Assembly: GCA_949840465.1 (NCBI GenBank)
Contig: CATKXE010000006.1
Location: forward strand, 964 to 64,963
Length of the DNA stretch: 64,000 nt
Source: an uncultured Lachnospiraceae bacterium
GTDB lineage: Bacteria; Bacillota; Clostridia; Lachnospirales; Lachnospiraceae
Direction of reading: 5' to 3'
In this document: in pieces, positions 1-64,000 of the stretch
How positions within the stretch are numbered: position 1 is the first letter of the stretch
Layout of the letters: each line of letters starts with the position of its first letter
Notes under the pieces: generated by a model
What the model was told of the DNA's origin: nothing
What the model saw: the letters and a program-made list of their open reading frames with translations, nothing else
Database searches by the model: none
Made by a program: the position numbers and the translations under genes

Positions 1-1288
1 TCTCCAGACGAACCAAAACAACCTTTTCGCCTCTTGCCGCCCACTCTTTTGCGTCGTCTGCGGAGAATACGATCTTGCCGCAGGCAGCTCCCGGTGAAGC
101 GCCCAGTGCCTTGGAGATCGGGGTTGCAGCTTTCAATGCAGCGGCATCAAACTGCGGATGAAGCAGTGTATCCAGATTTCTCGGATCAATCATGGCAACT
201 GCTTCTTCCTCTGTCCTCATTCCTTCGTCTACCAGGTCACATGCAATTTTCAAAGCAGCCTGAGCAGTTCTCTTACCGTTTCTCGTCTGCAGCATATACA
301 ACTTGCCATGCTCTACGGTAAATTCCATATCCTGCATGTCTCTGTAGTGGCTTTCCAAAGTTTTGCAGACATCCTTGAACTGTACAAATGCCTCTGGGAA
401 TTTCTGTTCCATCTCGGAAATGTGCATCGGAGTACGCACGCCTGCAACCACATCTTCGCCCTGAGCATTCGTCAGGAACTCACCGAACAGGCCATTCGCA
501 CCCGTTGCCGGATCCCGGGTAAATGCAACACCGGTACCACAGTCGTCTCCCATGTTACCGAATGCCATCATCTGTACATTGACAGCTGTTCCCCATGAAT
601 AAGGAATATCATTGTCACGGCGGTATACATTCGCCCTGGGGTTGTCCCAGGAACGGAATACAGCCTTGATTGCTCCCATGAGCTGCTCCTTCGGGTCTGT
701 CGGGAAATCTGCGCCGATCTTCTCTTTATACTCGGCCTTAAACTGTCCGGCAAGGGATTTCAAATCATCTGCAGTCAGCTCTACGTCCTGCTTTACTCCC
801 TTTTCCTCTTTCATCTTATCAATCAGCTCTTCAAAGTACTTCTTGCCGACTTCCATAACAACATCCGAATACATCTGGATAAACCTTCTGTAGCAGTCCC
901 AAGCCCAACGCGGATTGCCGGACTTCTCTGAAAGTACGTCTACCACTTCCTCATTAAGCCCCAGATTCAGGATGGTGTCCATCATACCAGGCATAGAAGC
1001 CCTTGCACCGGAACGTACGGATACCAGAAGCGGATTCTCCTTGTCGCCGAATTTCTTGCCGGTGATCTCTTCCATCTTGGTGATAGCTTCCATAATCTGG
1101 CCCATGATCTCGTCATTGATGGCCCTGCCGTCTTCATAATACTGTGTGCAGGCTTCTGTAGTAATCGTGAAGCCCTGTGGTACAGGAAGACCCAAATTGG
1201 TCATCTCAGCAAGGTTGGCACCTTTTCCGCCGAGCAGGTTCCGCATATCAGCGTTGCCTTCCTTAAACATATAAACCCATTTTGCCAT
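1..1288 (-). CDS. ppdK: pyruvate phosphate dikinase, 5' part (runs off left edge)
   Basis: Manual translation from ATG at 1288 gives MAKWVYMFKEGNADMRNLLGGKGANLAEMT..., LVSVRSGARASMPGMMDTILNLG. GGAGG RBS at 1299-1303. Absent from the ORF track because it is truncated by the window. Confidence 0.97.
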   Translation of the reverse strand, partial: MAKWVYMFKEGNADMRNLLGGKGANLAEMTNLGLPVPQGFTITTEACTQYYEDGRAINDEIMGQIMEAITKMEEITGKKFGDKENPLLVSVRSGARASMPGMMDTILNLGLNEEVVDVLSEKSGNPRWAWDCYRRFIQMYSDVVMEVGKKYFEELIDKMKEEKGVKQDVELTADDLKSLAGQFKAEYKEKIGADFPTDPKEQLMGAIKAVFRSWDNPRANVYRRDNDIPYSWGTAVNVQMMAFGNMGDDCGTGVAFTRDPATGANGLFGEFLTNAQGEDVVAGVRTPMHISEMEQKFPEAFVQFKDVCKTLESHYRDMQDMEFTVEHGKLYMLQTRNGKRTAQAALKIACDLVDEGMRTEEEAVAMIDPRNLDTLLHPQFDAAALKAATPISKALGASPGAACGKIVFSADDAKEWAARGEKVVLVRLE

Positions 1289-1400
1289 GTCCTAATGACC
1301 TCCTAAAATTTTTTTTACTAAGGCACCGTATACCAATAACCTGATCAGACCAGTTAGGCTATCTTTCTACAGTTCCCAATCTTGTGTAAGTCACAATCTC

Positions 1401-1429
1401 ATTTTAAATGTTTTGTCATATCACGTCAA
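1401..1429 (-). promoter_or_regulatory. sigma-A promoter of ppdK
   Basis: TTGACG-N17-TAAAAT on the minus strand, about 110 nt upstream of the ppdK ATG. Confidence 0.7.
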
Positions 1430-1489
1430 GATATTTGTTCCTAAATTATCCAATTTTACCATAAAAGCTGCGTCATCCAACTATTACAT

Positions 1490-1542
1490 AAAAAACAGAC
1501 AGATTCAACAAACATAGTTTACCGAAATCTGTCTGTTTTTTT
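1490..1542. terminator. intrinsic terminator-like inverted repeat after the DUF5717/DUF5716/TPR operon
   Basis: aaaaaacagacagatt ... aatctgtctgtttttt, a 16-bp perfect inverted repeat with A/T tails on both sides. Confidence 0.7.
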
Positions 1543-1611
1543 ACAAAGCGGAAACGAACACCTACAAAAATATTCTCCGCAATCTGTCTGAGATAAGTTC
1601 CTGAAGGCATA

Positions 1612-2379
1612 TCATATATGGCTTCTCCGATAATGCCGTTTCCATTTTTCCACGAGTACGTCGTTCAGATCCAACTGCAGGCTGTTGCGGATATCCTCCA
1701 TCTCCTGACGCATCTTTGCATTGATCTCCACATAATTATCATGCTTGGTCAGCAAAATATGGTATTCCTCCAGAGACATATATTTGTATGACGCATACAG
1801 ATAGGGTTTCAGCAATCTTGGATCCTCGCAGATCTGGTATGCCCGGTCATACATCCTGGCAGATTCCTGATACAAAAACAGTCTCCCATAGGCTGCTCCC
1901 AGTCCGGCATAGATCCTTCCATAAAACTTTGCATCCACGCTTTCATCTTTCTCCTGATTTAAAATTGCCTGATAGACCAGGATCGCCTCTTCAATCTCCC
2001 CGCTTTCCAGCAGGTTGTCTCCTTTATACTTCTGACGCTCAATATCCTTCTGGTTTTTCAGCCTTTCCAACACATTCTGGATACGGATCATCTCCGGCTC
2101 CCGATAGATCCTCGAATCCTTTAAAATCGTCAGTACAAATTTTTCAATGGAACCACGCAGGCGAATTACATCCCGAAGCTGTCCTGCAAGTTTCGGCATG
2201 CCCAGCTCTTCATCCAGCCACACACACAGCTGTTCATTCATGATCGTGTAATCAATCAGATACAGATTATTGCAGAGGTAGTAGCATAATTCTTCTATTG
2301 TAAAAATCTTACAGTGGATCCGCGTGATCTCATACGGATGCGTTGCATGCCGGTCATGACAAAGAACCAAACTTCCCAT
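1612..2379 (-). CDS. TPR-containing hypothetical protein
   Basis: 255 aa with TPR-like helices (KYKGDNLLESGEIEEAILVYQAIL; YAGLGAAYGRLFLYQESARMYDRAY). Start overlaps the stop of the upstream gene. Confidence 0.75.
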   Translation of the reverse strand: MGSLVLCHDRHATHPYEITRIHCKIFTIEELCYYLCNNLYLIDYTIMNEQLCVWLDEELGMPKLAGQLRDVIRLRGSIEKFVLTILKDSRIYREPEMIRIQNVLERLKNQKDIERQKYKGDNLLESGEIEEAILVYQAILNQEKDESVDAKFYGRIYAGLGAAYGRLFLYQESARMYDRAYQICEDPRLLKPYLYASYKYMSLEEYHILLTKHDNYVEINAKMRQEMEDIRNSLQLDLNDVLVEKWKRHYRRSHI

Positions 2380-3637
2380 CGTTGCCTCCTAAGTGTATAA
2401 TCTTTTCCTCATGGAAATCCGTGGGCAGGAAAAATTCTCCGAATCCCACATCCCTCACCGTGATCTTACAGGTTTTTTCATCCAGGAGCAATGTCTCAAT
2501 CTGCAGCCGCATGGAGTACTCCGCCCTCTTTGGGAACTTCTCCAGAGAGATCACTTCATTACGAAGTGAACCCTGTACAAGAGATTCCACATGAAGTTCA
2601 ATGCTGTCCAGATCTTCCACCAGGACCTCCCACTGGTTATTGCACTCATACCACTGCGCCCCCCAGGATACAATCGGATACCACATCTCCTGGCCGTTTA
2701 CCCGCATATTCACCGTAATCTGATCCGTCAGCTTGCTGGCTGAGAGATAGACCGGATTCTCAATATGCATGTACATTTTGCGGAAAGCCGTATAACAGGC
2801 CCCCTTGCTGTACAGATTATTCCCAATAAACGCCCTGCGGCCATTGCAGAGCACACGCAGCGACTTGGGATACCAGTTATTCTCAAACCCTTCTCCCGTC
2901 AGGAACACAGAGGATACAATCCGTTTGTCAAATACACTCTGGATAAACTTGCAAAACCGGGCATCCGCTTCTCTGGCCTTGTCCTCATTAAGCACAGGAT
3001 ACACTGCCGCCAGTTCTTTCATGTGGGCATTTGCCACCTCGTCCACTGTCACAAAGGTGGTTTTTCCGCCACCCAGCCCCGGCTTTAAACGTCGAAGCAT
3101 AAAGGCCTTTATTTCATTCCTGTCACAGCAGAACAGCGCCGCGTCATACTGCCAGAGTTCCTTTGGCTGATAAAACAGATAATTGCAAAAACTCTCCTTA
3201 TAATCCTGAATAAAAATATGCTGTTTTTCAATTCCCATTCGCACCGCAATCCCGCGCAGCATCTGCGCCAGCTCTTCCGTCAGTTCCGGTACGCTGAACA
3301 CAATCCCGTCAATCTGCGGAAACTGCTGCAGTGAAAGCTGGATAAACTTGGACAAGAGCCAGACCGCGTCATAGGTATCATCCCCGCAGTCAATCTTCTC
3401 TCCTGCCAGACTGCGCTCCAGAAGCCTGGTAACAACAAACCCTTCCTTGATTGTAACCAGACGTTTTGCTTCTTTTCCATATGCCCAAGTATCCCGAAGC
3501 CGCCCGATCAGCAGCGGGATCTGAAAATTGTCAGTATCTACCTCCAAAGTCTCTGGTTCTGACTGTTTTTCATTATAATAGCTGATCTGACACATTTTCT
3601 CCGTTATTTCATACCCAATCATATTTCCTTGCCCCAT
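2354..3637 (-). CDS. DUF5716-like protein, probable degenerate Hsp70/actin-like fold
   Basis: 427 aa. N-terminal beta-strand MIGYEITEKMCQISYY resembles DnaK IGIDLG; later SSVFLTGEGF resembles the VLLVGG segment. Family call is from recall. Confidence 0.6.
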   Translation of the reverse strand: MGQGNMIGYEITEKMCQISYYNEKQSEPETLEVDTDNFQIPLLIGRLRDTWAYGKEAKRLVTIKEGFVVTRLLERSLAGEKIDCGDDTYDAVWLLSKFIQLSLQQFPQIDGIVFSVPELTEELAQMLRGIAVRMGIEKQHIFIQDYKESFCNYLFYQPKELWQYDAALFCCDRNEIKAFMLRRLKPGLGGGKTTFVTVDEVANAHMKELAAVYPVLNEDKAREADARFCKFIQSVFDKRIVSSVFLTGEGFENNWYPKSLRVLCNGRRAFIGNNLYSKGACYTAFRKMYMHIENPVYLSASKLTDQITVNMRVNGQEMWYPIVSWGAQWYECNNQWEVLVEDLDSIELHVESLVQGSLRNEVISLEKFPKRAEYSMRLQIETLLLDEKTCKITVRDVGFGEFFLPTDFHEEKIIHLGGNDGKFGSLS

Positions 3638-3718
3638 GCAAACCAGCCTCCTTCATAATTTCTCAAATATAACAGTCCAAAAGACATATCAAGCCTGACC
3701 AAAACTCTTTTCAGTCAC

Positions 3719-6700
3719 TTACGACTCATTCTCAAACATATGCCCGGCAATGGCATCCTCCTGCGCATAAGCTTTCATTCTGGATTCCCGGATGCTTCCC
3801 TCTGAAAGCAGAATATCATTCAACCGTCCATAGCGCCCGTTCTCGCCTTCCCTGACTTCCTTCCCGCAGGTCTGCTTGTCGCTGCGGTAGGAATTGCCGT
3901 CAATGGTCTCTTTAAAATAATACTTTAATGTCTCGTTGGCAAACAGGACAAACTTCTTCACATAAATATTATCATACATGGGCGAAAGCACCTCTGTGGA
4001 ATAATCCGTGCTTTCCGAATCTCCTTTCAGGAGCTGGTAATAAAGCATCACGCGGCTGCCTTTCTGTCCTTTGTACGAAATCAATGTCTTATCCCAAAGC
4101 TGCAGTTCAATCAGCCAATCCTTCTCATACGACAGATAAAACGGAAAATAAAGCTGCTTTCCGCAAAGCTCCTGAAGGAACTTCTTCAGCGTCCTGCGCT
4201 GAGAAGGCGTATAATCCTTGTCTGCATAATATTTCAGCACAGCAATTTTACAAATATCAATGGTGTCCTCACCTTTTTCATATTCCCTACAGATAATATC
4301 AATGACACTTCTGCTGATCTTCCGGTCCTCAGCCACATACTCTCTGGACATATACGCCAAATATGCCTGCTGAAGCCCAAAATACGCTCCCTCAGCATAA
4401 TAGTCTTCAAAAACCAGCGCTTCTGCAAAGATCTCTTCTGCAAAAAGCATCTGCGTCAGGATTCGCTCGCCCAGCTTATGGGTGTGCACGTCATATTCCT
4501 TGGCCTGCCTCCAGAGCAGCTTCATATCTGTGGTAGCGCCGCAGTAAAAATTCGCCAGATAGGTCAATGTCACCTTATCAAACTTTCCCTTCATGAAAAG
4601 CTCAAAACAAACATAGGTAAGGAAATCATCATTTTCACAATTATTATCCCGGATCGTCTTTGTTGCCAGCGCAAACATTTCTTCATCCGTATATTGTTCC
4701 AGCCCTACCGAGCGCACCACTTCCAGAGTCAGTTCCTCTGCCTCCTCTTCCTGCCGTTTCTGCTTTAAACCATTGATATAGCGCTTACACATATCCATGT
4801 AACGCAGTTCATAAAACAAGCGCTTGCTCTCATAGGGAATCGAATCCGTATAGTGCCTTCCATCCCGCGACTCCCATACCAGCCTGTCCGTCTTGGCATA
4901 CAGGAACACCTGGGCGCCGTTCTCCAAATATGGAACCGTCTGAGTAATTTTCCCGTCCTCAGACACCACATGGATCGCTTTCATATTCCTCACTTTTGTC
5001 GTAATCTCATAGGCATGGCAGATATCATACAGTGCTTTCACACGATCCGGAGTCATAAGACGTTCCGTCACAAATCTCTTGTAAATAATACGCAGATGCT
5101 CATCTATATGCCTGCGTTCCATCTGGCTCCATGCAAATGCCTCAATCTCATCCCGGTAATGGGCGTAGATCTCACTTCCCTCATCCACATAAGTTACCAG
5201 ATTTGCATACAAAAACGCAAGCTTATGATAATCCAGGGAATTTCCATGCATAAAATAGAGATAGACAGAACGCGGAAGCGCCTTTTTAAACTGCATCTCC
5301 TTCACAGAAGCCATATAATACTCATAGAGCTGCGCAATCTTCTGCTCTGACTTTACCGCCTTTTCATACCAGCGGAAATACACATTGTCCACACAGTTCC
5401 CTTTAATCAAAAGCGTACAGATGGCTGTCAGAATCATGGATTCCGGATACATCTTATAACATAACACAAGGGTATTGTACAAATGCTTGTCAAATTTCTT
5501 CAACTGGCTCGCCAGATTTGCCGTGTACAGCGCCAGCTCCTTGGTCATCAGCTTATACTTAGCTGCAAAGAACAGCACCCGTACTTCGAACATCCCCAGC
5601 TTTTTCAAAGAAGTACTTTTCTCACGGAAGCACCGGAACACAACCAGATAAAAAATCAGGCTGTGCGGCTTTTCCTCATTAAACAAATTTTCCAGGACAC
5701 GGAGACGTTCGCTCAGGATTTTATATTCTGAATCGACCTGCACAAGCATGCACAGAATCTTCCAACTCTCCGGGTGCTTCATATAATATTTGGAAATCTC
5801 TTCTGCCACACGTCTCTGTCCAATGGAATCATTGCTCAAAAATGTAGTCAGGTAAAGGTAATAAGAACTCAGCTCCACATTCCTTCCAATCGCAAACCGA
5901 TTGTAATTATAGGATTCCAGAAGCACCTTTGCTTCCTCCACCCGGTTACCGATCAGACAGATGTGGGCATTAACAAGAAGATAAACATCGTTCTTGTCAT
6001 TCTTTTTGCGGAGACGCTCCACCCTCCGAAGCGATTCCTCCGTCCAGGTACTCAATTCCTTCCTGCCTGCCTCGTACTGCAAAAATCCCTTCAAAATCCC
6101 TGCAAATTCCTGCTCTTCCGCATGGTGTTCCTCATCCCTGTCCACATTCTTTTCCACTACGATCTCATACGTAAGCGTCTCATACGGGGATTCCAGAATG
6201 ATCTGCCCGAAATTACTTCCCCTATGTAACCTGTCTTCATGGATGACATATTCCATCCTGTAAGAATTACCGATAAATTCATCCGTAGAAATCCTGGTAC
6301 GCTCTATAGACAGGAAATCGCTTACTGTATGTACATGGATCAGCAAATGGCCCCAGGTATTCTTCTTGATCGTAAAGATCTCTTTCCGCGACTCTGTCAG
6401 TGAGATAAATGCCCGGCTCTCTTCCTCCAGAGTCAGGAAGATCTTCTCCTTCTGTTTACAGCCCACCAGGAATTCTTCCAGAGCCTGCTGATCCAGCTCC
6501 CACTTGCGCATATTGTCATAGAGTGCCTGTATCCTTTTATCCTCATATTTCAAAATTTCATAAAAATCACGGGAGCGGAACAGCTTTTCCGCCTCCGCCG
6601 GATCCTGAAAAGAGAGCTTCCGAAAATCCTCCAAACTCTGCACCTTGCCATAACGCGTCATGACAAAGGGCTTTTCAATGATAGCAGTAAATGCAATATC

Positions 6701-7021
6701 ATACTCCCCGCCGTTGCATACGATGGTAAACCGGCCATGCTCCACATGCCCGGGTACAAGTCCTGTCCCGTCATACACATAGTAAATATTCACTGGATTG
6801 CCGTCAAATCCCTGCTCCTCGCAGCGCATACGGAAAGAAGAAGGATATACTAATCCGCGAATGGTCCCTTCCCCCTGATTCTGCAGGGAAAAACTCCCTT
6901 TATATACCTCTCCTTCCCCCACCCGCATGGTAATATGAGTTTCGGAAAAAATGATATCCGGCTGTGGAATATGGAAATCTCCTTTTGAGAGACGCTTAAT
7001 CTTATTCTTCAAATTCGTCAC
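3719..7021 (-). CDS. DUF5717-like large protein (Ig-like N-terminus, alpha-helical repeat core)
   Basis: 1100-aa open frame with GTG start. Beta-rich N-terminal repeats, then Tyr/Leu-rich helical repeats. Family call is from recall. Confidence 0.65.
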   Translation of the reverse strand: MTNLKNKIKRLSKGDFHIPQPDIIFSETHITMRVGEGEVYKGSFSLQNQGEGTIRGLVYPSSFRMRCEEQGFDGNPVNIYYVYDGTGLVPGHVEHGRFTIVCNGGEYDIAFTAIIEKPFVMTRYGKVQSLEDFRKLSFQDPAEAEKLFRSRDFYEILKYEDKRIQALYDNMRKWELDQQALEEFLVGCKQKEKIFLTLEEESRAFISLTESRKEIFTIKKNTWGHLLIHVHTVSDFLSIERTRISTDEFIGNSYRMEYVIHEDRLHRGSNFGQIILESPYETLTYEIVVEKNVDRDEEHHAEEQEFAGILKGFLQYEAGRKELSTWTEESLRRVERLRKKNDKNDVYLLVNAHICLIGNRVEEAKVLLESYNYNRFAIGRNVELSSYYLYLTTFLSNDSIGQRRVAEEISKYYMKHPESWKILCMLVQVDSEYKILSERLRVLENLFNEEKPHSLIFYLVVFRCFREKSTSLKKLGMFEVRVLFFAAKYKLMTKELALYTANLASQLKKFDKHLYNTLVLCYKMYPESMILTAICTLLIKGNCVDNVYFRWYEKAVKSEQKIAQLYEYYMASVKEMQFKKALPRSVYLYFMHGNSLDYHKLAFLYANLVTYVDEGSEIYAHYRDEIEAFAWSQMERRHIDEHLRIIYKRFVTERLMTPDRVKALYDICHAYEITTKVRNMKAIHVVSEDGKITQTVPYLENGAQVFLYAKTDRLVWESRDGRHYTDSIPYESKRLFYELRYMDMCKRYINGLKQKRQEEEAEELTLEVVRSVGLEQYTDEEMFALATKTIRDNNCENDDFLTYVCFELFMKGKFDKVTLTYLANFYCGATTDMKLLWRQAKEYDVHTHKLGERILTQMLFAEEIFAEALVFEDYYAEGAYFGLQQAYLAYMSREYVAEDRKISRSVIDIICREYEKGEDTIDICKIAVLKYYADKDYTPSQRRTLKKFLQELCGKQLYFPFYLSYEKDWLIELQLWDKTLISYKGQKGSRVMLYYQLLKGDSESTDYSTEVLSPMYDNIYVKKFVLFANETLKYYFKETIDGNSYRSDKQTCGKEVREGENGRYGRLNDILLSEGSIRESRMKAYAQEDAIAGHMFENES

Positions 7022-7046
7022 CTACTTTAAATCTAACATTACAAGA

Positions 7047-7125
7047 TGCCCTTTGGGTATACATTGCCGGACGTAGTCCGCCTGCCCCGAAGGGGCGTGA
7101 ATTACGGTGTGCCCTTTGGGTATAC
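7047..7125. repeat. 63-bp-period palindromic repeat element, intergenic copy
   Basis: 16-bp direct repeat tgccctttgggtatac at 7047 and 7110. Between them are hairpins cggac-GTA-gtccg and gcccc-GAA-ggggc. A homologous copy lies at 49473-49578. Confidence 0.85.
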
Positions 7126-7171
7126 TACTATGGATTATAGCATCATTCTACCCTTTCTTGCAATGGTAGAA

Positions 7172-8566
7172 TCAAAGAAAGTCCACAGCTTTTTCTGCTT
7201 TTTTCGACAAAAGGCAGATGCATTCCATATGTACTGTTTCGCAGAATTGGTCTATGCCCACGCATCTCACCACTTCGTATCCTCTCCCCTGCATCGTCTC
7301 AAGATCTCTTGCCAGGCTGGTCACCTTACAGGAAATATAGAGAATCTTCTCCACCTGATAATCCAGAATCTTCGGCAATGCTTTAGGATGGATTCCGTCG
7401 CGGGGCGGATCCAGCACAATCACGTCCGGTTTTTCTTCCACTTCGTCTAACACCCTGAATACGTCTCCGGCGATAAACTTACAGTTATCCAACCCGTTTT
7501 TGGCCGCATTCTCTCTGGCGGCATCCACCGCCTCCCGGACGATCTCCACACCCACTACCTGCTTCGCTGCCGGAGCCAGAATCTGGGCAATGGTCCCGGT
7601 TCCACTGAACAGGTCGAAAACCGTCATATTACGAATATCACCGATATAGTCCCTGACAGTCTGGTACAAAAGCTCTGCACCGCAGGAATTGGGCTGGAAA
7701 AAAGAAAATGGCGTGATCTTAAACCCCAATCCAAGAAGCTTCTCATAAAAATAATCCTGTCCATATAAGATTCTGGTCTCGTCGCTTTGCACTACGTCTG
7801 ACAGTGAATCATTCAAGATATGCAGTATCCCTACGATCCGTCCTTCCAGTTTCAGGTTCAAAAGCCTCCTGATGAAAGGCTGTAAATCATATTCCTCCTG
7901 TGTAGTCGTGACCAGATTGACCAGAATCTCACCGGTGGAATCACCCCTGCGCAGTAAAAGATGCCTAAGATATCCCTCATGCTTCATTTTTTTATAAAAC
8001 GATGCGCCAAGATTCTGAAAATACTCTAAAACACAGTCCAATATTTCGGTCATATCCTCATGCACCAGCCGGCAGTCAGAAGCCGTCAAAATATCATATG
8101 TGCTGCCCTTTTTATGAAGTCCAAGAGATAATGGGCCGTCTTTGTACATGTTACCAAATGAAAACTCCATCTTATTACGATAGCCAAACTCCCTGGTACT
8201 TCCCACCATTCCTTCAAACACGTAAGGACTTCCCGGCACAACAGCAGCGTCAAGAATCTCCTTCATCTGCTCAGACTTCATCTCCAGCTGGGATTCATAG
8301 GACATGGTCTGGTACATACACCCGCCGCATGCCGGGAAAAGGCTGCACACCGGCTCCCTTGTCTCCAGAGGAGATTTTTCTAAAACCTCCAGCATCCTGC
8401 CCTGAGCATTCCCATTCTTAAACTTCTGTATGGACAACCGGATTCTCTGACCCGGAATCCCATTCTTCACTGTCACATATTGTTCTTCTTCGGGTATGTA
8501 GACTTTTCCCCTGTTTGGAAATTCCACTTTTTCAATTATCCCCTCAAAAACCTGCCCCTTTTTCAT
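7172..8566 (-). CDS. rlmD: 23S rRNA (uracil-1939-C5)-methyltransferase
   Basis: TRAM domain, 4Fe-4S motif CSLFPACGGC, SAM motif FDLFSGTGTI, VLDPPRDG, YISC. Confidence 0.95.
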   Translation of the reverse strand: MKKGQVFEGIIEKVEFPNRGKVYIPEEEQYVTVKNGIPGQRIRLSIQKFKNGNAQGRMLEVLEKSPLETREPVCSLFPACGGCMYQTMSYESQLEMKSEQMKEILDAAVVPGSPYVFEGMVGSTREFGYRNKMEFSFGNMYKDGPLSLGLHKKGSTYDILTASDCRLVHEDMTEILDCVLEYFQNLGASFYKKMKHEGYLRHLLLRRGDSTGEILVNLVTTTQEEYDLQPFIRRLLNLKLEGRIVGILHILNDSLSDVVQSDETRILYGQDYFYEKLLGLGFKITPFSFFQPNSCGAELLYQTVRDYIGDIRNMTVFDLFSGTGTIAQILAPAAKQVVGVEIVREAVDAARENAAKNGLDNCKFIAGDVFRVLDEVEEKPDVIVLDPPRDGIHPKALPKILDYQVEKILYISCKVTSLARDLETMQGRGYEVVRCVGIDQFCETVHMECICLLSKKAEKAVDFL

Positions 8567-8625
8567 CAAACCCCTGACTCCCCTGTCTGTTAATTAATCC
8601 GTCAAAAAAACTGTCTGCCTTTGAA

Positions 8626-8730
8626 GTCCAATACCCCACAGCAAGCCGCGGGGTATTGGACCCTCGCAGCAGTCGCCAAATGGACATGCAAAACCTGTCC
8701 ACTTGGCGCGTTGCTTCGCGGGAATAAAAA
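8626..8730. repeat. REP-like double-hairpin element (non-autonomous)
   Basis: Hairpin 1 has a perfect 12-bp stem, gtccaatacccc...ggggtattggac. Hairpin 2 is a long imperfect stem, ccctcgcagcagtcgccaaatggaca...tgtccacttggcgcgttgcttcgcggg. Confidence 0.7.
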
Positions 8731-8775
8731 CAGGCTTTTGACCACTTCAAACACATTGTCTTTTTATGCAATACA

Positions 8776-8810
8776 AAAAGAGGCAGAGTGCAAAATTACA
8801 TTCTGCCTTT
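8776..8810 (-). terminator. intrinsic terminator of the small membrane-protein gene
   Basis: Minus strand ggcagaatg-taattttg-cactctgcc followed by tcttttt. Confidence 0.65.
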
Positions 8811-8939
8811 ATTCCCAAATAAAACCTAAAAACCATAGAAAATCAAGCCGTTTTCATATGATTCTTTCTCTGCGGTCCTAAAAAAGGACACATCCTGACA
8901 AATTCAAAGCCTGCTTTTCAAAAGATATCTTACCATTGA

Positions 8940-9188
8940 TCAGACTTGATCTTCTTCACTGAAATAATCGTCAAAATCATCATCAAAGTCTTCTTCAAAA
9001 TCTTCCAGATAATCGGGTGTCACAAACTTATACACAACAAACGCAATCGCTGCCACTGCTGCAATCACACCGATAATCGCCAGAACCCAGATGATCTCAT
9101 TCTTCTGTTGTTCTTTCTCATTCTTATGAAGGAGTTCCTTTAATTTTGTCTCCGCGATCAATTCTTCTACCTTGCTCATAGCATCCAT
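8940..9188 (-). CDS. small single-pass membrane protein with acidic tail (DUF4366-like)
   Basis: 82 aa, one TM helix (IIWVLAIIGVIAAVAAIAFVVY), tail DYLEDFEEDFDDDFDDYF. Extended -10 TGnTATAAT at 9244-9236. Confidence 0.7.
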   Translation of the reverse strand: MDAMSKVEELIAETKLKELLHKNEKEQQKNEIIWVLAIIGVIAAVAAIAFVVYKFVTPDYLEDFEEDFDDDFDDYFSEEDQV

Positions 9189-9293
9189 ATCCTTTCCGTC
9201 CTTTCCCCATCCTGCTGACAGGTTTTCTTTTAACTATTATAACACTATCGTTTTCAGATTACTACTAATTTATTTTAAAAATTTTATAAAAGC

Positions 9294-11525
9294 TCATAAC
9301 TTTTGCAGTTTTGCAAAGGAAGCAAACATTTTTTTCACCCCGGCAGAATCAAACTCCACAGTCACTTCATAATCCCTGCCTCCCTCTGTAATATTCTTTA
9401 CAACGCCTTCCCCGAATTTTACATGGGACACCCTGTCCCCAACCGTATAATCCAGCCCTTTTCCCTTCGTGACCGCAAAATGCTTTGCGCCCTTTCCTGC
9501 CGCCTGGCTCTGGAAGGGCTGCTGCTGAAACGCCTGCCTTGCATGCTGTCTTGCGTTCGGCAACGGCACGGTCTTTTCTTCTTCAAATAACGGTTCTGCC
9601 GTCTCGATCAGCTCCGGCGGAATCTCTTCCACAAACCGCGACATCCTTTGGAAACGGATTTCTCCGCGAACCATCCGCTGTCTGGCACAAGTGACCGTCA
9701 GTTTCTCTTCTGCCCTCGTAATCCCCACATAACAGAGCCTTCTTTCCTCCTCCAGTTCCTCCGGCTCATCGATACTCATGGAACTTGGGAACAGTCCTTC
9801 CTCCATGCCGGCCAGATACACATGGGGAAATTCAAGCCCTTTCGCACTATGCAGCGTCATCAGCACCACATAATCCTGATTCTCATCCAGACTGTCAATA
9901 TCCGCCACCAATGCCACCTCTTCCAGAAAACCGCTCAGCGTTGGATTCTCCCCTGCCATTCTGCAGTCCATCTCGTAAGTTACGATCTTACTCAGCAGTT
10001 CATCAATATTCTGTATCCTTGCCTCGGCATCTTCCTTGTCCTCTGCTTCCAGTATCTCTATGTAAGCCGTCGTTTCCAGAATCTCTTCCATTAGCTCGGA
10101 AATGCTTTCTTCTTCGACCCTGGTCTTGAAATATTCAATCAACGATACAAAGGAATCCAGCTTTGACGCCGCACGCCCGATACCCGGTATCAGATCCAGC
10201 CCCTTAAGAGCCTCATAAAATCCGATTTCCCGCAAGGTAGCAGACTCCTGCACCCGGTTAACCGTCGTCAGCCCGATCCCCCGTTTCGGCACATTGATGA
10301 TCCTCTGCACTGCCAGATCATCCCGGCCATTATCGATGGTCTTCAGGTAACAGAGCAGATCCTTGATCTCTCTGCGCGAATAAAAATTAACTCCGCCCAC
10401 AATCTTGTATGGAATGCCCAATTTCACAAATTTTTCTTCCAGAAGACGTGACTGCGCATTGGTCCGATACAAAACGGCACAGCCCTTATACGGCATGCCG
10501 CCCTTTGCTTCTGCCTTAATTTCCTCCGCAATATATTCCGCCTCGTCAAATGCGGTGTAAAACTGATGAACCTGGAGCTTGCGCCCCGCTTTGTTGTCTG
10601 TCCAGAGCGTCTTATCCTTTCTGCCCACATTATGCCGGATCACCGCATTCGCCGCATCCAGGATATTGCCCGTGGAACGATAATTCTGTTCCAGCTTAAT
10701 AACCTTTGCATCCTCATATTCCTTTTCAAAGTTCAGGATATTTTTAATATTGGCTCCCCGGAACTTATAGATGGACTGGTCGTCGTCTCCCACCACGCAG
10801 AGATTCCGGTACTTTGACGCCAGAAGACTGATGAACTCGAACTGCACCGTGTTCGTATCCTGATATTCATCCACCATAATGTAGTGGAACCGCTCCTGAT
10901 AATGCTCCAATACATCCGGCTGTGTCTGGAACAGCTGCACGGTCTTTAACAGCAGATCGTCAAAATCCAGTGCATTGTTGGCCCGAAGCTGTTTCTCATA
11001 TTCCTGATATACCTTAGCGGTTCTCTGCATGGCGAAATCGCCCGCTGCATTCGCTTCATATTTTCCCGGGATCAGCATCTCATTTTTTGCCGATGAGATG
11101 GCTGCCAAAAATGTCCGCTCCTTATAAACCTTTGTATCAATATTCAGACTTTTACAGATTGCCTTCATAAGCGTCTTCTGATCGTCACTGTCATAAATCG
11201 TAAAGTGATTCTCATATCCCAGACGGTCGATATATCTTCTTAAAATCCGTACACAGGCAGAGTGGAATGTACTGACCCAGATGCTCTCTGAACCCAAACC
11301 TGCCAGATTGTCCACCCGCTCCCTCATCTCCCCTGCCGCTTTATTCGTAAATGTGATTGCAAGGATATTCCATGGATTCACCCCCATCTCCTGCATCAGA
11401 TATGCGATCCTGTGGGTCAGAACCCTGGTTTTCCCTGACCCCGCCCCCGCGAGGATCAACAGCGGCCCTTCTGTATGGTACACTGCCTCTCTTTGTTGCT
11501 CATTCAGTGAATCATATATGCTCAT
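9294..11525 (-). CDS. pcrA: ATP-dependent DNA helicase PcrA
   Basis: LAGAGSGKTRVLT, VDEYQDTN, LEQNYRST, LMTLHSAKGLEF, EEERRLCYVGITRA, C-terminal Tudor-like domain. Confidence 0.97.
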   Translation of the reverse strand: MSIYDSLNEQQREAVYHTEGPLLILAGAGSGKTRVLTHRIAYLMQEMGVNPWNILAITFTNKAAGEMRERVDNLAGLGSESIWVSTFHSACVRILRRYIDRLGYENHFTIYDSDDQKTLMKAICKSLNIDTKVYKERTFLAAISSAKNEMLIPGKYEANAAGDFAMQRTAKVYQEYEKQLRANNALDFDDLLLKTVQLFQTQPDVLEHYQERFHYIMVDEYQDTNTVQFEFISLLASKYRNLCVVGDDDQSIYKFRGANIKNILNFEKEYEDAKVIKLEQNYRSTGNILDAANAVIRHNVGRKDKTLWTDNKAGRKLQVHQFYTAFDEAEYIAEEIKAEAKGGMPYKGCAVLYRTNAQSRLLEEKFVKLGIPYKIVGGVNFYSRREIKDLLCYLKTIDNGRDDLAVQRIINVPKRGIGLTTVNRVQESATLREIGFYEALKGLDLIPGIGRAASKLDSFVSLIEYFKTRVEEESISELMEEILETTAYIEILEAEDKEDAEARIQNIDELLSKIVTYEMDCRMAGENPTLSGFLEEVALVADIDSLDENQDYVVLMTLHSAKGLEFPHVYLAGMEEGLFPSSMSIDEPEELEEERRLCYVGITRAEEKLTVTCARQRMVRGEIRFQRMSRFVEEIPPELIETAEPLFEEEKTVPLPNARQHARQAFQQQPFQSQAAGKGAKHFAVTKGKGLDYTVGDRVSHVKFGEGVVKNITEGGRDYEVTVEFDSAGVKKMFASFAKLQKL

Positions 11526-11608
11526 AATCTTCTCCTATCGTAAAATACGGGTTCTTTAAAGCCATATCGCGGCTGTTTTTTTGCAGTCCTGCATTCCTAA
11601 AATCCTTC

Positions 11609-12505
11609 TCAGGCTTTTTTCTGATCCTGACGTACCTCTCTCGGCGTACATCCATAGATCTCACGGAACATCTTATTAAACATTTTATAGTTTGTAAACC
11701 CATGCTTCTCGGCCAGTTCCATGATCCCTGACTGGGTGTTGCAGATTTCCTGATAAATATGCATCAGACGAACCTGATTCACATATCTGGAAAATGTCAC
11801 TCCCATATTTTTGCGGAAAAACCGACTGAAATACTCCCGGCTCAGATAAAAATGAGACGCAATATCCTCCAGCGAAATCGGCTCTGCGTGATGGAGCTCG
11901 ATATATTCTATGATTTCTTCCAGCCGCTCCAGATTCTCCTGTTTCTCGGACTTCGAAAGGAGTTCCCCCTGCACGGCAAACCGGTTCACAAGCTCAAAAA
12001 AAATCTCCATGGCAACCGCCTGGCTTTTCAGCTTATAGCCTGTGGGATGCATCACATACAGCGGCGGCAGCTGTTTTAAAAGCTCGCAGATCTCCAGATA
12101 GGCCGCAAGCTGTTCTTTCTTAAGCTCCGCCCTTGTACAGCGGATATGGTATTCTTCCAGATTCGGAATAAAATTCTTCATACTGCTCCGCGAAAAATGA
12201 ATAACAACCGACATAGATGCATCCATATACCGGAACTCATGGATCTGATTAGAATCAATCACGACGAATTCCCCGGCAACAACCGGGTAATATTTCTCTT
12301 CTATCATAATCATCCCCTGCCCGTTAAGGATATAGATCAATTCAACCGCCGAATGCCAGTGAACCGGATTATACTTACGCACACTGGTATAATAACGGAT
12401 CTGCACCCCTGTCCTCTCCAGCTTAAATAAAGGTTCATAAATCATAATTTTATCTGCCTTTCCCTGAAATCTGCACGTTGTCAAATCCTGGGATGAGCCC
12501 TTCAT
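11609..12505 (-). CDS. AraC family transcriptional regulator
   Basis: Cupin motif HWHSAVELIYILNG and C-terminal double HTH (LEDIASHFYLSREYFSRFF; FNKMFREIYGCTPRE). True start may be the internal MIYEP. Confidence 0.92.
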   Translation of the reverse strand: MKGSSQDLTTCRFQGKADKIMIYEPLFKLERTGVQIRYYTSVRKYNPVHWHSAVELIYILNGQGMIMIEEKYYPVVAGEFVVIDSNQIHEFRYMDASMSVVIHFSRSSMKNFIPNLEEYHIRCTRAELKKEQLAAYLEICELLKQLPPLYVMHPTGYKLKSQAVAMEIFFELVNRFAVQGELLSKSEKQENLERLEEIIEYIELHHAEPISLEDIASHFYLSREYFSRFFRKNMGVTFSRYVNQVRLMHIYQEICNTQSGIMELAEKHGFTNYKMFNKMFREIYGCTPREVRQDQKKA

Positions 12506-12511
12506 GGAATG

Positions 12512-14137
12512 TCATCCAAAAAACAGGCGGTAACAGACATACACAATGACCAAAGCCGCCGCCACAGCTGCCTGTGTCAGAAGTATTTTCCCAGAACTTC
12601 CTTTTTCCGTCCTCTTATGTTCGCCTGGTTCCAGCAAGGCGCCCCAGGGACTGTGCTTCTGCATCTTCAGCGAAATTCCTTTTTTCTCACTCTCCCCGAT
12701 CGATTTTAGAAATTGTTTCCAGTTATCCTCCAGAAGCCGGATTCCTCTTAACAGATCTGCCTGCATAGTCTGCTTTTTCAATAACATCTGAAAAAAACCT
12801 GCCTCATCCGAGTATGCGGCCTGCTGCTTGTGGGAACTATGCTCCTTTTTCTCCTGAAACAGTGTATACGCATATTCCAGGCCTTCCTCCATGGCTTTTT
12901 GTGGATTTTGGGATCTTTCATATACGTTGGTAGTATAATCATAGACCTTATAGACCCCTTTTTGACTCAGATAATAATCTAACATCTGATTCAATGCATT
13001 CTTCATGGGGACATTCATCCCACTTTCTTTTCCAGAAGCTGCCGCGAACATCTGCCCCTTGATCATAGTAATTGCCGCAAGATATCCGACTACCTCTTCA
13101 TTCTTTGCATTCATACCCGGGTTTTTCAGTAAATTCCCACTGCCATTGACGTGGGCTGCAAATCGATTTGCCCGGGCAAGCTCATTTGCCGTAAAGGAAA
13201 CACTGCCTGAGAATCCTGTGTCCCCTCTGCCCTTGTGCCCCGCATTTCCCAATACCTGGTTTCTTTGGCTGATCTGTAACTCACCGGCTCTCCTGCGGGC
13301 ATCAAATTCCTGATTCACCGTAACATTCCTGCCCTTTGCCAGCTGATACAGCGTCCCTTCCCCGGATACCTGCGGGGATTTTGCAGCATAATGTGCATAA
13401 GAAGCTGTCCTTATGCCATTCTTTCCTACAGCCGAGGACTCTGGCATGAAAAAACGGGTGTTGCCGGCGTTAGCTCCTGTTTTTCCTTTTGCGTAAAACT
13501 GATCCGCAGCTCTGGCGGAGATACTCTGTCCCGTTGCCTTCTTATAGACACTGGCCTTAACATTCTGCATGGTTTCCGTCTGCTTTGTCTGCTCCAGAAA
13601 CTCCATTAATTCCTTCAGATCTGTATCTAAAAGCGCAGCCAGTTTTTGAGCCAGCAGCCCATCGAGCCTCTCGATCTGTGCTGCCTGCTCCTCGCCCATC
13701 GTATGTGTCAGGACGGCCTCTAAAAGAGCAAGGTACAGTTTAGATAGTTCTTCAAGCTGGCTGGAAAGATTTCCTCCCTCGGCTGGTCTCCAGTTCAAAA
13801 ATTTTTCCAAAAGCTCCTGCTCCATTTCCAGTATCCACTTGATATCCTCTTCCTGCAGGATTTTCCCTTCCGTCCCAAACCATTTGCTCTGTTTCGAAAG
13901 TTCGGAGGTATCTCTTTTCTCTTCTTCTTTGTTCGGCTCCTTCTCCTGCTCTCTTGCCTCCCTCTCGTTCTCAAGCTCTTCCTTCACCTGCTCCGCCCGC
14001 TTTGCAGCAGCCTCGATCGCCATCTGGCCCGCCTGCATTTCGATTGTCTGTTTTGCGATCCTCGCGTCCAGGGCTGCAGAAGATGCGGATGTGGATGCAC
14101 CTGTCAGGTTCCCGCCCATTTCCTTTACATTTGCCAT
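12512..14137 (-). CDS. hypothetical protein, coiled-coil N-terminus and C-terminal membrane anchor
   Basis: 541-aa ORF with purine-rich RBS and C-terminal hydrophobic helix ILLTQAAVAAALVIVYVCYRLFFG. No family recognised. Confidence 0.7.
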   Translation of the reverse strand: MANVKEMGGNLTGASTSASSAALDARIAKQTIEMQAGQMAIEAAAKRAEQVKEELENEREAREQEKEPNKEEEKRDTSELSKQSKWFGTEGKILQEEDIKWILEMEQELLEKFLNWRPAEGGNLSSQLEELSKLYLALLEAVLTHTMGEEQAAQIERLDGLLAQKLAALLDTDLKELMEFLEQTKQTETMQNVKASVYKKATGQSISARAADQFYAKGKTGANAGNTRFFMPESSAVGKNGIRTASYAHYAAKSPQVSGEGTLYQLAKGRNVTVNQEFDARRRAGELQISQRNQVLGNAGHKGRGDTGFSGSVSFTANELARANRFAAHVNGSGNLLKNPGMNAKNEEVVGYLAAITMIKGQMFAAASGKESGMNVPMKNALNQMLDYYLSQKGVYKVYDYTTNVYERSQNPQKAMEEGLEYAYTLFQEKKEHSSHKQQAAYSDEAGFFQMLLKKQTMQADLLRGIRLLEDNWKQFLKSIGESEKKGISLKMQKHSPWGALLEPGEHKRTEKGSSGKILLTQAAVAAALVIVYVCYRLFFG

Positions 14138-14236
14138 TCCCTTCCCCTCGCTCTTTCAATACCACAGATTGTCCTATAATAAAATATCGGCTCAACTGCA
14201 AATGACATAAGAAAAGGGCCTGTTATGCAAAGTGAA

Positions 14237-14259
14237 ACCGGCTTCTCAGAGAAGCCGGT
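14237..14259 (-). terminator. hairpin after lgt
   Basis: Perfect inverted repeat accggcttct-cag-agaagccggt directly after the lgt stop. Confidence 0.6.
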
Positions 14260-14262
14260 CAC

Positions 14263-15219
14263 TTACTCCATATTTTTGAAAAGCCTGTCCTTCGCTTTCG
14301 GTTTCCTGCTTCCTTTGATTTTCTGCGGCATCGGCTTATAATCCGCAGACGCCTTTAAAAACGGAATTCCTTTGTGGTTTTTCCGCAAATACAGAAGAAC
14401 CCCGCCCGTCACAAGTACCATTCCTCCCGCAAGGATCTGGGATACCGGTAAGGTGGTTCCCGGGAGGAATAACTGGTCTGTCCTGATCCCTTCGATCCAT
14501 ACCCGTCCAAGCCCATAACCGAACAGGTAGAGCAGAAACAGTTCTCCTTCATACTTCTTATGCTTCCGGTATAAAAATAAGAAAATTAAAACTCCGCAGC
14601 ACCAAAGTGATTCATATAAAAATGTAGGATGCACCTGAATATAGCTGACCCCTTCCATCGTCTCCATATGCTGCCGCATCTCCTCGGTCACATCTCTGCT
14701 GCGCACCGCATCCAAAGGTAGCCTCATGGCAAACAGGGAGTCCGTATAGCCCCCAAATACTTCCCGGTTGAAAAAATTACCCCAGCGTCCCAGCATCTGC
14801 CCGTTCACCAATGCCATTGCGATGGTATCAAATATCTGGGGTGCAGAAAGATGTTTTATCCTCGCACAGACCAGTACTGCAATGATTGCGCCGATAATCC
14901 CTCCGTAGATGGCAAGGCCGCCTTCCCGCAGATTCAAAATGCCTGGCAGGTCATCTTTATACATATCCCAGGAAAAGATGACATAGTAAATCCTGGCTCC
15001 TGCGATTCCGCAGATCACGCCCACCAGCCCCATATCCATATAATCCTCCGGATTCTGGCGGGTACGCTTCGCCTCGGCAGTGGCAATAGCAAATCCAATG
15101 AGAATGGCGGCTCCGATAATCACCCCATAATATGCAATCTCAAAGCCGAAAACCGAGACTGATTTACCCACATGTTCTAATTCGATTCCCAGATTGGGAA
15201 AACCGATATTTTCATGCAT
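14263..15219 (-). CDS. lgt: prolipoprotein diacylglyceryl transferase
   Basis: EGGLAIYGG, QMLGRWGNFFNRE, HPTFLYES, YGLGRVWIEGIRTD. Confidence 0.95.
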   Translation of the reverse strand: MHENIGFPNLGIELEHVGKSVSVFGFEIAYYGVIIGAAILIGFAIATAEAKRTRQNPEDYMDMGLVGVICGIAGARIYYVIFSWDMYKDDLPGILNLREGGLAIYGGIIGAIIAVLVCARIKHLSAPQIFDTIAMALVNGQMLGRWGNFFNREVFGGYTDSLFAMRLPLDAVRSRDVTEEMRQHMETMEGVSYIQVHPTFLYESLWCCGVLIFLFLYRKHKKYEGELFLLYLFGYGLGRVWIEGIRTDQLFLPGTTLPVSQILAGGMVLVTGGVLLYLRKNHKGIPFLKASADYKPMPQKIKGSRKPKAKDRLFKNME

Positions 15220-15272
15220 GCAAAAGCACACTCCTTCCAGATATTGTGTGATGGGGCGTAACTTTGCCCATC

Positions 15273-16370
15273 CTATACATTAAACCGAAACAAAATGATA
15301 TCCCCATCCTGAACTACGTATTCTTTTCCTTCCAGCCTTACAAGCCCCTTTTCCTTTGCCGCTGCGTGCGTCCCACAGGCCATCAGGTCGTCATAGCCTA
15401 CAATTTCCGCACGGATAAAGCCGCGTTCAAAATCCGAATGGATCTTTCCCGCCGCCTGCGGCGCCTTGGTTCCCTTCCTTATAGTCCATGCCCGTACTTC
15501 CGGTTCTCCTGCCGTCAAGAAGCTAATCAGCCCCAACAGGCTGTAGCTCGCTTTTATTAGTTTCTCCAATCCGGGCTCTTCTAAACCCAGATCTTCCAAA
15601 AACATTTTCTTTTCTTCCTCGTCCAGCTCTGCAATCTCCTGCTCAATCTGTGCACAGACTACGAACACCTCGCACTCTTCCCTCTGCGCATAGTCACGGA
15701 CGGCCTGTACTCCCACGTTGGAAGCGCCGTCGTCCGGAAGGTCATCCTCGGATACATTGGCTGCAAAGATCACCGGCTTTGCGGTCAGAAGATGATACTC
15801 CGAAAGCCACGCCGCCTCGTCTTCATTCTCTGCGCGGAAGGTTTTCACCATCTTATTTTCTTCCAAATGGGCTTCGAGCCGTTTCAGAAACTCTAACTCC
15901 TTTGCCGCTGCCTTGTCATTCCTTGCCATTTTCGCGGTCTTGGCCGCTCTTCGCTCCAGAATCTCCAGATCAGAAAAAATTAATTCCAGATTGATCGTCT
16001 CGATATCGCGCGGAGGGTCGATACTCCCGTCTACATGGACGATATTGCTGTCCTCAAAACAGCGCACTACATGGACGATCGCATCCACTTCCCGGATATT
16101 TGCAAGGAACTGGTTCCCCAGCCCTTCTCCCCTGGAAGCTCCTTTTACAAGGCCTGCGATGTCTACAAATTCAATCACGGCTGGCACAATTTTTTTTGTA
16201 TGGTACATCTCTCCCAGTACATCCAGACGATGATCCGGCACGGACACTACCCCGACGTTCGGATCTATGGTACAAAACGGATAATTGGCCGACTCCGCGC
16301 CTGCCCTGGTCAGTGAATTGAACAATGTACTCTTTCCCACATTCGGTAATCCTACGATCCCCAGTTTCAT
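15273..16370 (-). CDS. ychF: redox-regulated ATPase YchF
   Basis: [35 protein letters not shown], canonical end FRFNV followed by TAG. Confidence 0.97.
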
Positions 16371-16401
16371 AACACTCTATTCTCCTTACATTCTAATCTT
16401 C

Positions 16402-17073
16402 TCATTTCGTATCTTTTGGGACATCCCTTGTCTCCATCAGTATGACTTCCCCCAAAGGAAAGGATATCTCCACCTCATCCTCTGCAAATTCATTGCTGAC
16501 GCACAAACTGTCGTAGGGCGTGAGCACATGATGGCACAGAGGATACTTTGCCCCTCGAATATTAAAATCCAACACGGTTCCCGACAGAGGAAACACCGAA
16601 AAATAAGGTCCGTATGCCTCCTGCTTTTTCAGGACAATCCCCTGATCCAGCAGGCGGATCCGGTTATAACTGTCCACAATGCGGGCATCCGCCCCTGCAT
16701 CCAGCGCAATTTTCAGACACTGGACATTTGCCCAAAGATGGTCTGCGCGGCTGCCGGTAGCCCCCACAAGCAGAATCCGTTTCCTTCCTAACTCCAACCC
16801 CAGACGCAGAGCGCTCTCGGTGTCAGAGACATCCTTTACAGGATTAAACTTACGAATAGGAATCTTCGTATTCTCACGATAATAAGATATAATTTCCTCC
16901 GGCGTGCTGTCAAAATCTCCTACAATATAGTCCGGCAAAATCCCATGTTCATGCAAAAACACCAGCCCGTGATCCGCACCTATGATCAATTCTGTCTCTT
17001 CACTTTTCAGGATATCTGTCACAAACTTTTCGTCCAGCGCACCGCCGCTGATAATCACTGTATATTTATTCAT
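16402..17073 (-). CDS. thiN: thiamine pyrophosphokinase
   Basis: IGADHG, PDYIVGDFDS, KDVSDTE, GATGSRADH, CVSNE. Start reassigned to MNKY, which overlaps the rpe stop. Confidence 0.92.
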   Translation of the reverse strand: MNKYTVIISGGALDEKFVTDILKSEETELIIGADHGLVFLHEHGILPDYIVGDFDSTPEEIISYYRENTKIPIRKFNPVKDVSDTESALRLGLELGRKRILLVGATGSRADHLWANVQCLKIALDAGADARIVDSYNRIRLLDQGIVLKKQEAYGPYFSVFPLSGTVLDFNIRGAKYPLCHHVLTPYDSLCVSNEFAEDEVEISFPLGEVILMETRDVPKDTK

Positions 17074-17728
17074 ATTCTTTAAAAATCTCCATAAACGCAA
17101 AAACATTTTCTGCAATATTTCCATGAAATACGGAAGACCCCGACACAATCACATTCGCGCCGGCATCCAAAATCTCTCTTACATTATTGTGGTACACACC
17201 TCCGTCAACTTCCACATCTGCCTCCAGATCCCGCTCTTCAAGCAGACTTCTGAGCCTGCGGATCTTATCCAGGGACTCCGGAATGAATGCCTGTCCGCCA
17301 AGCCCCGGCTCAACCGACATAATCAGGAACAGCTCCGCCTGGTCCAGATACGGGATCAGTACATCTACAGGCGTCCCCGGCTTGATTGTTATGCCTGCTT
17401 TTTTGCCGCATCCATGAATCCGATCGAGTACAGCCTGAAGATTCCCACATGCCTCATAGTGGACATTCACAATATCCGCCCCTGCCTCAGAGAACTTGTC
17501 CACATACCGAATCGGGTCTTCAATCATCAGATGCACATCCATAACCATGTTTTCTTTTCCCTGTATACAGGCCAGTACAGGAAGCCCAAATGAGATATTT
17601 GGCACAAACATCCCATCCATCACATCAAAGTGCAGATACCCCGCGCCTCCACGCGCACAAATCTCCATCTGTTCACCTAGCCTGTTAAAATCCGCCGCTA
17701 ATATAGACGGCGCCAATATTCGTCTCAT
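17066..17728 (-). CDS. rpe: ribulose-phosphate 3-epimerase
   Basis: APSILAADF, HFDVMDGMFVPN, MSVEPGLGGQ, VDGG. Confidence 0.96.
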   Translation of the reverse strand: MRRILAPSILAADFNRLGEQMEICARGGAGYLHFDVMDGMFVPNISFGLPVLACIQGKENMVMDVHLMIEDPIRYVDKFSEAGADIVNVHYEACGNLQAVLDRIHGCGKKAGITIKPGTPVDVLIPYLDQAELFLIMSVEPGLGGQAFIPESLDKIRRLRSLLEERDLEADVEVDGGVYHNNVREILDAGANVIVSGSSVFHGNIAENVFAFMEIFKEYE

Positions 17729-17747
17729 GTCCCGCTCCTTCGTTTCC

Positions 17748-18626
17748 TTAATATCTCTTCTTTTCCTTTAACTCCTGATACATTCCAAGATAATTTTCAT
17801 AGCGGCTTCTGTGGATCATGCCTTCCTCCACAGCCGCCTTCACCGCGCATCCCGGTTCGTGTACATGATCACACCCACTATATCGGCAGTGTTCTTCAAA
17901 ATCAGCAAACTCCCGAAAAAAGTGTTTCAGTTCTTCTTTTTCAAAATCGTCCACATAGAGGGAACCAAACCCAGGCGTATCTATAATATAGCTTCCTTCT
18001 TCAATCTTGATCAGCTCTGAATGCCGGGTGGTATGTCTGCCTCTCGCGATTTTCTTACTGATGCTGCCAGTCTCCATCCGTACCTCAGACTGGAGGAGAT
18101 TGATCAGCGAAGACTTCCCCACCCCGGAAGGTCCGGCAATAGCTGTCGTCTTTCCCCGGAGCAGTTCCTTCACAGGCTCGATATTTTCCTGCGTAAGCGC
18201 GCTGGAGAGCAGCAACGGATATCCGCATCCACTGTAGACCTCCTTTAAATGCGCCATTTCCTTCTGGGTGGCAATATCCTTTTTATTAAAACAGAGCACC
18301 GCCGGAATCCCTTTTCTCTCCATCATTACAAGAAACCGATCCAATAGATGAAAATGAGGTTTGGGATCTGTCACTGCGAATACCACCAATGCCTGATCAA
18401 TATTCGCCACAGCAGGGCGCACCAATTCATTTTTTCTCGGCAGGATACGCTCAATGTTCCCCTCTTTCTTCTCTTCATCCAACACGGCCATGGAGACCAG
18501 ATCTCCGACCAGAGGCTTCATTTTTTCTTTTCGGAATATTCCCTTTGCCTTACACTCATAAAGGCCGGATTCTACCACGTAAACGTAGTAGAATCCGGCG
18601 ATCCCTTTTATAATCTTTCCCTCCAT
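17748..18626 (-). CDS. rsgA: ribosome small subunit-dependent GTPase
   Basis: FNKKD, GPSGVGKSSLIN, GRHTTRH, DTPGF, zinc finger CRYSGCDHVHEPGC. Confidence 0.96.
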   Translation of the reverse strand: MEGKIIKGIAGFYYVYVVESGLYECKAKGIFRKEKMKPLVGDLVSMAVLDEEKKEGNIERILPRKNELVRPAVANIDQALVVFAVTDPKPHFHLLDRFLVMMERKGIPAVLCFNKKDIATQKEMAHLKEVYSGCGYPLLLSSALTQENIEPVKELLRGKTTAIAGPSGVGKSSLINLLQSEVRMETGSISKKIARGRHTTRHSELIKIEEGSYIIDTPGFGSLYVDDFEKEELKHFFREFADFEEHCRYSGCDHVHEPGCAVKAAVEEGMIHRSRYENYLGMYQELKEKKRY

Positions 18627-18638
18627 ACAACCTCCGGA

Positions 18639-20723
18639 TCAGTTGGGGGCGCCGCTGCTGACGATCAGGCCGACAGTAGAACCCTGCTGCGCCTGCCCGG
18701 TTACAGTCTGGGAAATCACATACCCTTCACTCAGTGTATAACTGGTATCATATCCCACAACACTTCCAGAAAGCCCTGCCTGTGACAACATGCTCATAGC
18801 CCGATCCACTGACCAGCTTTCTACGTCCGGCACTTCCACATACTGAAGCGGGCGGTTAGCAGATGAATTATTGCCGGGATTGGGTTCCTCAGGCTCCTCG
18901 GGTTCCTCGGGTTCCTCCTCAGGCTCTTTCCCTTTACTTACGGTAAAAGAGACTACGGTTCCCTTAGCTACCCTTGACCCTCCTGCCGGGCTCTGGCCGA
19001 TGATCTGCCCTTCCGGATATTCATCACTGAATTCTTCGCCAGCCAGACTTCCTGAAAGCTGCGCGCTGGCAAGCAGTCCCGATGCCTCGTCCGCATTCCT
19101 TCCAATCAGGTTCGGAACCACAACCTTGTCTGTACCCTTGCTTACATAGAGGACGATCTTCGTGCCTTCTACCACTTCCGCTCCTGCACTTGGGGCAGAA
19201 GTAATGACCTTGCCATTCTCTACGTTGTCATCGCTCTTATATTCCACTTCCGGCACCAGTCCACTGTTTGTGATCATCTTTTTTGCGGCTTCCACATCCT
19301 GTCCTGCCACATCCGGCACTTTCTTTTTCTGAGCAGTCTTACCGGTGCTGACCACGACTTTTACTTCTGTATTTACATCCACCACTTCATCCATGGATGG
19401 CGTGTGACGGATAATCTCGCCCCTCTCAAATTCTTCGGAAGGTACTCTGTCCTCTATTCCATAGCCAAGACCGATCTCTGAAAGGGCTTTCTTCGCCTCT
19501 TCCTCCGTCTTCCCGACCAGATCAGGCACACTCACCTTCTCGGCCTCCTTCTCATCTTCAACCACAGGGTTCTTTAATTCTATGTTTTTGAGAAAACCGC
19601 CTGCCCTCGCCACCATAAAAATCACCACAAGTGCGATGATTACTGCGGTTAAAATCATCAAAACTTTTAAGATCGTACCGGCGTTGCCGCCATTGTGCCC
19701 TCCACTGCTGTCATACTCGTCATAATCCTCATAGTCATCGTCTTCATAATCCTCATCTTCGTAATCCTCATAATCGTCCCGATCCTCGTAATACTCCTGA
19801 TGAGTGCTGTGGCTTTGAACCCGGCGCTGATCTTCTTCTGACATCATAACCGTCTCGTCCCCCCCAGGTGTATATTCTGGATTATTCACAAAGTCTCCGT
19901 CCGGATCAACCATGGAACGCTTCAAATCCATGATCAGTTCCTGGCAATTCTGATACCGGTGCGCCGCATTCTTCTGCGTACATTTCAGAATAATACATTC
20001 CAGGCTGTAAGGGATATCCGGCACTTCCTTCACCGGTGAGGGCACTTCCTCCTGAAGATGCTTGATTGCCACAGTAACCGTAGACTCCCCGTCGAATGGC
20101 ACATGCCCGGTCACCATCTCATACATGGTAATACCGGCCGAATAGATATCGCTCTTTTCGTCCACGACGCCGCCCTATGCATGCTCCGGTGAAGTATAAT
20201 GTACAGACCCCATCACATTGGTGCTGATCGTATGTGTCGCGGTAGTTGCCCTTGCGATTCCAAAATCTGTCACCTTCACCTTGCCGTCTTTGGAAATCAT
20301 GATATTCTGCGGCTTAATGTCCCGATGGATAATATGCTGGTTATGAGCCGCCTGAATCCCGGTGGCCATCTGGATCGAGATACTGATCGTCTCATTGACG
20401 GAAAGCTGACCCTTTTTTTCAATATAATCCTTCAGTGTGATCCCTTCTACCAGTTCCATGACCATATAATATAAGCCCCGGTCCTGTCCTACGTCATAAA
20501 CGTTCACCACATTCGGATGCATGAGTCCGGCCGCTGCCTGTGCCTCGCTCAAAAACTTCTGAATAAATACTTCGTCTGAGCGGTAATCGCTTTTGAGTAC
20601 CTTCACCGCAACATGACGGTTCAGCTTGTGATCCTTCCCCTTATAAACGTCTGCCATTCCCCCTGAACCAATACGTTCAAGAATCTCATAACGTTTTCCT
20701 AAAAAAATGCCTTCCTTTAACAT
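18639..20723 (-). pseudogene. prkC: PASTA-domain Ser/Thr kinase PrkC/PknB, interrupted by in-frame TAG at codon 183 (20175-20177)
   Basis: ORFs 20175..20723 and 18639..20165 are in the same frame and read ...GSVHYTSPEHA*GGVVDEKSDIYS. Kinase motifs GSGGMADVY, VAVK, HRDIKPQN, DFG; one TM helix; about four PASTA repeats. Confidence 0.85.
18882..18926 (-). repeat. coding tandem repeat (PEEEPEEPEEPEEP) in prkC
   Basis: Imperfect 9-bp units ggttcctcg. Confidence 0.8.
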
Positions 20724-21460
20724 ATACTCACCTCATCCGTAAACGGTTCCGTCAGCACGATCCCGATATTATCTGTGCCGCCGTTTTCTTTTGCCGCTTC
20801 TACAAGGGATGTCCCTGCTTCCACGATATCCCTTCCCCCCTGCACAATATGGAAAAGCTCTTCATCCTCCACCATATTGCTAAGCCCGTCCGTACACATC
20901 AGTATAATGTCTCCCTTCTTCAGACGGTGCTCATAAAAATCCACATCCACTGTATCCTTCGCACCGATCGCACGGGTAATGATATTTTTATCCGGATGGT
21001 GTTTCGCCTCCTCCGGCTTGATTCCTCCGAGGCGGACCATCTCTTCCACCAGCGAGTGATCCTTGGTAAGCTGCGTAATTCCCTGATTGATCAAATACAG
21101 GCGGCTGTCTCCTACGTTTGCGAAATACATCATCTGATTTAAGATCGTCGCCACAACAACCGTCGTGCCCATCCCTTTTAGATGGGAATCCTGAGATGCC
21201 TTTTTTATAATCTCCTCGTTTGCCTTTTTAATGGCGGAGACAATCGCCTTCTCCACATCTTCTTCATTGCTCTGAGCCAGTTCTCTTTTCAGAACCTCCA
21301 CTGTATATTTTGAAGCATAATCTCCGGCCTGATGGCCGCCCATCCCATCTGCCACTACAAATAGATTTGGAAGAGGCCCCAACGGATTGCCTGTCGTATA
21401 GACATAGTCCTGATTCACCTGTCTTACCATACCTACGTCGGTTATTGAAAATGTCTTCAT
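20717..21460 (-). CDS. stp: PP2C-type Ser/Thr phosphatase Stp1/PrpC
   Basis: VADGMGGH, MGTT, NVGDSR, CTDGL, GGTDNI. Confidence 0.95.
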   Translation of the reverse strand: MKTFSITDVGMVRQVNQDYVYTTGNPLGPLPNLFVVADGMGGHQAGDYASKYTVEVLKRELAQSNEEDVEKAIVSAIKKANEEIIKKASQDSHLKGMGTTVVVATILNQMMYFANVGDSRLYLINQGITQLTKDHSLVEEMVRLGGIKPEEAKHHPDKNIITRAIGAKDTVDVDFYEHRLKKGDIILMCTDGLSNMVEDEELFHIVQGGRDIVEAGTSLVEAAKENGGTDNIGIVLTEPFTDEVSIC

Positions 21461-21584
21461 ATCTGCCTCCTCTATCCAGCTCCCGGCAACAAGTTCATAA
21501 ACCCTCTTTGTATCAAGCCGTGCTCTGTGGAACTGCTTTTTTCTAAACTCCCTGCCCAGTGCAGGTATCTGGCTGCCCCAGCGT

Positions 21585-22616
21585 TCAGTCCTGTAAATAA
21601 CGTCTTCTCAGCTGGCCGCAGGCTCCATCGATGTCTGCGCCCATTTCCCTTCTTATAGTAACATTTATTCCACTTTTTTCAAGTTTATTTTTGAAATTCT
21701 GTGCATTTTTACTGGCAGGCCTCGTAAAATTACGTTCTTTTACTGAATTTACGGGGATTAAATTCAGATGGCAATTTCTGGGTTTCAGGATGGCCGTCAG
21801 ATCCTGTATGTCTTTTTCTGTATCGTTGACCCCATGGATCAGGCTGTACTCAAAAGTCATCCGTCTCCCGGTCTCCTGAAAATAACTGTCACAGGCATTC
21901 AATACTTCCTCCAGTCCGTATGCATCCGCTACAGGCATCAGCTCCCGCCTTTTCTCCTGCGTCGCACCGTGGAGGGAGAGGGCAAGCGTAATCTGTAAAT
22001 GCTCCTTAGCCAGTTCATAGATTTTAGGCACAATTCCGCAGGTAGAAACGGTGATGCTGCGCTGGCTGATATTGAGCCCGTGCTCGCCCGAAAGTATTTT
22101 CAGAAACAACAGGAGATTCCGATAATTATCCAATGGCTCCCCGGTTCCCATGACTACCACGTTGGAAACCCTCTCCCCTGTGATCTTCTGAATCTGATAG
22201 ACCTGGCCGAGCATTTCTGATGCCGAAAGATTCCGCTTTAGCCCGCCGATGCCGGAAGCACAGAATCTGCATCCCATACGGCACCCTGCCTGCGAGGAGA
22301 TACAGACGGAATTGCCATGGTGGTAACGCATCAGGACGCTTTCCACCATATTGCCGTCATGGAGCCCAAACAGGAATTTCATGGTACCGTCCAACCGGGA
22401 TTCCTGTCTCTCAATCATAGTGACAGGAAGAATCACGTAAGATTCCCGCAGACGATCCTGAAGATTTTTCGGTATATTCCGCATTTCCGAAAAATCTTCC
22501 ACAAGCTTTCCATGCAGCCATTCATAAATCTGTCTTGCCCTGAACTTCGGTTCCCCAAAGGCCTGCATCTCTGACTCTAATTGTTCATATGTATATGCAC
22601 AGATATCTTTTTTCAT
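21585..22616 (-). CDS. rlmN: 23S rRNA/tRNA m2A methyltransferase
   Basis: Radical SAM CRMGCRFC, MGTGEP, GACGQL. Start reassigned to MKKDI. Confidence 0.95.
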   Translation of the reverse strand: MKKDICAYTYEQLESEMQAFGEPKFRARQIYEWLHGKLVEDFSEMRNIPKNLQDRLRESYVILPVTMIERQESRLDGTMKFLFGLHDGNMVESVLMRYHHGNSVCISSQAGCRMGCRFCASGIGGLKRNLSASEMLGQVYQIQKITGERVSNVVVMGTGEPLDNYRNLLLFLKILSGEHGLNISQRSITVSTCGIVPKIYELAKEHLQITLALSLHGATQEKRRELMPVADAYGLEEVLNACDSYFQETGRRMTFEYSLIHGVNDTEKDIQDLTAILKPRNCHLNLIPVNSVKERNFTRPASKNAQNFKNKLEKSGINVTIRREMGADIDGACGQLRRRYLQD

Positions 22617-22635
22617 GCTTTCCTTTTCTCTTCCA

Positions 22636-24000
22636 TTATTTAGCTGCCCTCTGGAAACAGGCCAGAAAAAAACCGTCGCTTTTATGAATGCCGGGGAGCA
22701 GCTGCAGGCATCCTCTTTCCTGTACGGCACTTTTTAATTCCTCACAAAGCCTGTCCCGGATATCCTGAAGTGAATACTCCGGATACTGCGCCAAAAACCA
22801 ATGGACATTCTCCATATTTTCCGCCGGATTGACTGTACAGGTACTATACACCAGTGTCCCGCCCGGCTTTACATATGCCTTCACCACAGAGAGAATCTCT
22901 CTCTGAAGCCTTACAAGGCTTTCCATGCTTTCCTCTGTGACCCTGTATTTTAAATCCGTCTTCTTCCCCAGCACACCTAAACCGGAACACGGCAGATCGG
23001 CAACCACAATGTCTGCTTTCCCCACCGAAGCGGCATCCTCTATCCGGGCATCCATCTGTACGGCCCTGATATTGGAAAGCCCGGCTCTCTCAATGGCCTC
23101 CTGGATCAGCCCCACTTTATATGCGGTCAGATCCCGCGCCTCTACAAACCCTGTCCCTTGTAATTTTTCCGCAATCTGCAGAGCCTTGCCGCCCGGCGCC
23201 GCGCACACGTCAAATACCGTATCGCCGGACTGTACGGCCGAAACCTCACAGACTAACATGGAACTCACATCCTGCACCGAAAACCTGCCTTCACGGAAAC
23301 TTTCCAAATCCCCCAGATAGTCATATCCGGAAATCCAGAATGCATAAGGAAGATAGGGATGGTTCTGCATCTGCGCTCCCTCTGCTTCCAGACGTTTCCT
23401 CAGAACTTCCGCTTCCCCAACGGCGTCTGCATGATCCAGCCGGCTGCGGATCGTCAGAGGCTTCTCCTGCTGAAAATCGTTCAGCATAGTCTCTACAGCC
23501 TGTAACCCAAACTCAGGAATCCAGAGTTCCAGAATCCACACAGGCATGGAATACTGCACAGACAGCCGCCCTACAGTATCTTTTGGATACTGCACCTGGC
23601 CTAGATTCCTGGCTGTACTGCGCAGAACCCCGTTTACGAATCCCCGAAGGCCTCCGAACCCTTTTTTCACTGCCAGTTTCACCGCCTCATTGCAGACGGC
23701 GGAGTCCGGCACGGTATCCATATATTTTAACTGATAGACTGCACTCCGCAAAATATTGCGGATCACAGGCTTCATCTTCCGCACCTTTACTTTTGAGAAC
23801 CAGTCCAAAATGTAGTCCAGTTCCATCATATGCTCCAACGTGCCCTCTGTTACCCTGGTGATAAACGCCCGTTCCTTTTTGTCCAGATACTGATATTTAC
23901 CAAGGACATCCCTAAGGACATGATGGCTGTACTGGCCGTGTTCTGTCACTTCCATGAGGATTCCCAGCACCAGTTCTCTCTCACCGATTGCTTTCGCCAT
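22636..24000 (-). CDS. rsmB: 16S rRNA m5C967 methyltransferase
   Basis: NusB-like N-terminus, DVCAAPGGK, DLPCSGLG, VYSTCT. Confidence 0.95.
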   Translation of the reverse strand: MAKAIGERELVLGILMEVTEHGQYSHHVLRDVLGKYQYLDKKERAFITRVTEGTLEHMMELDYILDWFSKVKVRKMKPVIRNILRSAVYQLKYMDTVPDSAVCNEAVKLAVKKGFGGLRGFVNGVLRSTARNLGQVQYPKDTVGRLSVQYSMPVWILELWIPEFGLQAVETMLNDFQQEKPLTIRSRLDHADAVGEAEVLRKRLEAEGAQMQNHPYLPYAFWISGYDYLGDLESFREGRFSVQDVSSMLVCEVSAVQSGDTVFDVCAAPGGKALQIAEKLQGTGFVEARDLTAYKVGLIQEAIERAGLSNIRAVQMDARIEDAASVGKADIVVADLPCSGLGVLGKKTDLKYRVTEESMESLVRLQREILSVVKAYVKPGGTLVYSTCTVNPAENMENVHWFLAQYPEYSLQDIRDRLCEELKSAVQERGCLQLLPGIHKSDGFFLACFQRAAK

Positions 24001-24025
24001 CTCAAACCTCCGACAAAAAAGCCTG

Positions 24026-24727
24026 TCAATTCCCCCTTCTGCGGTTTCCTAAAATAACCAGCCTGAGAAGCTGCAGGACCGCAGACGCAGCGCTTGCCAC
24101 ATAAGTAAGGGCTGCAGCGCTTAACACGGCTTTGGTCTGTTTCACTTCTTCGGGATAAAGCATTCCTGTTTTCTCCAATACCTTCACGGCTCGGGCAGAG
24201 GCGTTGAATTCTACCGGCAGCGTTATGATCTGGAACAACACTGCCGCAGAAAACAGCAGAATTCCCAGATCAATCAACAACAGGGCTGACCTGCTGTTGA
24301 TCACCAGCCCGATTAAAATAAGCGGCCACGCAAGCGTAGAACCAAAATTCGCTACCGGAACCAGGGCGCCGCGGATCTGCAGCGGCATATACCCGGTAGC
24401 ATGCTGCACCGCATGGCCGCATTCATGAGCCGCCACACCAATAGCCGCCACAGAAGCGGAGCCATAGGTAGAATCAGACAAGCCCAACGTCTTATTCCTG
24501 GGATCATAGTGATCCGTCAGATTTCCGGGAATATGCCTCACCTGTACGTCATAAAGCCCGTTTGCCCGCAGTATTTTCTCCGCAGCTTCCTTCCCTGTCA
24601 TCCCGGAATGGCTCCGGACAGTAGAATATCTGCGGAACACACTGTTCACGCGGGAAGAAGCCAGCATACAGACTGCCACCCCGATCAAAACTAAAATGTA
24701 TGTTGAATCAAATCCAAAATAAGGCAT
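24026..24727 (-). CDS. YugP-like membrane zinc metallopeptidase
   Basis: DHYDP, AAHECGHAVQH, LPVEFNAS, AAALTYVA. Confidence 0.9.
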   Translation of the reverse strand: MPYFGFDSTYILVLIGVAVCMLASSRVNSVFRRYSTVRSHSGMTGKEAAEKILRANGLYDVQVRHIPGNLTDHYDPRNKTLGLSDSTYGSASVAAIGVAAHECGHAVQHATGYMPLQIRGALVPVANFGSTLAWPLILIGLVINSRSALLLIDLGILLFSAAVLFQIITLPVEFNASARAVKVLEKTGMLYPEEVKQTKAVLSAAALTYVASAASAVLQLLRLVILGNRRRGN

Positions 24728-24728
24728 C

Positions 24729-25682
24729 TCAATCTCCTCCATCCAATACGGTTCCTGCGCTCAATGCATTTCCTCTCAGGAATGCCCCCGCATCCATCCG
24801 CTTCTTTCCCTGAAGCTGAACCTCCTCCACACGCAAAATCCCTTCTCCTGTCTGAACCAGAAAAAAATCTTTTCCGACTTTGAGGACTGTTCCCGGCTTT
24901 GCCTGCTCCATAGTATTTCCGGTTTCTTCGGATTTCACTCTGGCTTTCCAGATTTTTACCACCTTCTTGTTCCAGCAGGTATACGCGCTGGGCCAGGAAT
25001 TCAGACCCCGCACCAGCCGCTCGATCTGGACGGCAGGCCGGCTCCAGTCAATATTTCCCATCTCTTTATCAAGCATTTTTGCATAGGGAGTGGGGCTTTC
25101 CCCCTGCTTTACCGGGCAGAGCGTCCCGGCCTCCAATGCCTTTAATGTCTCTGCCGCAAGCCTGGCGCCGGCTTTTGCCAGCTTATCATGAAGCGTCTCT
25201 GCCGTCTCCTCCGGCGTAATAGGCACCTCGGCCTTCAGAAGCATATCCCCGGTATCCAGCCCTTCATCCATCTGCATGGTGGTCACGCCTGTCACCTGCT
25301 CCCCGGCAAGAATTGCCCATTGGATAGGGGCTGCCCCCCGGTATTTCGGCAGCAGGGATGCATGCACATTGATGCATCCATAGGGAGTCATCTTAAGGAT
25401 CTCTTTGGGCAGGATCTGGCCGAACGCCACCACAACGCACACATCTGCCTGAACGCTTTTTAAATATTCCACGCATTGGGGCGTACGCACCCTCTGCGGC
25501 TGAAAAACCGGAATCCCATGCCGCATAGCCGCTTCCTTCACCGGAGTAAACTGCATCTCCTTCCCCCGGCCTTTCGGTTTATCCGGCTGGGTCACGGCAA
25601 GGCAGACCTCATGCCCCGCCTCCACCAGCGCCTCCAACGTCCCCACAGAGAAATCCGGGGTTCCCATAAATATCACCTTCAT
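24729..25682 (-). CDS. fmt: methionyl-tRNA formyltransferase
   Basis: FMGTPDF, VTQPDKPKGRG, NVHASLLPKYRGAAPI. Confidence 0.97.
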   Translation of the reverse strand: MKVIFMGTPDFSVGTLEALVEAGHEVCLAVTQPDKPKGRGKEMQFTPVKEAAMRHGIPVFQPQRVRTPQCVEYLKSVQADVCVVVAFGQILPKEILKMTPYGCINVHASLLPKYRGAAPIQWAILAGEQVTGVTTMQMDEGLDTGDMLLKAEVPITPEETAETLHDKLAKAGARLAAETLKALEAGTLCPVKQGESPTPYAKMLDKEMGNIDWSRPAVQIERLVRGLNSWPSAYTCWNKKVVKIWKARVKSEETGNTMEQAKPGTVLKVGKDFFLVQTGEGILRVEEVQLQGKKRMDAGAFLRGNALSAGTVLDGGD

Positions 25683-25684
25683 AC

Positions 25685-26161
25685 TTACTCCTCGTCCTCC
25701 TCATTGACCGCGTCATGGAGCCCATCCTCTGTCTGGTATACATAGAGACGCCCCGATAAATGGTCGATCTCATGGCACAAGGCTCTGGCTAAAAGTTCTT
25801 CCCCTTCCACTTCGATCTCTTCCATATCCTCATTCAATGCCCGGACCTTTACATAGTTGGGCCTGGTCACGATTCCGTATTTCCCCGGCACGCTTAAACA
25901 TGCCTCCTCCCCTGTCTGGTCGCCGGAAGTTTCCAATATCTCCGGATTGATCAGCACCAGGGGGCCGTCGCCGATATCAATCACCACGATCTGCTTCAAA
26001 ATCCCAACCTGCGGAGCCGCAAGGCCCACCCCGGCTTTTTCATACATCGTGTCCAGCATATCATTAATCAAAATCTTTGTGCGAAGGGTCATCCTGGGGA
26101 CCGCCTTGCATGGTTTTGTCAGAATCTCATCCCCAATCTCGCGAACCTCTCTAATTGCCAT
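25685..26161 (-). CDS. def: peptide deformylase
   Basis: [22 protein letters not shown]. Confidence 0.96.
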
Positions 26162-26256
26162 GATTCCTATATCCTCCTTGATTATTACTCAAAGTAAACC
26201 TCTTTCATTCATGGTAGTGCCAGCATCGCGGGCATGGAGGCTTACTTTTTAACATT

Positions 26257-28485
26257 CTAAAACACCTGCATCGGATTAAAGTCAAACTGAATCCTCATGG
26301 TGTTGAACCCGTCGTTTATTTCAATATACTGCTCGAGCCTGTTCTTCATCTTTACTAGTGTATCATATCTTTTGGCTTTTAGGTAGAGTACTTTTCGATA
26401 TATATCATTTATTTTTCCGATTCCCGGGCTGGCAGGCCCGATCAGCTCCACCTTCTCCTCTTTTGGCACCCGGAGTGCATACTCCTTCAAATAACGGCAT
26501 CCCGTTTCCAGATGCGCCTCATCCTTACAGCTAACCAGCACGGCGAGAAGATTTTCCAAGGGCGGGTACCCCATCAGCTCCCGATAACGGATCTCTTCCT
26601 GATAAAATGCCTCATAATCCTGGGCTGCAGCTGTCACAATGGCATAGTGTTCCGGGCTGTAGGTCTGAATAACCGCCTCCCCCTTTTTTTTCCCACGCCC
26701 CGCACGGCCCGCTGCCTGAGTCAGAAGCTGGAAGGTCCGCTCCCCTGCGCGGTAATCGTCCGTGTACAAAGACATATCCGCCGCAAGGACACCGATCAGG
26801 GTTACATTGGGAAAATCATGCCCTTTGACAATCATCTGGGTTCCTACCAATACATCTGCCTGCTCATTGGCAAATGCAGCCAATATTTTTTCATGCCCGT
26901 CTTTTTCCCGTGTGGTATCCATATCCATGCGCAGCACCCTGGCTCTGGGAAACTGCTGTTTTACGATATCCTCAATCTGCTGGGTTCCTGCCCTGAACTC
27001 CCCGATATGCCTGGATCCGCACTCCGGGCAGGAGCTGTATTTTTCTTCCTCATATCCGCAGTAATGGCAGATCAGCTTTCCGTTTCTGTGGGAGGACAAA
27101 GAGACGTCGCAATGGGGGCATTTTGCCACATAACCGCATTCCCGGCAGGATACAAACCCCGCATAACCCCTGCGGTTCAAAAACAGCATCATCTGTTCCC
27201 CTTTCTCAAGACGGTCCGCCATCAATTCCGTAAGCTTTGTGCTCAAAATCGAACGGTTCCCGTTTTTCATCTCTGCCCGCATATCCACCGTATGTACCCG
27301 GGCCAGCTCCTGCTGCCCGGAACGCATCTTTAATTCCAAAAGCCGGTAAGCCCCTTCCTTTGCACGGTACATGGCCTCCAGGGAAGGGGTCGCCGAGCCC
27401 AGCACGACGCTTGAACGCTCCATTTTTGCCCGCGCGATGGCTGTTTCCCTGGCATGATAGCGGGGCGCCTGCTCACTTTTATACGTATTTTCATGCTCCT
27501 CGTCAATCACCACCAGCCCCAGATCAGGAAAGGGCGTAAACAGCGCCGATCTTGGGCCGATCATCACGTCCACCTTCCCCTCCTTCGCCCGCATCATCTG
27601 GTCGTACCGTTCCCCTGCGGACAAGCGGGAATTCATGATAGAAACCCGGTCGCCGAAGGTCCGGTAGAACCGCATGACGGTCTGGAATGTGAGGGCAATT
27701 TCCGGGATCAGGACGATTGCCTGCCTCCCTGTCCCCACCACCCTGCGGATCATCTCCATATAGACTTCTGTCTTGCCGCTCCCGGTCACGCCGTGGATCA
27801 GGTAGGTTCCATGCCGCCCCTTCTGATAGTCTTCCCAGAACTGTTCCACTGCATACCTTTGCTCTTCTGTAAAGATAATCTGCTTTTGCGGCTGCCCGCA
27901 CTCCTTCACCGGATTGCGGTATACCCGCTCCGATTCCAGTACAGCCACCCCCTGGTCTTCCAGGGCGCGGACCACAGAAAGGGTGATGTTCAATTTCCTG
28001 TTGACAAGCTCATAATCCAACTCCCCGGCGTCCAAAAGCGCTGCCAGCAATCTGGCTCTTGCCCGCTGGTTTTTCTCCAGATAAAATTCCAGCTTTTTCC
28101 TGCCTTCCCTCTCGTCGAGAAGAAGGCGGATCTTCTTTTTTACCTTTTCCTTTTCCTGGCGCCGGATTGGCAGGACCGTCTTCAACGCCTGAATCATTGT
28201 ACCGCCATAATGGTTCTTCATCCATGCCGCAAGCGCCACAAGTTTCCCCTCAATGGCGATGCCTTCCCGGGAAATCTCCTGAATTGCCTTGATCTTAGAC
28301 GGATCATAATCACAGGCTTCGGAAAATCCGATCACATACCCTTTTGTCAGACGGTTTCCTTTTCCAAAGGGAACCACCACTTCCATCCCCGGGGAAAGTA
28401 CGTTTTCCAGCTCCAAAGGAATCCTGTATTGAAAGATTTTATCCAGTTTTTCATGGGTGATATCTATGATAATATTTGCAAACAT
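26257..28485 (-). CDS. priA: primosomal protein N'
   Basis: GVTGSGKTE, DEEH, Cys-rich CRECG/CPHC/CHYC/CPEC, GTQMIVKGHDF. Confidence 0.97.
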   Translation of the reverse strand: MFANIIIDITHEKLDKIFQYRIPLELENVLSPGMEVVVPFGKGNRLTKGYVIGFSEACDYDPSKIKAIQEISREGIAIEGKLVALAAWMKNHYGGTMIQALKTVLPIRRQEKEKVKKKIRLLLDEREGRKKLEFYLEKNQRARARLLAALLDAGELDYELVNRKLNITLSVVRALEDQGVAVLESERVYRNPVKECGQPQKQIIFTEEQRYAVEQFWEDYQKGRHGTYLIHGVTGSGKTEVYMEMIRRVVGTGRQAIVLIPEIALTFQTVMRFYRTFGDRVSIMNSRLSAGERYDQMMRAKEGKVDVMIGPRSALFTPFPDLGLVVIDEEHENTYKSEQAPRYHARETAIARAKMERSSVVLGSATPSLEAMYRAKEGAYRLLELKMRSGQQELARVHTVDMRAEMKNGNRSILSTKLTELMADRLEKGEQMMLFLNRRGYAGFVSCRECGYVAKCPHCDVSLSSHRNGKLICHYCGYEEEKYSSCPECGSRHIGEFRAGTQQIEDIVKQQFPRARVLRMDMDTTREKDGHEKILAAFANEQADVLVGTQMIVKGHDFPNVTLIGVLAADMSLYTDDYRAGERTFQLLTQAAGRAGRGKKKGEAVIQTYSPEHYAIVTAAAQDYEAFYQEEIRYRELMGYPPLENLLAVLVSCKDEAHLETGCRYLKEYALRVPKEEKVELIGPASPGIGKINDIYRKVLYLKAKRYDTLVKMKNRLEQYIEINDGFNTMRIQFDFNPMQVF

Positions 28486-28523
28486 GAAGATCCTTTCTGA
28501 TTACTTCCCTCTTCTGGCGCGGG

Positions 28524-30008
28524 CTATTCTCCCACAGGTACTCCATTGGCGGAAAGTTCCGTTAAGATCTCTGCGATCAGCACCCGTTCATCCATGGGGT
28601 ATTTTACTCCTTTAATTTCCTGATAGTCCTCATGCCCTTTTCCCGCCAATACAATGACATCTCCGGGCCTCCCATTGGCAATGGCATAGCGTATGGCCTC
28701 TTTCCGGTCGCAGATTTCTACATATTTGCCGGAAGTCCTTCCTATCCCGGCCTTAATATCCTCAATAATCGCCTGCGGTTCCTCAAACCTGGGATTATCC
28801 GAGGTGATAATCGACAGGTCAGCCAGACGCCCGGAAACCTCCCCCATCTCATACCTGCGATCCTTTGAACGGTTACCCCCGCACCCAAAAAGGCAGACTA
28901 AGCGGGACGGATGGTATTCCTTCAATGTGGTCAGAAGGCTTTCTAAGCTCATGGCATTGTGGGCATAATCAATCATCAGCGTAAATTCATCCGACACCTT
29001 CACCATCTCGATACGGCCCTTTACCTTTGCCGCCTTCAATGCCCTCTGGATCACGTTTACAGGCACTTTAAAATGGCCGCATACCGCAATGGCGGTCAAA
29101 GAGTTATAGACGCTGAACGTTCCCGGAATGTCAATCTCCACATCAAAATCCATCCCGCCGCGGACGTGGTAAGCCACTCCCAGATACCCCGGCCTGGACA
29201 CCAGATGGATATTTTCCGCACGCAGGCCTGCCTCCTCAGAGAGCCCGAACGTCTCAACTTTACAGGTGGCCTTTTGGAACACGTCTTCAAAATACGGGTC
29301 GTCAACATTTGCAATGCCAAGCCTGCACTGCTGAAACAACAGCCCCTTGCAGCGTTTATAATCCTCAAAATCCTTGTGTTCATTGGGGCCGATATGGTCA
29401 TGCCCCAGATTGGTGAAAATCCCGATCTCAAAGGGAATCCCGGCGGTCCTGTTGAGCATCAGCCCCTGGGAGGACACCTCCATGACCACGCTGTCGCACC
29501 CTGCTTCCACCATTTCTGCAAAATATTTATGGATGGTATAGGACTCCGGCGTTGTGTTCGCAGCGGGAATCTTCTTCTCTCCGATAATGGCCTCAATGGT
29601 GCCGATCAGCCCTACCCTGTACCCCACGTCCTCCAATATGGATTTGATCATGTAAGTCGTGGTGGTCTTCCCCTTGGTTCCCGTAATCCCGATCACTTTC
29701 AGTTTATCCGCCGGATAGCCGAAATATGCCGCAGACATCAATGCCAGCGCGTAACGGGTGTCCTTTACCCGTATCACGCTGACTTCCTCAGGGACAGCGA
29801 CCTCTTTCTCCACAATCAGGGCTGCGGCCCCCTTTGCCGCCACTTCCCCGGCAAACCGATGCCCATCCGAGACTGCGCCGCTGATGCAGACAAAGACCGA
29901 GCCTCTCTCCACGTTTCGGGAATCGTTGCTCAACGTCGTAATCTCCGCCTGATCGCTCCCCTGCGCCACTTCATATTCTAAACGTTCCAGTAACCTGCTT
30001 AATTTCAT
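28524..30008 (-). CDS. murE: UDP-MurNAc-dipeptide ligase MurE
   Basis: GTKGKTT, EVSS, DYAHN, FGCGGNR, SDNPR, GKGHEDYQ. Start reassigned to MKLS. Confidence 0.95.
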   Translation of the reverse strand: MKLSRLLERLEYEVAQGSDQAEITTLSNDSRNVERGSVFVCISGAVSDGHRFAGEVAAKGAAALIVEKEVAVPEEVSVIRVKDTRYALALMSAAYFGYPADKLKVIGITGTKGKTTTTYMIKSILEDVGYRVGLIGTIEAIIGEKKIPAANTTPESYTIHKYFAEMVEAGCDSVVMEVSSQGLMLNRTAGIPFEIGIFTNLGHDHIGPNEHKDFEDYKRCKGLLFQQCRLGIANVDDPYFEDVFQKATCKVETFGLSEEAGLRAENIHLVSRPGYLGVAYHVRGGMDFDVEIDIPGTFSVYNSLTAIAVCGHFKVPVNVIQRALKAAKVKGRIEMVKVSDEFTLMIDYAHNAMSLESLLTTLKEYHPSRLVCLFGCGGNRSKDRRYEMGEVSGRLADLSIITSDNPRFEEPQAIIEDIKAGIGRTSGKYVEICDRKEAIRYAIANGRPGDVIVLAGKGHEDYQEIKGVKYPMDERVLIAEILTELSANGVPVGE

Positions 30009-30044
30009 AATGCCTTCCTCCTCAAAGGAAATTTTGTCTTGTAT

Positions 30045-30073
30045 AGAATAACACAAACCTGGGAATGTTGCAA
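30045..30073 (-). promoter_or_regulatory. sigma-A promoter of murE
   Basis: TTGCAA-N17-TATTCT with an extended TG. Confidence 0.55.
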
Positions 30074-30175
30074 ATAACAGTTGTGGGCCACTTTACAAAT
30101 CCTAAAATCCGTGGCATACTTTAAAACGATGATCGCAGAAGATATGCGGAAACAAACTTGCAGGAGTATTATAAT

Positions 30176-30706
30176 ATGAAACAGACCCTTTTTCGCTTTT
30201 TTAAACCACTGTCATTTCTTCCGGCCCTGATCATGATGTACGTAATCTTCGGTTTTTCCGCGCAGGACGCCGATACCTCAGGAAATCTGAGCATGAATCT
30301 CAGCTGCAAGGTCATAGAGATCGGAAATGACGTATTCAAGAAGGGACTTGATGAACGGCAGATCGAACACTATGCTGCTAAAATCGAGCATCCACTCCGG
30401 AAAATCGCACACATGACGGAATATTTTATACTGGCTCTTACGGTTTCCCTGCCCTTTCATGTATACGGTCTGCGGGGGCTTCCGCTGATGCTGGCGGCCG
30501 GAATCGTCTGTGTTGCATTTGCCGCGGGAGATGAATACCACCAGTCCTTTGTGGCGGGGCGGGGGCCTTCTGTAACGGATGTCGGGATTGACAGCGTAGG
30601 GGTTTTCCTTGGCATCCTGTCTGTACAGATCCTGTGTTGGATTTTCTTTGTCTCTGCGCGAGCAGCGAAAAAAAATTCATCTATTGAAAAAGCCAGCGGG
30701 TCATGA
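30176..30706 (+). CDS. VanZ-like family membrane protein
   Basis: RKIAHMTEYFILA, DEYHQSFVAGR, DVGIDSVG. Confidence 0.88.
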   Translation: MKQTLFRFFKPLSFLPALIMMYVIFGFSAQDADTSGNLSMNLSCKVIEIGNDVFKKGLDERQIEHYAAKIEHPLRKIAHMTEYFILALTVSLPFHVYGLRGLPLMLAAGIVCVAFAAGDEYHQSFVAGRGPSVTDVGIDSVGVFLGILSVQILCWIFFVSARAAKKNSSIEKASGS

Positions 30707-31936
30707 ATCACCCTCTGGCTTTTTTCTTTTTTGCATACTGCTTGCTTTCATTACCGCACTGTCGCCATATTTTTTCTTAATCTTCCTCATCGCTGCATTC
30801 AGCCGCTCATGCTTTTCATCTTTTGGCTTCGGCGGTTCTATGTCAAAAATAGAGAGCTGCTCCGGTTCCGCGGCATCCACCAGCTTTGCCGTCCGGATTC
30901 CCAAGAGCCGCACCGGCTCCCCGCTCCATGCCTCCAAAAACAGACGGCAGGCGCTGTCATATAGAACCCGCTCTTCACAGGTCGGCTTCGTAAGCTGCAT
31001 CTGATGGGAAATACTCTGGAAATCATGGTACTTGATCTCCATACTGACCATACATGCTTTTTGACCGGCTTTGCGAAGCCTTTTTCCTACGCTTTCCGCA
31101 AGTTCGGCAAATACGGCTTTCGCCTCTTCATAAGTGGCAGCGTCCTCGGCCAATGTTGTAGAATTCCCGATTCCTTTGGCCTCCGCCTGCTCCCAGTGGA
31201 CGCTCGAGCGGTCAATGCCGTTGGCAAATTCCCACAGCATTTTCCCATGGCTTTTTAAATGCAGCTCGACGAGTGCGAGGTCTGCATTGGCCAGATCACC
31301 GATCGTATGGATTTCCAGTTTCTTTAGTACATCCACACTGGATTTCCCTGCCATAAATAATTCTCCCACAGGCAGGGGCCACATCTTCTCAGCGACTTCT
31401 TTCACAAATAAAGTATGTACTTTATCCGGTTTGTCGAAATCCGATGCCATCTTTGCCAGCAGTTTATTCTCTGAGATTCCGATATTGACAGTAAAGCCAA
31501 ATCTTTCCCTGATTCCGTTTTTTATGAAAAACGCGGCGTCCAATGGAGACGGATACCGGTGGGCAATCTCCGAGAAGTCCATATAACATTCATCCACACT
31601 CACCTGCTCGATCTTTGTGGTAAATCCACGCAGATATTCCATGAGCTTTTTGCTTTTCTCACGGTACATGCTGTGATCCGGCGGTTCCACCACCAGACCG
31701 GGGCATTTGCGCAGCGCGTTTACCACAGGCTCCCCTGTGCGGATACCGTATTTTTTTGCCGGGATCGATTTTGCAAGAACCACGCCATGGCGGGACTTTT
31801 TATCTCCCCCGATGATGGACGGTATGTCCCGCAGGTCCACTTGAGCTTTGTTCTTCAACTGCTCCACTGCTGTCCAGCTTAAATAAGCGGAATTTACATC
31901 TATATGGAATATTACGGATTGTCTAGAGATTCTCAC
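30701..31936 (-). CDS. dinB: DNA polymerase IV
   Basis: FHIDVNSAY, SVDECYMD, KLLAKMASDFDKP, VRLLGI. Probable GTG start overlaps the hemerythrin 3' end. Confidence 0.93.
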   Translation of the reverse strand: MRISRQSVIFHIDVNSAYLSWTAVEQLKNKAQVDLRDIPSIIGGDKKSRHGVVLAKSIPAKKYGIRTGEPVVNALRKCPGLVVEPPDHSMYREKSKKLMEYLRGFTTKIEQVSVDECYMDFSEIAHRYPSPLDAAFFIKNGIRERFGFTVNIGISENKLLAKMASDFDKPDKVHTLFVKEVAEKMWPLPVGELFMAGKSSVDVLKKLEIHTIGDLANADLALVELHLKSHGKMLWEFANGIDRSSVHWEQAEAKGIGNSTTLAEDAATYEEAKAVFAELAESVGKRLRKAGQKACMVSMEIKYHDFQSISHQMQLTKPTCEERVLYDSACRLFLEAWSGEPVRLLGIRTAKLVDAAEPEQLSIFDIEPPKPKDEKHERLNAAMRKIKKKYGDSAVMKASSMQKRKKPEGDS

Positions 31937-32345
31937 TGTTCCCACGCATAAATTTGTACTCCGCCACAGAGCGGTCAAACCCCTTGATATGACGGTACAA
32001 CCAGTCGATCACATTCTTGTTCACCTGCTCGACGAAGCTTTCCGTGGGGCCTTCCTCTTCTACAAGCATCTCGTGGAGCTCGTCCACAACTTTTCTCAGC
32101 TTATTGTGCTCCTCTTTATGCTCTTTCAGCCCAGGATATGCCAAATCCTCCTGAAGCTTCTCTTCTGCCGTGAAATGAAAATCCGTGTATTCCGCCAGAT
32201 AATCCAGCGTCCTGACTGCCGCCAGCTTGTCATTCCCCGCCTCGCAGCTGTCTAAAAGCCCGTTGATCTTCGCGATCAGTTCCTTATGCTGGGAATCGAT
32301 CATCTCATTTCCGGTTACCAGTGTGTCGTCAAATTCTGCTCTCAT
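31923..32345 (-). CDS. bacteriohemerythrin
   Basis: IDSQHKEL, HFTAEE, HKEEH, WLYRHIKGFD. Confidence 0.92.
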   Translation of the reverse strand: MRAEFDDTLVTGNEMIDSQHKELIAKINGLLDSCEAGNDKLAAVRTLDYLAEYTDFHFTAEEKLQEDLAYPGLKEHKEEHNKLRKVVDELHEMLVEEEGPTESFVEQVNKNVIDWLYRHIKGFDRSVAEYKFMRGNSENL

Positions 32346-32368
32346 TATTTTTTTACCTTTCCTTTCTT

Positions 32369-33205
32369 TTATATCTTTCCATTCTTAAACATCATGATCA
32401 TCTCATTGGTCAGGCTGTCCCTGGAAGGGGAAACCGGAATCTCGTCCCGCTCAAACCACTCTGCCAGAGCCAGTTCCTCTTCATCCAGGCAGATCTTGTC
32501 CGAACCCTCCAGATCACAGTAGAAGCCCATCAAAATGGTCTCCGTAAACGGCCATGGCTGGCTTTTATAATAGCGGATATTCTTCACCTTCAGCCCCACC
32601 TCTTCCATGACCTCTCTGGCCACGGTCTCCTCCATGGTCTCGCCGATCTCCGTATATCCGGCAAGAAGGGCATATTTTTTATAAGTCCGCCCTGCATATT
32701 TGGACAGGAGAAGGCGATTTTGATCCGTCACTCCGATAATGACCGCCGGACAGATCTTCGGATATTCCATGGATCCGCATTTCTCACAATACAGCATCCT
32801 CTCTTTATGGTCCGGCTTTGTCGGGCTGCCGCATTGCCCGCAGTACCGATGCTTTTTATACCAGCCATATAACTGATGCCCTGTAGCCCCGGCGAACGCC
32901 CTGTACTGCGGATCTGCTCTGCGGAAAATCTCCATATCCTCCATCCGGAAATCTTCCGGATACGCCGGGACGACGTCTCTGACCAGATAATAGCGTTCTG
33001 CGTCTATCTGAAACAAATAGATACTGTTTTCATAAATTTTCTTATTTTCTTCCTCCAGATCCGCAAATGTCGGAAATACGATCTCATCCCCTGCTTTTTT
33101 CAGCAGGCAGGCGCGTCCGTCATAACAGAGCGCAACGCTGTCTTTGTCCGGCGGTACAGGATGATATGTATTATCCAAATGATACGGCGCAATATCCTGT
33201 ATCAT
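32369..33205 (-). CDS. nudC: NADH pyrophosphatase
   Basis: Zn ribbon CGQCG...CEKCG, YPKICPAVI, Nudix box AGYTEIGETMEETVAREVMEEVG, SQPWPF. Start reassigned to MIQD. Confidence 0.93.
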   Translation of the reverse strand: MIQDIAPYHLDNTYHPVPPDKDSVALCYDGRACLLKKAGDEIVFPTFADLEEENKKIYENSIYLFQIDAERYYLVRDVVPAYPEDFRMEDMEIFRRADPQYRAFAGATGHQLYGWYKKHRYCGQCGSPTKPDHKERMLYCEKCGSMEYPKICPAVIIGVTDQNRLLLSKYAGRTYKKYALLAGYTEIGETMEETVAREVMEEVGLKVKNIRYYKSQPWPFTETILMGFYCDLEGSDKICLDEEELALAEWFERDEIPVSPSRDSLTNEMIMMFKNGKI

Positions 33206-33384
33206 GGTTCTTTTCCTTCTTTCTCTTCTGGAAAACAGAAATGGCAGTTTCTCTGCCGTTCCACAGGAACTTCCGGAAAACAATCGGTCTGTATCCGAAT
33301 ATTTCCATACAGTTCCCAAACAAGCCGCCACAGAATGTTCCCATCCCCATAGCGGCCTGCACTTTTCTTTTTATTCCTGGCTTT

Positions 33385-33612
33385 TTATTCATTACCGGAA
33401 AGAGTGGAAAGGATGTCCTCAATGCTCTTACCCGACTCTACAACAGCCTGATATAAAGCTTCCTTTTTCTCCTCCTTCATCTGCTTATCTATCTCTTTTC
33501 TTTTCTGCTTCAGAGCTTTAATCTGTTCTTCATATTCGGCAATCTCGTTATTGACTGCCGCTAACTGCTCCTCCAATGTAAGATTAACCTGTTTTTTGCG
33601 TCCTCTTGCCAT
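33385..33612 (-). CDS. small coiled-coil protein
   Basis: 75 aa, GGAGG RBS, heptad pattern LEEQLAAVNNEIAEYEEQIKALKQKRKEI, tail ESGKSIEDIL. Confidence 0.75.
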   Translation of the reverse strand: MARGRKKQVNLTLEEQLAAVNNEIAEYEEQIKALKQKRKEIDKQMKEEKKEALYQAVVESGKSIEDILSTLSGNE

Positions 33613-33818
33613 TCTTAATCCTCCAAATCTAAATATTTTCTTTATTCTAACACTACTTTAAAAAAATTACTATAGATTATTATTTTTTTTAGAAAATTTT
33701 TGCATAAGAATGGCTGCATGTGAATCCCTCAGACAGCACCGCAGGAATCATGGTTCATCCGGAAGATGAACCGTGTGCTGCAGAGAAGCCATAAATGATT
33801 TCAACTCCATAAGAATCA

Positions 33819-33844
33819 GGGGACGCCCTGCGAAGAAGCGCCCC
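33819..33844 (-). terminator. hairpin after the GH32 gene
   Basis: GC-rich stem ggggcgc...gcgtcccc followed by tgattctt. Confidence 0.5.
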
Positions 33845-33862
33845 CCTCTGAACTCTCTTTGA

Positions 33863-35353
33863 TCAATCCAAATCATATTTTACAACATCCATCCGGACCT
33901 TGCCGTCTGCGAAGAAGGAAATCCCGTCTGCCGCCGGGTCTGTGTAGAACGTCGCCGTCATCACCTGTTCCCCGTCATTAATAAAAGCTTCCACACTGAA
34001 CCGATCCAGAACGATCCTTAATTTCAGTTCTTCCCCCCGGCCATTGACCTTGCATCTCCGCTGATGAATGAGCGCCCTGCGGGAACCGGAGAACTTCCGG
34101 TCAATTTTCAGAACGGATTCATACGGCCGGAAACTCAAAGAGGTCTGATATTCCCCGTTCTGGGCAAAACGTATTGCAAATTTCCGATAGCTGCCGTCCT
34201 GTTCCGCCGGACGGACGGATAACTCCATATCAATCCTGCGTCCCCGGATTCCTTCCAGATGGATGGTATTATTTTCCAGAGTCACACCGGAATACTCCAC
34301 CTTATTTTTCCGCATGCCGTAAAGCTCCCTGACCGGTTTCTGGTACAGCCTTCCGTTCTTTACGGAAAGCTCTCTGGGAAGGCTCATCTGCCCAAACCAT
34401 TTCTGATAAGGGGAATGAGGCATGCTGGTGTCCCAGTTCTGCATCCAGCCGATCATGACCCTGCGTCCGTCCGGCGTGAGCACGGTCTGGGGGGCATAAA
34501 AATCAATTCCATAATCAATGGAATGTTTGTTTTTTTCTGTAAAAGAGAGCGTCTTTTGGTCAAATTCTCCGATCAGGCAGAGCGTTCCGTTCCCATTGTG
34601 GAATTCAAAGCCCTGGGGCAGCATATCCTGGGGGCTGGTAAGCAGCACCCATTTCCCGTCCAGTTCAAAGAAATCCGGGCATTCCCACATCTTTCCAAAA
34701 CGGTTTTGGTTCTCTGCAAGTACTTTTTCATATTTCCATTGAAAGGCATCTTCACTGGAGAAAAGCAGAATCTGTCCGCTTCCATCCGCCGGGCGGTTTC
34801 CAACGACGCACCAGTACTTTCCGTCTGCGTCTCTCCACATTTTCGGATCCCGGAAATCCTCTCTGCTGAACCCCTGGGGCAAATCTTTTCCGTCAAGAAC
34901 CGGATTGCAGTCACATTTTTCATAATCCACACCGTCGCCAACGGCAATACATTGTGTCTGTATGTCACAGTGTCCGCCATTCCACTGGGGGGTACGCACC
35001 ACTCCCGTATACATCAAAAGCTGTCTGCCGTCAGGAAGTTCGACTGCGCTGCCGGAAAAACAGCCGTCTCTGTCATAAGCCTCATCCGGCGCCAGCGCAG
35101 CAGGAAGAAATTCCCAATGCAGAAGGTCTTTGCTCACCGCATGGCCCCAATGCATATCCCCCCATTTGGTATCATAAGGATAATACTGGTAAAACATATG
35201 GTACCGGCCCTTATAATAAGAAAATCCATTAGGGTCATTCATCCAGCCGGTACGGACAGACAAATGGAAATCAGGCCGTTCTTCTATCTTAATCATTTTT
35301 TCGGAAGCCTCTTCATACTTCCTTGCTTCTCTCAATGTCTGGCTTGTCATCAT
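33863..35353 (-). CDS. GH32 beta-fructofuranosidase
   Basis: WMNDPNG, WGH, FSGS, RDP, WECPD. No signal peptide. Confidence 0.95.
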   Translation of the reverse strand: MMTSQTLREARKYEEASEKMIKIEERPDFHLSVRTGWMNDPNGFSYYKGRYHMFYQYYPYDTKWGDMHWGHAVSKDLLHWEFLPAALAPDEAYDRDGCFSGSAVELPDGRQLLMYTGVVRTPQWNGGHCDIQTQCIAVGDGVDYEKCDCNPVLDGKDLPQGFSREDFRDPKMWRDADGKYWCVVGNRPADGSGQILLFSSEDAFQWKYEKVLAENQNRFGKMWECPDFFELDGKWVLLTSPQDMLPQGFEFHNGNGTLCLIGEFDQKTLSFTEKNKHSIDYGIDFYAPQTVLTPDGRRVMIGWMQNWDTSMPHSPYQKWFGQMSLPRELSVKNGRLYQKPVRELYGMRKNKVEYSGVTLENNTIHLEGIRGRRIDMELSVRPAEQDGSYRKFAIRFAQNGEYQTSLSFRPYESVLKIDRKFSGSRRALIHQRRCKVNGRGEELKLRIVLDRFSVEAFINDGEQVMTATFYTDPAADGISFFADGKVRMDVVKYDLD

Positions 35354-35482
35354 TCATTTTCCTTCCTCTCATCAAATATAAAATCCATGCCGACCAGATG
35401 CTTAGAACAGCAGACCGCGGTCTCGCCCGCAGCCGCCGCTCTATATCTTTCGTCATATAATGACATTGTACATCATTTTTAC

Positions 35483-37153
35483 TTATTCTGCCATCTGTGC
35501 GTTATAGGAATCCAGATATTTCTGAAATAATCCCAGATACTCATCCAACCCATATGCATCCAGATCATCCAGAAATTTCTCCCAGTCTGCATCCGTAAAT
35601 CCATTCATGATCCAGTCTGCCTTATGCCTGTTGATCGTCTTCTCGATATCCGCCTGCAGGTTGGACAGTTTTTCGGTGTCGTCCCTGCTCATAAAAAGAT
35701 TGGGATAGACATATTTTGTATGCATATCCGGCGTGTAGATGTCTTTGATCCAATCCAGACGGTACTGGGCATCATCCGGGCAGGTCACATATACATCATA
35801 ATACTCATCCAGAATGGCCAGCGGCCCTCCGACAGATTCGGCCTCCCTGACTTCCACCGGGGACGCGTCGCCTAAAGGAGCATGTTTGAGCATATCCCCC
35901 CCCTGGTCGTTGGTACTCATCTCGAAGATATCAAAGTCATCATCTTCCCCGTAGGTCCCCCAATTATTCTGCGGCGACTGGATCGGCGCATACATCTGAT
36001 CCAGCCATGCGCATACCAGCGCAGGGTTCTCCGCCACAGAGGTTACCACGCACCGCCCCCTGTCAAACCCGCTGGTATAGGAACCATTCTGGGGAGTGAT
36101 ATTTCTGGTATCCGCCGTCAGCGCCGGGAGCGGAACCCAGTCATTCAGGTTGTCGATATTTCCCACGTCCCAGCTGAAGCATACGCCGTAGCGTCCGGAT
36201 TTTCCTTTTGCCACATAGGTAGACCATTCCTGGGTAAATGCCTCCGGGTCAATAAGTTTTTCCTCATACAGCTTGTGCAGCCATTCGATCCCTTTTTTGA
36301 ACCCTTCCTGCGTGGCGGCACAGATTACCTCCTGATCGTCCGTCACCGCAATATGCCTGCCTCTGTCGGCATCACCGTAGCCTTCCCCGAAACCATTGAT
36401 CAAGATCGCCGGATCCTGATCGCCGTCATTTACAATACAGGACATGGGAATGATTGCTCCATCTATATGAAATTCTTTTTGGATGTCTGATGCATTGTCG
36501 CGGAATGCCAGCAAAACCTCTTCAAATTCATCGACTGTCTCCGGGATCTCCAGACCCAGAAAGTCCAGCCATTTTTTATTGATAAAACTCATATCGCCAA
36601 TGGTCTGGATCGCTGTCTTTTCTGAGCCAAGCTGCTCGATCCAGGGAAGCGACCAGATATGGCCGTTCACATCCGTACACATCACTCTGTATTCCGGATA
36701 TTTGTCAAATACGGATTTCAGGTTCGGCATATAGTTGTCAATATATTCCTCCAGAGGGATGATCGCGCCGAACTCCCCGTACTTGAGCAGATTGCTGTCT
36801 GTAAAGCCCGCCGAAAAAACAAAATCCGTCAGCTTATTCGGGTCGGACATATTCAGGGAAATCTTATCCGCCCACTGGTCTGAGGGAATCGCAGTCCAGT
36901 CGATCTCCACGTTGGTCTGCTCCTGAAGGCGCTTAAAAATTGTCCTTTTATTCGGATCGGACTCCGTATTGGGCGGATAGCTGATGAGGCCGGTCAGAGT
37001 CACGGTTTCCTTCTGCGGAAACTGCAGCGTTGCCTCGTCCACCGGACGGAACGTGCCGTCATTGATCTTCACCTTGCCGCAGCCTGCCATAGAAAGTACC
37101 ATACAGCCTGCAAGCGCCGCTGCCATGATACGCTTTATTTTTCCATATTTCAT
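35483..37153 (-). CDS. ABC sugar-binding lipoprotein, FusA-like (fructo-oligosaccharide)
   Basis: Lipobox LSMAGC. Segments LPWIEQLG, QNNWGTYG and GGPLAILDEYY resemble pneumococcal FusA as recalled. Confidence 0.85.
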   Translation of the reverse strand: MKYGKIKRIMAAALAGCMVLSMAGCGKVKINDGTFRPVDEATLQFPQKETVTLTGLISYPPNTESDPNKRTIFKRLQEQTNVEIDWTAIPSDQWADKISLNMSDPNKLTDFVFSAGFTDSNLLKYGEFGAIIPLEEYIDNYMPNLKSVFDKYPEYRVMCTDVNGHIWSLPWIEQLGSEKTAIQTIGDMSFINKKWLDFLGLEIPETVDEFEEVLLAFRDNASDIQKEFHIDGAIIPMSCIVNDGDQDPAILINGFGEGYGDADRGRHIAVTDDQEVICAATQEGFKKGIEWLHKLYEEKLIDPEAFTQEWSTYVAKGKSGRYGVCFSWDVGNIDNLNDWVPLPALTADTRNITPQNGSYTSGFDRGRCVVTSVAENPALVCAWLDQMYAPIQSPQNNWGTYGEDDDFDIFEMSTNDQGGDMLKHAPLGDASPVEVREAESVGGPLAILDEYYDVYVTCPDDAQYRLDWIKDIYTPDMHTKYVYPNLFMSRDDTEKLSNLQADIEKTINRHKADWIMNGFTDADWEKFLDDLDAYGLDEYLGLFQKYLDSYNAQMAE

Positions 37154-37169
37154 AGTGTATGCTCCTTTC

Positions 37170-38057
37170 TCAACCCTTTACAGCGCCTGCCATGATCCCG
37201 CTGTCAAAATATTTCTGGAAGAACGGGTACATGATCAGAAGCGGCAAACTGGAAATAATAATGGTTGCATATTTCAAGAGCTCTGCCAGCTGGGCGCGGG
37301 CTGCCGTACTCTGCATATCGGAAATCATGCCGGACTCCGGCTGGTTCTGGATCAGGATGGAGCGGAGCACAAGCTGCAGAGGCTGCCTTGCGGAATCATT
37401 GATGTAGATCATCGCGTCAAAGTAGCTGTTCCACATTCCGACAAACTGCCACAGGGCGAGCACTGCGATCACAGGCGTGCAGACCGGAAGCAGGATCTTG
37501 AAGAAGAACGTCAGCTCATTCGCCCCGTCCACATCCGCCGCTTCCCGAAGTTCCTTCGGAATTCCGCGGTAATAGGTTCTGGCAATGGTCATGTTCCAAA
37601 CGCTGAAAGCCCCTGGGAGGATGACCGCCCACATGCTGTCCACCAGGCCTAAGTTACTCACAACCAGATAAGTCGGGATCAGGCCGCCGCCGAAGAACAT
37701 GGTAATCATGAAAATGATATTGAAAAATCCCCTTCCTTTGAAATCCGCTCTGGATAGCGGGTAAGCAGCCAAAAGCGTAACCACTACGGACACCGCCGTA
37801 AACACCACGGAGTAGATGACCGCGTTTTTAAAGCCGATCCAGATCTGGCTGTTGGACATGACACGCTCATAAGCCGTTGTGGTCCATTTGCTGAGATCAA
37901 ATGTGATTCCTTTGTTCTGCAGCGTGATCGGATCCATGAAAGATGCCACGACGATGTAGATCATGGGCACAATGATCGCAACTACAAACAGCCCGAGAAG
38001 TATGTATCCAACTGTCAATAATAACTTGTCCTGACCGGAATATCTTGTTTTTACCAC
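37170..38057 (-). CDS. carbohydrate ABC permease
   Basis: EAA motif LREAADVDGA, multiple TM helices. GTG start with GGAGG RBS. Confidence 0.92.
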   Translation of the reverse strand: MVKTRYSGQDKLLLTVGYILLGLFVVAIIVPMIYIVVASFMDPITLQNKGITFDLSKWTTTAYERVMSNSQIWIGFKNAVIYSVVFTAVSVVVTLLAAYPLSRADFKGRGFFNIIFMITMFFGGGLIPTYLVVSNLGLVDSMWAVILPGAFSVWNMTIARTYYRGIPKELREAADVDGANELTFFFKILLPVCTPVIAVLALWQFVGMWNSYFDAMIYINDSARQPLQLVLRSILIQNQPESGMISDMQSTAARAQLAELLKYATIIISSLPLLIMYPFFQKYFDSGIMAGAVKG

Positions 38058-38073
38058 TTCGTATGCACCTCCT

Positions 38074-39015
38074 TTATAATCCCTGGCCGTCATTCATCTT
38101 CGCCACGATCTTGTTCACGGCAACCAGAAGAATGACATTGATTACGGTATTAAATAAACCTACTGCAGTTGAAAAGCTGTAATCCCCGTCAATAAGACCT
38201 TTCCTGTAGACATAAGTAGAAATGATCTCGGACGCCGGAAGGTTCAGATCCGTCTGCAGCGCATATGCCTTTTCAAATCCGATGCTCATGATGTTTCCCG
38301 CCTGCAGGATGAACTGGATCACAACCATATCCTTGATCGCCGGCCACTCTACCACCTTGATCTGCTGCAGGATATTTGCCCCGTCCATGACAGCCGCTTC
38401 TTTCAGCTCCTGGCTTGCGTTGGACAAAGACGCCGTATACATGATGGACGCCCAGCCCGCGCCCTGCCAGATGCCGCTGATAATATAGATGGAGCGGAAC
38501 GCCTCCGGCATGGTCATAAAATTGATATCTGTCCCTAACAAAAGGTTCACAGGCCCTGTCACGGAAAGGAAAATCCTGACAATACCGCAGAGCACAATGA
38601 CGGATACAAAATTGGGCAGATATAATACAAGCTGTACTTTTTTCTTAATCCCCGTACTCTGAATCCGGTTCAGCAAAAGCGCCAGTATGATCGGAACCGG
38701 AAATCCCCACAGCAGGCTGTAAACGCTCAGCTTCAAGGTGTTGGCCAGATACCCCATAAAATCCGGCGAGGACAGGAATCTGGTAAAATGCTTAAACCCT
38801 ACCCATTCGCTCCCGGATACTCCCCTGAATGGATTGTAGTCCTGAAACGCGATCAGAATGCCGCTCATGGGCGCGTACTTGAAAATCAGCGTCAGCGCCA
38901 GTGCCGGAAACAGGAAGATCACATAGAGCTGCCAGTGCTGCTTCACATAAACCATTGTGTTGTGAAACCCTTTGTCCTGTCTTTGATTTGGAACAGTTGT
39001 TGAATTTGTTTTCAT
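38074..39015 (-). CDS. carbohydrate ABC permease (LplB-like)
   Basis: EAAVMDGANILQQ, multiple TM helices. Confidence 0.92.
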   Translation of the reverse strand: MKTNSTTVPNQRQDKGFHNTMVYVKQHWQLYVIFLFPALALTLIFKYAPMSGILIAFQDYNPFRGVSGSEWVGFKHFTRFLSSPDFMGYLANTLKLSVYSLLWGFPVPIILALLLNRIQSTGIKKKVQLVLYLPNFVSVIVLCGIVRIFLSVTGPVNLLLGTDINFMTMPEAFRSIYIISGIWQGAGWASIMYTASLSNASQELKEAAVMDGANILQQIKVVEWPAIKDMVVIQFILQAGNIMSIGFEKAYALQTDLNLPASEIISTYVYRKGLIDGDYSFSTAVGLFNTVINVILLVAVNKIVAKMNDGQGL

Positions 39016-39162
39016 AATTTCATAACTTCCTCCTTTCTTAATATAAGATCTCTCCGCTTTTTTCACCTGCCCATATTATTTTGTTTTTCTTCCCCTTTTT
39101 CTCTTCTCCTTCCTTTTCCAATTTGTGCATATGTAAAATGTTTTGAGATTCTCTATACAAAT

Positions 39163-39191
39163 GTTATAACAGCTTTTTCTCATTTAGTCAA
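39163..39191 (-). promoter_or_regulatory. sigma-A promoter of the fructan ABC operon
   Basis: TTGACT-N17-TATAAC with an extended TG. The palindrome TGTTATAACA (39162-39171) overlaps the -10 box. Confidence 0.7.
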
Positions 39192-39326
39192 TAGTTTTTT
39201 CACATTTGCATCACATTATTTATTACTTTTTTTACAAATACACTTTTTTGAATTCTTTCTTATGGAGATTTTTACATAATCAAATTTAATTTTATAGAAA
39301 ATTTTCGTTTTTTTGCACTTTTACAT

Positions 39327-39355
39327 TTGACACATTTTGATTTATGCTTTATACT
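39327..39355 (+). promoter_or_regulatory. sigma-A promoter of the lacI-family gene
   Basis: TTGACA-N17-TATACT. Confidence 0.75.
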
Positions 39356-39466
39356 ATTGTTAAAACGATTCAGCACAACCAGACAGGTCGGGAATCTACT
39401 GTTTTGAATCATAAAATATCTTTACTTTATTAAGATTCATTTTTACCATAATATAAGGAGGTTTCT

Positions 39467-40534
39467 ATGTCTAACAAAGTTACGATACAGGATATTGCCG
39501 ATGCTTTGGGCATCTCCAGGAATACCGTGTCCAAAGCAATCAATAATACCGGCATACTGGCCGATTCCACCAGGGATAAGGTTTTGCAGAAAGCAATGGA
39601 AATGGGTTACAAACAATTTTCCTATGTCACAATCACCAACAGCAAAGGGGATATGATTTTACAGGATTCGAAAAAGAACCAGGAGATCGCGCTCTTTACC
39701 GCGAAGTTCCTCGGGGACTCTCATTTTTCCTCCACCATGCTGGACAAATTCCAGCGGGAGACAGCCCAGCTTGGCTACGGGCTCTCCATGCACAGACTTC
39801 TTCCAGAGGAAATCGAAGCTCTGTCTATACCGAAATCTTTTAGCAGCAAAAAGACGGCGGGCATCATTTGTTATGAAATGTTCGACTACGAATACAGCCA
39901 AATGCTGTGCGGGCTGGATATCCCGGTTCTTTTTGTAGATTCTCCGGTCATTGCACAAAAGCAACCCCTGAAAGCTGACAGGCTGTATATGGATAATGAG
40001 ACCGGGATCTATACATTTGTAAACGAAATGCTTAAACGCGGGAAAACTCAAATCGGATTTATCGGAGAATATATGCACTGTCAGTCATTTTTTGAACGCT
40101 ACATGGCTTACCGGAACGCCTTGCATCTGCACTCCCTGCCATGCCCGGACGAATATTGCCTGTTGGGAAATAATGAAAATGTAAAAAATCCTGATTCTCC
40201 AGATTATCAGAAATATCTGACAGGCTGTTTTCAAAAGATGCAGCATTTGCCCGATGTTTTTATCTGCGCAAATGATTTCGTAGCCATAGACGCCATGCAT
40301 TCGCTTCGAAAGCTCGGATACGATGTTCCGGGAGATGTATATTTGTGCGGCTTTGATGATTCCCCCGAATCCAGGATCGTCACGCCGTCCCTGACTACAA
40401 TCCATATTCACAGTCAAATCATGGGGTTTTCCGCAGTGCATCTTTTGATTTCCCGCATCAGGGAACCCTCGTTGAACTACCGCACAATCCATACGGAAAC
40501 AGATCTTGTCTTTCGGGAATCGACAGGAGATTAA
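39467..40534 (+). CDS. LacI family transcriptional regulator
   Basis: HTH VTIQDIADALGISRNTVSKAIN, FICAND, GFDD, PSLTTI. Confidence 0.95.
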   Translation: MSNKVTIQDIADALGISRNTVSKAINNTGILADSTRDKVLQKAMEMGYKQFSYVTITNSKGDMILQDSKKNQEIALFTAKFLGDSHFSSTMLDKFQRETAQLGYGLSMHRLLPEEIEALSIPKSFSSKKTAGIICYEMFDYEYSQMLCGLDIPVLFVDSPVIAQKQPLKADRLYMDNETGIYTFVNEMLKRGKTQIGFIGEYMHCQSFFERYMAYRNALHLHSLPCPDEYCLLGNNENVKNPDSPDYQKYLTGCFQKMQHLPDVFICANDFVAIDAMHSLRKLGYDVPGDVYLCGFDDSPESRIVTPSLTTIHIHSQIMGFSAVHLLISRIREPSLNYRTIHTETDLVFRESTGD

Positions 40535-40575
40535 AACGGTTACTATAAACTATTTACAGTCAAAACAAAAGGAGA

Positions 40576-41211
40576 ATGATCATGAGTGGTTTACTCAATC
40601 TGGACGGACCTGTTATGCAGTTTATTACAAAAATGGTTTACAGCGTATATCTGAATATTTTATGGCTAATCTGCTGTATCCCAATCTTTACCATCGGGGC
40701 GTCAACAACAGCGCTTTATTATGTCTCATTAAAGATTGCCAGAAACGAAGAAGGAAATCTTACAAAGGCATTCTTCCATTCTTTTAAGGAGAATTGGAAA
40801 CAGGGGACACAGATCTGGCTGATCCTCTTCGGCCTTGGCCTGATTCTCGGCATTGATGGATACGTGCTGTACCATATGCGTTTTGAAAATGCATTCTGGA
40901 CCCTGCTTACCGCTGTTTTCATTGTTGCTGCCGCTGCCTATGTCATTGTTCTTCTGTACATTTTTCCTCTTCTGGCACGTTTTGGCAACACCACAAAAGC
41001 CATGTTTCAAAATTCCCTGATGATCGGGATGCGTTTTCTGCTCTGCACGGCGCTGATGGCTGCCATCCATTTTGCCATGCTGTACGTAATCATCAATGTA
41101 TGCACTCCTCTGGCCATCTTCGGCGAAGGCACGTGCGCGCTGCTCTGCTCCTGGCTGCTCTCCAGTATCCTGGCTCAGTGCGAAGAAAAAACGGAGGGAA
41201 GGGATATTTAA
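40576..41211 (+). CDS. YesL/DUF624 family membrane protein
   Basis: LNILWLICCIPIFTIGASTTALYY, FFHSFKENWKQG. Confidence 0.88.
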   Translation: MIMSGLLNLDGPVMQFITKMVYSVYLNILWLICCIPIFTIGASTTALYYVSLKIARNEEGNLTKAFFHSFKENWKQGTQIWLILFGLGLILGIDGYVLYHMRFENAFWTLLTAVFIVAAAAYVIVLLYIFPLLARFGNTTKAMFQNSLMIGMRFLLCTALMAAIHFAMLYVIINVCTPLAIFGEGTCALLCSWLLSSILAQCEEKTEGRDI

Positions 41212-41214
41212 CTC

Positions 41215-41949
41215 ATGCGGACAAAGGATACGTTTACTTCGGAAAAGAAAAAAATCAGCCAGCTCAGGGGCCGGAAGAAACTGCAGTATCTATGGGACTA
41301 TTACAAGCTGCCTTTTGTAATCGCATGTATCTTTCTGTACATTTTGGGCTATGTGCTTTACGGGCATTTCACACAGAAAAAGAATATCCTCTATGCCGCT
41401 TTTATCAATGTAGCTCCCAGCGGCGCCCTGACTGAAACGCTAAGCGACGGCTTTCTGATTTCCCGGGATATAGATTTAAAGAAAAATGCCTTTTATCTCT
41501 ATACCGGCCTTTATCTTACCAGTGACGAGTCAAACCCTTACCATGAATACACCTATGCCTCCCGCATCAAGCTGGTTGCAGCCATCGACGCGGAAACGGC
41601 GGATATCGTCCTGATGGATCAGGAGGCATTTGACGCTCTTTCCCAGAACGGGTATCTATGTAATATGGAAGAATTTTTATCGGAGGCTGACCCGGAACTC
41701 TATCGAGATTGCCAGAATTTGCTACGGGCAAATAGTGTAATCCTGGAAGAGAACGCTGAAGAATCTGCTTTAGATGGTTCAGTCTCCTGCACAGCGGAAA
41801 CAGAAAGATACCCCATGGCGCTGGATATCTCACAAACTCCTTTACTGGAAGACTCCGGTTTCACAGAACCAGTATTTCTTGGCGTCATAAAAAATACCCC
41901 GCGGAAAAAAGACGCCGCGGAATATGTCCGATATGTCTGCCTGTATTAA
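41215..41949 (+). CDS. hypothetical membrane-anchored protein following YesL
   Basis: KLQYLWDYYKLP, one TM helix, binding-protein-like C-terminal part. Confidence 0.65.
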   Translation: MRTKDTFTSEKKKISQLRGRKKLQYLWDYYKLPFVIACIFLYILGYVLYGHFTQKKNILYAAFINVAPSGALTETLSDGFLISRDIDLKKNAFYLYTGLYLTSDESNPYHEYTYASRIKLVAAIDAETADIVLMDQEAFDALSQNGYLCNMEEFLSEADPELYRDCQNLLRANSVILEENAEESALDGSVSCTAETERYPMALDISQTPLLEDSGFTEPVFLGVIKNTPRKKDAAEYVRYVCLY

Positions 41950-42860
41950 GGAAAACATAAAAATAACCTGTGCATCACGAGACGGCACAATGCGCTGGCC
42001 GTCTCTTTTTTACGTCCGTATTTTTTTGAAAGAATGTACCTCCTCCTCTCCTTCCAGAGAGCAATGCGCCTCCGGGATTTCCTGTCACAAATCCCTGTGA
42101 TTTCCGCAATCTCATCCACCAGCCTTTCATAATCCCGGTACTTCTTTTCCTCTTCTTCCTGCGTCAGTTCTTTTCTGGAATGGCTCCCCTCCCTGACGCA
42201 AACGCCATACAGCGGTTCCGGGATTGTGGGGCACTTATAGCGGTACATGTAGGGCAGCAGCATCTGGAAATTCTGCCCTACAGGGTATTCCGGGATCTTC
42301 CTGTCGGGATATATTTCAAAAAAACTCTCTGACTTTATCATGTAACATCCGCAGCAGACAAAGGTCTTTACTTCCAAAATATCCCAGAACAGCTCTTCCT
42401 TTGACAGATCCCCTCTCTGCTCTTCTGCCTTTCTTGTTTCCCCTGTTTTGGAATCAAAATAATAGGATACTGAACGGACGCACTGATACTGCGGATACTG
42501 TTTTAAAAACTCCACCCTTTTCTCCACAGATTCCGGCTCCAATACATCATCGCTGTCCGGCCAGATCAGGTATTCCCCGGACACAAAGGGAAGCCCCCGA
42601 TTGATGGCCGAAGACGCGTTCTGATGCGCTGCCTGTACAATCCGGTATCCATATCCCTTTGCCGCAAACCTTTCCCGGTACTGTTTGGCAGCCTGGATGG
42701 TCCGGTCTGTGGAGCCGTCGTCCACCAGGATCATCTCCATCTTCGGATAGGTCTGGTTCAATATGGAATCCAGCATCCTGGGCAGGTGCTCCTCCCCGTT
42801 GTATACCGGGGTGACTACCGTAACCAGCCCGGTTATCCATTCCTGTCTTTTTTTACACAT
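41946..42860 (-). CDS. GT2 glycosyltransferase
   Basis: VVTPVYN, LVDDGSTD, WPDSDD. Confidence 0.92.
   Translation of the reverse strand: MCKKRQEWITGLVTVVTPVYNGEEHLPRMLDSILNQTYPKMEMILVDDGSTDRTIQAAKQYRERFAAKGYGYRIVQAAHQNASSAINRGLPFVSGEYLIWPDSDDVLEPESVEKRVEFLKQYPQYQCVRSVSYYFDSKTGETRKAEEQRGDLSKEELFWDILEVKTFVCCGCYMIKSESFFEIYPDRKIPEYPVGQNFQMLLPYMYRYKCPTIPEPLYGVCVREGSHSRKELTQEEEEKKYRDYERLVDEIAEITGICDRKSRRRIALWKERRRYILSKKYGRKKETASALCRLVMHRLFLCFP
41979..42011 (+). terminator. intrinsic terminator of the lacI-yesL operon, embedded in the convergent GT2 gene
   Basis: gagacggc-N11-gccgtctc-tttttt. Confidence 0.6.
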
Positions 42861-42952
42861 AGCGGATGCCCACCTCCCATCATAGCGCTGACCGTCTGTT
42901 CATGTCCGGATGGTTTACAGATCAAACCGGTTTTGTAGTAAAAATCCATGAA

Positions 42953-44074
42953 TCATGCCCTTCCGGAACGGAATATCCCACCAGTCCCTGCCGCAGCATC
43001 CACCAGCCTGATAAACAGAGGAAACGGCAGCATTGCATACAATGCCATGAACAGCCCGCGCACTTTTGGCCGGCCGGAAGGCTTAAGAAGGCGCGGCTGC
43101 AGGATCTCCTCCTTCTTACATTCAAACCAGTCCATCCGGTCCCGAATCTGCTCCCAAACTTCCTTCGCCCTGGCAGTATGGATGAGAACTATCGAATTTC
43201 CCATGCCATCGTCCATATCCGGCCTGACATGCCCTATCCCCCAGAAATCTCCTATGGTGAAATCGCTGTCCCTGTCCACTGTACAGAACTTGCATTCATA
43301 ACAGGACGGCCGCAGAATCAGATTGGCAAAATACATCCTGCAGAATCTATCCTGATAAACAGAACCCGCATATTCCCTGCCGCCGATAACAGAAACGCAC
43401 GTATGTCCTGAATCGCTCGCCCGCTTATCCCGGAACGAAAAATCCGTCATTTTCCCATGGTGCGTTCCCTCCAGATATTTTACATAATCTCTCCAGATTC
43501 CAGGCGAAGGAACCCCGTAGCAGACCAGATCCACAAGAAACAGCCCCTCATAATCCCCTCCAAGAAACAGCCTGATTGCCTGCGTCTGGCAGGGCGTACC
43601 GCAGAATAAGACCGGACGTTTTTCCTTCAAGTGCTGCTCCACACGAAGGAAAATCCCTTCCAGACTGCTCTGTACATATTTCGTCCTTTTCAGCTTTTCC
43701 AATTCCTCTGGATTTCCGGCTTGCCTGTGGACGACCCTCATATCGCTGTCATAGCCAGCCCCGTATACTACGCCGTTTCGCTCCAATACATATTCTGCCA
43801 GGATTGGGAATACGCCGCCGGAAGAGCTGCCGTATCTCACCTGTTCCTCCTTTGCTTTCGCGCCCAAATATCGGTTCACACAATTTTTCAAAGCGGAATT
43901 TTTTATCGGGCAGATCTTTTTGCATTTACCACAACAGATACAGACGGACGCATCCATATGAGGATAAGCAAAGCCTTCCCGATCCTGCCCCATATGGATG
44001 GCATGAACCGGGCAGACAGCCGCGCAGGCCCCACACCCGCAGCATTCCTCTTTTTTGAAAAAAAATCCATACAT
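42953..44074 (-). CDS. 4Fe-4S ferredoxin domain plus F420 hydrogenase beta-subunit (FrhB)-like protein
   Basis: CCGCGACAAVCP, CICCGKCKKICP, SSSGG, TKYVQS, GTPCQ, DLVCYGVPSP, LRPSCYEC, DFTIGDFWG. Confidence 0.88.
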   Translation of the reverse strand: MYGFFFKKEECCGCGACAAVCPVHAIHMGQDREGFAYPHMDASVCICCGKCKKICPIKNSALKNCVNRYLGAKAKEEQVRYGSSSGGVFPILAEYVLERNGVVYGAGYDSDMRVVHRQAGNPEELEKLKRTKYVQSSLEGIFLRVEQHLKEKRPVLFCGTPCQTQAIRLFLGGDYEGLFLVDLVCYGVPSPGIWRDYVKYLEGTHHGKMTDFSFRDKRASDSGHTCVSVIGGREYAGSVYQDRFCRMYFANLILRPSCYECKFCTVDRDSDFTIGDFWGIGHVRPDMDDGMGNSIVLIHTARAKEVWEQIRDRMDWFECKKEEILQPRLLKPSGRPKVRGLFMALYAMLPFPLFIRLVDAAAGTGGIFRSGRA

Positions 44075-44075
44075 C

Positions 44076-45215
44076 TTACCCACACTCTCCCGACAGAATT
44101 TGCTCAATAAACCGGATGGAACGTGCCTTCTCTTCTTCCAGAAGCGCTCTTACATGCCCCCAGTCAATCGCTTCCATCATCTTCCCCTTTTTTGGCGTCC
44201 TTCCTCTTTCTACCAGACGGTTCTCCAGCCCAAGCTTTTCCACAAGATTCTCCAGCCGTGCATTTTTATTGCTGTGGCTGAACACCAGAAAATTCTTTTC
44301 CATAATAACAGAAAATGCCGTGCCATGAAAAGAATTCGTAACAACACAGCCTGCATTCTTAAAAAAACCGATGTACTCGGAAGGACCTGCCTCTATTTCC
44401 AGATCCACCCGTCCCGTCCTTTGCCGGAGCCACGGCATAGAAAGCTGGACCACCCTCTTCTCCAACTCCGCAGAAAGCCCCTGTAAGTACTGAACCATCT
44501 GCTCATTGTATTCCGTATAAATAAACAGGATATAATCCTGCCGGTCAGGAAGCTTCATGACCTGTTCCCATCTTTTTCGTTCCAGCAAGAGTGCAGGATC
44601 CAAAACATCCGTCACATTTCCATGAAAGAACTTTTTCACAAAGGATACCGCGCCTTTCTCCCTCAGGGAGATTACTGAAAAATTATGGCTCACTGCTTCC
44701 GAAAATTCCTCCTCATATTCTGCTGGCAGCGAGTCCCCCCCAAAGCTGGCTCCGTATGCTGCCCATCTGCAATCCCCTTTTTCCTTTACATTTCCCATAT
44801 AGGCATCATCCAGCCCGACGGTAATCTCCGGGTTCCACACCTGGTCGCTTCCCACAAAGATACAGGAATATTTTTCAAAGTGCAGCCTGTCAGCCTTTCT
44901 GACAGCGCACTTTCCCGTAAGATACCGATTCCGGAACGCCTTCATATTCTTTCTTCTTCTCAAAAAACTACGAAAATGACATATCTGGTTAAAAAACGTG
45001 CCCCACTCAAAAATATATTTGATTTTATTTCCCTTTTCCCTGCCTGTAACCGGAAAGAACCAGTATCTTCCCTCTAACCGGACGGGTGCGTAAGGGAGGA
45101 TCTCCACCTTCGTCCTTCCCGCCTTTTCCAAACAGTTTTTCAGCGCATAAGCCTGAAGCATCGCCCCATAATCGTCCGCCCAATAAAATGTAAGTATTCC
45201 TGTCATAATCTGCAT
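44076..45215 (-). CDS. polysaccharide pyruvyl transferase family protein
   Basis: GILTFYWADDYGAMLQAYAL, VGSDQVWN, YGASFG, SLRE, DPALL, VTNSFHGTAFS. Confidence 0.9.
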   Translation of the reverse strand: MQIMTGILTFYWADDYGAMLQAYALKNCLEKAGRTKVEILPYAPVRLEGRYWFFPVTGREKGNKIKYIFEWGTFFNQICHFRSFLRRRKNMKAFRNRYLTGKCAVRKADRLHFEKYSCIFVGSDQVWNPEITVGLDDAYMGNVKEKGDCRWAAYGASFGGDSLPAEYEEEFSEAVSHNFSVISLREKGAVSFVKKFFHGNVTDVLDPALLLERKRWEQVMKLPDRQDYILFIYTEYNEQMVQYLQGLSAELEKRVVQLSMPWLRQRTGRVDLEIEAGPSEYIGFFKNAGCVVTNSFHGTAFSVIMEKNFLVFSHSNKNARLENLVEKLGLENRLVERGRTPKKGKMMEAIDWGHVRALLEEEKARSIRFIEQILSGECG

Positions 45216-45307
45216 CCACCCACTTTTACTCTATCCTGCCGAAACAGGCGCCCCCTGTCATGCATGATATCCTTTTTTATGCATACCCATTTTTCTGAAT
45301 TCAGCGC

Positions 45308-45952
45308 TTACTCTTCTACAGAATTCAGGAACGCCACATAGTCAAAATCATCCAGATACCGCCGTTTTAAAAACTGCTTTTTAAAATTCAGTATCATTCC
45401 AAGCTTTTCTTCTGTCTCGAATCCTTTTATGTAACAGGCGGATGATATTTCCGGGTACTCCACATGCGTAAATATCACTTTATTTTTATATGGCAGCTTA
45501 TCAAAACGCCGAAGGGTCTCATAAGTGCAGTCTCCTCTTTCTGTTCCCATAAAAAACAAGTTATCCCAATGAATCCTCTTTTTCCTCTCCTCCCATTTCC
45601 GGACGCCTTCCTGAAAACTCTCATAATGTACAAAATCGATTTTTATATCTCCCAGCATACCGGACGGACAGTCTTTTTCTTCCTTTAACTCCACAATCTC
45701 TTTCTCAAGATACCATTTCAGATTCTCCGCAAATTTAACGAAATCATTCATTCCTATGGTCAGGTTAATCGTCGGAGAAAGAAACCGCATACCCAGATCA
45801 TAATAAATAAATGTCCCGACACAGTTACAGGCTATTATGGAAAAATCCGGATTTTTTAGTCTTTTACGCTTCCTTTTCTTATACATAAGCCACTCACGAT
45901 ACACAAACAGTTCTATCAGATTCCTTACAAACCTCAAAATTTTCTTACTCAT
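45308..45952 (-). CDS. DUF1919 family protein
   Basis: FSIIACNCVG, SPTINL, IDFVHY, WEERKKRIHWDNLF. Confidence 0.8.
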   Translation of the reverse strand: MSKKILRFVRNLIELFVYREWLMYKKRKRKRLKNPDFSIIACNCVGTFIYYDLGMRFLSPTINLTIGMNDFVKFAENLKWYLEKEIVELKEEKDCPSGMLGDIKIDFVHYESFQEGVRKWEERKKRIHWDNLFFMGTERGDCTYETLRRFDKLPYKNKVIFTHVEYPEISSACYIKGFETEEKLGMILNFKKQFLKRRYLDDFDYVAFLNSVEE

Positions 45953-46027
45953 TCTGTTTTTCTGAATTCACCTCAATCCCACATCTAAAAACCGATGCTG
46001 CCCATCCCCCTTCCTGGCAGGGACAGG

Positions 46028-47722
46028 CTATTTTACCTGAACCAGTTTCCGATCCTGTATCCGATATATGATATCGCATTCATTCGCAAGGCTCATATGG
46101 TGTGTCACGATCAGCAAGGTCTTATTTTTCCTCACTTCCCGGATCGAGTCAATCACCGCTTTCTCCGTTTCCATATCCAGCGCGGCAGTCGCCTCATCCA
46201 TAATCAACAGTTCAAAATCCTTATACAGCGCCCTCGCCAGCGCAATCCGTTGGCGCTGTCCTCCTGAAATGGTTGTTCCCCTTTCACTGATCAACGTATG
46301 GATCCCTTCCGGCATCCCTGCAACCTCCTCCCACACATGGGCGCATTTCAAACATTCCTCCACTCTCGCGTCATCAATTTCAGACTCAGCCGCAAAAAGC
46401 GCCACATTATTCCGGACTGTTTCCCCGTTCATATACACAGTCTGAGGAATATAGCTGACAATCTCTCCTATGTTTGCCTTACAGCTTCCATTTCCATCCG
46501 TCCGGCTGACGATATCATACTCATCATACAAGATTTCTCCCTCCTGCGGTTTTAAAAGCCCTATAACCAACGATAGAAGGGTCGTTTTTCCTATACCGGA
46601 AACCCCGATGACCGCCACGGAACTTCCAGCCGGAATCTCCATGGAAGCATTTTGAAATATGTTTTCCTTCCTGGGATATCCGAATGTCAGATTCCTGACA
46701 AATATGCCTTTACCAAATGTAATGTTTTTCTGCCTGATTCCCTGGATTTTCTTTTCTTCCTCTTTTAATTCCGTATATCGGAGCATGCATTCTTCCAATG
46801 CTTCATAAGATTTTTTCGAATATCTTATATTGTTCATCCCACCTGTAATCGTATGAGCAGCCGACATGGCCCTGCTTAATACAGAGACATAGGCCGTGAT
46901 TGGTATCAGCGCCGCCATATCGGGTCCCACTAAAAAAATAGCGGCAAATATAACAAGCATGATTGCCTTCATCCACAGGTTCATAATCACTTTGATAAAA
47001 TCATTTTTAAAGCTATATTCTCCCTGCATCCGGGCATAATCCATACTTGCGTCATAATATTTCCGGAGAACAGGCTCAATATCCCCCGCAATCTTCATTT
47101 CCTCAAAAATACCGTATCCCAGGGTAATCTGCGAATTTGCTTTGATCTCATAACTCCTGCTCTTTTCTCCATAGACTTCCATCCGCACACAATACCATGC
47201 AAAAATCCCCGCGGTCAGGACGATGATGAGCATTCCGCCCAGCAGCCCGAACCAGGATGAAATCGCGATCAGGATTATGATATATCCCAGCACGATCAAT
47301 AGATGCGTCCCCACTTCCATATAACTTAAGAGCATACCGATACTCTTTGTTGTATCGCTGCGTACCATTGCCAGCGCCTGCATGACACTTTTCTGGTTAT
47401 GGTGTTCCAGATCCTCTTTTGCAAATAGTTCATAGACTTTCACAGACAATTTTTGCGCGCCATGATATAGAAAATGATTTGATATCCTGCATCGGTGCAA
47501 TTCTAATGCCATCTGAATCAGAAAGAGAAACAAAATCATCCAGACCTGAAGCTTCCCGACTGAGGGATGGTCTTCTAAAACCGCCGGAATCCAGAAAACG
47601 GTCACTACAAAACTAACGATTTCTGTCACAGCGCTCAGAATTCCCAAAACAGCTATACTCTTCCAGTTTTTCTGCTCTTCTTTCCCCAGAATCCCTGTCA
47701 AATATTTAAAAACCTCTATCAC
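46028..47722 (-). CDS. ABC half-transporter (TMD+NBD), PglK/HetA-like glycolipid flippase candidate
   Basis: About six TM helices, Walker A GVSGIGKTT, signature ISGGQRQR, DEATAALD. GTG start chosen from its GGAGG RBS. Confidence 0.85.
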   Translation of the reverse strand: MIEVFKYLTGILGKEEQKNWKSIAVLGILSAVTEIVSFVVTVFWIPAVLEDHPSVGKLQVWMILFLFLIQMALELHRCRISNHFLYHGAQKLSVKVYELFAKEDLEHHNQKSVMQALAMVRSDTTKSIGMLLSYMEVGTHLLIVLGYIIILIAISSWFGLLGGMLIIVLTAGIFAWYCVRMEVYGEKSRSYEIKANSQITLGYGIFEEMKIAGDIEPVLRKYYDASMDYARMQGEYSFKNDFIKVIMNLWMKAIMLVIFAAIFLVGPDMAALIPITAYVSVLSRAMSAAHTITGGMNNIRYSKKSYEALEECMLRYTELKEEEKKIQGIRQKNITFGKGIFVRNLTFGYPRKENIFQNASMEIPAGSSVAVIGVSGIGKTTLLSLVIGLLKPQEGEILYDEYDIVSRTDGNGSCKANIGEIVSYIPQTVYMNGETVRNNVALFAAESEIDDARVEECLKCAHVWEEVAGMPEGIHTLISERGTTISGGQRQRIALARALYKDFELLIMDEATAALDMETEKAVIDSIREVRKNKTLLIVTHHMSLANECDIIYRIQDRKLVQVK

Positions 47723-47802
47723 ATCGTTTTCCTCCCAAATGCTGAAAATGTCGTTACATTTTTTTGCAGTCAAATCCTCTCTAAAACGTTTTTTATTTTT
47801 CA

Positions 47803-48795
47803 CTAACCCAAATTTCCGGTAAATCTCTGCTTCATTGTCCACAGTATTCTAAACGGCGGGAAATAGAAACATCCATAAAACAGCAACTTTGTTCTTCCTG
47901 GGAGCTGCCTGTATAAAGGGTGCCTGATTTCCGTCATCATCATCCTTCTGAAATGATAACAGCTTTCTCTGTCCTTTTTTCTTTTCGCTGCCAGATACTC
48001 TGATAAGATTCCCCATACGATCTTATTTCCCCACTTTAGCGCCCAACGATCGTGTCCCATATCATATTCCTGAATTTTTATCCTTTCACATACCCGGAAA
48101 AACTGGAAATTTTTATCCCCCTCATCTGAATGCATCAGACTGCCCTGGCGCATCCTGTAAAAATACCCTGCGTCATCCAAATAAGCCATCCTCATCCCTT
48201 TACATGCCAGGCTGTGTATAAATATGGTATCTTCTCCTCTTAAAAGACCCTCGTCAAACTTTCGTTTTTCTATCATATCCCGGCGTATCATTTTGCCTCC
48301 GATTCGGGATAATTCGTGTCCGAATTTACAATGGAACCATTCTCCCGACTCCTCTTTCTCTCCAATTTTCCACGTCCCCTTTAACTCTTCTTCGGACATC
48401 CTCCTGGCTTCCTGTTCCATTTTCAAATCATCAAGTTGTATACAGATACAGAATGCCAGGTCTATATGGTGTGATTCCGCCTGCCGGACATATTGTTCCA
48501 ACAGGCATGGATGGAGCATGTCGTCACTGTCCAGAAAAAAAATATATTTGCCGGACGCTTCTTCCAATCCCCTGTTCCTCGCAGACGACACCCCTTTTCT
48601 TTCCTGGCTTAATATCTTTATTCTTCTGTCATGTAAGCGGAACTCCCTGCATATATCCAGACTCTGATCCGTGGAGCCGTCATCTACCACCAGAATCTCC
48701 AGACAATGATAAGTCTGGCTGAGCACCGATTCAAGGCATTGCATAATATAGGCTTCCGCATTATACATTGGGATAATTACTGATACCTTTATCAT
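47803..48795 (-). CDS. GT2 glycosyltransferase
   Basis: VIIPMYN, VVDDGSTD, SARNRG, FLDSDD. Confidence 0.92.
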   Translation of the reverse strand: MIKVSVIIPMYNAEAYIMQCLESVLSQTYHCLEILVVDDGSTDQSLDICREFRLHDRRIKILSQERKGVSSARNRGLEEASGKYIFFLDSDDMLHPCLLEQYVRQAESHHIDLAFCICIQLDDLKMEQEARRMSEEELKGTWKIGEKEESGEWFHCKFGHELSRIGGKMIRRDMIEKRKFDEGLLRGEDTIFIHSLACKGMRMAYLDDAGYFYRMRQGSLMHSDEGDKNFQFFRVCERIKIQEYDMGHDRWALKWGNKIVWGILSEYLAAKRKKDRESCYHFRRMMMTEIRHPLYRQLPGRTKLLFYGCFYFPPFRILWTMKQRFTGNLG

Positions 48796-48819
48796 ACGTC
48801 CTCCAACTATTGTTTAATT

Positions 48820-49962
48820 TCAAAATAATATAACCGCTTTTTCCATCCACTCCAGAATCCGGTAACTTATTTTACATATCACTTCCACCGTTCCATAACA
48901 TCTGATCCTGTAAAAGAACAAAAGCACCCTTCTCGGCATGGGACCCATTTTCCGGTTGTACCTCATCGCTTCATTATAAATTTTATTTTTCTGCATTGCC
49001 CGGCATAGCCTGCGGTTTTCTAATCTGTTTCTGGGACTATATGGATGAAAAATTCCTTTGATCAGAACATCCGCCATGCCAAAAAGCACCATATTGTAAT
49101 ATGCCCTTTCCATTCGATGAAAGAGGCCAAACCTGTGCAGCATATTCTTCAAACATTTCTGGTATTTCAGGTTATTTTTCAGAAAGCCCCTATGAAACCT
49201 GTGCATCGCCGAGTCCGGCCGTATCTGTACAAAACAGGCTGTTGTCTGCATATATGCAAAAGACTCTGTATTCATAAAATACTCCAGATTAAAAAGCCGG
49301 TCTTCCCCCAGCACAATATCCTCCGGAAAACGAATGGAACCCCTGTCTATCACGGATTTTCTGTACGCCTTGGCACAGGGAGAAATCAGGTTTGTGCCGC
49401 CGCCTTTTACCAGTTGTCTGCCATACAGCAAATTTTCAGCCAGTTTCAGCTTATTCTTTTCCTGATGCCTCATCGGACGAAGTCCGCCTGTCCCGCAGGG
49501 GCATGGATTGCGGAATGCCTTTTGGGTATCCCTTATCGGACGCAGCCCGCCCGCTCCAGTGAAACATGCATTGCGAAAGTTACTTTTCTCGTCTTTTTTC
49601 TTCAGCAACGCATAATCGAAAATCAGAAGGTCACAACGGTGGTTTTCTTTTCGCAGAATCCAATTAAAAAAATCAGCAGAGATTACATCATCCGAATCTA
49701 CAAATACAATCCATTCTCCCCGGCTCTCATCGATCCCCCTGTTTCTCGCGGCAGATACTCCCTGATGTTCCTGATCGAAAAACCTGACGCGGCTGTCGCT
49801 CCTGGAATACCTCCTGCAGATTTCAGGGCTGGAATCACTGGAACCGTCATTTACTAAAATCAATTCAAAATCCTGGCAGGAAGAATGCAATACAGAATCA
49901 ATACATCTTCCCAAATACCCTGCCGTATTATAAACAGGCACAATGACTGAAATCATGAACAT
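48820..49962 (-). CDS. GT2 glycosyltransferase carrying an in-frame repeat insertion
   Basis: VIVPVYN, FVDSDD, GEDRLFN. Internal 21-aa-period duplication FRNACFTGAGGLRPIR / FRNPCPCGTGGLRPMR. Confidence 0.9.
   Translation of the reverse strand: MFMISVIVPVYNTAGYLGRCIDSVLHSSCQDFELILVNDGSSDSSPEICRRYSRSDSRVRFFDQEHQGVSAARNRGIDESRGEWIVFVDSDDVISADFFNWILRKENHRCDLLIFDYALLKKKDEKSNFRNACFTGAGGLRPIRDTQKAFRNPCPCGTGGLRPMRHQEKNKLKLAENLLYGRQLVKGGGTNLISPCAKAYRKSVIDRGSIRFPEDIVLGEDRLFNLEYFMNTESFAYMQTTACFVQIRPDSAMHRFHRGFLKNNLKYQKCLKNMLHRFGLFHRMERAYYNMVLFGMADVLIKGIFHPYSPRNRLENRRLCRAMQKNKIYNEAMRYNRKMGPMPRRVLLFFYRIRCYGTVEVICKISYRILEWMEKAVILF
49473..49578. repeat. 63-bp-period palindromic repeat element, intragenic copy
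   Basis: tcggacgaagtccgcctgtcccgcaggggcatggattgcggaatgccttttgggtatcc aligns without gaps to 7066-7125. A second partial unit starts exactly 63 bp later, at 49536. Confidence 0.85.
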
Positions 49963-49973
49963 CCTCTTTCCCA

Positions 49974-51002
49974 TTATCCCGGCAAAATCACCCTGCCAAC
50001 GGTCTTTGCCAGAAGCCGCCCAAGTTCCGGCGCTTTCCTCACAACCCACATTGCAGCCTTTTGATAGCCCGCAGTCTTTGGAGAGGCCATAAACAGATCT
50101 GCATACCGCTCCAATTCCTCCATACAGATCTTCCAGCTTTCACAGTCCGGTGAGAAATCCGCCTTTTTACACCGCAATGCCTCTTCATACCAAAAGGCCA
50201 TGAACCGGAATGCATACTGTAATTGATGCGCCGTCAATTTTCCATTGCCGGCCTGCTCGCCTGTCTGCAGGATCCAGTTCATTGCCTGGCATAGTTCATC
50301 CACGGTACGTGTCTGCGACGTCAGGCTTCCCGCGTGTTTACAGTAGAATACGCCATAGAAGGGGATCACCTCCATCCATCCGTCACATCGGCTGAGGTAT
50401 CTGCATATAAATACAAAATCTTCAAACTCCGCCAATTCTTCCGGAAACTCTACCAGCAGGCATCCCTGCCTGTCCAGAATTTTTTCACGGCGGAACAAAA
50501 CCGGGCAGACGCTCATCAAAATCTGTTCCCACATCACTAATTCCAAAGCCGTCTCAGGACATTGACGGTACTGCCTCTTCAACGGATACTGCCAGTGCGC
50601 CGGATTTCCATTTTTATCGCAGATCTGCCGCCCGCAGGCCGCCAGATCATTTCCTTTCAGAAGGCTTTCGGCCAGCCGCTCGATCATCTGCGGGTGCAGC
50701 ATGTCATCTGCGTCCATAAAACCGATAAACTGTCCTTTCGCAAGCTGAAGCCCGGCATTGCGCGCGCACGCAGGGCCGCCATGCGATATATTGATTAATT
50801 CGATTACCGGCCCGGCTTTCTCTTTTGTTTTCTCTATAAACTGCCTGACAATCTCCTCCGTCCTGTCAGTAGAGCCGTCGTTCACCACAATCACCTCATA
50901 ATTACGGTAAGTAGAAGCAAGAATACTTTCTATACAGCGCCCGATCCTCTGTTCCTGCTGATACGCCGGTATAATGATTGAAACGAATCTATCCATCTTC
51001 AT
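49974..51002 (-). CDS. GT2 glycosyltransferase
   Basis: IIIPAY, VNDGSTD, ARNAG, FMDADD. Confidence 0.92.
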   Translation of the reverse strand: MKMDRFVSIIIPAYQQEQRIGRCIESILASTYRNYEVIVVNDGSTDRTEEIVRQFIEKTKEKAGPVIELINISHGGPACARNAGLQLAKGQFIGFMDADDMLHPQMIERLAESLLKGNDLAACGRQICDKNGNPAHWQYPLKRQYRQCPETALELVMWEQILMSVCPVLFRREKILDRQGCLLVEFPEELAEFEDFVFICRYLSRCDGWMEVIPFYGVFYCKHAGSLTSQTRTVDELCQAMNWILQTGEQAGNGKLTAHQLQYAFRFMAFWYEEALRCKKADFSPDCESWKICMEELERYADLFMASPKTAGYQKAAMWVVRKAPELGRLLAKTVGRVILPG

Positions 51003-51032
51003 TGCCTCCGGTACTGAAAAATACTTTTTGCC

Positions 51033-52424
51033 TCAGGTACAAGCCAAAGACCCCGCCGCCGGCCGGGTTTCCTGTTTCTCCATCCCATTCCTGCCATCTT
51101 CCGTACTCAGGCGTCCTAACATCGTTCTTCCTCCCACATCGGATCTATTTGCGAAGCGAATCAATGCGCCGTCATTTTTCCTCCTTGCTTCCAGAAACAG
51201 CTCTCCATTATAAACCTCCGCTACACAGGAAAGCCGCCTTGTTTCCCCGCTTCTCCACCCGTTCATTCGGCTTTCCAGTATTTCGGCACAACATTTTCCA
51301 TTCCCGTCCCTATATTCCAGCCGGATCTCACCTTCCTGATAAAATGCGGCAAATCCGGTATTTTCTATCTCAATTTCGATGCAATATTCTCCGTTTCCTT
51401 TTCCGGCTCTGTGTACATCCACTTTCCGGATTAAAAAGCGGTATCCCAGATGCGCCCCTACATAATCAAACACGCTCTTTCCCGCCCAAATCCCGGTTCC
51501 CGGATATTTCCACTCTTTCCACAGATCCAAGACCCTTGTATCATGAATCCGGTTCAGATATGTAATCTGCATCTGCCGCAGATCTGCTATAACCTTTTTC
51601 GGTGTAAGCCGCTTTATATATCCATTGTGGTATACCGCTTCTCCGCCGTTGGGCGCCAGCCTGCATAGTTCCTGCTCAAATGCCAGTTCCTGTTCCCGCT
51701 GCCAGGGCTCGTTCCATATCTTTTCTTCTTGCCCTCCCTCTGCAAACGTTCCCATATGGCTTGCTGAACCAAACATCCCGTCATCGAATAGCCCCATTTT
51801 ATCTGTGCAGGACAACGCCCCCTCTTTTTGCCCCTCATGTAATCTGCGCCAGTATACGGGACGCCTTACTTCCAGAAATGTCTGCTCCCCTTTCTGCATG
51901 GAAAGTATTTTTGACAACTCAGCCATCCTGCGCGTATCTAAAAACCGGGAACCGTGCATCTCTCCCCAATTCCCCAACAGCATTCCCTGAAACACGAAAA
52001 CAGAAGGGGCGCTAAGAGCGATTACACCGCCAATCTGCCGCAAATGAGCCTGCACCACAGCAAAATCCACAGGCTCGCGGACAAGCGCCCTTCCTTCATG
52101 ATCATACACCGCCCTTACAATGCAGTCATACCGGTTTTCCGCAAAAAAAGAGAGAATACGGCAGATCCGCTCCAACACCTGGCTGTCCAGGTTCTTTGCA
52201 CGAAAATGTCCAATATCAATCAGTACAAGAGCCAGCGTATCTTCCCGGTTCAGGCACCATTTCTGCTCTTCAAAGTCCGGCTCCTCGTCCGCCGGAAACG
52301 TATAAATCTGATACCATCCTCTGGCCGGATTTATGAATGCTTCTGTGGTTTCTCTCAAATCGCTTTGCTCAAAATTCCATTTTCTGCCCTTTATTTTTAA
52401 CCTTTCAAACAGATTGGCCAACAC
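51033..52424 (-). CDS. DUF4874/DUF4832-like protein, putative glycoside hydrolase
   Basis: INPARGWY, GNWGEMH, GLFDDG, NGGE, HLGYRF, IENTGFA. Family call is from recall. Confidence 0.65.
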   Translation of the reverse strand: MLANLFERLKIKGRKWNFEQSDLRETTEAFINPARGWYQIYTFPADEEPDFEEQKWCLNREDTLALVLIDIGHFRAKNLDSQVLERICRILSFFAENRYDCIVRAVYDHEGRALVREPVDFAVVQAHLRQIGGVIALSAPSVFVFQGMLLGNWGEMHGSRFLDTRRMAELSKILSMQKGEQTFLEVRRPVYWRRLHEGQKEGALSCTDKMGLFDDGMFGSASHMGTFAEGGQEEKIWNEPWQREQELAFEQELCRLAPNGGEAVYHNGYIKRLTPKKVIADLRQMQITYLNRIHDTRVLDLWKEWKYPGTGIWAGKSVFDYVGAHLGYRFLIRKVDVHRAGKGNGEYCIEIEIENTGFAAFYQEGEIRLEYRDGNGKCCAEILESRMNGWRSGETRRLSCVAEVYNGELFLEARRKNDGALIRFANRSDVGGRTMLGRLSTEDGRNGMEKQETRPAAGSLACT

Positions 52425-52450
52425 TGCATTTTCACCTTCTCATTACTGTT

Positions 52451-53215
52451 TTACCTGATTTCCGGAGGCAGATCCACCTTTAAGATCTTTGTGCGGAAAA
52501 CCACCGTCAACATACTGAACAACATCCGAAGCATGTACCAGACCGGTTTCAAACCGCTATGCATACTGTCCTCATTTTCCCTTTTATGCATCACTGCGGG
52601 AATTTCCTCTACCCGATACCCCAGCAAAAGCATTTGCATGAGCATATTGGCATCCGGGTATTTGTCGTCAAAATGGTTATACTCCGAATAGTAACCGAAA
52701 GCCCTTCGGTTAAGCCCCTGCAAACCGGTCGTAGGATCTGCGATATACCTTCCTGTGGCCTGTCTGATCAAAAACCGGAACAGGATAAAAGCAGTCTTTT
52801 TAAGCAATGAAACGGGAAAAACAGAACTCCCTTTCATAAATCTGGCTCCCAATACAATATCCGGCTTTTCTGTATTTTTTTCGTTCCCTTTCAATGCCTC
52901 ATATATCACAGGGATATTGCAGGCGTCGTGCTGCCCGTCGGCATCCATCTGGATTACATACTGATAGTTCCGGCGCACTGCATATTTATATCCCAACTGT
53001 AACGCGCTCCCATATCCCAGATTGTAGATATGCGCAATCAGCCCATACCGCCTCTCTCTTACAATCCTTCCTGTATCGTCGGATGAGGCGTCGTCAACGA
53101 CCAGAATATCAGCGATTGCAGGAATATGCTTTTTCTCAAGCTGGTCAAATACTTTGACAATATTTTTTTCTTCATTATAAGCCGGTATAATGATCAATAA
53201 CTCTTTCCTATGCAT
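52451..53215 (-). CDS. GT2, DPM-synthase/GacI-like polyprenol-phosphate glycosyltransferase
   Basis: IIIPAYNEE, VDDASSD, NLGYGSALQLG, QMDADGQH, DIVLGARF, DPTTG. Confidence 0.85.
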   Translation of the reverse strand: MHRKELLIIIPAYNEEKNIVKVFDQLEKKHIPAIADILVVDDASSDDTGRIVRERRYGLIAHIYNLGYGSALQLGYKYAVRRNYQYVIQMDADGQHDACNIPVIYEALKGNEKNTEKPDIVLGARFMKGSSVFPVSLLKKTAFILFRFLIRQATGRYIADPTTGLQGLNRRAFGYYSEYNHFDDKYPDANMLMQMLLLGYRVEEIPAVMHKRENEDSMHSGLKPVWYMLRMLFSMLTVVFRTKILKVDLPPEIR

Positions 53216-53285
53216 TGCTCTTATATCTGCCCTCCATTTTAGCTGCTGCCCGGATCCTGGCCTGATGAACGGAAAAAACGCCTCC

Positions 53286-54491
53286 TTATTCCATCAGCTC
53301 CCAAAATAGCTCCATCTCTGTCCCGCAGGAGATGCTTTTTTTCCCGGCGTCTTTTCCAAGCGTTTTTCTTTTTACCTCATCTAGATACAATGCTTCAATC
53401 TTTTCTGCCACCGCAAAAGGAGTCAATTCGCACAAAAGCCCGTCCTTCCCATCCTCTATCTGTTCCCTGTTGCCATTACAATCGGAAGCAACCACTGCGC
53501 ATCCCAATATCTGCGCTTCCTGTATGGCAATACTTTTTCCTTCAAACCTTGTAGCATGCACGTACAGGTCAGCCTGAACATAATACGGGTACGGATTCTC
53601 TTTCTGCCCCAGAAGCAAAAAATCTTCTTCCAGCCTCAGCTTTCGAATTTTTTTCATCAAAGCCTTTTTCTGGTCTCCCTCGCCCAGAACATACCATCGA
53701 ATCTCATAGTTTTTTCTTTTTAAAATCTCCATCGCTTCTATGGCAATATCAAACCCTTTCTGCCAGACAAGCCGTCCCACAGAAAGGATACGGAACCCCT
53801 GATATCCATCTGAAAATCCTCCCTTTTCCCGGCCTTTCATACGGATAAAATTCTGGTCGAGGATGTTGTGGAACACTCGGACCTTCTCTGCATATTCTCC
53901 ATAAACATTTAAAAAATGCTTCTTTGTTTCCTCAGATACAGTAAAAATTTCTGTATATTTTCTAAAACAGTCCTGATCCGCCACGCTCGTGTAACCTGCA
54001 TTCTCATATTCGATATGAATCAATGCGATCTTCCTGCGCGCATTTACATGATCTGCCACATAATACGCTGCACCGCCTTCTATCCACGCCACCGCCAAAT
54101 CAAAGGAAATGTCAAACCGCTCTGCACCGTCTGATATGACCCGCCAGAACAATTTATCCATCTGGATCCTCTTTTTTCTTAACATGCCTGCAAATGTTCT
54201 TACAGTATAAGATACTTTGTAAAAAAACTTTCCGTTTTTCACGAAGGACCACATCACGGTTTTCATCAGTATCCATCTGCCCCTGCCTGTCAGGACAGAC
54301 TGTTTACTGAATACCGGATTTAAAAGCTTTACGTGGTCTGGCAACCTTCCGATCATTTCTCCCTGCCCTGTAAGCACATAGAGGAACACTTCATATTCCT
54401 GTCTGTCCAGCTTTCTTAAGAATTCCAGCAGAGCATTCTCAGCTCCTGCCTGGCTCAGCGTATTGATCACGAACAGCAGCTTTTTCTTCAT
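53286..54491 (-). CDS. GT4 glycosyltransferase
   Basis: SVGRLVWQKG, EX7E motif EGKSIAIQE, VVASD. Confidence 0.92.
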   Translation of the reverse strand: MKKKLLFVINTLSQAGAENALLEFLRKLDRQEYEVFLYVLTGQGEMIGRLPDHVKLLNPVFSKQSVLTGRGRWILMKTVMWSFVKNGKFFYKVSYTVRTFAGMLRKKRIQMDKLFWRVISDGAERFDISFDLAVAWIEGGAAYYVADHVNARRKIALIHIEYENAGYTSVADQDCFRKYTEIFTVSEETKKHFLNVYGEYAEKVRVFHNILDQNFIRMKGREKGGFSDGYQGFRILSVGRLVWQKGFDIAIEAMEILKRKNYEIRWYVLGEGDQKKALMKKIRKLRLEEDFLLLGQKENPYPYYVQADLYVHATRFEGKSIAIQEAQILGCAVVASDCNGNREQIEDGKDGLLCELTPFAVAEKIEALYLDEVKRKTLGKDAGKKSISCGTEMELFWELME

Positions 54492-54870
54492 ATTTTTCCA
54501 TCCTGTCTGCCAACTCTTCCAACTGCTGTATCAGTTTTTCATTCTCCTGGATAAGCAGGGATACCTGTATGGCAATCTCCTGATTTTTCATAGTAATACG
54601 TGAGGCCAACAGGCTGAGCTGAAAGCCTCCCCACAGACCAACAGCCCCCACGACGGACAGCCCCAGTCCTGCTTCCACGGAAATCAGGCGTGCCCAGGAT
54701 GAGAATACCGGCACATTTCCGATCACCACCAATATCACACCCAGAATCGCCCATATTACAGCCAGATTCACCGTCATTTTCCTGACGGAATGATACCAGA
54801 AACTGGCGCACATCACCAGAATACCTGCTGCGGTAATTCCATATTTTATTATCTCAGACGTTTCCATCAT
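54439..54870 (-). CDS. DUF2304 (GacJ-like) small membrane protein
   Basis: Three TM helices plus C-terminal coiled coil KNQEIAIQVSLL. Confidence 0.75.
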   Translation of the reverse strand: MMETSEIIKYGITAAGILVMCASFWYHSVRKMTVNLAVIWAILGVILVVIGNVPVFSSWARLISVEAGLGLSVVGAVGLWGGFQLSLLASRITMKNQEIAIQVSLLIQENEKLIQQLEELADRMEKYEEKAAVRDQYAEPGRS

Positions 54871-54914
54871 TGATCTGCCGTTCCCTTCTGCTGTCTTTCC
54901 ATGGCAGAGTCTTC

Positions 54915-56576
54915 TTACGTTTCCTCTGCCGGAACCCCTGACAGCATCTCCCTGTTTTTTTCTTCATTGCCCGCAGGAGAACAATCCTTTGCCCGTATGA
55001 CAAAATAATAGGTTTCCCCGGCATCCAGATTCCTGACCACCGCCTCATAGGGGTATGTATCCTCTCCCGCACCGTAACCGTAACCTTCTCCCACCTCTGG
55101 AACCAGCTCTGTCTTCTGCGCATTTTCCAGATCAGCATCCTCTTCAAAATCAAATGGCTCTTTCTGATAATAAAGGGTATAAGCCACTCCGCTCTTATCA
55201 ACAGCCACATCCCACCGCACGATCATGCCGTTTTCAACCGGTTCCGTCTGTCCGATTCCAACCCGCGGTTTGGGTTCCTCATAGATGGAATCGTTATGGA
55301 CGCTGCTCCAGACCGGCGGGAGAAGATCCTTCTCCTCCTCATGATCCAGTACAAAATCATTTACCATCAACAGCGCGCCATCTGTAATGTAATGTGAAAA
55401 GCCAGCTCCATTTTGAGCCTGATCCATATCCTCCATGAGAATATCCAATCCTGCTTCTGAGTCTCCAAGCAGCGTCTCTTTTAACCGGTACTCCTCTGGT
55501 CCTTCCGCGTATCCCAGAGACAGCACCTTAAATCCATCCGGGCGGTTGGCTTCCGCTGTAATTTTAGGCGCATATACATTTTTGTTTTCTTCAAAATACC
55601 CTTCATAGTACAAAATTTCACTGGACGAATCCAGCATATAACTTTCATACAGAAGAAAATCAATATATTTTCCAGGCTCATAATCAAAATGCGGCAGATT
55701 ATAATTATAGAAAAAAAGCCCTCTGTTCTGCAGGACATATTTGTCTGCATACTCGTCTTTTAATCGTTTTATGAAATCCACCACTCCCGGCGCGGTCCAT
55801 TCAAACCTGGTTCTGGCCGGGTCGTCGTCATCCCTCGTATATTTGTTGGGCGCGCATGTATCGATTGTATCCAAAAACAGGCCGTCACAGCCCAGCCCCC
55901 GTCCATAGTCAGCGGTCAGTATTTCCCGGATTCCCGGTATCCTGTCCGCTCCGTCCATCAGCATATCGTTCAGTTCATCATACCAGGCCGGATCACCGAT
56001 ATTGGTATAAGCACAGCCAAAATTCGGGTTGAAGTCCGGTTTGCCGTCATGATCATTGTCATCCAGATAATAGGATGCGTACCCGTCTCCTTCCAGGGAA
56101 GCGCTGCCTGATAAATCCACATTGTCCAGGCTATCATCCCCCTCTTTACGCGGGTCAGTCCGCGGACCTGTCTGATTACCAGTAAACCGGCTGTCCTGCC
56201 TCATTTCCTCCGGGGTCATTCCCGCTGTCCTTAAATCCTCTCCCACAGACAGGTATCCTAAGACACAGGTTCCAGATTCCTGAATCTTCTGTACCTGTTC
56301 ACGGGTGATATTCCCACCCTTCGGATGCAGTATTGCAATATCATATTGCTGCATTTGTGTAATAAGGGCATCATTCAGCTCCCCATAGTAAATGATGTAT
56401 GAAGGATGGCCTTTTTGAACCTGGTCTTTTTGCTGTTCCGTCGCCGGTTTTTGGTCTGGTACCGATCGCTGTTCCATCAGACGAAAACACCCGCCCAACA
56501 AAAGAACCCCCATAAAAAGAAGGTTTCCAATCCTGAAGATTGTCCGATAGCTGATATGGATCTGCTTCTTTTTCAT
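54915..56576 (-). CDS. GH114/PelA-hydrolase-like endo-alpha-1,4-polygalactosaminidase with C-terminal FN3-like domain
   Basis: N-terminal TM/signal, IYYG, GYLSVGED, DGLFLDTID, QNRG, LLYES; tail YYFVIRAKD. Confidence 0.75.
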   Translation of the reverse strand: MKKKQIHISYRTIFRIGNLLFMGVLLLGGCFRLMEQRSVPDQKPATEQQKDQVQKGHPSYIIYYGELNDALITQMQQYDIAILHPKGGNITREQVQKIQESGTCVLGYLSVGEDLRTAGMTPEEMRQDSRFTGNQTGPRTDPRKEGDDSLDNVDLSGSASLEGDGYASYYLDDNDHDGKPDFNPNFGCAYTNIGDPAWYDELNDMLMDGADRIPGIREILTADYGRGLGCDGLFLDTIDTCAPNKYTRDDDDPARTRFEWTAPGVVDFIKRLKDEYADKYVLQNRGLFFYNYNLPHFDYEPGKYIDFLLYESYMLDSSSEILYYEGYFEENKNVYAPKITAEANRPDGFKVLSLGYAEGPEEYRLKETLLGDSEAGLDILMEDMDQAQNGAGFSHYITDGALLMVNDFVLDHEEEKDLLPPVWSSVHNDSIYEEPKPRVGIGQTEPVENGMIVRWDVAVDKSGVAYTLYYQKEPFDFEEDADLENAQKTELVPEVGEGYGYGAGEDTYPYEAVVRNLDAGETYYFVIRAKDCSPAGNEEKNREMLSGVPAEET

Positions 56577-56622
56577 ACGGTTACCGCCCCTTTCTCAATT
56601 TCTGCAAATTCATTACAATCCT

Positions 56623-58845
56623 TCATTCTTGTATGGTCAGACCAAGCTGTGAATTCGGATTTTGATGAATCATATAACATATGAATTCTTCGTCCTCATA
56701 ATAGATATTGGTTTCAACAGGATATATCTCACGAAACTCCTGATACCATGCATATACTTTTGAATTCAATACTGTCCGCATATCCCGGTCTATATAATTA
56801 TCAAAGGGGATCTCCAGATAAGATATTGACCGCCGCGCGGCCTCCCTGGAACTCTCCGGGCGTCCCTGAACATCAAAATTCCGGCAGGCATTTTCATTCT
56901 TCCTTGCCAGCCACGAAGGACCTCCATAAAAATATTTTGAATATACGACAGGCATTTTCTCTACACAAAGGAAAATATATTCTGTGGGAAGAACGTATTC
57001 TTTTTCCTCTATGTTCTGTACAAACGTAAAGATTTCTTCATGTATTCCTCCTTCTGTCAGTTGATATAAGCCTCCGTTCATCGATACGATCGTATAGGAA
57101 TATTGAGGAAATGTTTTCATAATTTTGTCTGTTACTAAAACCTCCGCCTGATAACGTCCTATCCACCAGTATGGATACTCATGAAAATCCGTCCGAAATG
57201 CCAGACAGTAAAGTGCACAGAAGCCCGCAAGCGCACCTGCGTTCATCACGCTTTGGCTCACTCCTGAACCTGCAAGGAAAAGCAGGAAATCCACTGCCAC
57301 ACCCAACATGCTGCAGATCCAGATCTGTATCAGGCCTGCAATTCGGTTGATCGCAACAAATTGCGGTAATCCCGCAGAAGGCGCCGCATACAAAAAAACA
57401 AAAATCACAGAAACTGCTATAAGAAAAAAATACCCCCCAGGCATTCCTTTGGCAAACAGGCTTTTTCTCTCCGGCTCCCTCTTTCTCTTATAATATAAAA
57501 GAAAACCGTACAGGCATAAGGCCGCAATGATCATGAGCGAAACAAACACGATGACCGATGCGCCTCTTTCTCCAAATAGATTCACATACCCATTCCTGTA
57601 GAACTCCCTGAGAAAACGGCCTGGGGATACAATCTCTGAGCCTTTCTCCACAGGTGTGTACGCCGTACTCTCACTGATTCCCTGAAAAGTACTGACTCCC
57701 CACCCCAGAGAACCTTCCGGCTCCATTCCCATATCATACGCCGCCAGCATCGGGACAATGCCTGCCTCTACACCGTACAGGACCGCCGCAGACAGAAACC
57801 CGATCCTCTTCATGGAACGCATTTTCCAGAAATATACCAGTACGGCAGCCAGACAGGCAAAAAAGGCCAGTATCGTCACATAGAAATGTATGGCAATCGT
57901 TGCCCCCACTCCGAATGACAGCAGCAAAAGATTTTCGTTTTGGAACCATTGCCCTGTCTCCCTTTCCTCCCTCAGAAACCGGATGAGGAACAGCGGACAG
58001 AGGAATACCAGATAAAGGCCAAATTCCTGCGGCAGCGTCCAGGTCATTCTTGAGAGTGAATCCAACGCTTTTTCTCCCATACCGTCGAAAAGCAGCCAGA
58101 CAGCCAGAACAAACAGGGGCGTAAAGCGGCATTGGAACACTTCTTTTTGCAGACAGTATGCTGCAAGCAGGAATGTCAGGCTATGAATCCCCGCCAAAAA
58201 GAGTATACAGCTATAAAGCCTCACTCCAAACAGACAGTTCATACTGTAGATAAAACAATGCATGGCTTCTGGATAAATGCCGTCTGAAAATATCTCTCCC
58301 TCCTGTAATCCAAGAATCCACTGATGGTGCGTAAACTGGTCGCTGCATCCATAAGAAAGGAACTGGAATGCTCCGTTGGAAAAGTATGCCATTCCAAACA
58401 GTACTGCGGCAGCCAAAAGAAAATACTGCATCATTTGATCCTGATAATTTCCGTAGAACTTTTTCCACTTCTTGCATACCGTATCCCATATCCGGGCGAA
58501 AAATAGTTTCCATCCGTATTTCCCCAACAGCAGATTCTCTGCCATAAGGCCAATCCCTGGATATCCCCGCTTTTTTCTCTTGAACAGAAATATTCCCGCA
58601 CTCATGATAAGGGGTCCATAAAAAAAGCCCCTCACGACCCAGACATTCAAAATATGGAACAACCCTGCCCCAAGAACCACCAGATTTACCAATACAATCT
58701 GTACGACAGAACAAAAAAGGAAACGAAATTCGAACCCTTTTCCTCTCAGATATTTATGAAAAATAATACCCGGCCAGATATAAAGCAAAGCTGCATATGC
58801 AGCAAAGACTTTCATATATTCCAGATACCAGTATATGTTATCCAC
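56623..58845 (-). CDS. multi-pass membrane protein, GT-C-like
   Basis: 740 aa with more than 12 hydrophobic segments, loop motif SDQFTHHQW...GIYPEAMH, soluble C-terminal domain. Confidence 0.55.
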   Translation of the reverse strand: MDNIYWYLEYMKVFAAYAALLYIWPGIIFHKYLRGKGFEFRFLFCSVVQIVLVNLVVLGAGLFHILNVWVVRGFFYGPLIMSAGIFLFKRKKRGYPGIGLMAENLLLGKYGWKLFFARIWDTVCKKWKKFYGNYQDQMMQYFLLAAAVLFGMAYFSNGAFQFLSYGCSDQFTHHQWILGLQEGEIFSDGIYPEAMHCFIYSMNCLFGVRLYSCILFLAGIHSLTFLLAAYCLQKEVFQCRFTPLFVLAVWLLFDGMGEKALDSLSRMTWTLPQEFGLYLVFLCPLFLIRFLREERETGQWFQNENLLLLSFGVGATIAIHFYVTILAFFACLAAVLVYFWKMRSMKRIGFLSAAVLYGVEAGIVPMLAAYDMGMEPEGSLGWGVSTFQGISESTAYTPVEKGSEIVSPGRFLREFYRNGYVNLFGERGASVIVFVSLMIIAALCLYGFLLYYKRKREPERKSLFAKGMPGGYFFLIAVSVIFVFLYAAPSAGLPQFVAINRIAGLIQIWICSMLGVAVDFLLFLAGSGVSQSVMNAGALAGFCALYCLAFRTDFHEYPYWWIGRYQAEVLVTDKIMKTFPQYSYTIVSMNGGLYQLTEGGIHEEIFTFVQNIEEKEYVLPTEYIFLCVEKMPVVYSKYFYGGPSWLARKNENACRNFDVQGRPESSREAARRSISYLEIPFDNYIDRDMRTVLNSKVYAWYQEFREIYPVETNIYYEDEEFICYMIHQNPNSQLGLTIQE

Positions 58846-58866
58846 CCTGTTCCCTCTCCATTCTGT

Positions 58867-60333
58867 TTAAAAATAGCCTGCTGCATCCGTCTCTTCATAA
58901 CGGTCCATTACTTTATTCGAAGGCATTTTTCCAACCGCATGTTTTAAAATCTGTCCCCCGCAGAAAACATGTCGATCCAGATTCCTTTCCAACCACCGCA
59001 GACGGAAAATGGCTGTCACAAACCCCGTCACAGCGGCCGCGAAAACTCCGATTCCAGCCCATAGATAAGGCAGGCGCACGGCAGCCATGCTTCCGGTGAG
59101 CATCGTCGCAAAAAACAATACCGAAGTCAAAAGCGCTCCCCACAAATCATTAAAATACTGTAGAAAAAGCATGGTTGAATACATGATGAACAGCGGGAAA
59201 TATCCTGCTGCCAGACAATAATAGAACTCCAGGACCAGGCCGCCGTATCCGACCCTCGGCAGGAAAATGACCACGATAAAATACAGAATCATGGAAATAA
59301 TAGACTGGATTCGTACCAAATTGACCAGTTCCTCAGACAACTGCCGGAACATCCTCTTTTTCGCAGTCTGGATATCCATCCACCGCCCGCCGATTACCGC
59401 TTCTGTGTAAGCCTTATAACGAGACCGAAAGCGCATCTCCACCCTGGAAATAAAAATAACAGACGCGGCAATATTGGTAAACATTGCAATACATGTTGCC
59501 ACATCATAAGGTTCTGCACAAACAAAACTTTTTGCCACGACAATCCGCAGTTCTGTCGTCCAGAACACAAAATTGTGGGTATACAGACCCAATACATATA
59601 AAAAATTGACAAAGATCAGCTGCCAGTATTTCCGAAAATACTGAAACACCGGCCGATACCTTCCGCTGTTCTCTGGAAAAAACTGTCGGATCTGTGCATA
59701 TTCCAGAACCGCAATGATGAGAAATCCCACACTCAGCCCGAAAAGCGAGCTAAAAGTCTGCTCCATACGCCCAAACCTGCGGATTCCAAGAGACGCCAGT
59801 ACGGCAGCCGTCATCCCGATCAAAAAAAACAAAGAGACTTTTTTGTAGTCTTTGCTGACAGAAAGAAAGGACATACAATACACCACCAGAATCAGGCTGA
59901 TATATCCGCAGAATCCAGTAAATACATAATATACCGGTACTTCTCCCATAAAATGTTCATGCAGGCAGAAGGGAATCCCAAGAGCGCATCCCGAGGCAGC
60001 CGTCATAAAAAGCCCCAGATAAAAACACGGAAGAATATCCTCATACCGCTCCTCATAAATGATATCGGACATATACCGTGAAATCACGGGTGTAAAAGGC
60101 GACACAACCAAAAATGAAAAAATAAACATATAAAGCACTGTGCAGGAATAGAGCTCTCTTGCCGCATAACCGGCCTCCTCAAAATTCAAAAGGGCGTGCA
60201 TCAGCATGACCGTCCCGAATACCACCAGCATGGGAGCTATCGTGACCACTGTACTGTAGAGGGCGCCGTACAAATTGCCTGCAATACTGTTTCTTCCATA
60301 GATCCTGTTCAGCTTAACTCCGATTCCGGCCAT
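58867..60333 (-). CDS. pelG: Pel polysaccharide transporter
   Basis: MAGIGVKL start, SRYMSDIIY, YDVATCIAMF, about 12 TM helices, directly downstream of pelF. Confidence 0.9.
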   Translation of the reverse strand: MAGIGVKLNRIYGRNSIAGNLYGALYSTVVTIAPMLVVFGTVMLMHALLNFEEAGYAARELYSCTVLYMFIFSFLVVSPFTPVISRYMSDIIYEERYEDILPCFYLGLFMTAASGCALGIPFCLHEHFMGEVPVYYVFTGFCGYISLILVVYCMSFLSVSKDYKKVSLFFLIGMTAAVLASLGIRRFGRMEQTFSSLFGLSVGFLIIAVLEYAQIRQFFPENSGRYRPVFQYFRKYWQLIFVNFLYVLGLYTHNFVFWTTELRIVVAKSFVCAEPYDVATCIAMFTNIAASVIFISRVEMRFRSRYKAYTEAVIGGRWMDIQTAKKRMFRQLSEELVNLVRIQSIISMILYFIVVIFLPRVGYGGLVLEFYYCLAAGYFPLFIMYSTMLFLQYFNDLWGALLTSVLFFATMLTGSMAAVRLPYLWAGIGVFAAAVTGFVTAIFRLRWLERNLDRHVFCGGQILKHAVGKMPSNKVMDRYEETDAAGYF

Positions 60334-61804
60334 GCTCCCCCTCCTTCCTGATATAAAAGGGCTCCTCAGTCCAATCAAGCGACCTTTCCTGTGCAAATTT
60401 TTTATAAATATCTCTGTACGCATGACGCATATCTTCAATTCTATGCCTGGCGCGGACACGCCGGTATCCGTTCTCTCCGTAAGCCTGCCGTTCTTCTGGA
60501 TTAAGAGCAAGTTCCACGATCGCGCCTGTAATCTCATCCAGATTCATGACATGTGTCAGAATCCCCGCTTTTCCAAACCGATCTCCTTCTTCTCCATAAA
60601 TCAGCCCTCTGCAGTTCCCCACATCCGTTGCAATGACCGGCTTCCCTGCGGCATAGCTTTCCAATATGGTAAGGGGCTGCCCTTCGCTGATACTGGTCAG
60701 TATCGTAAAGTCCATCTTTCCAAGATATTCCCGAATATCCACACTGCCTGTAAAAAACACGTCCGGAATCTCCAGATTCTGAACCAGTTCCATACATTCT
60801 GACGCATATTCAGATTCTTCATCCACTGACCCCATGATCCACAACTTCAGGCCTGGAACCATTTTTTTCGCATTTCCAAATGCTTTGAGCAGGGTTTTCA
60901 CATCCTTGATGGGCGTAACCCGAAGAACAGCTCCGACATAAATACTGTCCTGTTCTTCCTCTGTTTTTTCCTGAAGTCCCTCCAGCCTTGCAACATCAAT
61001 TCCGTTCGGAATAATTCCTGCCTTTTGGGGAGGGCATCCCAGTTCTATCTGTAATTCCCTTGCATGCGCATACAAACTGATAACGGCATCCGCCCGTGCG
61101 TAGACAAGGGTGGACATTTTTCTGAACTGTTCTATCCAGATATCTTTATAAAGCCCATCCAGCCAGGCGGCCCTGATCAGTTCTTCCTCTCTCTCCCTCG
61201 TATAGATCCCGTGTTCAGACAACAACAGCCCGCTTCCATAAAAATATGAGGCCATACTTCCGATGATTCCCGCGTATCCGGCAGCCATACAATGATAAAC
61301 GTCTGCTTCTGGTATCTCCATTTTCATTACAAGAAACAAAGGGACATACATTGAACGCAACGTCCATAAAAAATCAGAGAACATGATCTGGGTATATCGC
61401 TTCTGGTATACCTCCACAGCGATCTGTAAAAAATCCTCGCCCATCAATAATTCGTTCAGAGAAATTCTTTTTCTGCGGAACAAATCAAACAGGCTATCCC
61501 ACTCCACATTTTGGTTCAGCATCAGGCTGCGCAGCGCGTTCCATTCTTTCTTTTTTAATTTTAAACGGGATTTCTTAAAAAAGCGGGTGGGCTGCCAGTC
61601 GTCATCCTGCAGATAGACTTCATATACTCTGGTAACATTATCTGGAAGTTCATATACAAATTTTCCTCTCTACTCCCTGCCAGACACAATATTCACCAAC
61701 ATAAATTCCAAATTGGGAAAGGAGCGTATCATACTGTGGATCCAACCGGAAACCCCTCCCACCGTATAAGGGTAGCAGCCCTCTGACACAATACAGATTC
61801 TCAA
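60314..61804 (-). pseudogene. pelF: GT4 glycosyltransferase PelF, interrupted by in-frame TAG at codon 45 (61670-61672)
   Basis: TTG start gives MRICIVSEGCYPYTVGGVSGW...SGRE*RGKFVYELP, continuing in frame into ORF 60314..61522 (SEHGIYTRERE, RVTPIKD, SISEGQP, TDVG). Confidence 0.88.
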
Positions 61805-61844
61805 AACGGCACCTCCCATTTCCCCTGTATCTTCTTCGAATATC

Positions 61845-63632
61845 TCAGTTCTCCAGAAAAATGCGAACATTCTCTTCCTGAGCTAAAATCAAATACGCGT
61901 CCTTTTCGATTTCAGAAAATGTTCCTCCTGAAACGGATGCCACATTCTTATCATGTGTTCTGAGCAGAAAACCGGCTTCTCCCTGTAGGTTCTCTATTTG
62001 GAGCCTGATGACATCATCCTCCCGCGACTCCCTGTAATTCAGAGAGAAAAAATTTCTCAGGCGGCTGTCGCTTTCCGTAACCGTTGTTTTATCAAAGCAG
62101 GAAAATGGTTTCCACCACATCCCGATATTCCCCGCGGCCTTTCTGGAATATCGTTCCCATTGGTCTTCAAGGCTCTCCGGCCATGAAACCCGCTCTATAT
62201 CCAAAAAGATATGGGTATAGCCAAGCGCCGTCTGAAGGCTTCGGTTCCTTAGATCGTCAGAATAACTATATCTGTCCGCATAATGTGTGATTCCCTGATA
62301 CGTCATATTCTCCGACACAAAGGACAACAAAAAATCCCCCTCTCCGACAGGCCCCGTAACCGTGCGGATATCCCCCGCCTTCCTTTCATCTGCCAGTGCG
62401 GACAGCTCCTTTCTTTTCTTTTGGGACGCAAAGGCCGCTGTATAAACATATCCACTTCCCGCTTCTTGAAAAAATTCTTCATCCCATAATTTCTTATCTA
62501 TGACGGAAATATCATCCCTGCTCTCAGCTGACCACCCGGCCTCGCCCTGCCGTTCTTTCATCTGGCGGAGATAAAAATCCAACAGCTCTGAATCCGGTGT
62601 TCCTTCTCCTGAATAAAGAGATCGGGGCGTCAGAAAACAGGTCATATGAAAACCGCTCTGCTCCGAAATCGCAACCAGGCTCGGCCAAACCACATTCTGG
62701 TGCATCTGTCCCTGGCTGCAGCTGTAAATCCGCCTGATTGCCTCATCGTTTTCAGAAGTCAGGCTGGGATAACCTCCCACTGACAAATTCTGTGCGTTCA
62801 CCACGGGATAAATGGTATAAGCGTTGCTTTCTGACATCATGGCATCCAGAAAACCCAGTCCGGTTTCTTCGCACAGATACTCCCCGTTTACTGCAAATAT
62901 CTTTGCCTTCCCCACCGTATTCCTCCATACAATGGCAGGACCTCCGTCCTCTCCGCTTTTGCTGCTTTTTGTAAGGCCTGCCATATAAACCTTACTCCTG
63001 TCTCCCAGCTTATACCAGGGAATTGTTAATTCCAGATCCTGACGTTTGGTTTCCTCCTCCGTATCCGCCTGATATACAGCCTCACCGCCCAGAAGAAAGC
63101 CTTTATATAGAAGGATTCCCTTTAAATCCACCTTCTCCTGTATGGTTCTTTCTATTCCTAAAAGCCTGCCAAATTCTGGCGACTTTCGGATTGCGCCGCT
63201 TTCCGGTAATGAGCCAAAAACCATGATTATATCCCGGCCTGTCATCTTTTCAAGCAGAGCCGGATCCGTTTTTAAGGACAGGACGCTGCAGTCCATGCAC
63301 AGCACGTCTGCCTGAATCTCCTTCTGGGATGCATAATCTGAAAGCGATGGGAAGCATTTCAAAGACCGTTTGGTATAGGTACACCATTGGGCAGCCACAT
63401 TCTCCATATCACTTTCGCCGTCCCCGATAAATACGACCTGCCTGCCCAGGCCAGACGTCTCTGCCTTCTCCGTCATTTTGTATGTGTCGGACTGACGGAC
63501 AGTGATGTCCTGCGCATAGCTGTTCGTATTATAATCATTGAAAACTTCCCTGTAAATCTGGGGAAGCATAAACATCGAAAGCAGTACCGCCATCATAAGC
63601 AGCATGCTGAATAATTTTCTGCGTGATATCAT
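61845..63632 (-). CDS. DUF2194 protein (Gram-positive PelA deacetylase-like)
   Basis: N-terminal TM, YPVVNA, RNRSLQTALGY, position between pelE-like and pelF. Family call is from recall. Confidence 0.7.
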   Translation of the reverse strand: MISRRKLFSMLLMMAVLLSMFMLPQIYREVFNDYNTNSYAQDITVRQSDTYKMTEKAETSGLGRQVVFIGDGESDMENVAAQWCTYTKRSLKCFPSLSDYASQKEIQADVLCMDCSVLSLKTDPALLEKMTGRDIIMVFGSLPESGAIRKSPEFGRLLGIERTIQEKVDLKGILLYKGFLLGGEAVYQADTEEETKRQDLELTIPWYKLGDRSKVYMAGLTKSSKSGEDGGPAIVWRNTVGKAKIFAVNGEYLCEETGLGFLDAMMSESNAYTIYPVVNAQNLSVGGYPSLTSENDEAIRRIYSCSQGQMHQNVVWPSLVAISEQSGFHMTCFLTPRSLYSGEGTPDSELLDFYLRQMKERQGEAGWSAESRDDISVIDKKLWDEEFFQEAGSGYVYTAAFASQKKRKELSALADERKAGDIRTVTGPVGEGDFLLSFVSENMTYQGITHYADRYSYSDDLRNRSLQTALGYTHIFLDIERVSWPESLEDQWERYSRKAAGNIGMWWKPFSCFDKTTVTESDSRLRNFFSLNYRESREDDVIRLQIENLQGEAGFLLRTHDKNVASVSGGTFSEIEKDAYLILAQEENVRIFLEN

Positions 63633-63692
63633 GTATTTTTCTTCCCGTCCATTTCAAAAAACGCTCATTTCCATTTTCTCCCAAGGGCACGC

Positions 63693-64000
63693 CTATAAAA
63701 ATACACGGATCATCTCAAGTGTCGCCCTGTCAATCGTGATATCGGAAACACGCAGCTCATTGAGAAACCGAAAAAACGCTTCCCTCTCTCCGGTCGTAAA
63801 ACAGAGCTTGAGCAGACACCGGTAAGGGATCAGTTCTTCGGGATATCTGGCATAAGCCTCCAGACACCATTTCCGGCATTTTTCGTAATCCCCTGCTTCC
63901 AGAAACTGCATGCTCACAGCTTCAAACCGTTTTGGAGTCATTCTGCCTGCATCTTCCTTTAAAAGAAGATCACAGAGTTCCTCCATAATGCCGGCATATG
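63693..64000 (-). CDS. PelE-like TPR protein, C-terminal part (runs off right edge)
   Basis: TPR-like helices (FLEAGDYEKCRKWC; YRCLLKLCF) and position in the pel operon. Confidence 0.6.
   Translation of the reverse strand, partial: YAGIMEELCDLLLKEDAGRMTPKRFEAVSMQFLEAGDYEKCRKWCLEAYARYPEELIPYRCLLKLCFTTGEREAFFRFLNELRVSDITIDRATLEMIRVFL

Follow-up and report, generated by a model that had tools for sequence, protein, structure and literature searches.

A pyruvyltransferase-family enzyme paired with an FrhB-like flavoprotein in a Lachnospiraceae polysaccharide locus: a candidate pathway to lactyl ethers

Background

Reports of lactic-acid ethers of sugars, the glycolactilic acids, go back to the 1970s and concern Klebsiella capsules and O antigens of Shigella and Escherichia coli, as well as polysaccharides of Butyrivibrio, mycobacteria and cyanobacteria. 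Stack and co-workers reportedly described 1-carboxyethyl sugars in Butyrivibrio exopolysaccharide in 1988; our literature search on the Butyrivibrio sugars returned metabolomics papers only. The lactyl ether of MurNAc is made by MurA and MurB, by enolpyruvyl transfer and subsequent reduction, and the nitroreductase-fold domain of FbiB reduces PEP-derived dehydro-F420-0. For sugar lactyl ethers other than muramic acid, no tested enzymes were found in the literature searched.

The window analysed here is a stretch of 64,000 nucleotides from an uncultured Lachnospiraceae bacterium. It contains a polysaccharide locus in which a gene of the pyruvyltransferase family (gene A) is followed by a gene encoding an FrhB-like iron-sulphur flavoprotein (gene B). 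The locus thereby raises the question of whether a pyruvyl transferase with a flavoreductase as its neighbour makes a pyruvate ketal or a lactyl ether.

Results

Gene A (44076-45215, minus strand) encodes a PS_pyruv_trans protein (PF04230) of 379 amino acids, for which we propose a function as PEP:sugar enolpyruvyl (carboxyvinyl) transferase. Gene B (42953-44074, minus strand) encodes a 373-amino-acid protein with a 2x[4Fe-4S] ferredoxin domain and an FrhB-family flavin/[4Fe-4S] oxidoreductase, the proposed enolpyruvyl-ether reductase. A sequence-only reading of the window had described two adjoining genes 1 bp apart, and two minus-strand open reading frames indeed fill the interval, with a single base between them (...GGG TAA g ATG...). 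In the open reading frame list, a TTG at 44107 is given as the start of gene B; the 373-amino-acid form instead begins at the ATG at 44074, which has a GGAG-like stretch on its 5' side. The distance of 1 bp is correct, because this ATG lies exactly one base past the stop codon of gene A and because the alignment of gene B homologues begins at residue 1 of the 373-amino-acid form. Judged by sequence, such spacing is compatible with translational coupling. Promoter and terminator scans of the gene array did not mark the operon boundaries informatively.

The association of the two proteins extends far beyond this genome. Among 127 gene B homologues from 120 loci, 109 have an A-type transferase that is fused, adjacent or within 5 kb: in 71 cases it is fused or adjacent and in 38 more it lies within 5 kb. 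Sixteen homologues have none; seven of these are at contig ends and two (L012 and L018) have a divergent PF04230 neighbour. The linkage spans phyla, with Bacillota, Bacteroidota, Actinomycetota and Spirochaetota among the named loci, and a plasmid search found a Pseudobutyrivibrio plasmid carrying two such pairs. In a sample of 201 genomes from the same order, 34 of 43 gene B homologues are linked to an A-type transferase by fusion, by adjacency or by a distance of no more than 5 kb; by our own rough estimate, chance linkage would be roughly 0.5%, given about 1.3 PF04230 matches per genome of about 2.7 Mb. Moreover, 85 of 120 long gene B homologues are fused to a gene-A-like PS_pyruv_trans domain, and the fusion exists in both orders (A-B in 62, B-A in 23). 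Fusions, neighbourhood and the transferase phylogeny described below show that A and B are functionally coupled and work together across hundreds of genomes.

The same sample bears out the earlier statement that pyruvate ketals need no reductase: PF04230 proteins are present in 179 of the 201 genomes and the gene B reductase in 33. The majority of pyruvyl transferases lack such a reductase. The reductase scaffold is not exclusive to pyruvyl transferases either, because B-type domains are also fused to GT2 glycosyltransferases (23 protein clusters) and to DUF1919 proteins (P0069 and P0083), and some distant gene B homologues adjoin a hexapeptide acyltransferase together with a radical SAM protein, a DegT aminotransferase or an AMP-ligase.

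Gene A is a PF04230 protein by domain and by fold. It matches the Pfam profile with an E-value of 5.8e-28 (99 bits, cut-off 25.3) over positions 2-280 of 280, and its AlphaFold model (pLDDT 92.8) has a GT-B-like fold of two Rossmann domains. A sequence search of the PDB gave no match at E <= 1, and Foldseek returned generic GT-B matches only. With VIA-align, the model superimposes on the yeast pyruvyltransferase Pvg1p (5ax7) with a Z-score of 16.3 and an rmsd of 3.4 Å over 257 residues; generic GT-B enzymes reach Z-scores of 15-19, and the Pvg1p match has the highest identity and one of the lowest rmsd values of the structure list. Thirty reductase-linked homologues of gene A share the invariant residues G122-S123-D124, R185, D206-P207 and F296-H297.

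Gene A is also separate from the CsaB group. It scores 22.7 bits against the CsaB equivalog model TIGR03609 (NCBIfam), far below the cut-off of 213.1. In a phylogenetic tree of the transferases, a split with a local support of 100% sets 55 of 57 reductase-linked enzymes apart from 20 CsaB-like enzymes without reductase linkage and from WcaK of E. coli, a ketal former; the tree was built quickly with FastTree and its branches are long, and we picked the groups ourselves, the linked one with an HMM built from fusions and the unlinked one from the top Pfam scorers. Gene A is placed inside the reductase-linked clade, apart from CsaB-like genes of the same order, and fused and unfused transferases interleave.

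The strongest alternative assigns ordinary ketal formation to gene A and a different redox step to gene B, such as one on a further substituent of this glycan or in the making of a keto- or deoxy-sugar; their joint inheritance would then mean no more than that both modify one repeat unit. All characterised PF04230 enzymes produce ketals, as is established and as reviewed (PMC6801904), and that review of pyruvylation leaves lactyl ethers and reductases aside. The fusions of B-type domains to GT2s and DUF1919 likewise suit such a separate role, as do the acyltransferases and the aminotransferase or aldo/keto reductase encoded next to them in some loci. To our knowledge, no sequence feature of PF04230 predicts enol-ether release. 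However, 85 of the 120 long forms are transferase fusions, in both orders, and the linked transferases have a clade of their own; therefore, consecutive steps on one group are indicated rather than loose co-tailoring. We regard separate jobs for the two enzymes as unlikely, and the capsules of Klebsiella argue in the same direction.

In Klebsiella, the K66 capsule locus has a gene annotated as 'coenzyme F420 hydrogenase' (HG203) together with the pyruvyltransferase gene wcqF, and the K22 and K37 loci have the pyruvyl transferase gene wclZ together with a 'nitroreductase' (HG127) (Pan et al. 2015, PMC4616057). Across 79 K types, the 'nitroreductase' is found only in K22 and K37 and the 'coenzyme F420 hydrogenase' only in K66; each locus has a type-specific pyruvyl transferase, and transferase and reductase genes occupy consecutive rows of the homology-group list (PMC4616057). 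Four K types possess a pyruvyl transferase gene but lack ketal pyruvate, and K22, K37 and K66 are three of them (PMC4616057), which speaks against an ordinary ketal former in such pairs. For the K22/K37 polymer, the title of Parolis et al. 1988, as cited in PMC3857182, names 4-O-[(S)-1-carboxyethyl]-D-glucuronic acid. Correlating the gene pair with known lactyl-containing structures had been proposed from the sequence, and the outcome is partial: K22/K37 combine a pair with lactyl-glucuronic acid, K66 is only listed as lacking ketal pyruvate, and the correlation comprises two independent loci. Lactyl groups are also present in the O58, O69, O124, O146 and O150 antigens of E. coli. At the nucleotide level, blastn of the window's genes against E. 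coli genomes gave no match; Iguchi et al. 2015 contains nothing on the pair, and a literature search for O antigens with a coenzyme F420 gene found nothing relevant.

The same two-step logic could also serve another acceptor or product: an N-(1-carboxyethyl) group of the alanopine or carboxyethyl-lysine type, or a group from a different phospho-enol donor. The sequence does not tell which atom of the acceptor is modified, and N-(1-carboxyethyl) substituents are found in Providencia and Proteus polysaccharides (PMC10609480). However, the available structure-to-gene correlation, that of Klebsiella K22/K37, is with an O-ether, and neither an aminotransferase nor amino-sugar pathway genes were seen in the array of the window. 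Such variants are therefore improbable, and an O-linked lactyl ether is preferred.

Gene B is an FrhB-family protein with an N-terminal ferredoxin domain. The Pfam matches are Fer4/Fer4_7 at residues 8-57, FrhB_FdhB_N (PF04422) at residues 71-138 (32 bits, cut-off 22) and FrhB_FdhB_C (PF04432) at residues 155-313 (64 bits, cut-off 23.3). The ferredoxin-like domain (43904..44053, minus strand) contains two CxxCxxCxxxCP motifs and is the predicted site of electron entry; matches of PDB profiles to polyferredoxins and NuoI-type subunits are confined to it. The 26 homologues compared share twelve invariant cysteines: C11/14/17/21, C45/48/51/55 and C162/185/258/261. The last four are the probable ligands of one further [4Fe-4S] cluster. 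The model (pLDDT 91.3) finds FrhB-family subunits as its best Foldseek matches (8rja_E, E-value 5.5e-16, and 8riu_B), followed by Fsr (7np8), FrhB (4ci0_C and 6qii_B), 7bkb_E and HCAR (5dqr_F), with E-values ranging from 5.5e-16 to 1.8e-9; identity to the solved FrhB-family structures, HCAR included, is about 13-18%. The FrhB family includes ferredoxin-dependent enzymes: BciB, an 8-vinyl reductase that reduces a vinyl C=C bond, and HCAR.

Could gene B be a genuine F420-dependent enzyme, tied to F420 redox metabolism? Its fold and Pfam domains are those of FrhB, its database name is 'coenzyme F420 hydrogenase/dehydrogenase beta subunit', and the genome of the organism contains a lone CofE-like gene (PF01996, 195 bits). 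However, CofD was not found in this 93%-complete genome, nor was an FO synthase at the cofH cut-off (best match 50.8 bits versus 374); the family also has F420-independent members, for example HCAR, and the context of gene B is polysaccharide synthesis. With these gaps in F420 biosynthesis, gene B is unlikely to use the cofactor, which is probably unavailable in the cell; this says nothing against gene B being able to bind it. All in all, dependence on F420 is very improbable, and ferredoxin remains the preferred source of electrons.

The unit is larger than the pair to which the sequence-only reading had drawn attention: a DUF1919 gene, a downstream GT2 gene and a PglK-like ABC flippase gene accompany A and B in shuffled order. 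The DUF1919 protein (45308..45952, minus strand, 214 amino acids; PF08942, E-value 3e-67) is a recurrent member, with genes in 13 of 80 named loci and beside A/B in L046, L048-L050, L052, L056, L057, L059, L061, L065 and L079. PDB and PHROGs gave no functional lead; the sole solved relative in the PDB search is the uncharacterised 2g6t. The downstream GT2 glycosyltransferase (41946..42860, minus strand, 304 amino acids; PF00535) is the last gene of the array and has EpsE/TuaG/WcaA-like matches below the NCBIfam thresholds. Among close relatives, no partner of gene B is better conserved: homologues of 350-495 bits are present in nearly all of loci L045-L078, and in sixteen protein clusters the FrhB-like domain is fused to a GT2 of this type. 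The ABC half-transporter (46028..47842, minus strand, 604 amino acids; ABC_tran and ABC_membrane) has PglK as its best NCBIfam match (218 bits, under the cut-off), is probably a flippase of a lipid-linked glycan and is found near A/B in most of loci L045-L078. Directly upstream of it are three consecutive GT2 genes (47803..51002, minus strand; PF00535 in all three), and related loci also hold homologues of the 47803 and 48820 types. A module with GT2s of its own and a PglK-like flippase thus recurs in relatives, for instance in the cultured Schaedlerella arabinosiphila DSM 106076 (locus L045). The suggestion made from the sequence, that the pair adds negative charge to a Pel-type matrix, found no support in the analysis. 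Polysaccharide loci are mosaics of tailoring genes, and incidental operon packing of two functionally unrelated enzymes might be suspected, but given the fusions, the linkage kept across phyla and the clade structure, this is hardly conceivable.

Discussion

On balance, we think that A and B together are probably a synthase of lactyl (1-carboxyethyl) ethers that modifies a sugar in two steps, so that the surface glycan would carry lactyl ethers rather than pyruvate ketals; we hold this reading, which builds on analogy, with restrained confidence. The sequence-only reading had suggested a transferase and an iron-sulphur flavoreductase that act like MurA/MurB with ferredoxin-type electrons. That the two enzymes work together is established by fusion, neighbourhood and phylogeny, and the MurA/MurB-like route with ferredoxin-type electrons is the best-supported reading of the pair; the lactyl-ether chemistry itself we infer from mechanistic analogy and from Klebsiella. 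Our literature searches found no biochemistry or structural chemistry for this organism or any member of the gene B clade, and no paper that assigns a function to the pairing of pyruvyl transferase with F420 protein, reductase or lactyl group.

The pair must act in the cytoplasm, and we infer donor, enol-ether intermediate, reduction, electron donor and acceptor sugar as follows. The acceptor would be a sugar intermediate in the cytoplasm that is probably lipid-linked. Gene A would join C2 of PEP to one sugar hydroxyl with release of phosphate, and enzymes of its clade would halt at this stage, with an enolpyruvyl (carboxyvinyl) ether as product and no ring closure to a ketal. Gene B would receive electrons of low potential, for which reduced ferredoxin is the probable donor, at its two N-terminal [4Fe-4S] clusters; they would pass via the third cluster to the flavin, and the C=C bond of the enol ether would be reduced to give the lactyl ether. 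The downstream GT2 probably adds the modified sugar or the one after it, and the finished lipid-linked glycan would be flipped by the PglK-like ABC transporter.

If this is true, the enzymology of lactyl ethers becomes directly testable with a widespread pair that also exists as a single fused gene. It would provide a genomic marker that tells lactyl ethers from pyruvate ketals for the prediction of glycan structures and serotypes from sequence. The FrhB flavoprotein family would gain a new class of substrates, with the chemistry of MurA/MurB performed by non-homologous enzymes, and gut Lachnospiraceae would have a surface glycan with a stable, acid-resistant negative charge. A more speculative extension, which we consider doubtful, is that the module builds, on the cytoplasmic side, a short lactylated lipid-linked glycan which, once flipped, the large membrane protein encoded nearby at 56623-58845 grafts onto the Pel-type polymer encoded upstream. 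In that case, a Gram-positive gut commensal would have an acid-decorated (zwitterionic or anionic) Pel variant, its lactyl ether made by a ferredoxin-dependent pathway other than MurA/MurB.

How does the pair compare with known systems? The logic proposed for A/B is that of MurA/MurB: a PEP-derived enolpyruvyl ether is formed on a sugar hydroxyl, and flavin-dependent reduction of the C=C bond yields the lactyl ether. There is no homology, however, and Pfam scans of A and B gave only PF04230, Fer4-type and FrhB families. Gene A is a GT-B-like PF04230 protein whereas MurA has the EPSP-synthase fold; gene B is an FrhB-type iron-sulphur flavoprotein with a ferredoxin domain whereas MurB is NADPH-dependent (FAD_binding_4 / MurB_C). 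MurA acts on UDP-GlcNAc, A/B would act on a polysaccharide intermediate.

With the ketal-forming CsaB, WcaK and Pvg1p, gene A shares the Pfam family, the fold and presumably the donor PEP. Unlike CsaB and WcaK, it belongs to a separate, reductase-linked clade and is encoded 1 bp from a reductase for which ketal formation has no use. Gene B may be likened to BciB and HCAR, which combine the FrhB fold with FAD and Fe-S clusters, accept electrons from ferredoxin and are independent of F420; these two differ from gene B in their tetrapyrrole substrates and unrelated genomic context.

Like the window, the Klebsiella polysaccharide loci K66 and K22/K37 contain both a pyruvyl transferase and a flavoreductase, a likeness of annotation and gene content. 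They encode Gram-negative Wzy-type capsules, and their pairs were not assigned to lactyl-ether synthesis in the original work (PMC4616057). The K66 reductase has the same annotation as gene B, while that of K22/K37 differs from it in fold. The fused PS_pyruv_trans::ferredoxin::FrhB-like proteins contain the same two catalytic modules as A/B; in the window, unlike in these fusions, the modules are encoded by separate genes that are probably translationally coupled, within a module with DUF1919, GT2 and a PglK-like flippase.

Association of the pyruvyl transferase gene with an FrhB-like reductase gene

The ORF listing of the window has two minus-strand genes between positions 42953 and 45215. 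Gene A (44076-45215) encodes 379 amino acids with a full-length polysaccharide pyruvyl transferase domain (Pfam PF04230, E 5.8e-28); gene B (42953-44074) encodes 373 amino acids, in which two ferredoxin-type CxxCxxCxxxCP motifs (within residues 8-57) precede the N- and C-terminal FrhB_FdhB domains, all above the Pfam cut-offs. The ORF lister starts gene B at a TTG within gene A, but the junction reads TAA-g-ATG and alignments of gene B homologues begin at the ATG form: gene B thus starts one base past the stop codon of gene A, exactly the spacing that the sequence-only reading had assigned to the pair.

Fusions, neighbourhood, asymmetry and phylogeny concur in linking the two genes, and functional coupling is very likely. 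A phmmer search with gene A itself picks up a domain in 85 of the best 120 long gene B homologues, in the order A-B in 62 and B-A in 23 cases; as both orders occur, the fusion arose repeatedly. The neighbourhood survey took in 120 loci: 40 came from 201 blindly sampled genomes of the order, and the other 80, all named, came from species-representative genomes. A gene-A-type transferase is fused to, or sits immediately next to, 71 of the 127 gene B homologues at these loci; a further 38 have one within 5 kb and two have one farther away. Contig ends account for seven of the 16 homologues that have none; among the others, two (L012 and L018) have a divergent PF04230 gene directly beside the gene B homologue. 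PF04230 is present in 179 of the 201 genomes versus 33 for the reductase: most pyruvyl transferases operate without this reductase, as ketal formation would predict. In a quick FastTree phylogeny of 79 transferases, with some long branches and with groups of our own choosing (linked sequences found with an HMM built from the fusions, unlinked ones being the top Pfam scorers), a fully supported split separates 55 of 57 reductase-linked transferases from 20 CsaB-like genes without such a link and from WcaK of E. coli, which forms ketals; fused and split forms are interleaved. One genome of the same order (G162) has an unusual expansion, with five gene B homologues and 11 PF04230 matches (contigs C23, C29, C110, C166 and C244).

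The wider module

The unit extends beyond the pair. The roughly 35 named relatives that are closest (Lachnospiraceae, Oscillospiraceae and others) share one set of genes, whose order varies: A, B, a PglK-like ABC half-transporter (46028-47842 in the window), a GT2 of the type encoded at 41946-42860 and often DUF1919 (45308-45952). The set usually adjoins homologues of the window's 740-aa membrane protein, DUF4874/DUF4832 protein, GT4 and PpgS-like GT2. At the loci of the nearest gene A relatives in the sample (L046 and L065, 507-516 bits) the order is ABC, A, DUF1919, GT2, B; adjacency of A and B is therefore common, not obligatory. The GT2 of the 41946-42860 type is itself fused to an FrhB-like domain in 16 protein clusters (P0121, P0136-P0149 and P0152; about 682-690 aa), a second Rosetta-stone link beside the pyruvyl transferase, and FrhB-like domains are also fused to other GT2s (seven clusters) and to DUF1919 (two clusters).

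In the window, the module closes a minus-strand array of about 22 kb that starts with the Pel genes (identity confirmed for PelG, 58867-60537); its downstream limit is set by plus-strand genes that converge on it and encode a LacI-type regulator and a DUF624 protein. Three sizeable ORFs have little or no family assignment: the 740-aa membrane protein (56623-58845), whose homologues lie near A and B in many related loci, and a 244-aa ORF (41215-41949) have no convincing Pfam match, and a 553-aa ORF (54915-56576) has a sub-threshold one at most; an NCBIfam scan of the 553-aa and 740-aa ORFs found none.

Distant gene B homologues (about 28-36% identity) lie beside other tailoring enzymes at four loci: a hexapeptide acyltransferase and a radical SAM protein (L024:3619-6171), a DegT-type aminotransferase and a flippase (L038:3734-7637), an AMP-ligase (L011:6708-8012) and an aldo/keto reductase (L018:3951-4799). 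More than one kind of glycan tailoring may make use of the FrhB-like scaffold.

Predicted structures

The gene A model is confident (pLDDT 92.8) and GT-B-like; the yeast pyruvyltransferase Pvg1p (5ax7; Z 16.3, rmsd 3.4 Å) has the highest identity among the structures listed. CsaB is distant: gene A scores 22.7 bits with its family model, versus a cut-off of 213. The source genome has a second, very divergent PS_pyruv_trans match in a 458-aa ORF (G000:C71:3662-4048, locus L004), with no reductase detected nearby; in the tree its very long branch comes out on the reductase-linked side, an unreliable placement.

The gene B model, built with a 26-sequence alignment, is a confident fold too (pLDDT 91.3), and its top structural matches are without exception FrhB-family subunits, at 13-18% identity: F420-reducing formylmethanofuran dehydrogenase and CO dehydrogenase subunits (8rja_E, 8riu_B), the N-terminal half of F420-dependent sulfite reductase (7np8), FrhB (4ci0, 6qii), FdhB (7bkb_E) and plant 7-hydroxymethyl-chlorophyll reductase (5dqr). 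Twelve cysteines, eight in the ferredoxin domain plus C162, C185, C258 and C261, are invariant in homologues as distant as 28% identity, a pattern that would fit electron delivery to a flavin site through three [4Fe-4S] clusters. A hydrophobic C-terminal stretch, conserved in the alignment consensus, may retain the protein at the membrane.

Correlation with known glycan structures

Pan et al. (PMC4616057) list the gene products of 79 Klebsiella K types. The one 'coenzyme F420 hydrogenase' is in K66, its entry directly ahead of that for the K66-specific pyruvyltransferase wcqF, and the two 'nitroreductases' are in K22 and K37, entered with their specific pyruvyl transferase wclZ; four types, K8, K22, K37 and K66, have pyruvyl transferase genes without a pyruvylated capsule. 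The authors do not connect transferase and reductase to lactyl groups. K22 and K37 carry 4-O-[(S)-1-carboxyethyl]-D-glucuronic acid, according to the title of Parolis et al. 1988 as cited in PMC3857182. The correlation of such gene pairs with lactyl ethers is suggestive but thin, as K22 and K37 count as one locus. According to a 2026 preprint, Campylobacter species with a pyruvyl transferase in their pgl operons contain a 234-Da sugar, for which glucolactilic acid is the proposed identity. Lactyl groups also occur in E. coli O58, O69, O124, O146 and O150.

Plasmid pNP95 of the rumen bacterium Pseudobutyrivibrio xylanivorans MA3014 (NZ_CP043029.1) has two pyruvyl transferase/FrhB-like pairs in an EPS cluster (7879-10125 and 16169-18990). 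Annotation splits the first of these transferases into two pieces that overlap (7879-8328 and 8273-8932), possibly because of a frameshift. Lactyl sugars are reported from the Butyrivibrio group, and the plasmid pairs fit these at genus-group level only.

Proposed chemistry and comparison with known systems

The sequence-only reading had further suggested that the pair adds negative charge to Pel. Pel is synthesised by PelF and then exported, and pelF of the window is reported in the initial reading to have an in-frame stop; the enzymes of genes A and B are both cytoplasmic, their action has to be intracellular, and their module includes glycosyltransferases and a flippase of its own. The charge argument is therefore speculation; we found no tie of the modification to Pel itself, and the link is unsupported. 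A likely substrate would be a lipid-linked intermediate, given the cytoplasmic enzymes and the possible membrane retention of gene B.

No redox step is required to form a ketal, and still the transferases of this clade come tied to a low-potential reductase. The simplest chemistry would be a two-step route: PEP would add to one sugar hydroxyl with departure of phosphate, giving an enolpyruvyl ether, and reduction of its C=C would yield the 1-carboxyethyl (lactyl) ether. This lactyl-ether chemistry, already put forward from the sequence, is in our opinion the best reading of the pair and somewhat probable, though unproven. Electrons of the ferredoxin type, part of the same proposal, are supported by the ferredoxin domain of gene B. 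F420 is an unlikely cofactor, as neither CofD nor an FO-synthase-level match was detected in the source genome (93% complete). The genome has a lone CofE-like gene (G000:C8:40241-41377; L125:1477-2667, minus strand; PF01996 F420_ligase, 195 bits, 396-aa ORF); among 14 control genomes, only archaea have PF01996 matches.

There are precedents: MurA and MurB catalyse enolpyruvyl transfer followed by reduction, the nitroreductase-fold domain of FbiB reduces PEP-derived dehydro-F420-0, and BciB, a ferredoxin-dependent member of the FrhB family, reduces a vinyl group. Pyruvyl transferases and FrhB-type reductases are both of known kinds, here combined for a proposed MurA/MurB-like chemistry; new from this window are the split, translationally coupled gene pair, the division of the transferases into clades and the larger module, which includes GT2, DUF1919 and flippase.

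Follow-up and report, generated by a model that had tools for sequence, protein, structure and literature searches.

The window analysed here is the whole stretch of 64,000 nt, corresponding to positions 964-64963 of contig C6 (window coordinate = C6 coordinate minus 963) in a 3.69-Mb draft genome of 206 contigs (G000). It includes three adjacent GT2 glycosyltransferase genes, and the middle one carries two head-to-tail copies of a 63-nt repeat unit, a further copy of which lies elsewhere in the window between two co-directional minus-strand genes. The features concerned are as follows.

7037-7126, plus strand: intergenic copy of the repeat, one partial and one full unit (repeat search; nhmmer matches at C6 8000-8028 and 8023-8089)
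48820-49956, minus strand: GT2 glycosyltransferase gene, host of the repeat (PF00535, E 1.9e-31; 679 homologues; AlphaFold2; Foldseek)
49462-49578, minus strand: 39-aa peptide encoded by the units, residues 127-165 of 378 (translation; AlphaFold2)
49469-49531, plus strand: unit A, a near-consensus 63-nt repeat unit (nhmmer E 2.7e-17; covariance model R1, 82 bits)
49532-49594, plus strand: unit B, a decayed unit head-to-tail with unit A (nhmmer E 5e-5, model positions 3-47)

The open reading frame of the host gene (48820-50049, minus strand) runs through both units. Its most likely start is the ATG at 49956, which gives a protein of 378 aa as in all of the 679 homologues. The protein has a GT-A fold with a DxD motif (DSDD; D87, D89 and D90) that is invariant among homologues, and the closest solved folds found by Foldseek are those of the wall-teichoic-acid glycosyltransferases TarS, TarP and RmlT. 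The peptide encoded by the repeat, FRNACFTGAGGLRPIRDTQKAFRNPCPCGTGGLRPMRHQ, is placed between the strand DLLIFDY and the helix KLKLAENLLYGRQ. The initial annotation had proposed that the frame is kept in a glycosyltransferase which gains a peptide after DLLIFDY, and both points are borne out.

The region around the host gene (47803-52424) comprises the three consecutive GT2 genes followed by a gene of 463 aa and looks like a conserved surface-polysaccharide locus. The order GT2-463-aa gene is repeated in G008 and in metagenome contigs L170-L172, where it adjoins an ABC-transporter ATPase; counterparts of the 463-aa gene in L170 and L172 carry DUF4874/DUF4832.

Unit A is antisense to the host gene and reads CTCA-TCGGAC-GAA-GTCCG-CC-TGTCCC-GCA-GGGGCA-...-ATGCCT-TTT-GGGTATCC. 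Unit B, which was also placed by alignment of the segment to two consensus units, has one mismatch in its first hairpin and has lost the second, and its profile match stops at about 49575. After correction for model position in the nhmmer profile, the two units start 63 nt apart. The relationship with the intergenic copy that had been noticed at 7066-7125 is confirmed by an ungapped alignment of 56 nt (49474-49529 with 7068-7123, 84% identity), as is the exact period of 63 bp, since members of a 25-nt repeat at 7038, 7101 and 49507 show this spacing.

The repeat belongs to a large family within the genome. Iterated nhmmer profile searches of the genome contigs gave 136 matches, 123 of them with E<1e-3, which merged to 91 loci, and a covariance model (R1) built from 35 units (alignment A3) recovers the copies, with 118 matches. 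The consensus unit is TAC-CTTA-TCGGAC-GAA-GTCCG-CC-CGCCCC-GCA-GGGGCA-TGTATTACGGG-ATGCCC-TTT-GGGTATAC. Units occur in direct arrays of one to three with a period of 63, and only one adjacent pair is inverted (C16 50794/50836). On a crude ORF map, approximately 85% of the loci are intergenic or overlap only gene ends or short doubtful ORFs and approximately 15% lie inside genes (14 genic loci); as about 90% of the genome is coding, units are strongly depleted from coding DNA. A scan of the window against Rfam at gathering thresholds returned no match. The first or last bases of several contigs fall within the repeat (C5:2, C8:66920, C17:47756, C26:37469, C51:1, C18:54 and C80:15411), which implies that it causes assembly breaks and that the copy numbers given here are lower bounds. 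There is also a local hot spot of eight repeat loci within 5 kb (G000:C4:12296-16824); genes affected there include a histidine kinase, with one unit in its ATP-binding domain, and a nucleoside-hydrolase-like gene with three.

The orientation of the copies is random with respect to genes. Between co-directional flanking genes 25 intergenic copies are sense and 24 antisense, which rules out the antisense bias that we had considered for them, and the genic copies are divided equally (seven sense, seven antisense). Copies are found between divergent genes (11) more often than between convergent genes (3) and this, together with the random gene orientation, speaks against a terminator-like role or one at the ends of mRNAs. 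With local GC skew as the reference the counts are 38:53, a comparison whose power is limited by the draft state of the genome; with the other orientation counts, it lends no support to a mechanism involving lagging-strand single-stranded DNA.

Each unit includes three mini-hairpins, with 95.5% of cells paired compared to 21-45% in slid controls. Hairpin 1 (CGGAC-GNA-GTCCG) is almost invariant. In hairpin 2 (GYCCC-GNA-GGGRC) both partners have changed at four of the five pairs (23 cells), with a covariation score reached by none of 500 shuffles. Hairpin 3 (ATGCCC-TTT-GGGTAT) shows only one-sided variation and includes a fixed G.T pair, the only strand-asymmetric feature of the stems: counts of G.T versus A.C single out no functional strand in hairpin 1 (6:8) or hairpin 2 (15:7). 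The loops had been described as varying only as G-N-A and as evidence of selection at the level of the DNA hairpin. The first statement is correct for the five hairpins then considered, but among 73 full units G-N-A is found in 56 for loop 1 and likewise in 56 for loop 2, the remainder being mostly A-N-A; in both loops the first base is G or A, the middle base is free and the last is nearly always A. The second stands in part. It agrees with the compensatory changes in stem 2 and with the retention of the G..A loops. However, when the consensus and the GT2 segment were folded as DNA or RNA and on both strands, the predicted energies were not below those of shuffled sequences (z -1.1 to +0.8), so that the structure is supported by pair conservation and covariation and not by thermodynamics, and old genic copies have lost hairpins, the older GT2 unit being without hairpin 2. 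The compensatory changes split subfamilies, which indicates that propagating copies keep the stem and does not imply upkeep of each copy in place.

The position of the insert in the host protein was examined in an AlphaFold2 model calculated with 120 homologues (pLDDT 90, pTM 0.89). The only segment with pLDDT <50, residues 126-158, coincides with the repeat peptide and is flanked by a strand (110-117) and a helix (166-178); the insert therefore probably occupies a variable surface loop, where the fold would tolerate it, and is predicted to be disordered. Compared with the gene of G008, dN/dS is 0.15 for the 119 N-terminal codons and 0.21 for the 205 C-terminal codons, implying that the gene stayed under purifying selection with the insert present, and the value of 0.50 for the loop indicates that it is evolving under relaxed constraint. 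From the open frames and this constraint, we infer that the insert is translated as an extra loop.

Alignment of orthologous GT2 proteins bears on the origin of this loop. The distance between the LIFD and SPxAK motifs has a median of 52-53 aa in the homologues and is 77 aa in the window protein. In the five nearest orthologues (71-74% identity) the loop is 56 aa long and carries a single antisense unit (e.g. RASRNACSCGAGGLRPIRC), recognised by nhmmer in the orthologue DNA with E 4e-17 in P0002 and 2e-10 in G008, and the difference between the window gene and the syntenic gene of G008 is exactly 63 nt. A unit in sense orientation is found in P0007 (65% identity; YTLLDEVRSLEDIRYVMSFGH) and another in the P0010/P0013 (G006) clade (YILSDEARPSRGGIDHGMPFGH), and no unit is present in P0008 and P0009 (57-60% identity) or in most of the GT2 family. 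The unit of G008 is identical to unit A at 44/64 positions and to unit B at 37/63, but this does not identify the extra unit since the G008 unit and unit A are both closer to the consensus. Orthologues with one unit are only 3 aa longer than the empty homologues, so a deletion of the native loop must also be assumed: the loss apparently took place at the A-rich KKK codons and removed approximately 41 nt of native loop as well as the unit's final bases. Two other GT2 homologues of alignment A6 have surplus sequence in this part of the protein: P0019 has 21 additional residues in the same loop (SGRAASSLPSAFPFRIPALPRLPGCGSALSPMLHLY), and P0025 carries an insert of 11 aa a few residues upstream of the loop.

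The GT2 gene is not an isolated case. When genes had to encode 150 aa or more and to extend for 30 codons or more on both sides of the unit, 14 in-frame sites were counted in 13 genes of this genome. Pfam domains place them as follows.

ArgRS: insert in the DALR domain
GH36 alpha-galactosidase (G000:C23:3820-3984): Melibiase domain split; three units, or 2.3 units in the comparison with orthologous sites
Histidine kinase: insert in the HATPase_c domain
DUF1015 protein: insert in or between domain parts
TruA: domain split
GrpB: domain split
MBOAT protein: insert in or between domain parts
Nucleoside-hydrolase-like protein: three units
FtsX permease: two units
Radical-SAM protein: insert in or between domain parts

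In ArgRS the insert is 45 nt (15 aa; nhmmer E 7e-7) and the region measures 621 nt; in nearly every other species of the genus the insert is absent and the region is 576 nt long. TruA, with an insert of net 63 nt, is empty in G008 and in most of the species that aligned. The same ArgRS loop has 9 extra residues in G003 (L130), whose additional sequence does not match the unit profile, and 29 in G005 (G005:C38:9597-10259). At the GH36 site, G014 (L145, C17) and G034 (L146, C15) carry a different in-frame insert of 57 nt (AGTCTGACAGAATCGGGAAACGCGCCCGGATGGCCGGAACGGATC...) at the same codon position, and G009 (L144, C57) a longer one. The unit profile matches none of these GH36 inserts, which may belong to another family of in-frame repeats or derive from an older copy of the present unit that is no longer recognisable.

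Four of the six reading frames of the consensus are open, including all three sense frames; in the antisense frame that includes a TAA, genic copies have this triplet mutated. All seven sense genic copies (C1, C4, C16, C23 and C49) share one frame, the most hydrophilic (TLSDEVRPPRRGMYYGMPFGY), which suggests filtering for peptides compatible with loops.

Empty and filled versions of the same sites, together with the left flanks, show where the units insert (a slash marks the junction). In the 58 leftmost units, the four bases preceding NTTR are A in 53, T in 46, A in 49 and C in 54. The base before this ATAC is T in 33 of the 58 and the sequence is random beyond, with no further upstream conservation. 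Internal junctions read GGGTATAC in 27 of 27 cases. The empty GH36 site of G013, a species without any units, reads GACGTATATAC/AGCAG (in short, GTATATAC/AGC), and the filled site of G000, 147 nt or 49 residues longer, GATGTATATAC/ATTATCGGAC... For TruA, the empty site of G008 in the orientation of the element is GGAATCATAC/GGGCCTG (in short, AATCATAC/GGG), and the filled site of G000 GGAATTAAAC/CTTGCCGGAC...GGGTATATA/GGTCTG. The empty GT2 site of P0009 is TGTATACATAC/GTATGGGAAAAAAGAT, with the core CATAC/GTATGGG. Here, the sense unit of P0007 follows ACGTATAC/ and GTAT comes immediately after the antisense units of the G008 clade: the palindrome ATAC/GTAT provides the same junction on both strands, which explains the two orientations at one spot. 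These three empty sites and 58 left flanks thus place the insertion directly 3' of (T)ATAC.

The ATAC is present at both ends of the unit and once in the empty sites, a pattern expected both if a preferred target is duplicated over 4-5 bp and if insertion is target-specific and duplicates nothing. The ends of the unit are direct (ATAC...TATAC) and without terminal inverted repeats. As the unit ends in TATAC, it recreates its target, a straightforward way in which head-to-tail arrays with an exact period could arise. Alternatively, arrays could arise by local duplication and not by repeated insertion; near-identical units are common within arrays and are explained equally well by both.

Among related bacteria the family is patchy. 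Of 29 species of the genus, the covariance model detects it in 17, each having from 10 to at least 118 copies, and 12 have none; it is also detected in 4 of 120 other genera of Lachnospiraceae. In a survey of GTDB genomes by pattern scan followed by the covariance model, confirmed hosts were Schaedlerella arabinosiphila DSM 106076, Lachnospiraceae bacterium M18-1, Lachnospiraceae bacterium 3-1 and Bacterium D16-56, to which can be added many mouse-gut metagenome-assembled genomes labelled Lachnospiraceae, Dorea, Clostridia or Lachnoclostridium. Single pattern matches in Actinomycetota and other phyla were rejected by the covariance model and are due to chance.

A mobilising HUH enzyme, whose presence had been suggested as a point to verify, was sought and none fitting the repeat was found in the genome. 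There is a single PF01797 (Y1/HUH) gene (G000:C188:1-800). Alignment of its region with seven copies from related genomes (L163-L169) delimited an IS200-like element whose left end is TTT/ATTGTCTG... (in a longer form, TTT/ATTGTCTGTATAATGGGG...) and whose right end is ...GGTTCAGTT/ (also written ...ACCGGCTTTAGCCGGTAGTGGTTCAGTT/). These ends and their hairpins are unrelated to the 63-nt unit and the element is not flanked by units. Its Y1 transposase is about 150 aa long, and species of the genus that have the element carry 1 to 15 copies of it. The distribution of Y1 genes in the genus does not follow that of the repeat: 24-30 units but no Y1 gene are found in G038 and G005, and Y1 genes but no units in G035, G036, G018 and G011. 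The resident IS200-type transposase is therefore not supported as mobiliser, given its different ends, target and genus distribution. No autonomous parent element and no transposase was revealed between inverted units, where the only genes found were those of a GT2, a membrane protein and a response regulator.

Taken together, the segment very probably represents two head-to-tail copies of a small dispersed non-coding repeat, inserted in the variable loop of the GT2 protein and translated there. The family is dispersed and patchily distributed in related species, its units are present or absent at orthologous sites, and the host genes remain open and constrained. We propose that the unit spreads by a site-specific mechanism acting in trans, which would recognise ATAC together with the hairpins. 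The TATAC end of each unit would recreate the target, allowing more units to be added head-to-tail. Genic copies would survive by virtue of the length of 21 codons, the four open frames and selection keeping only insertions in tolerant loops, and a copy once in a gene would then drift as coding sequence.

A more ambitious version of this proposal is tentative, and we consider it possible but doubtful: the units would constitute an undescribed class of site-specific mini-elements, inserting 3' of ATAC in either orientation and providing their own target, mobilised by an enzyme that is neither an inverted-repeat transposase nor an IS200 TnpA. The 21 codons, the four open frames and the single hydrophilic frame would then be adaptations for persistence in essential genes.

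Other explanations account for part of the data. The unit could be a REP- or PATE-like element moved by a Y1 (HUH) transposase that works on hairpins in single-stranded form, in the manner of RAYTs with REP sequences or TnpA with IS200/IS605 ends. Subterminal hairpins, the lack of terminal inverted repeats, insertion 3' of a fixed tetranucleotide, the strand-asymmetric G-N-A triloops and the presence of a PF01797 gene in the genome are all in keeping with this. It is nevertheless unlikely: that sole Y1 gene resides in an element with unrelated ends and hairpins and no flanking units, Y1 genes and units occur in separate species, there is no orientation bias with respect to GC skew or genes (38:53 and 25:24), and the arrays are direct instead of inverted pairs. 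Alternatively, the units could serve the host as structural motifs, such as mRNA-stabilising or protein-binding hairpins of the REP/BIME kind, with the genic copies as by-products. Most loci are indeed intergenic or at gene ends and the pairing of stem 2 is kept by compensatory changes, but orientation relative to flanking genes is random (25/24), copies are more frequent between divergent than between convergent genes (11 vs 3), there is no T-run, predicted stability does not exceed that of shuffles, no Rfam match was found and the family is absent from 12 species of the same genus; this possibility seems unlikely as well.

That the segment is native coding sequence, derived from tandem duplication of a loop peptide or from a module acting at the protein level as in PARCELs, is very improbable. 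It would fit the period, a multiple of three, the repeated peptide and the one hydrophilic frame of all seven sense genic copies, but is already contradicted by the approximately 85% of loci that are non-coding, as well as by genic copies in both orientations and three frames, by the unrelatedness of the host proteins, by the empty orthologous sites and by the loop's dN/dS of 0.50 and predicted disorder. When the 39-aa peptide was compared by phmmer with 1.84 billion proteins there was a single weak match, the query being too short to inform. Finally, an assembly or binning artefact is hardly credible in spite of the contigs that end in the repeat and betray disturbed assembly, since the identical 378-aa protein on three contigs, in seven member sequences, argues against misassembly, orthologues from independent genomes and assemblies carry a unit at the same codon position, and the reading frame is intact.

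The initial annotation had regarded the segment at 49473-49578 as a Lachnospiraceae analogue of the Rickettsia palindromic elements (RPEs) and streptococcal BOX elements which creates new protein loops. This interpretation is supported: the orthologue indel and the dispersed copies agree with it, and the segment is neither native to all orthologues nor without copies elsewhere. In-frame selfish DNA within genes has been regarded as particular to Rickettsia and is usually tied to small populations and weak selection. The same behaviour is now seen in free-living gut Lachnospiraceae, including the cultured mouse-gut bacterium Schaedlerella arabinosiphila, and affects essential genes (ArgRS and TruA) and, in the GT2 case, a cell-surface polysaccharide glycosyltransferase. 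The family thus provides a culturable system in which to address element movement, the possible effects of loops on enzymes and the rate at which new protein loops arise. In practical terms, the repeat breaks short-read assemblies and inflates ORF calls, and microbiome studies might take its 21-aa indels for differences in protein sequence that are specific to strains.

In comparison with known systems, the family shares with PARCELs, which are coding repeats (PMC2996958), tandem DNA repeats of dyad symmetry, translation within ORFs and a patchy distribution. However, PARCELs are repeats of 25 residues making up whole proteins of unknown function, whereas the 63-nt family is mostly non-coding and its genic units are single to triple inserts in enzymes. 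Pneumococcal BOX elements and bacterial MITEs with in-frame copies, such as ERIC and the Coxiella QMITE1, are likewise small and multi-copy, with a tandem module (boxB) and occasional overlap or fusion with ORFs (PMC10969869, PMC5896051). The ends of BOX elements are formed by two different modules, A and C, and a MITE has its terminal inverted repeats and parent IS; none of these was found for the 63-nt unit, and in-frame genic copies are much more systematic here. REP/BIME sequences and PATEs resemble the unit in their short GC-rich hairpins, adjacent short motif, lack of terminal inverted repeats and high copy number. Unlike the REP/RAYT system, the family has no associated RAYT or cognate Y1 gene flanked by units, forms direct arrays and not mainly extragenic inverted pairs, shows no preference for 3' ends and no strand bias, and has about 15% of its loci inside genes; the replication orientation bias of IS200/IS605-derived PATEs is also absent (38 vs 53, within the limited power of a draft genome).

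The closest parallel is with the RPEs, dispersed palindrome-rich repeats found in frame inside Rickettsia genes (Ogata et al. 2000, summarised in PMC10969869) and described in a 2024 review as the extreme case of in-frame MITE-like insertions (PMC10969869). Both are dispersed non-coding palindrome-rich families with a sizeable share of copies in frame in unrelated functional or housekeeping genes, where the added peptide is placed so that the fold can accommodate it, and no transposase is known for either. In the present family this is seen in the multi-copy dispersal with hairpins, in the frame-preserving genic copies and in the position of the insert, predicted by the AlphaFold2 model, in a tolerant loop. 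RPEs are approximately 100-150 bp long and restricted to Rickettsia, whereas the 63-nt unit consists of three hairpins of 5-6 bp, forms head-to-tail arrays with a fixed ATAC junction and is hosted by free-living gut Firmicutes. The likeness is thus one of behaviour, with no relatedness in sequence expected, and, as the host is a member of the Lachnospiraceae, membership in RPE families 1-10 is not claimed. Since a literature search yielded no description of this 63-nt repeat and the family lacks both the RAYT gene and inverted pairs of REP/RAYT systems and the terminal inverted repeats and parent IS of MITEs, we consider it to be RPE-like in kind and new as a family; it is through the model of an ATAC junction and of a unit which provides its own target that it might prove to be more than RPE-like.
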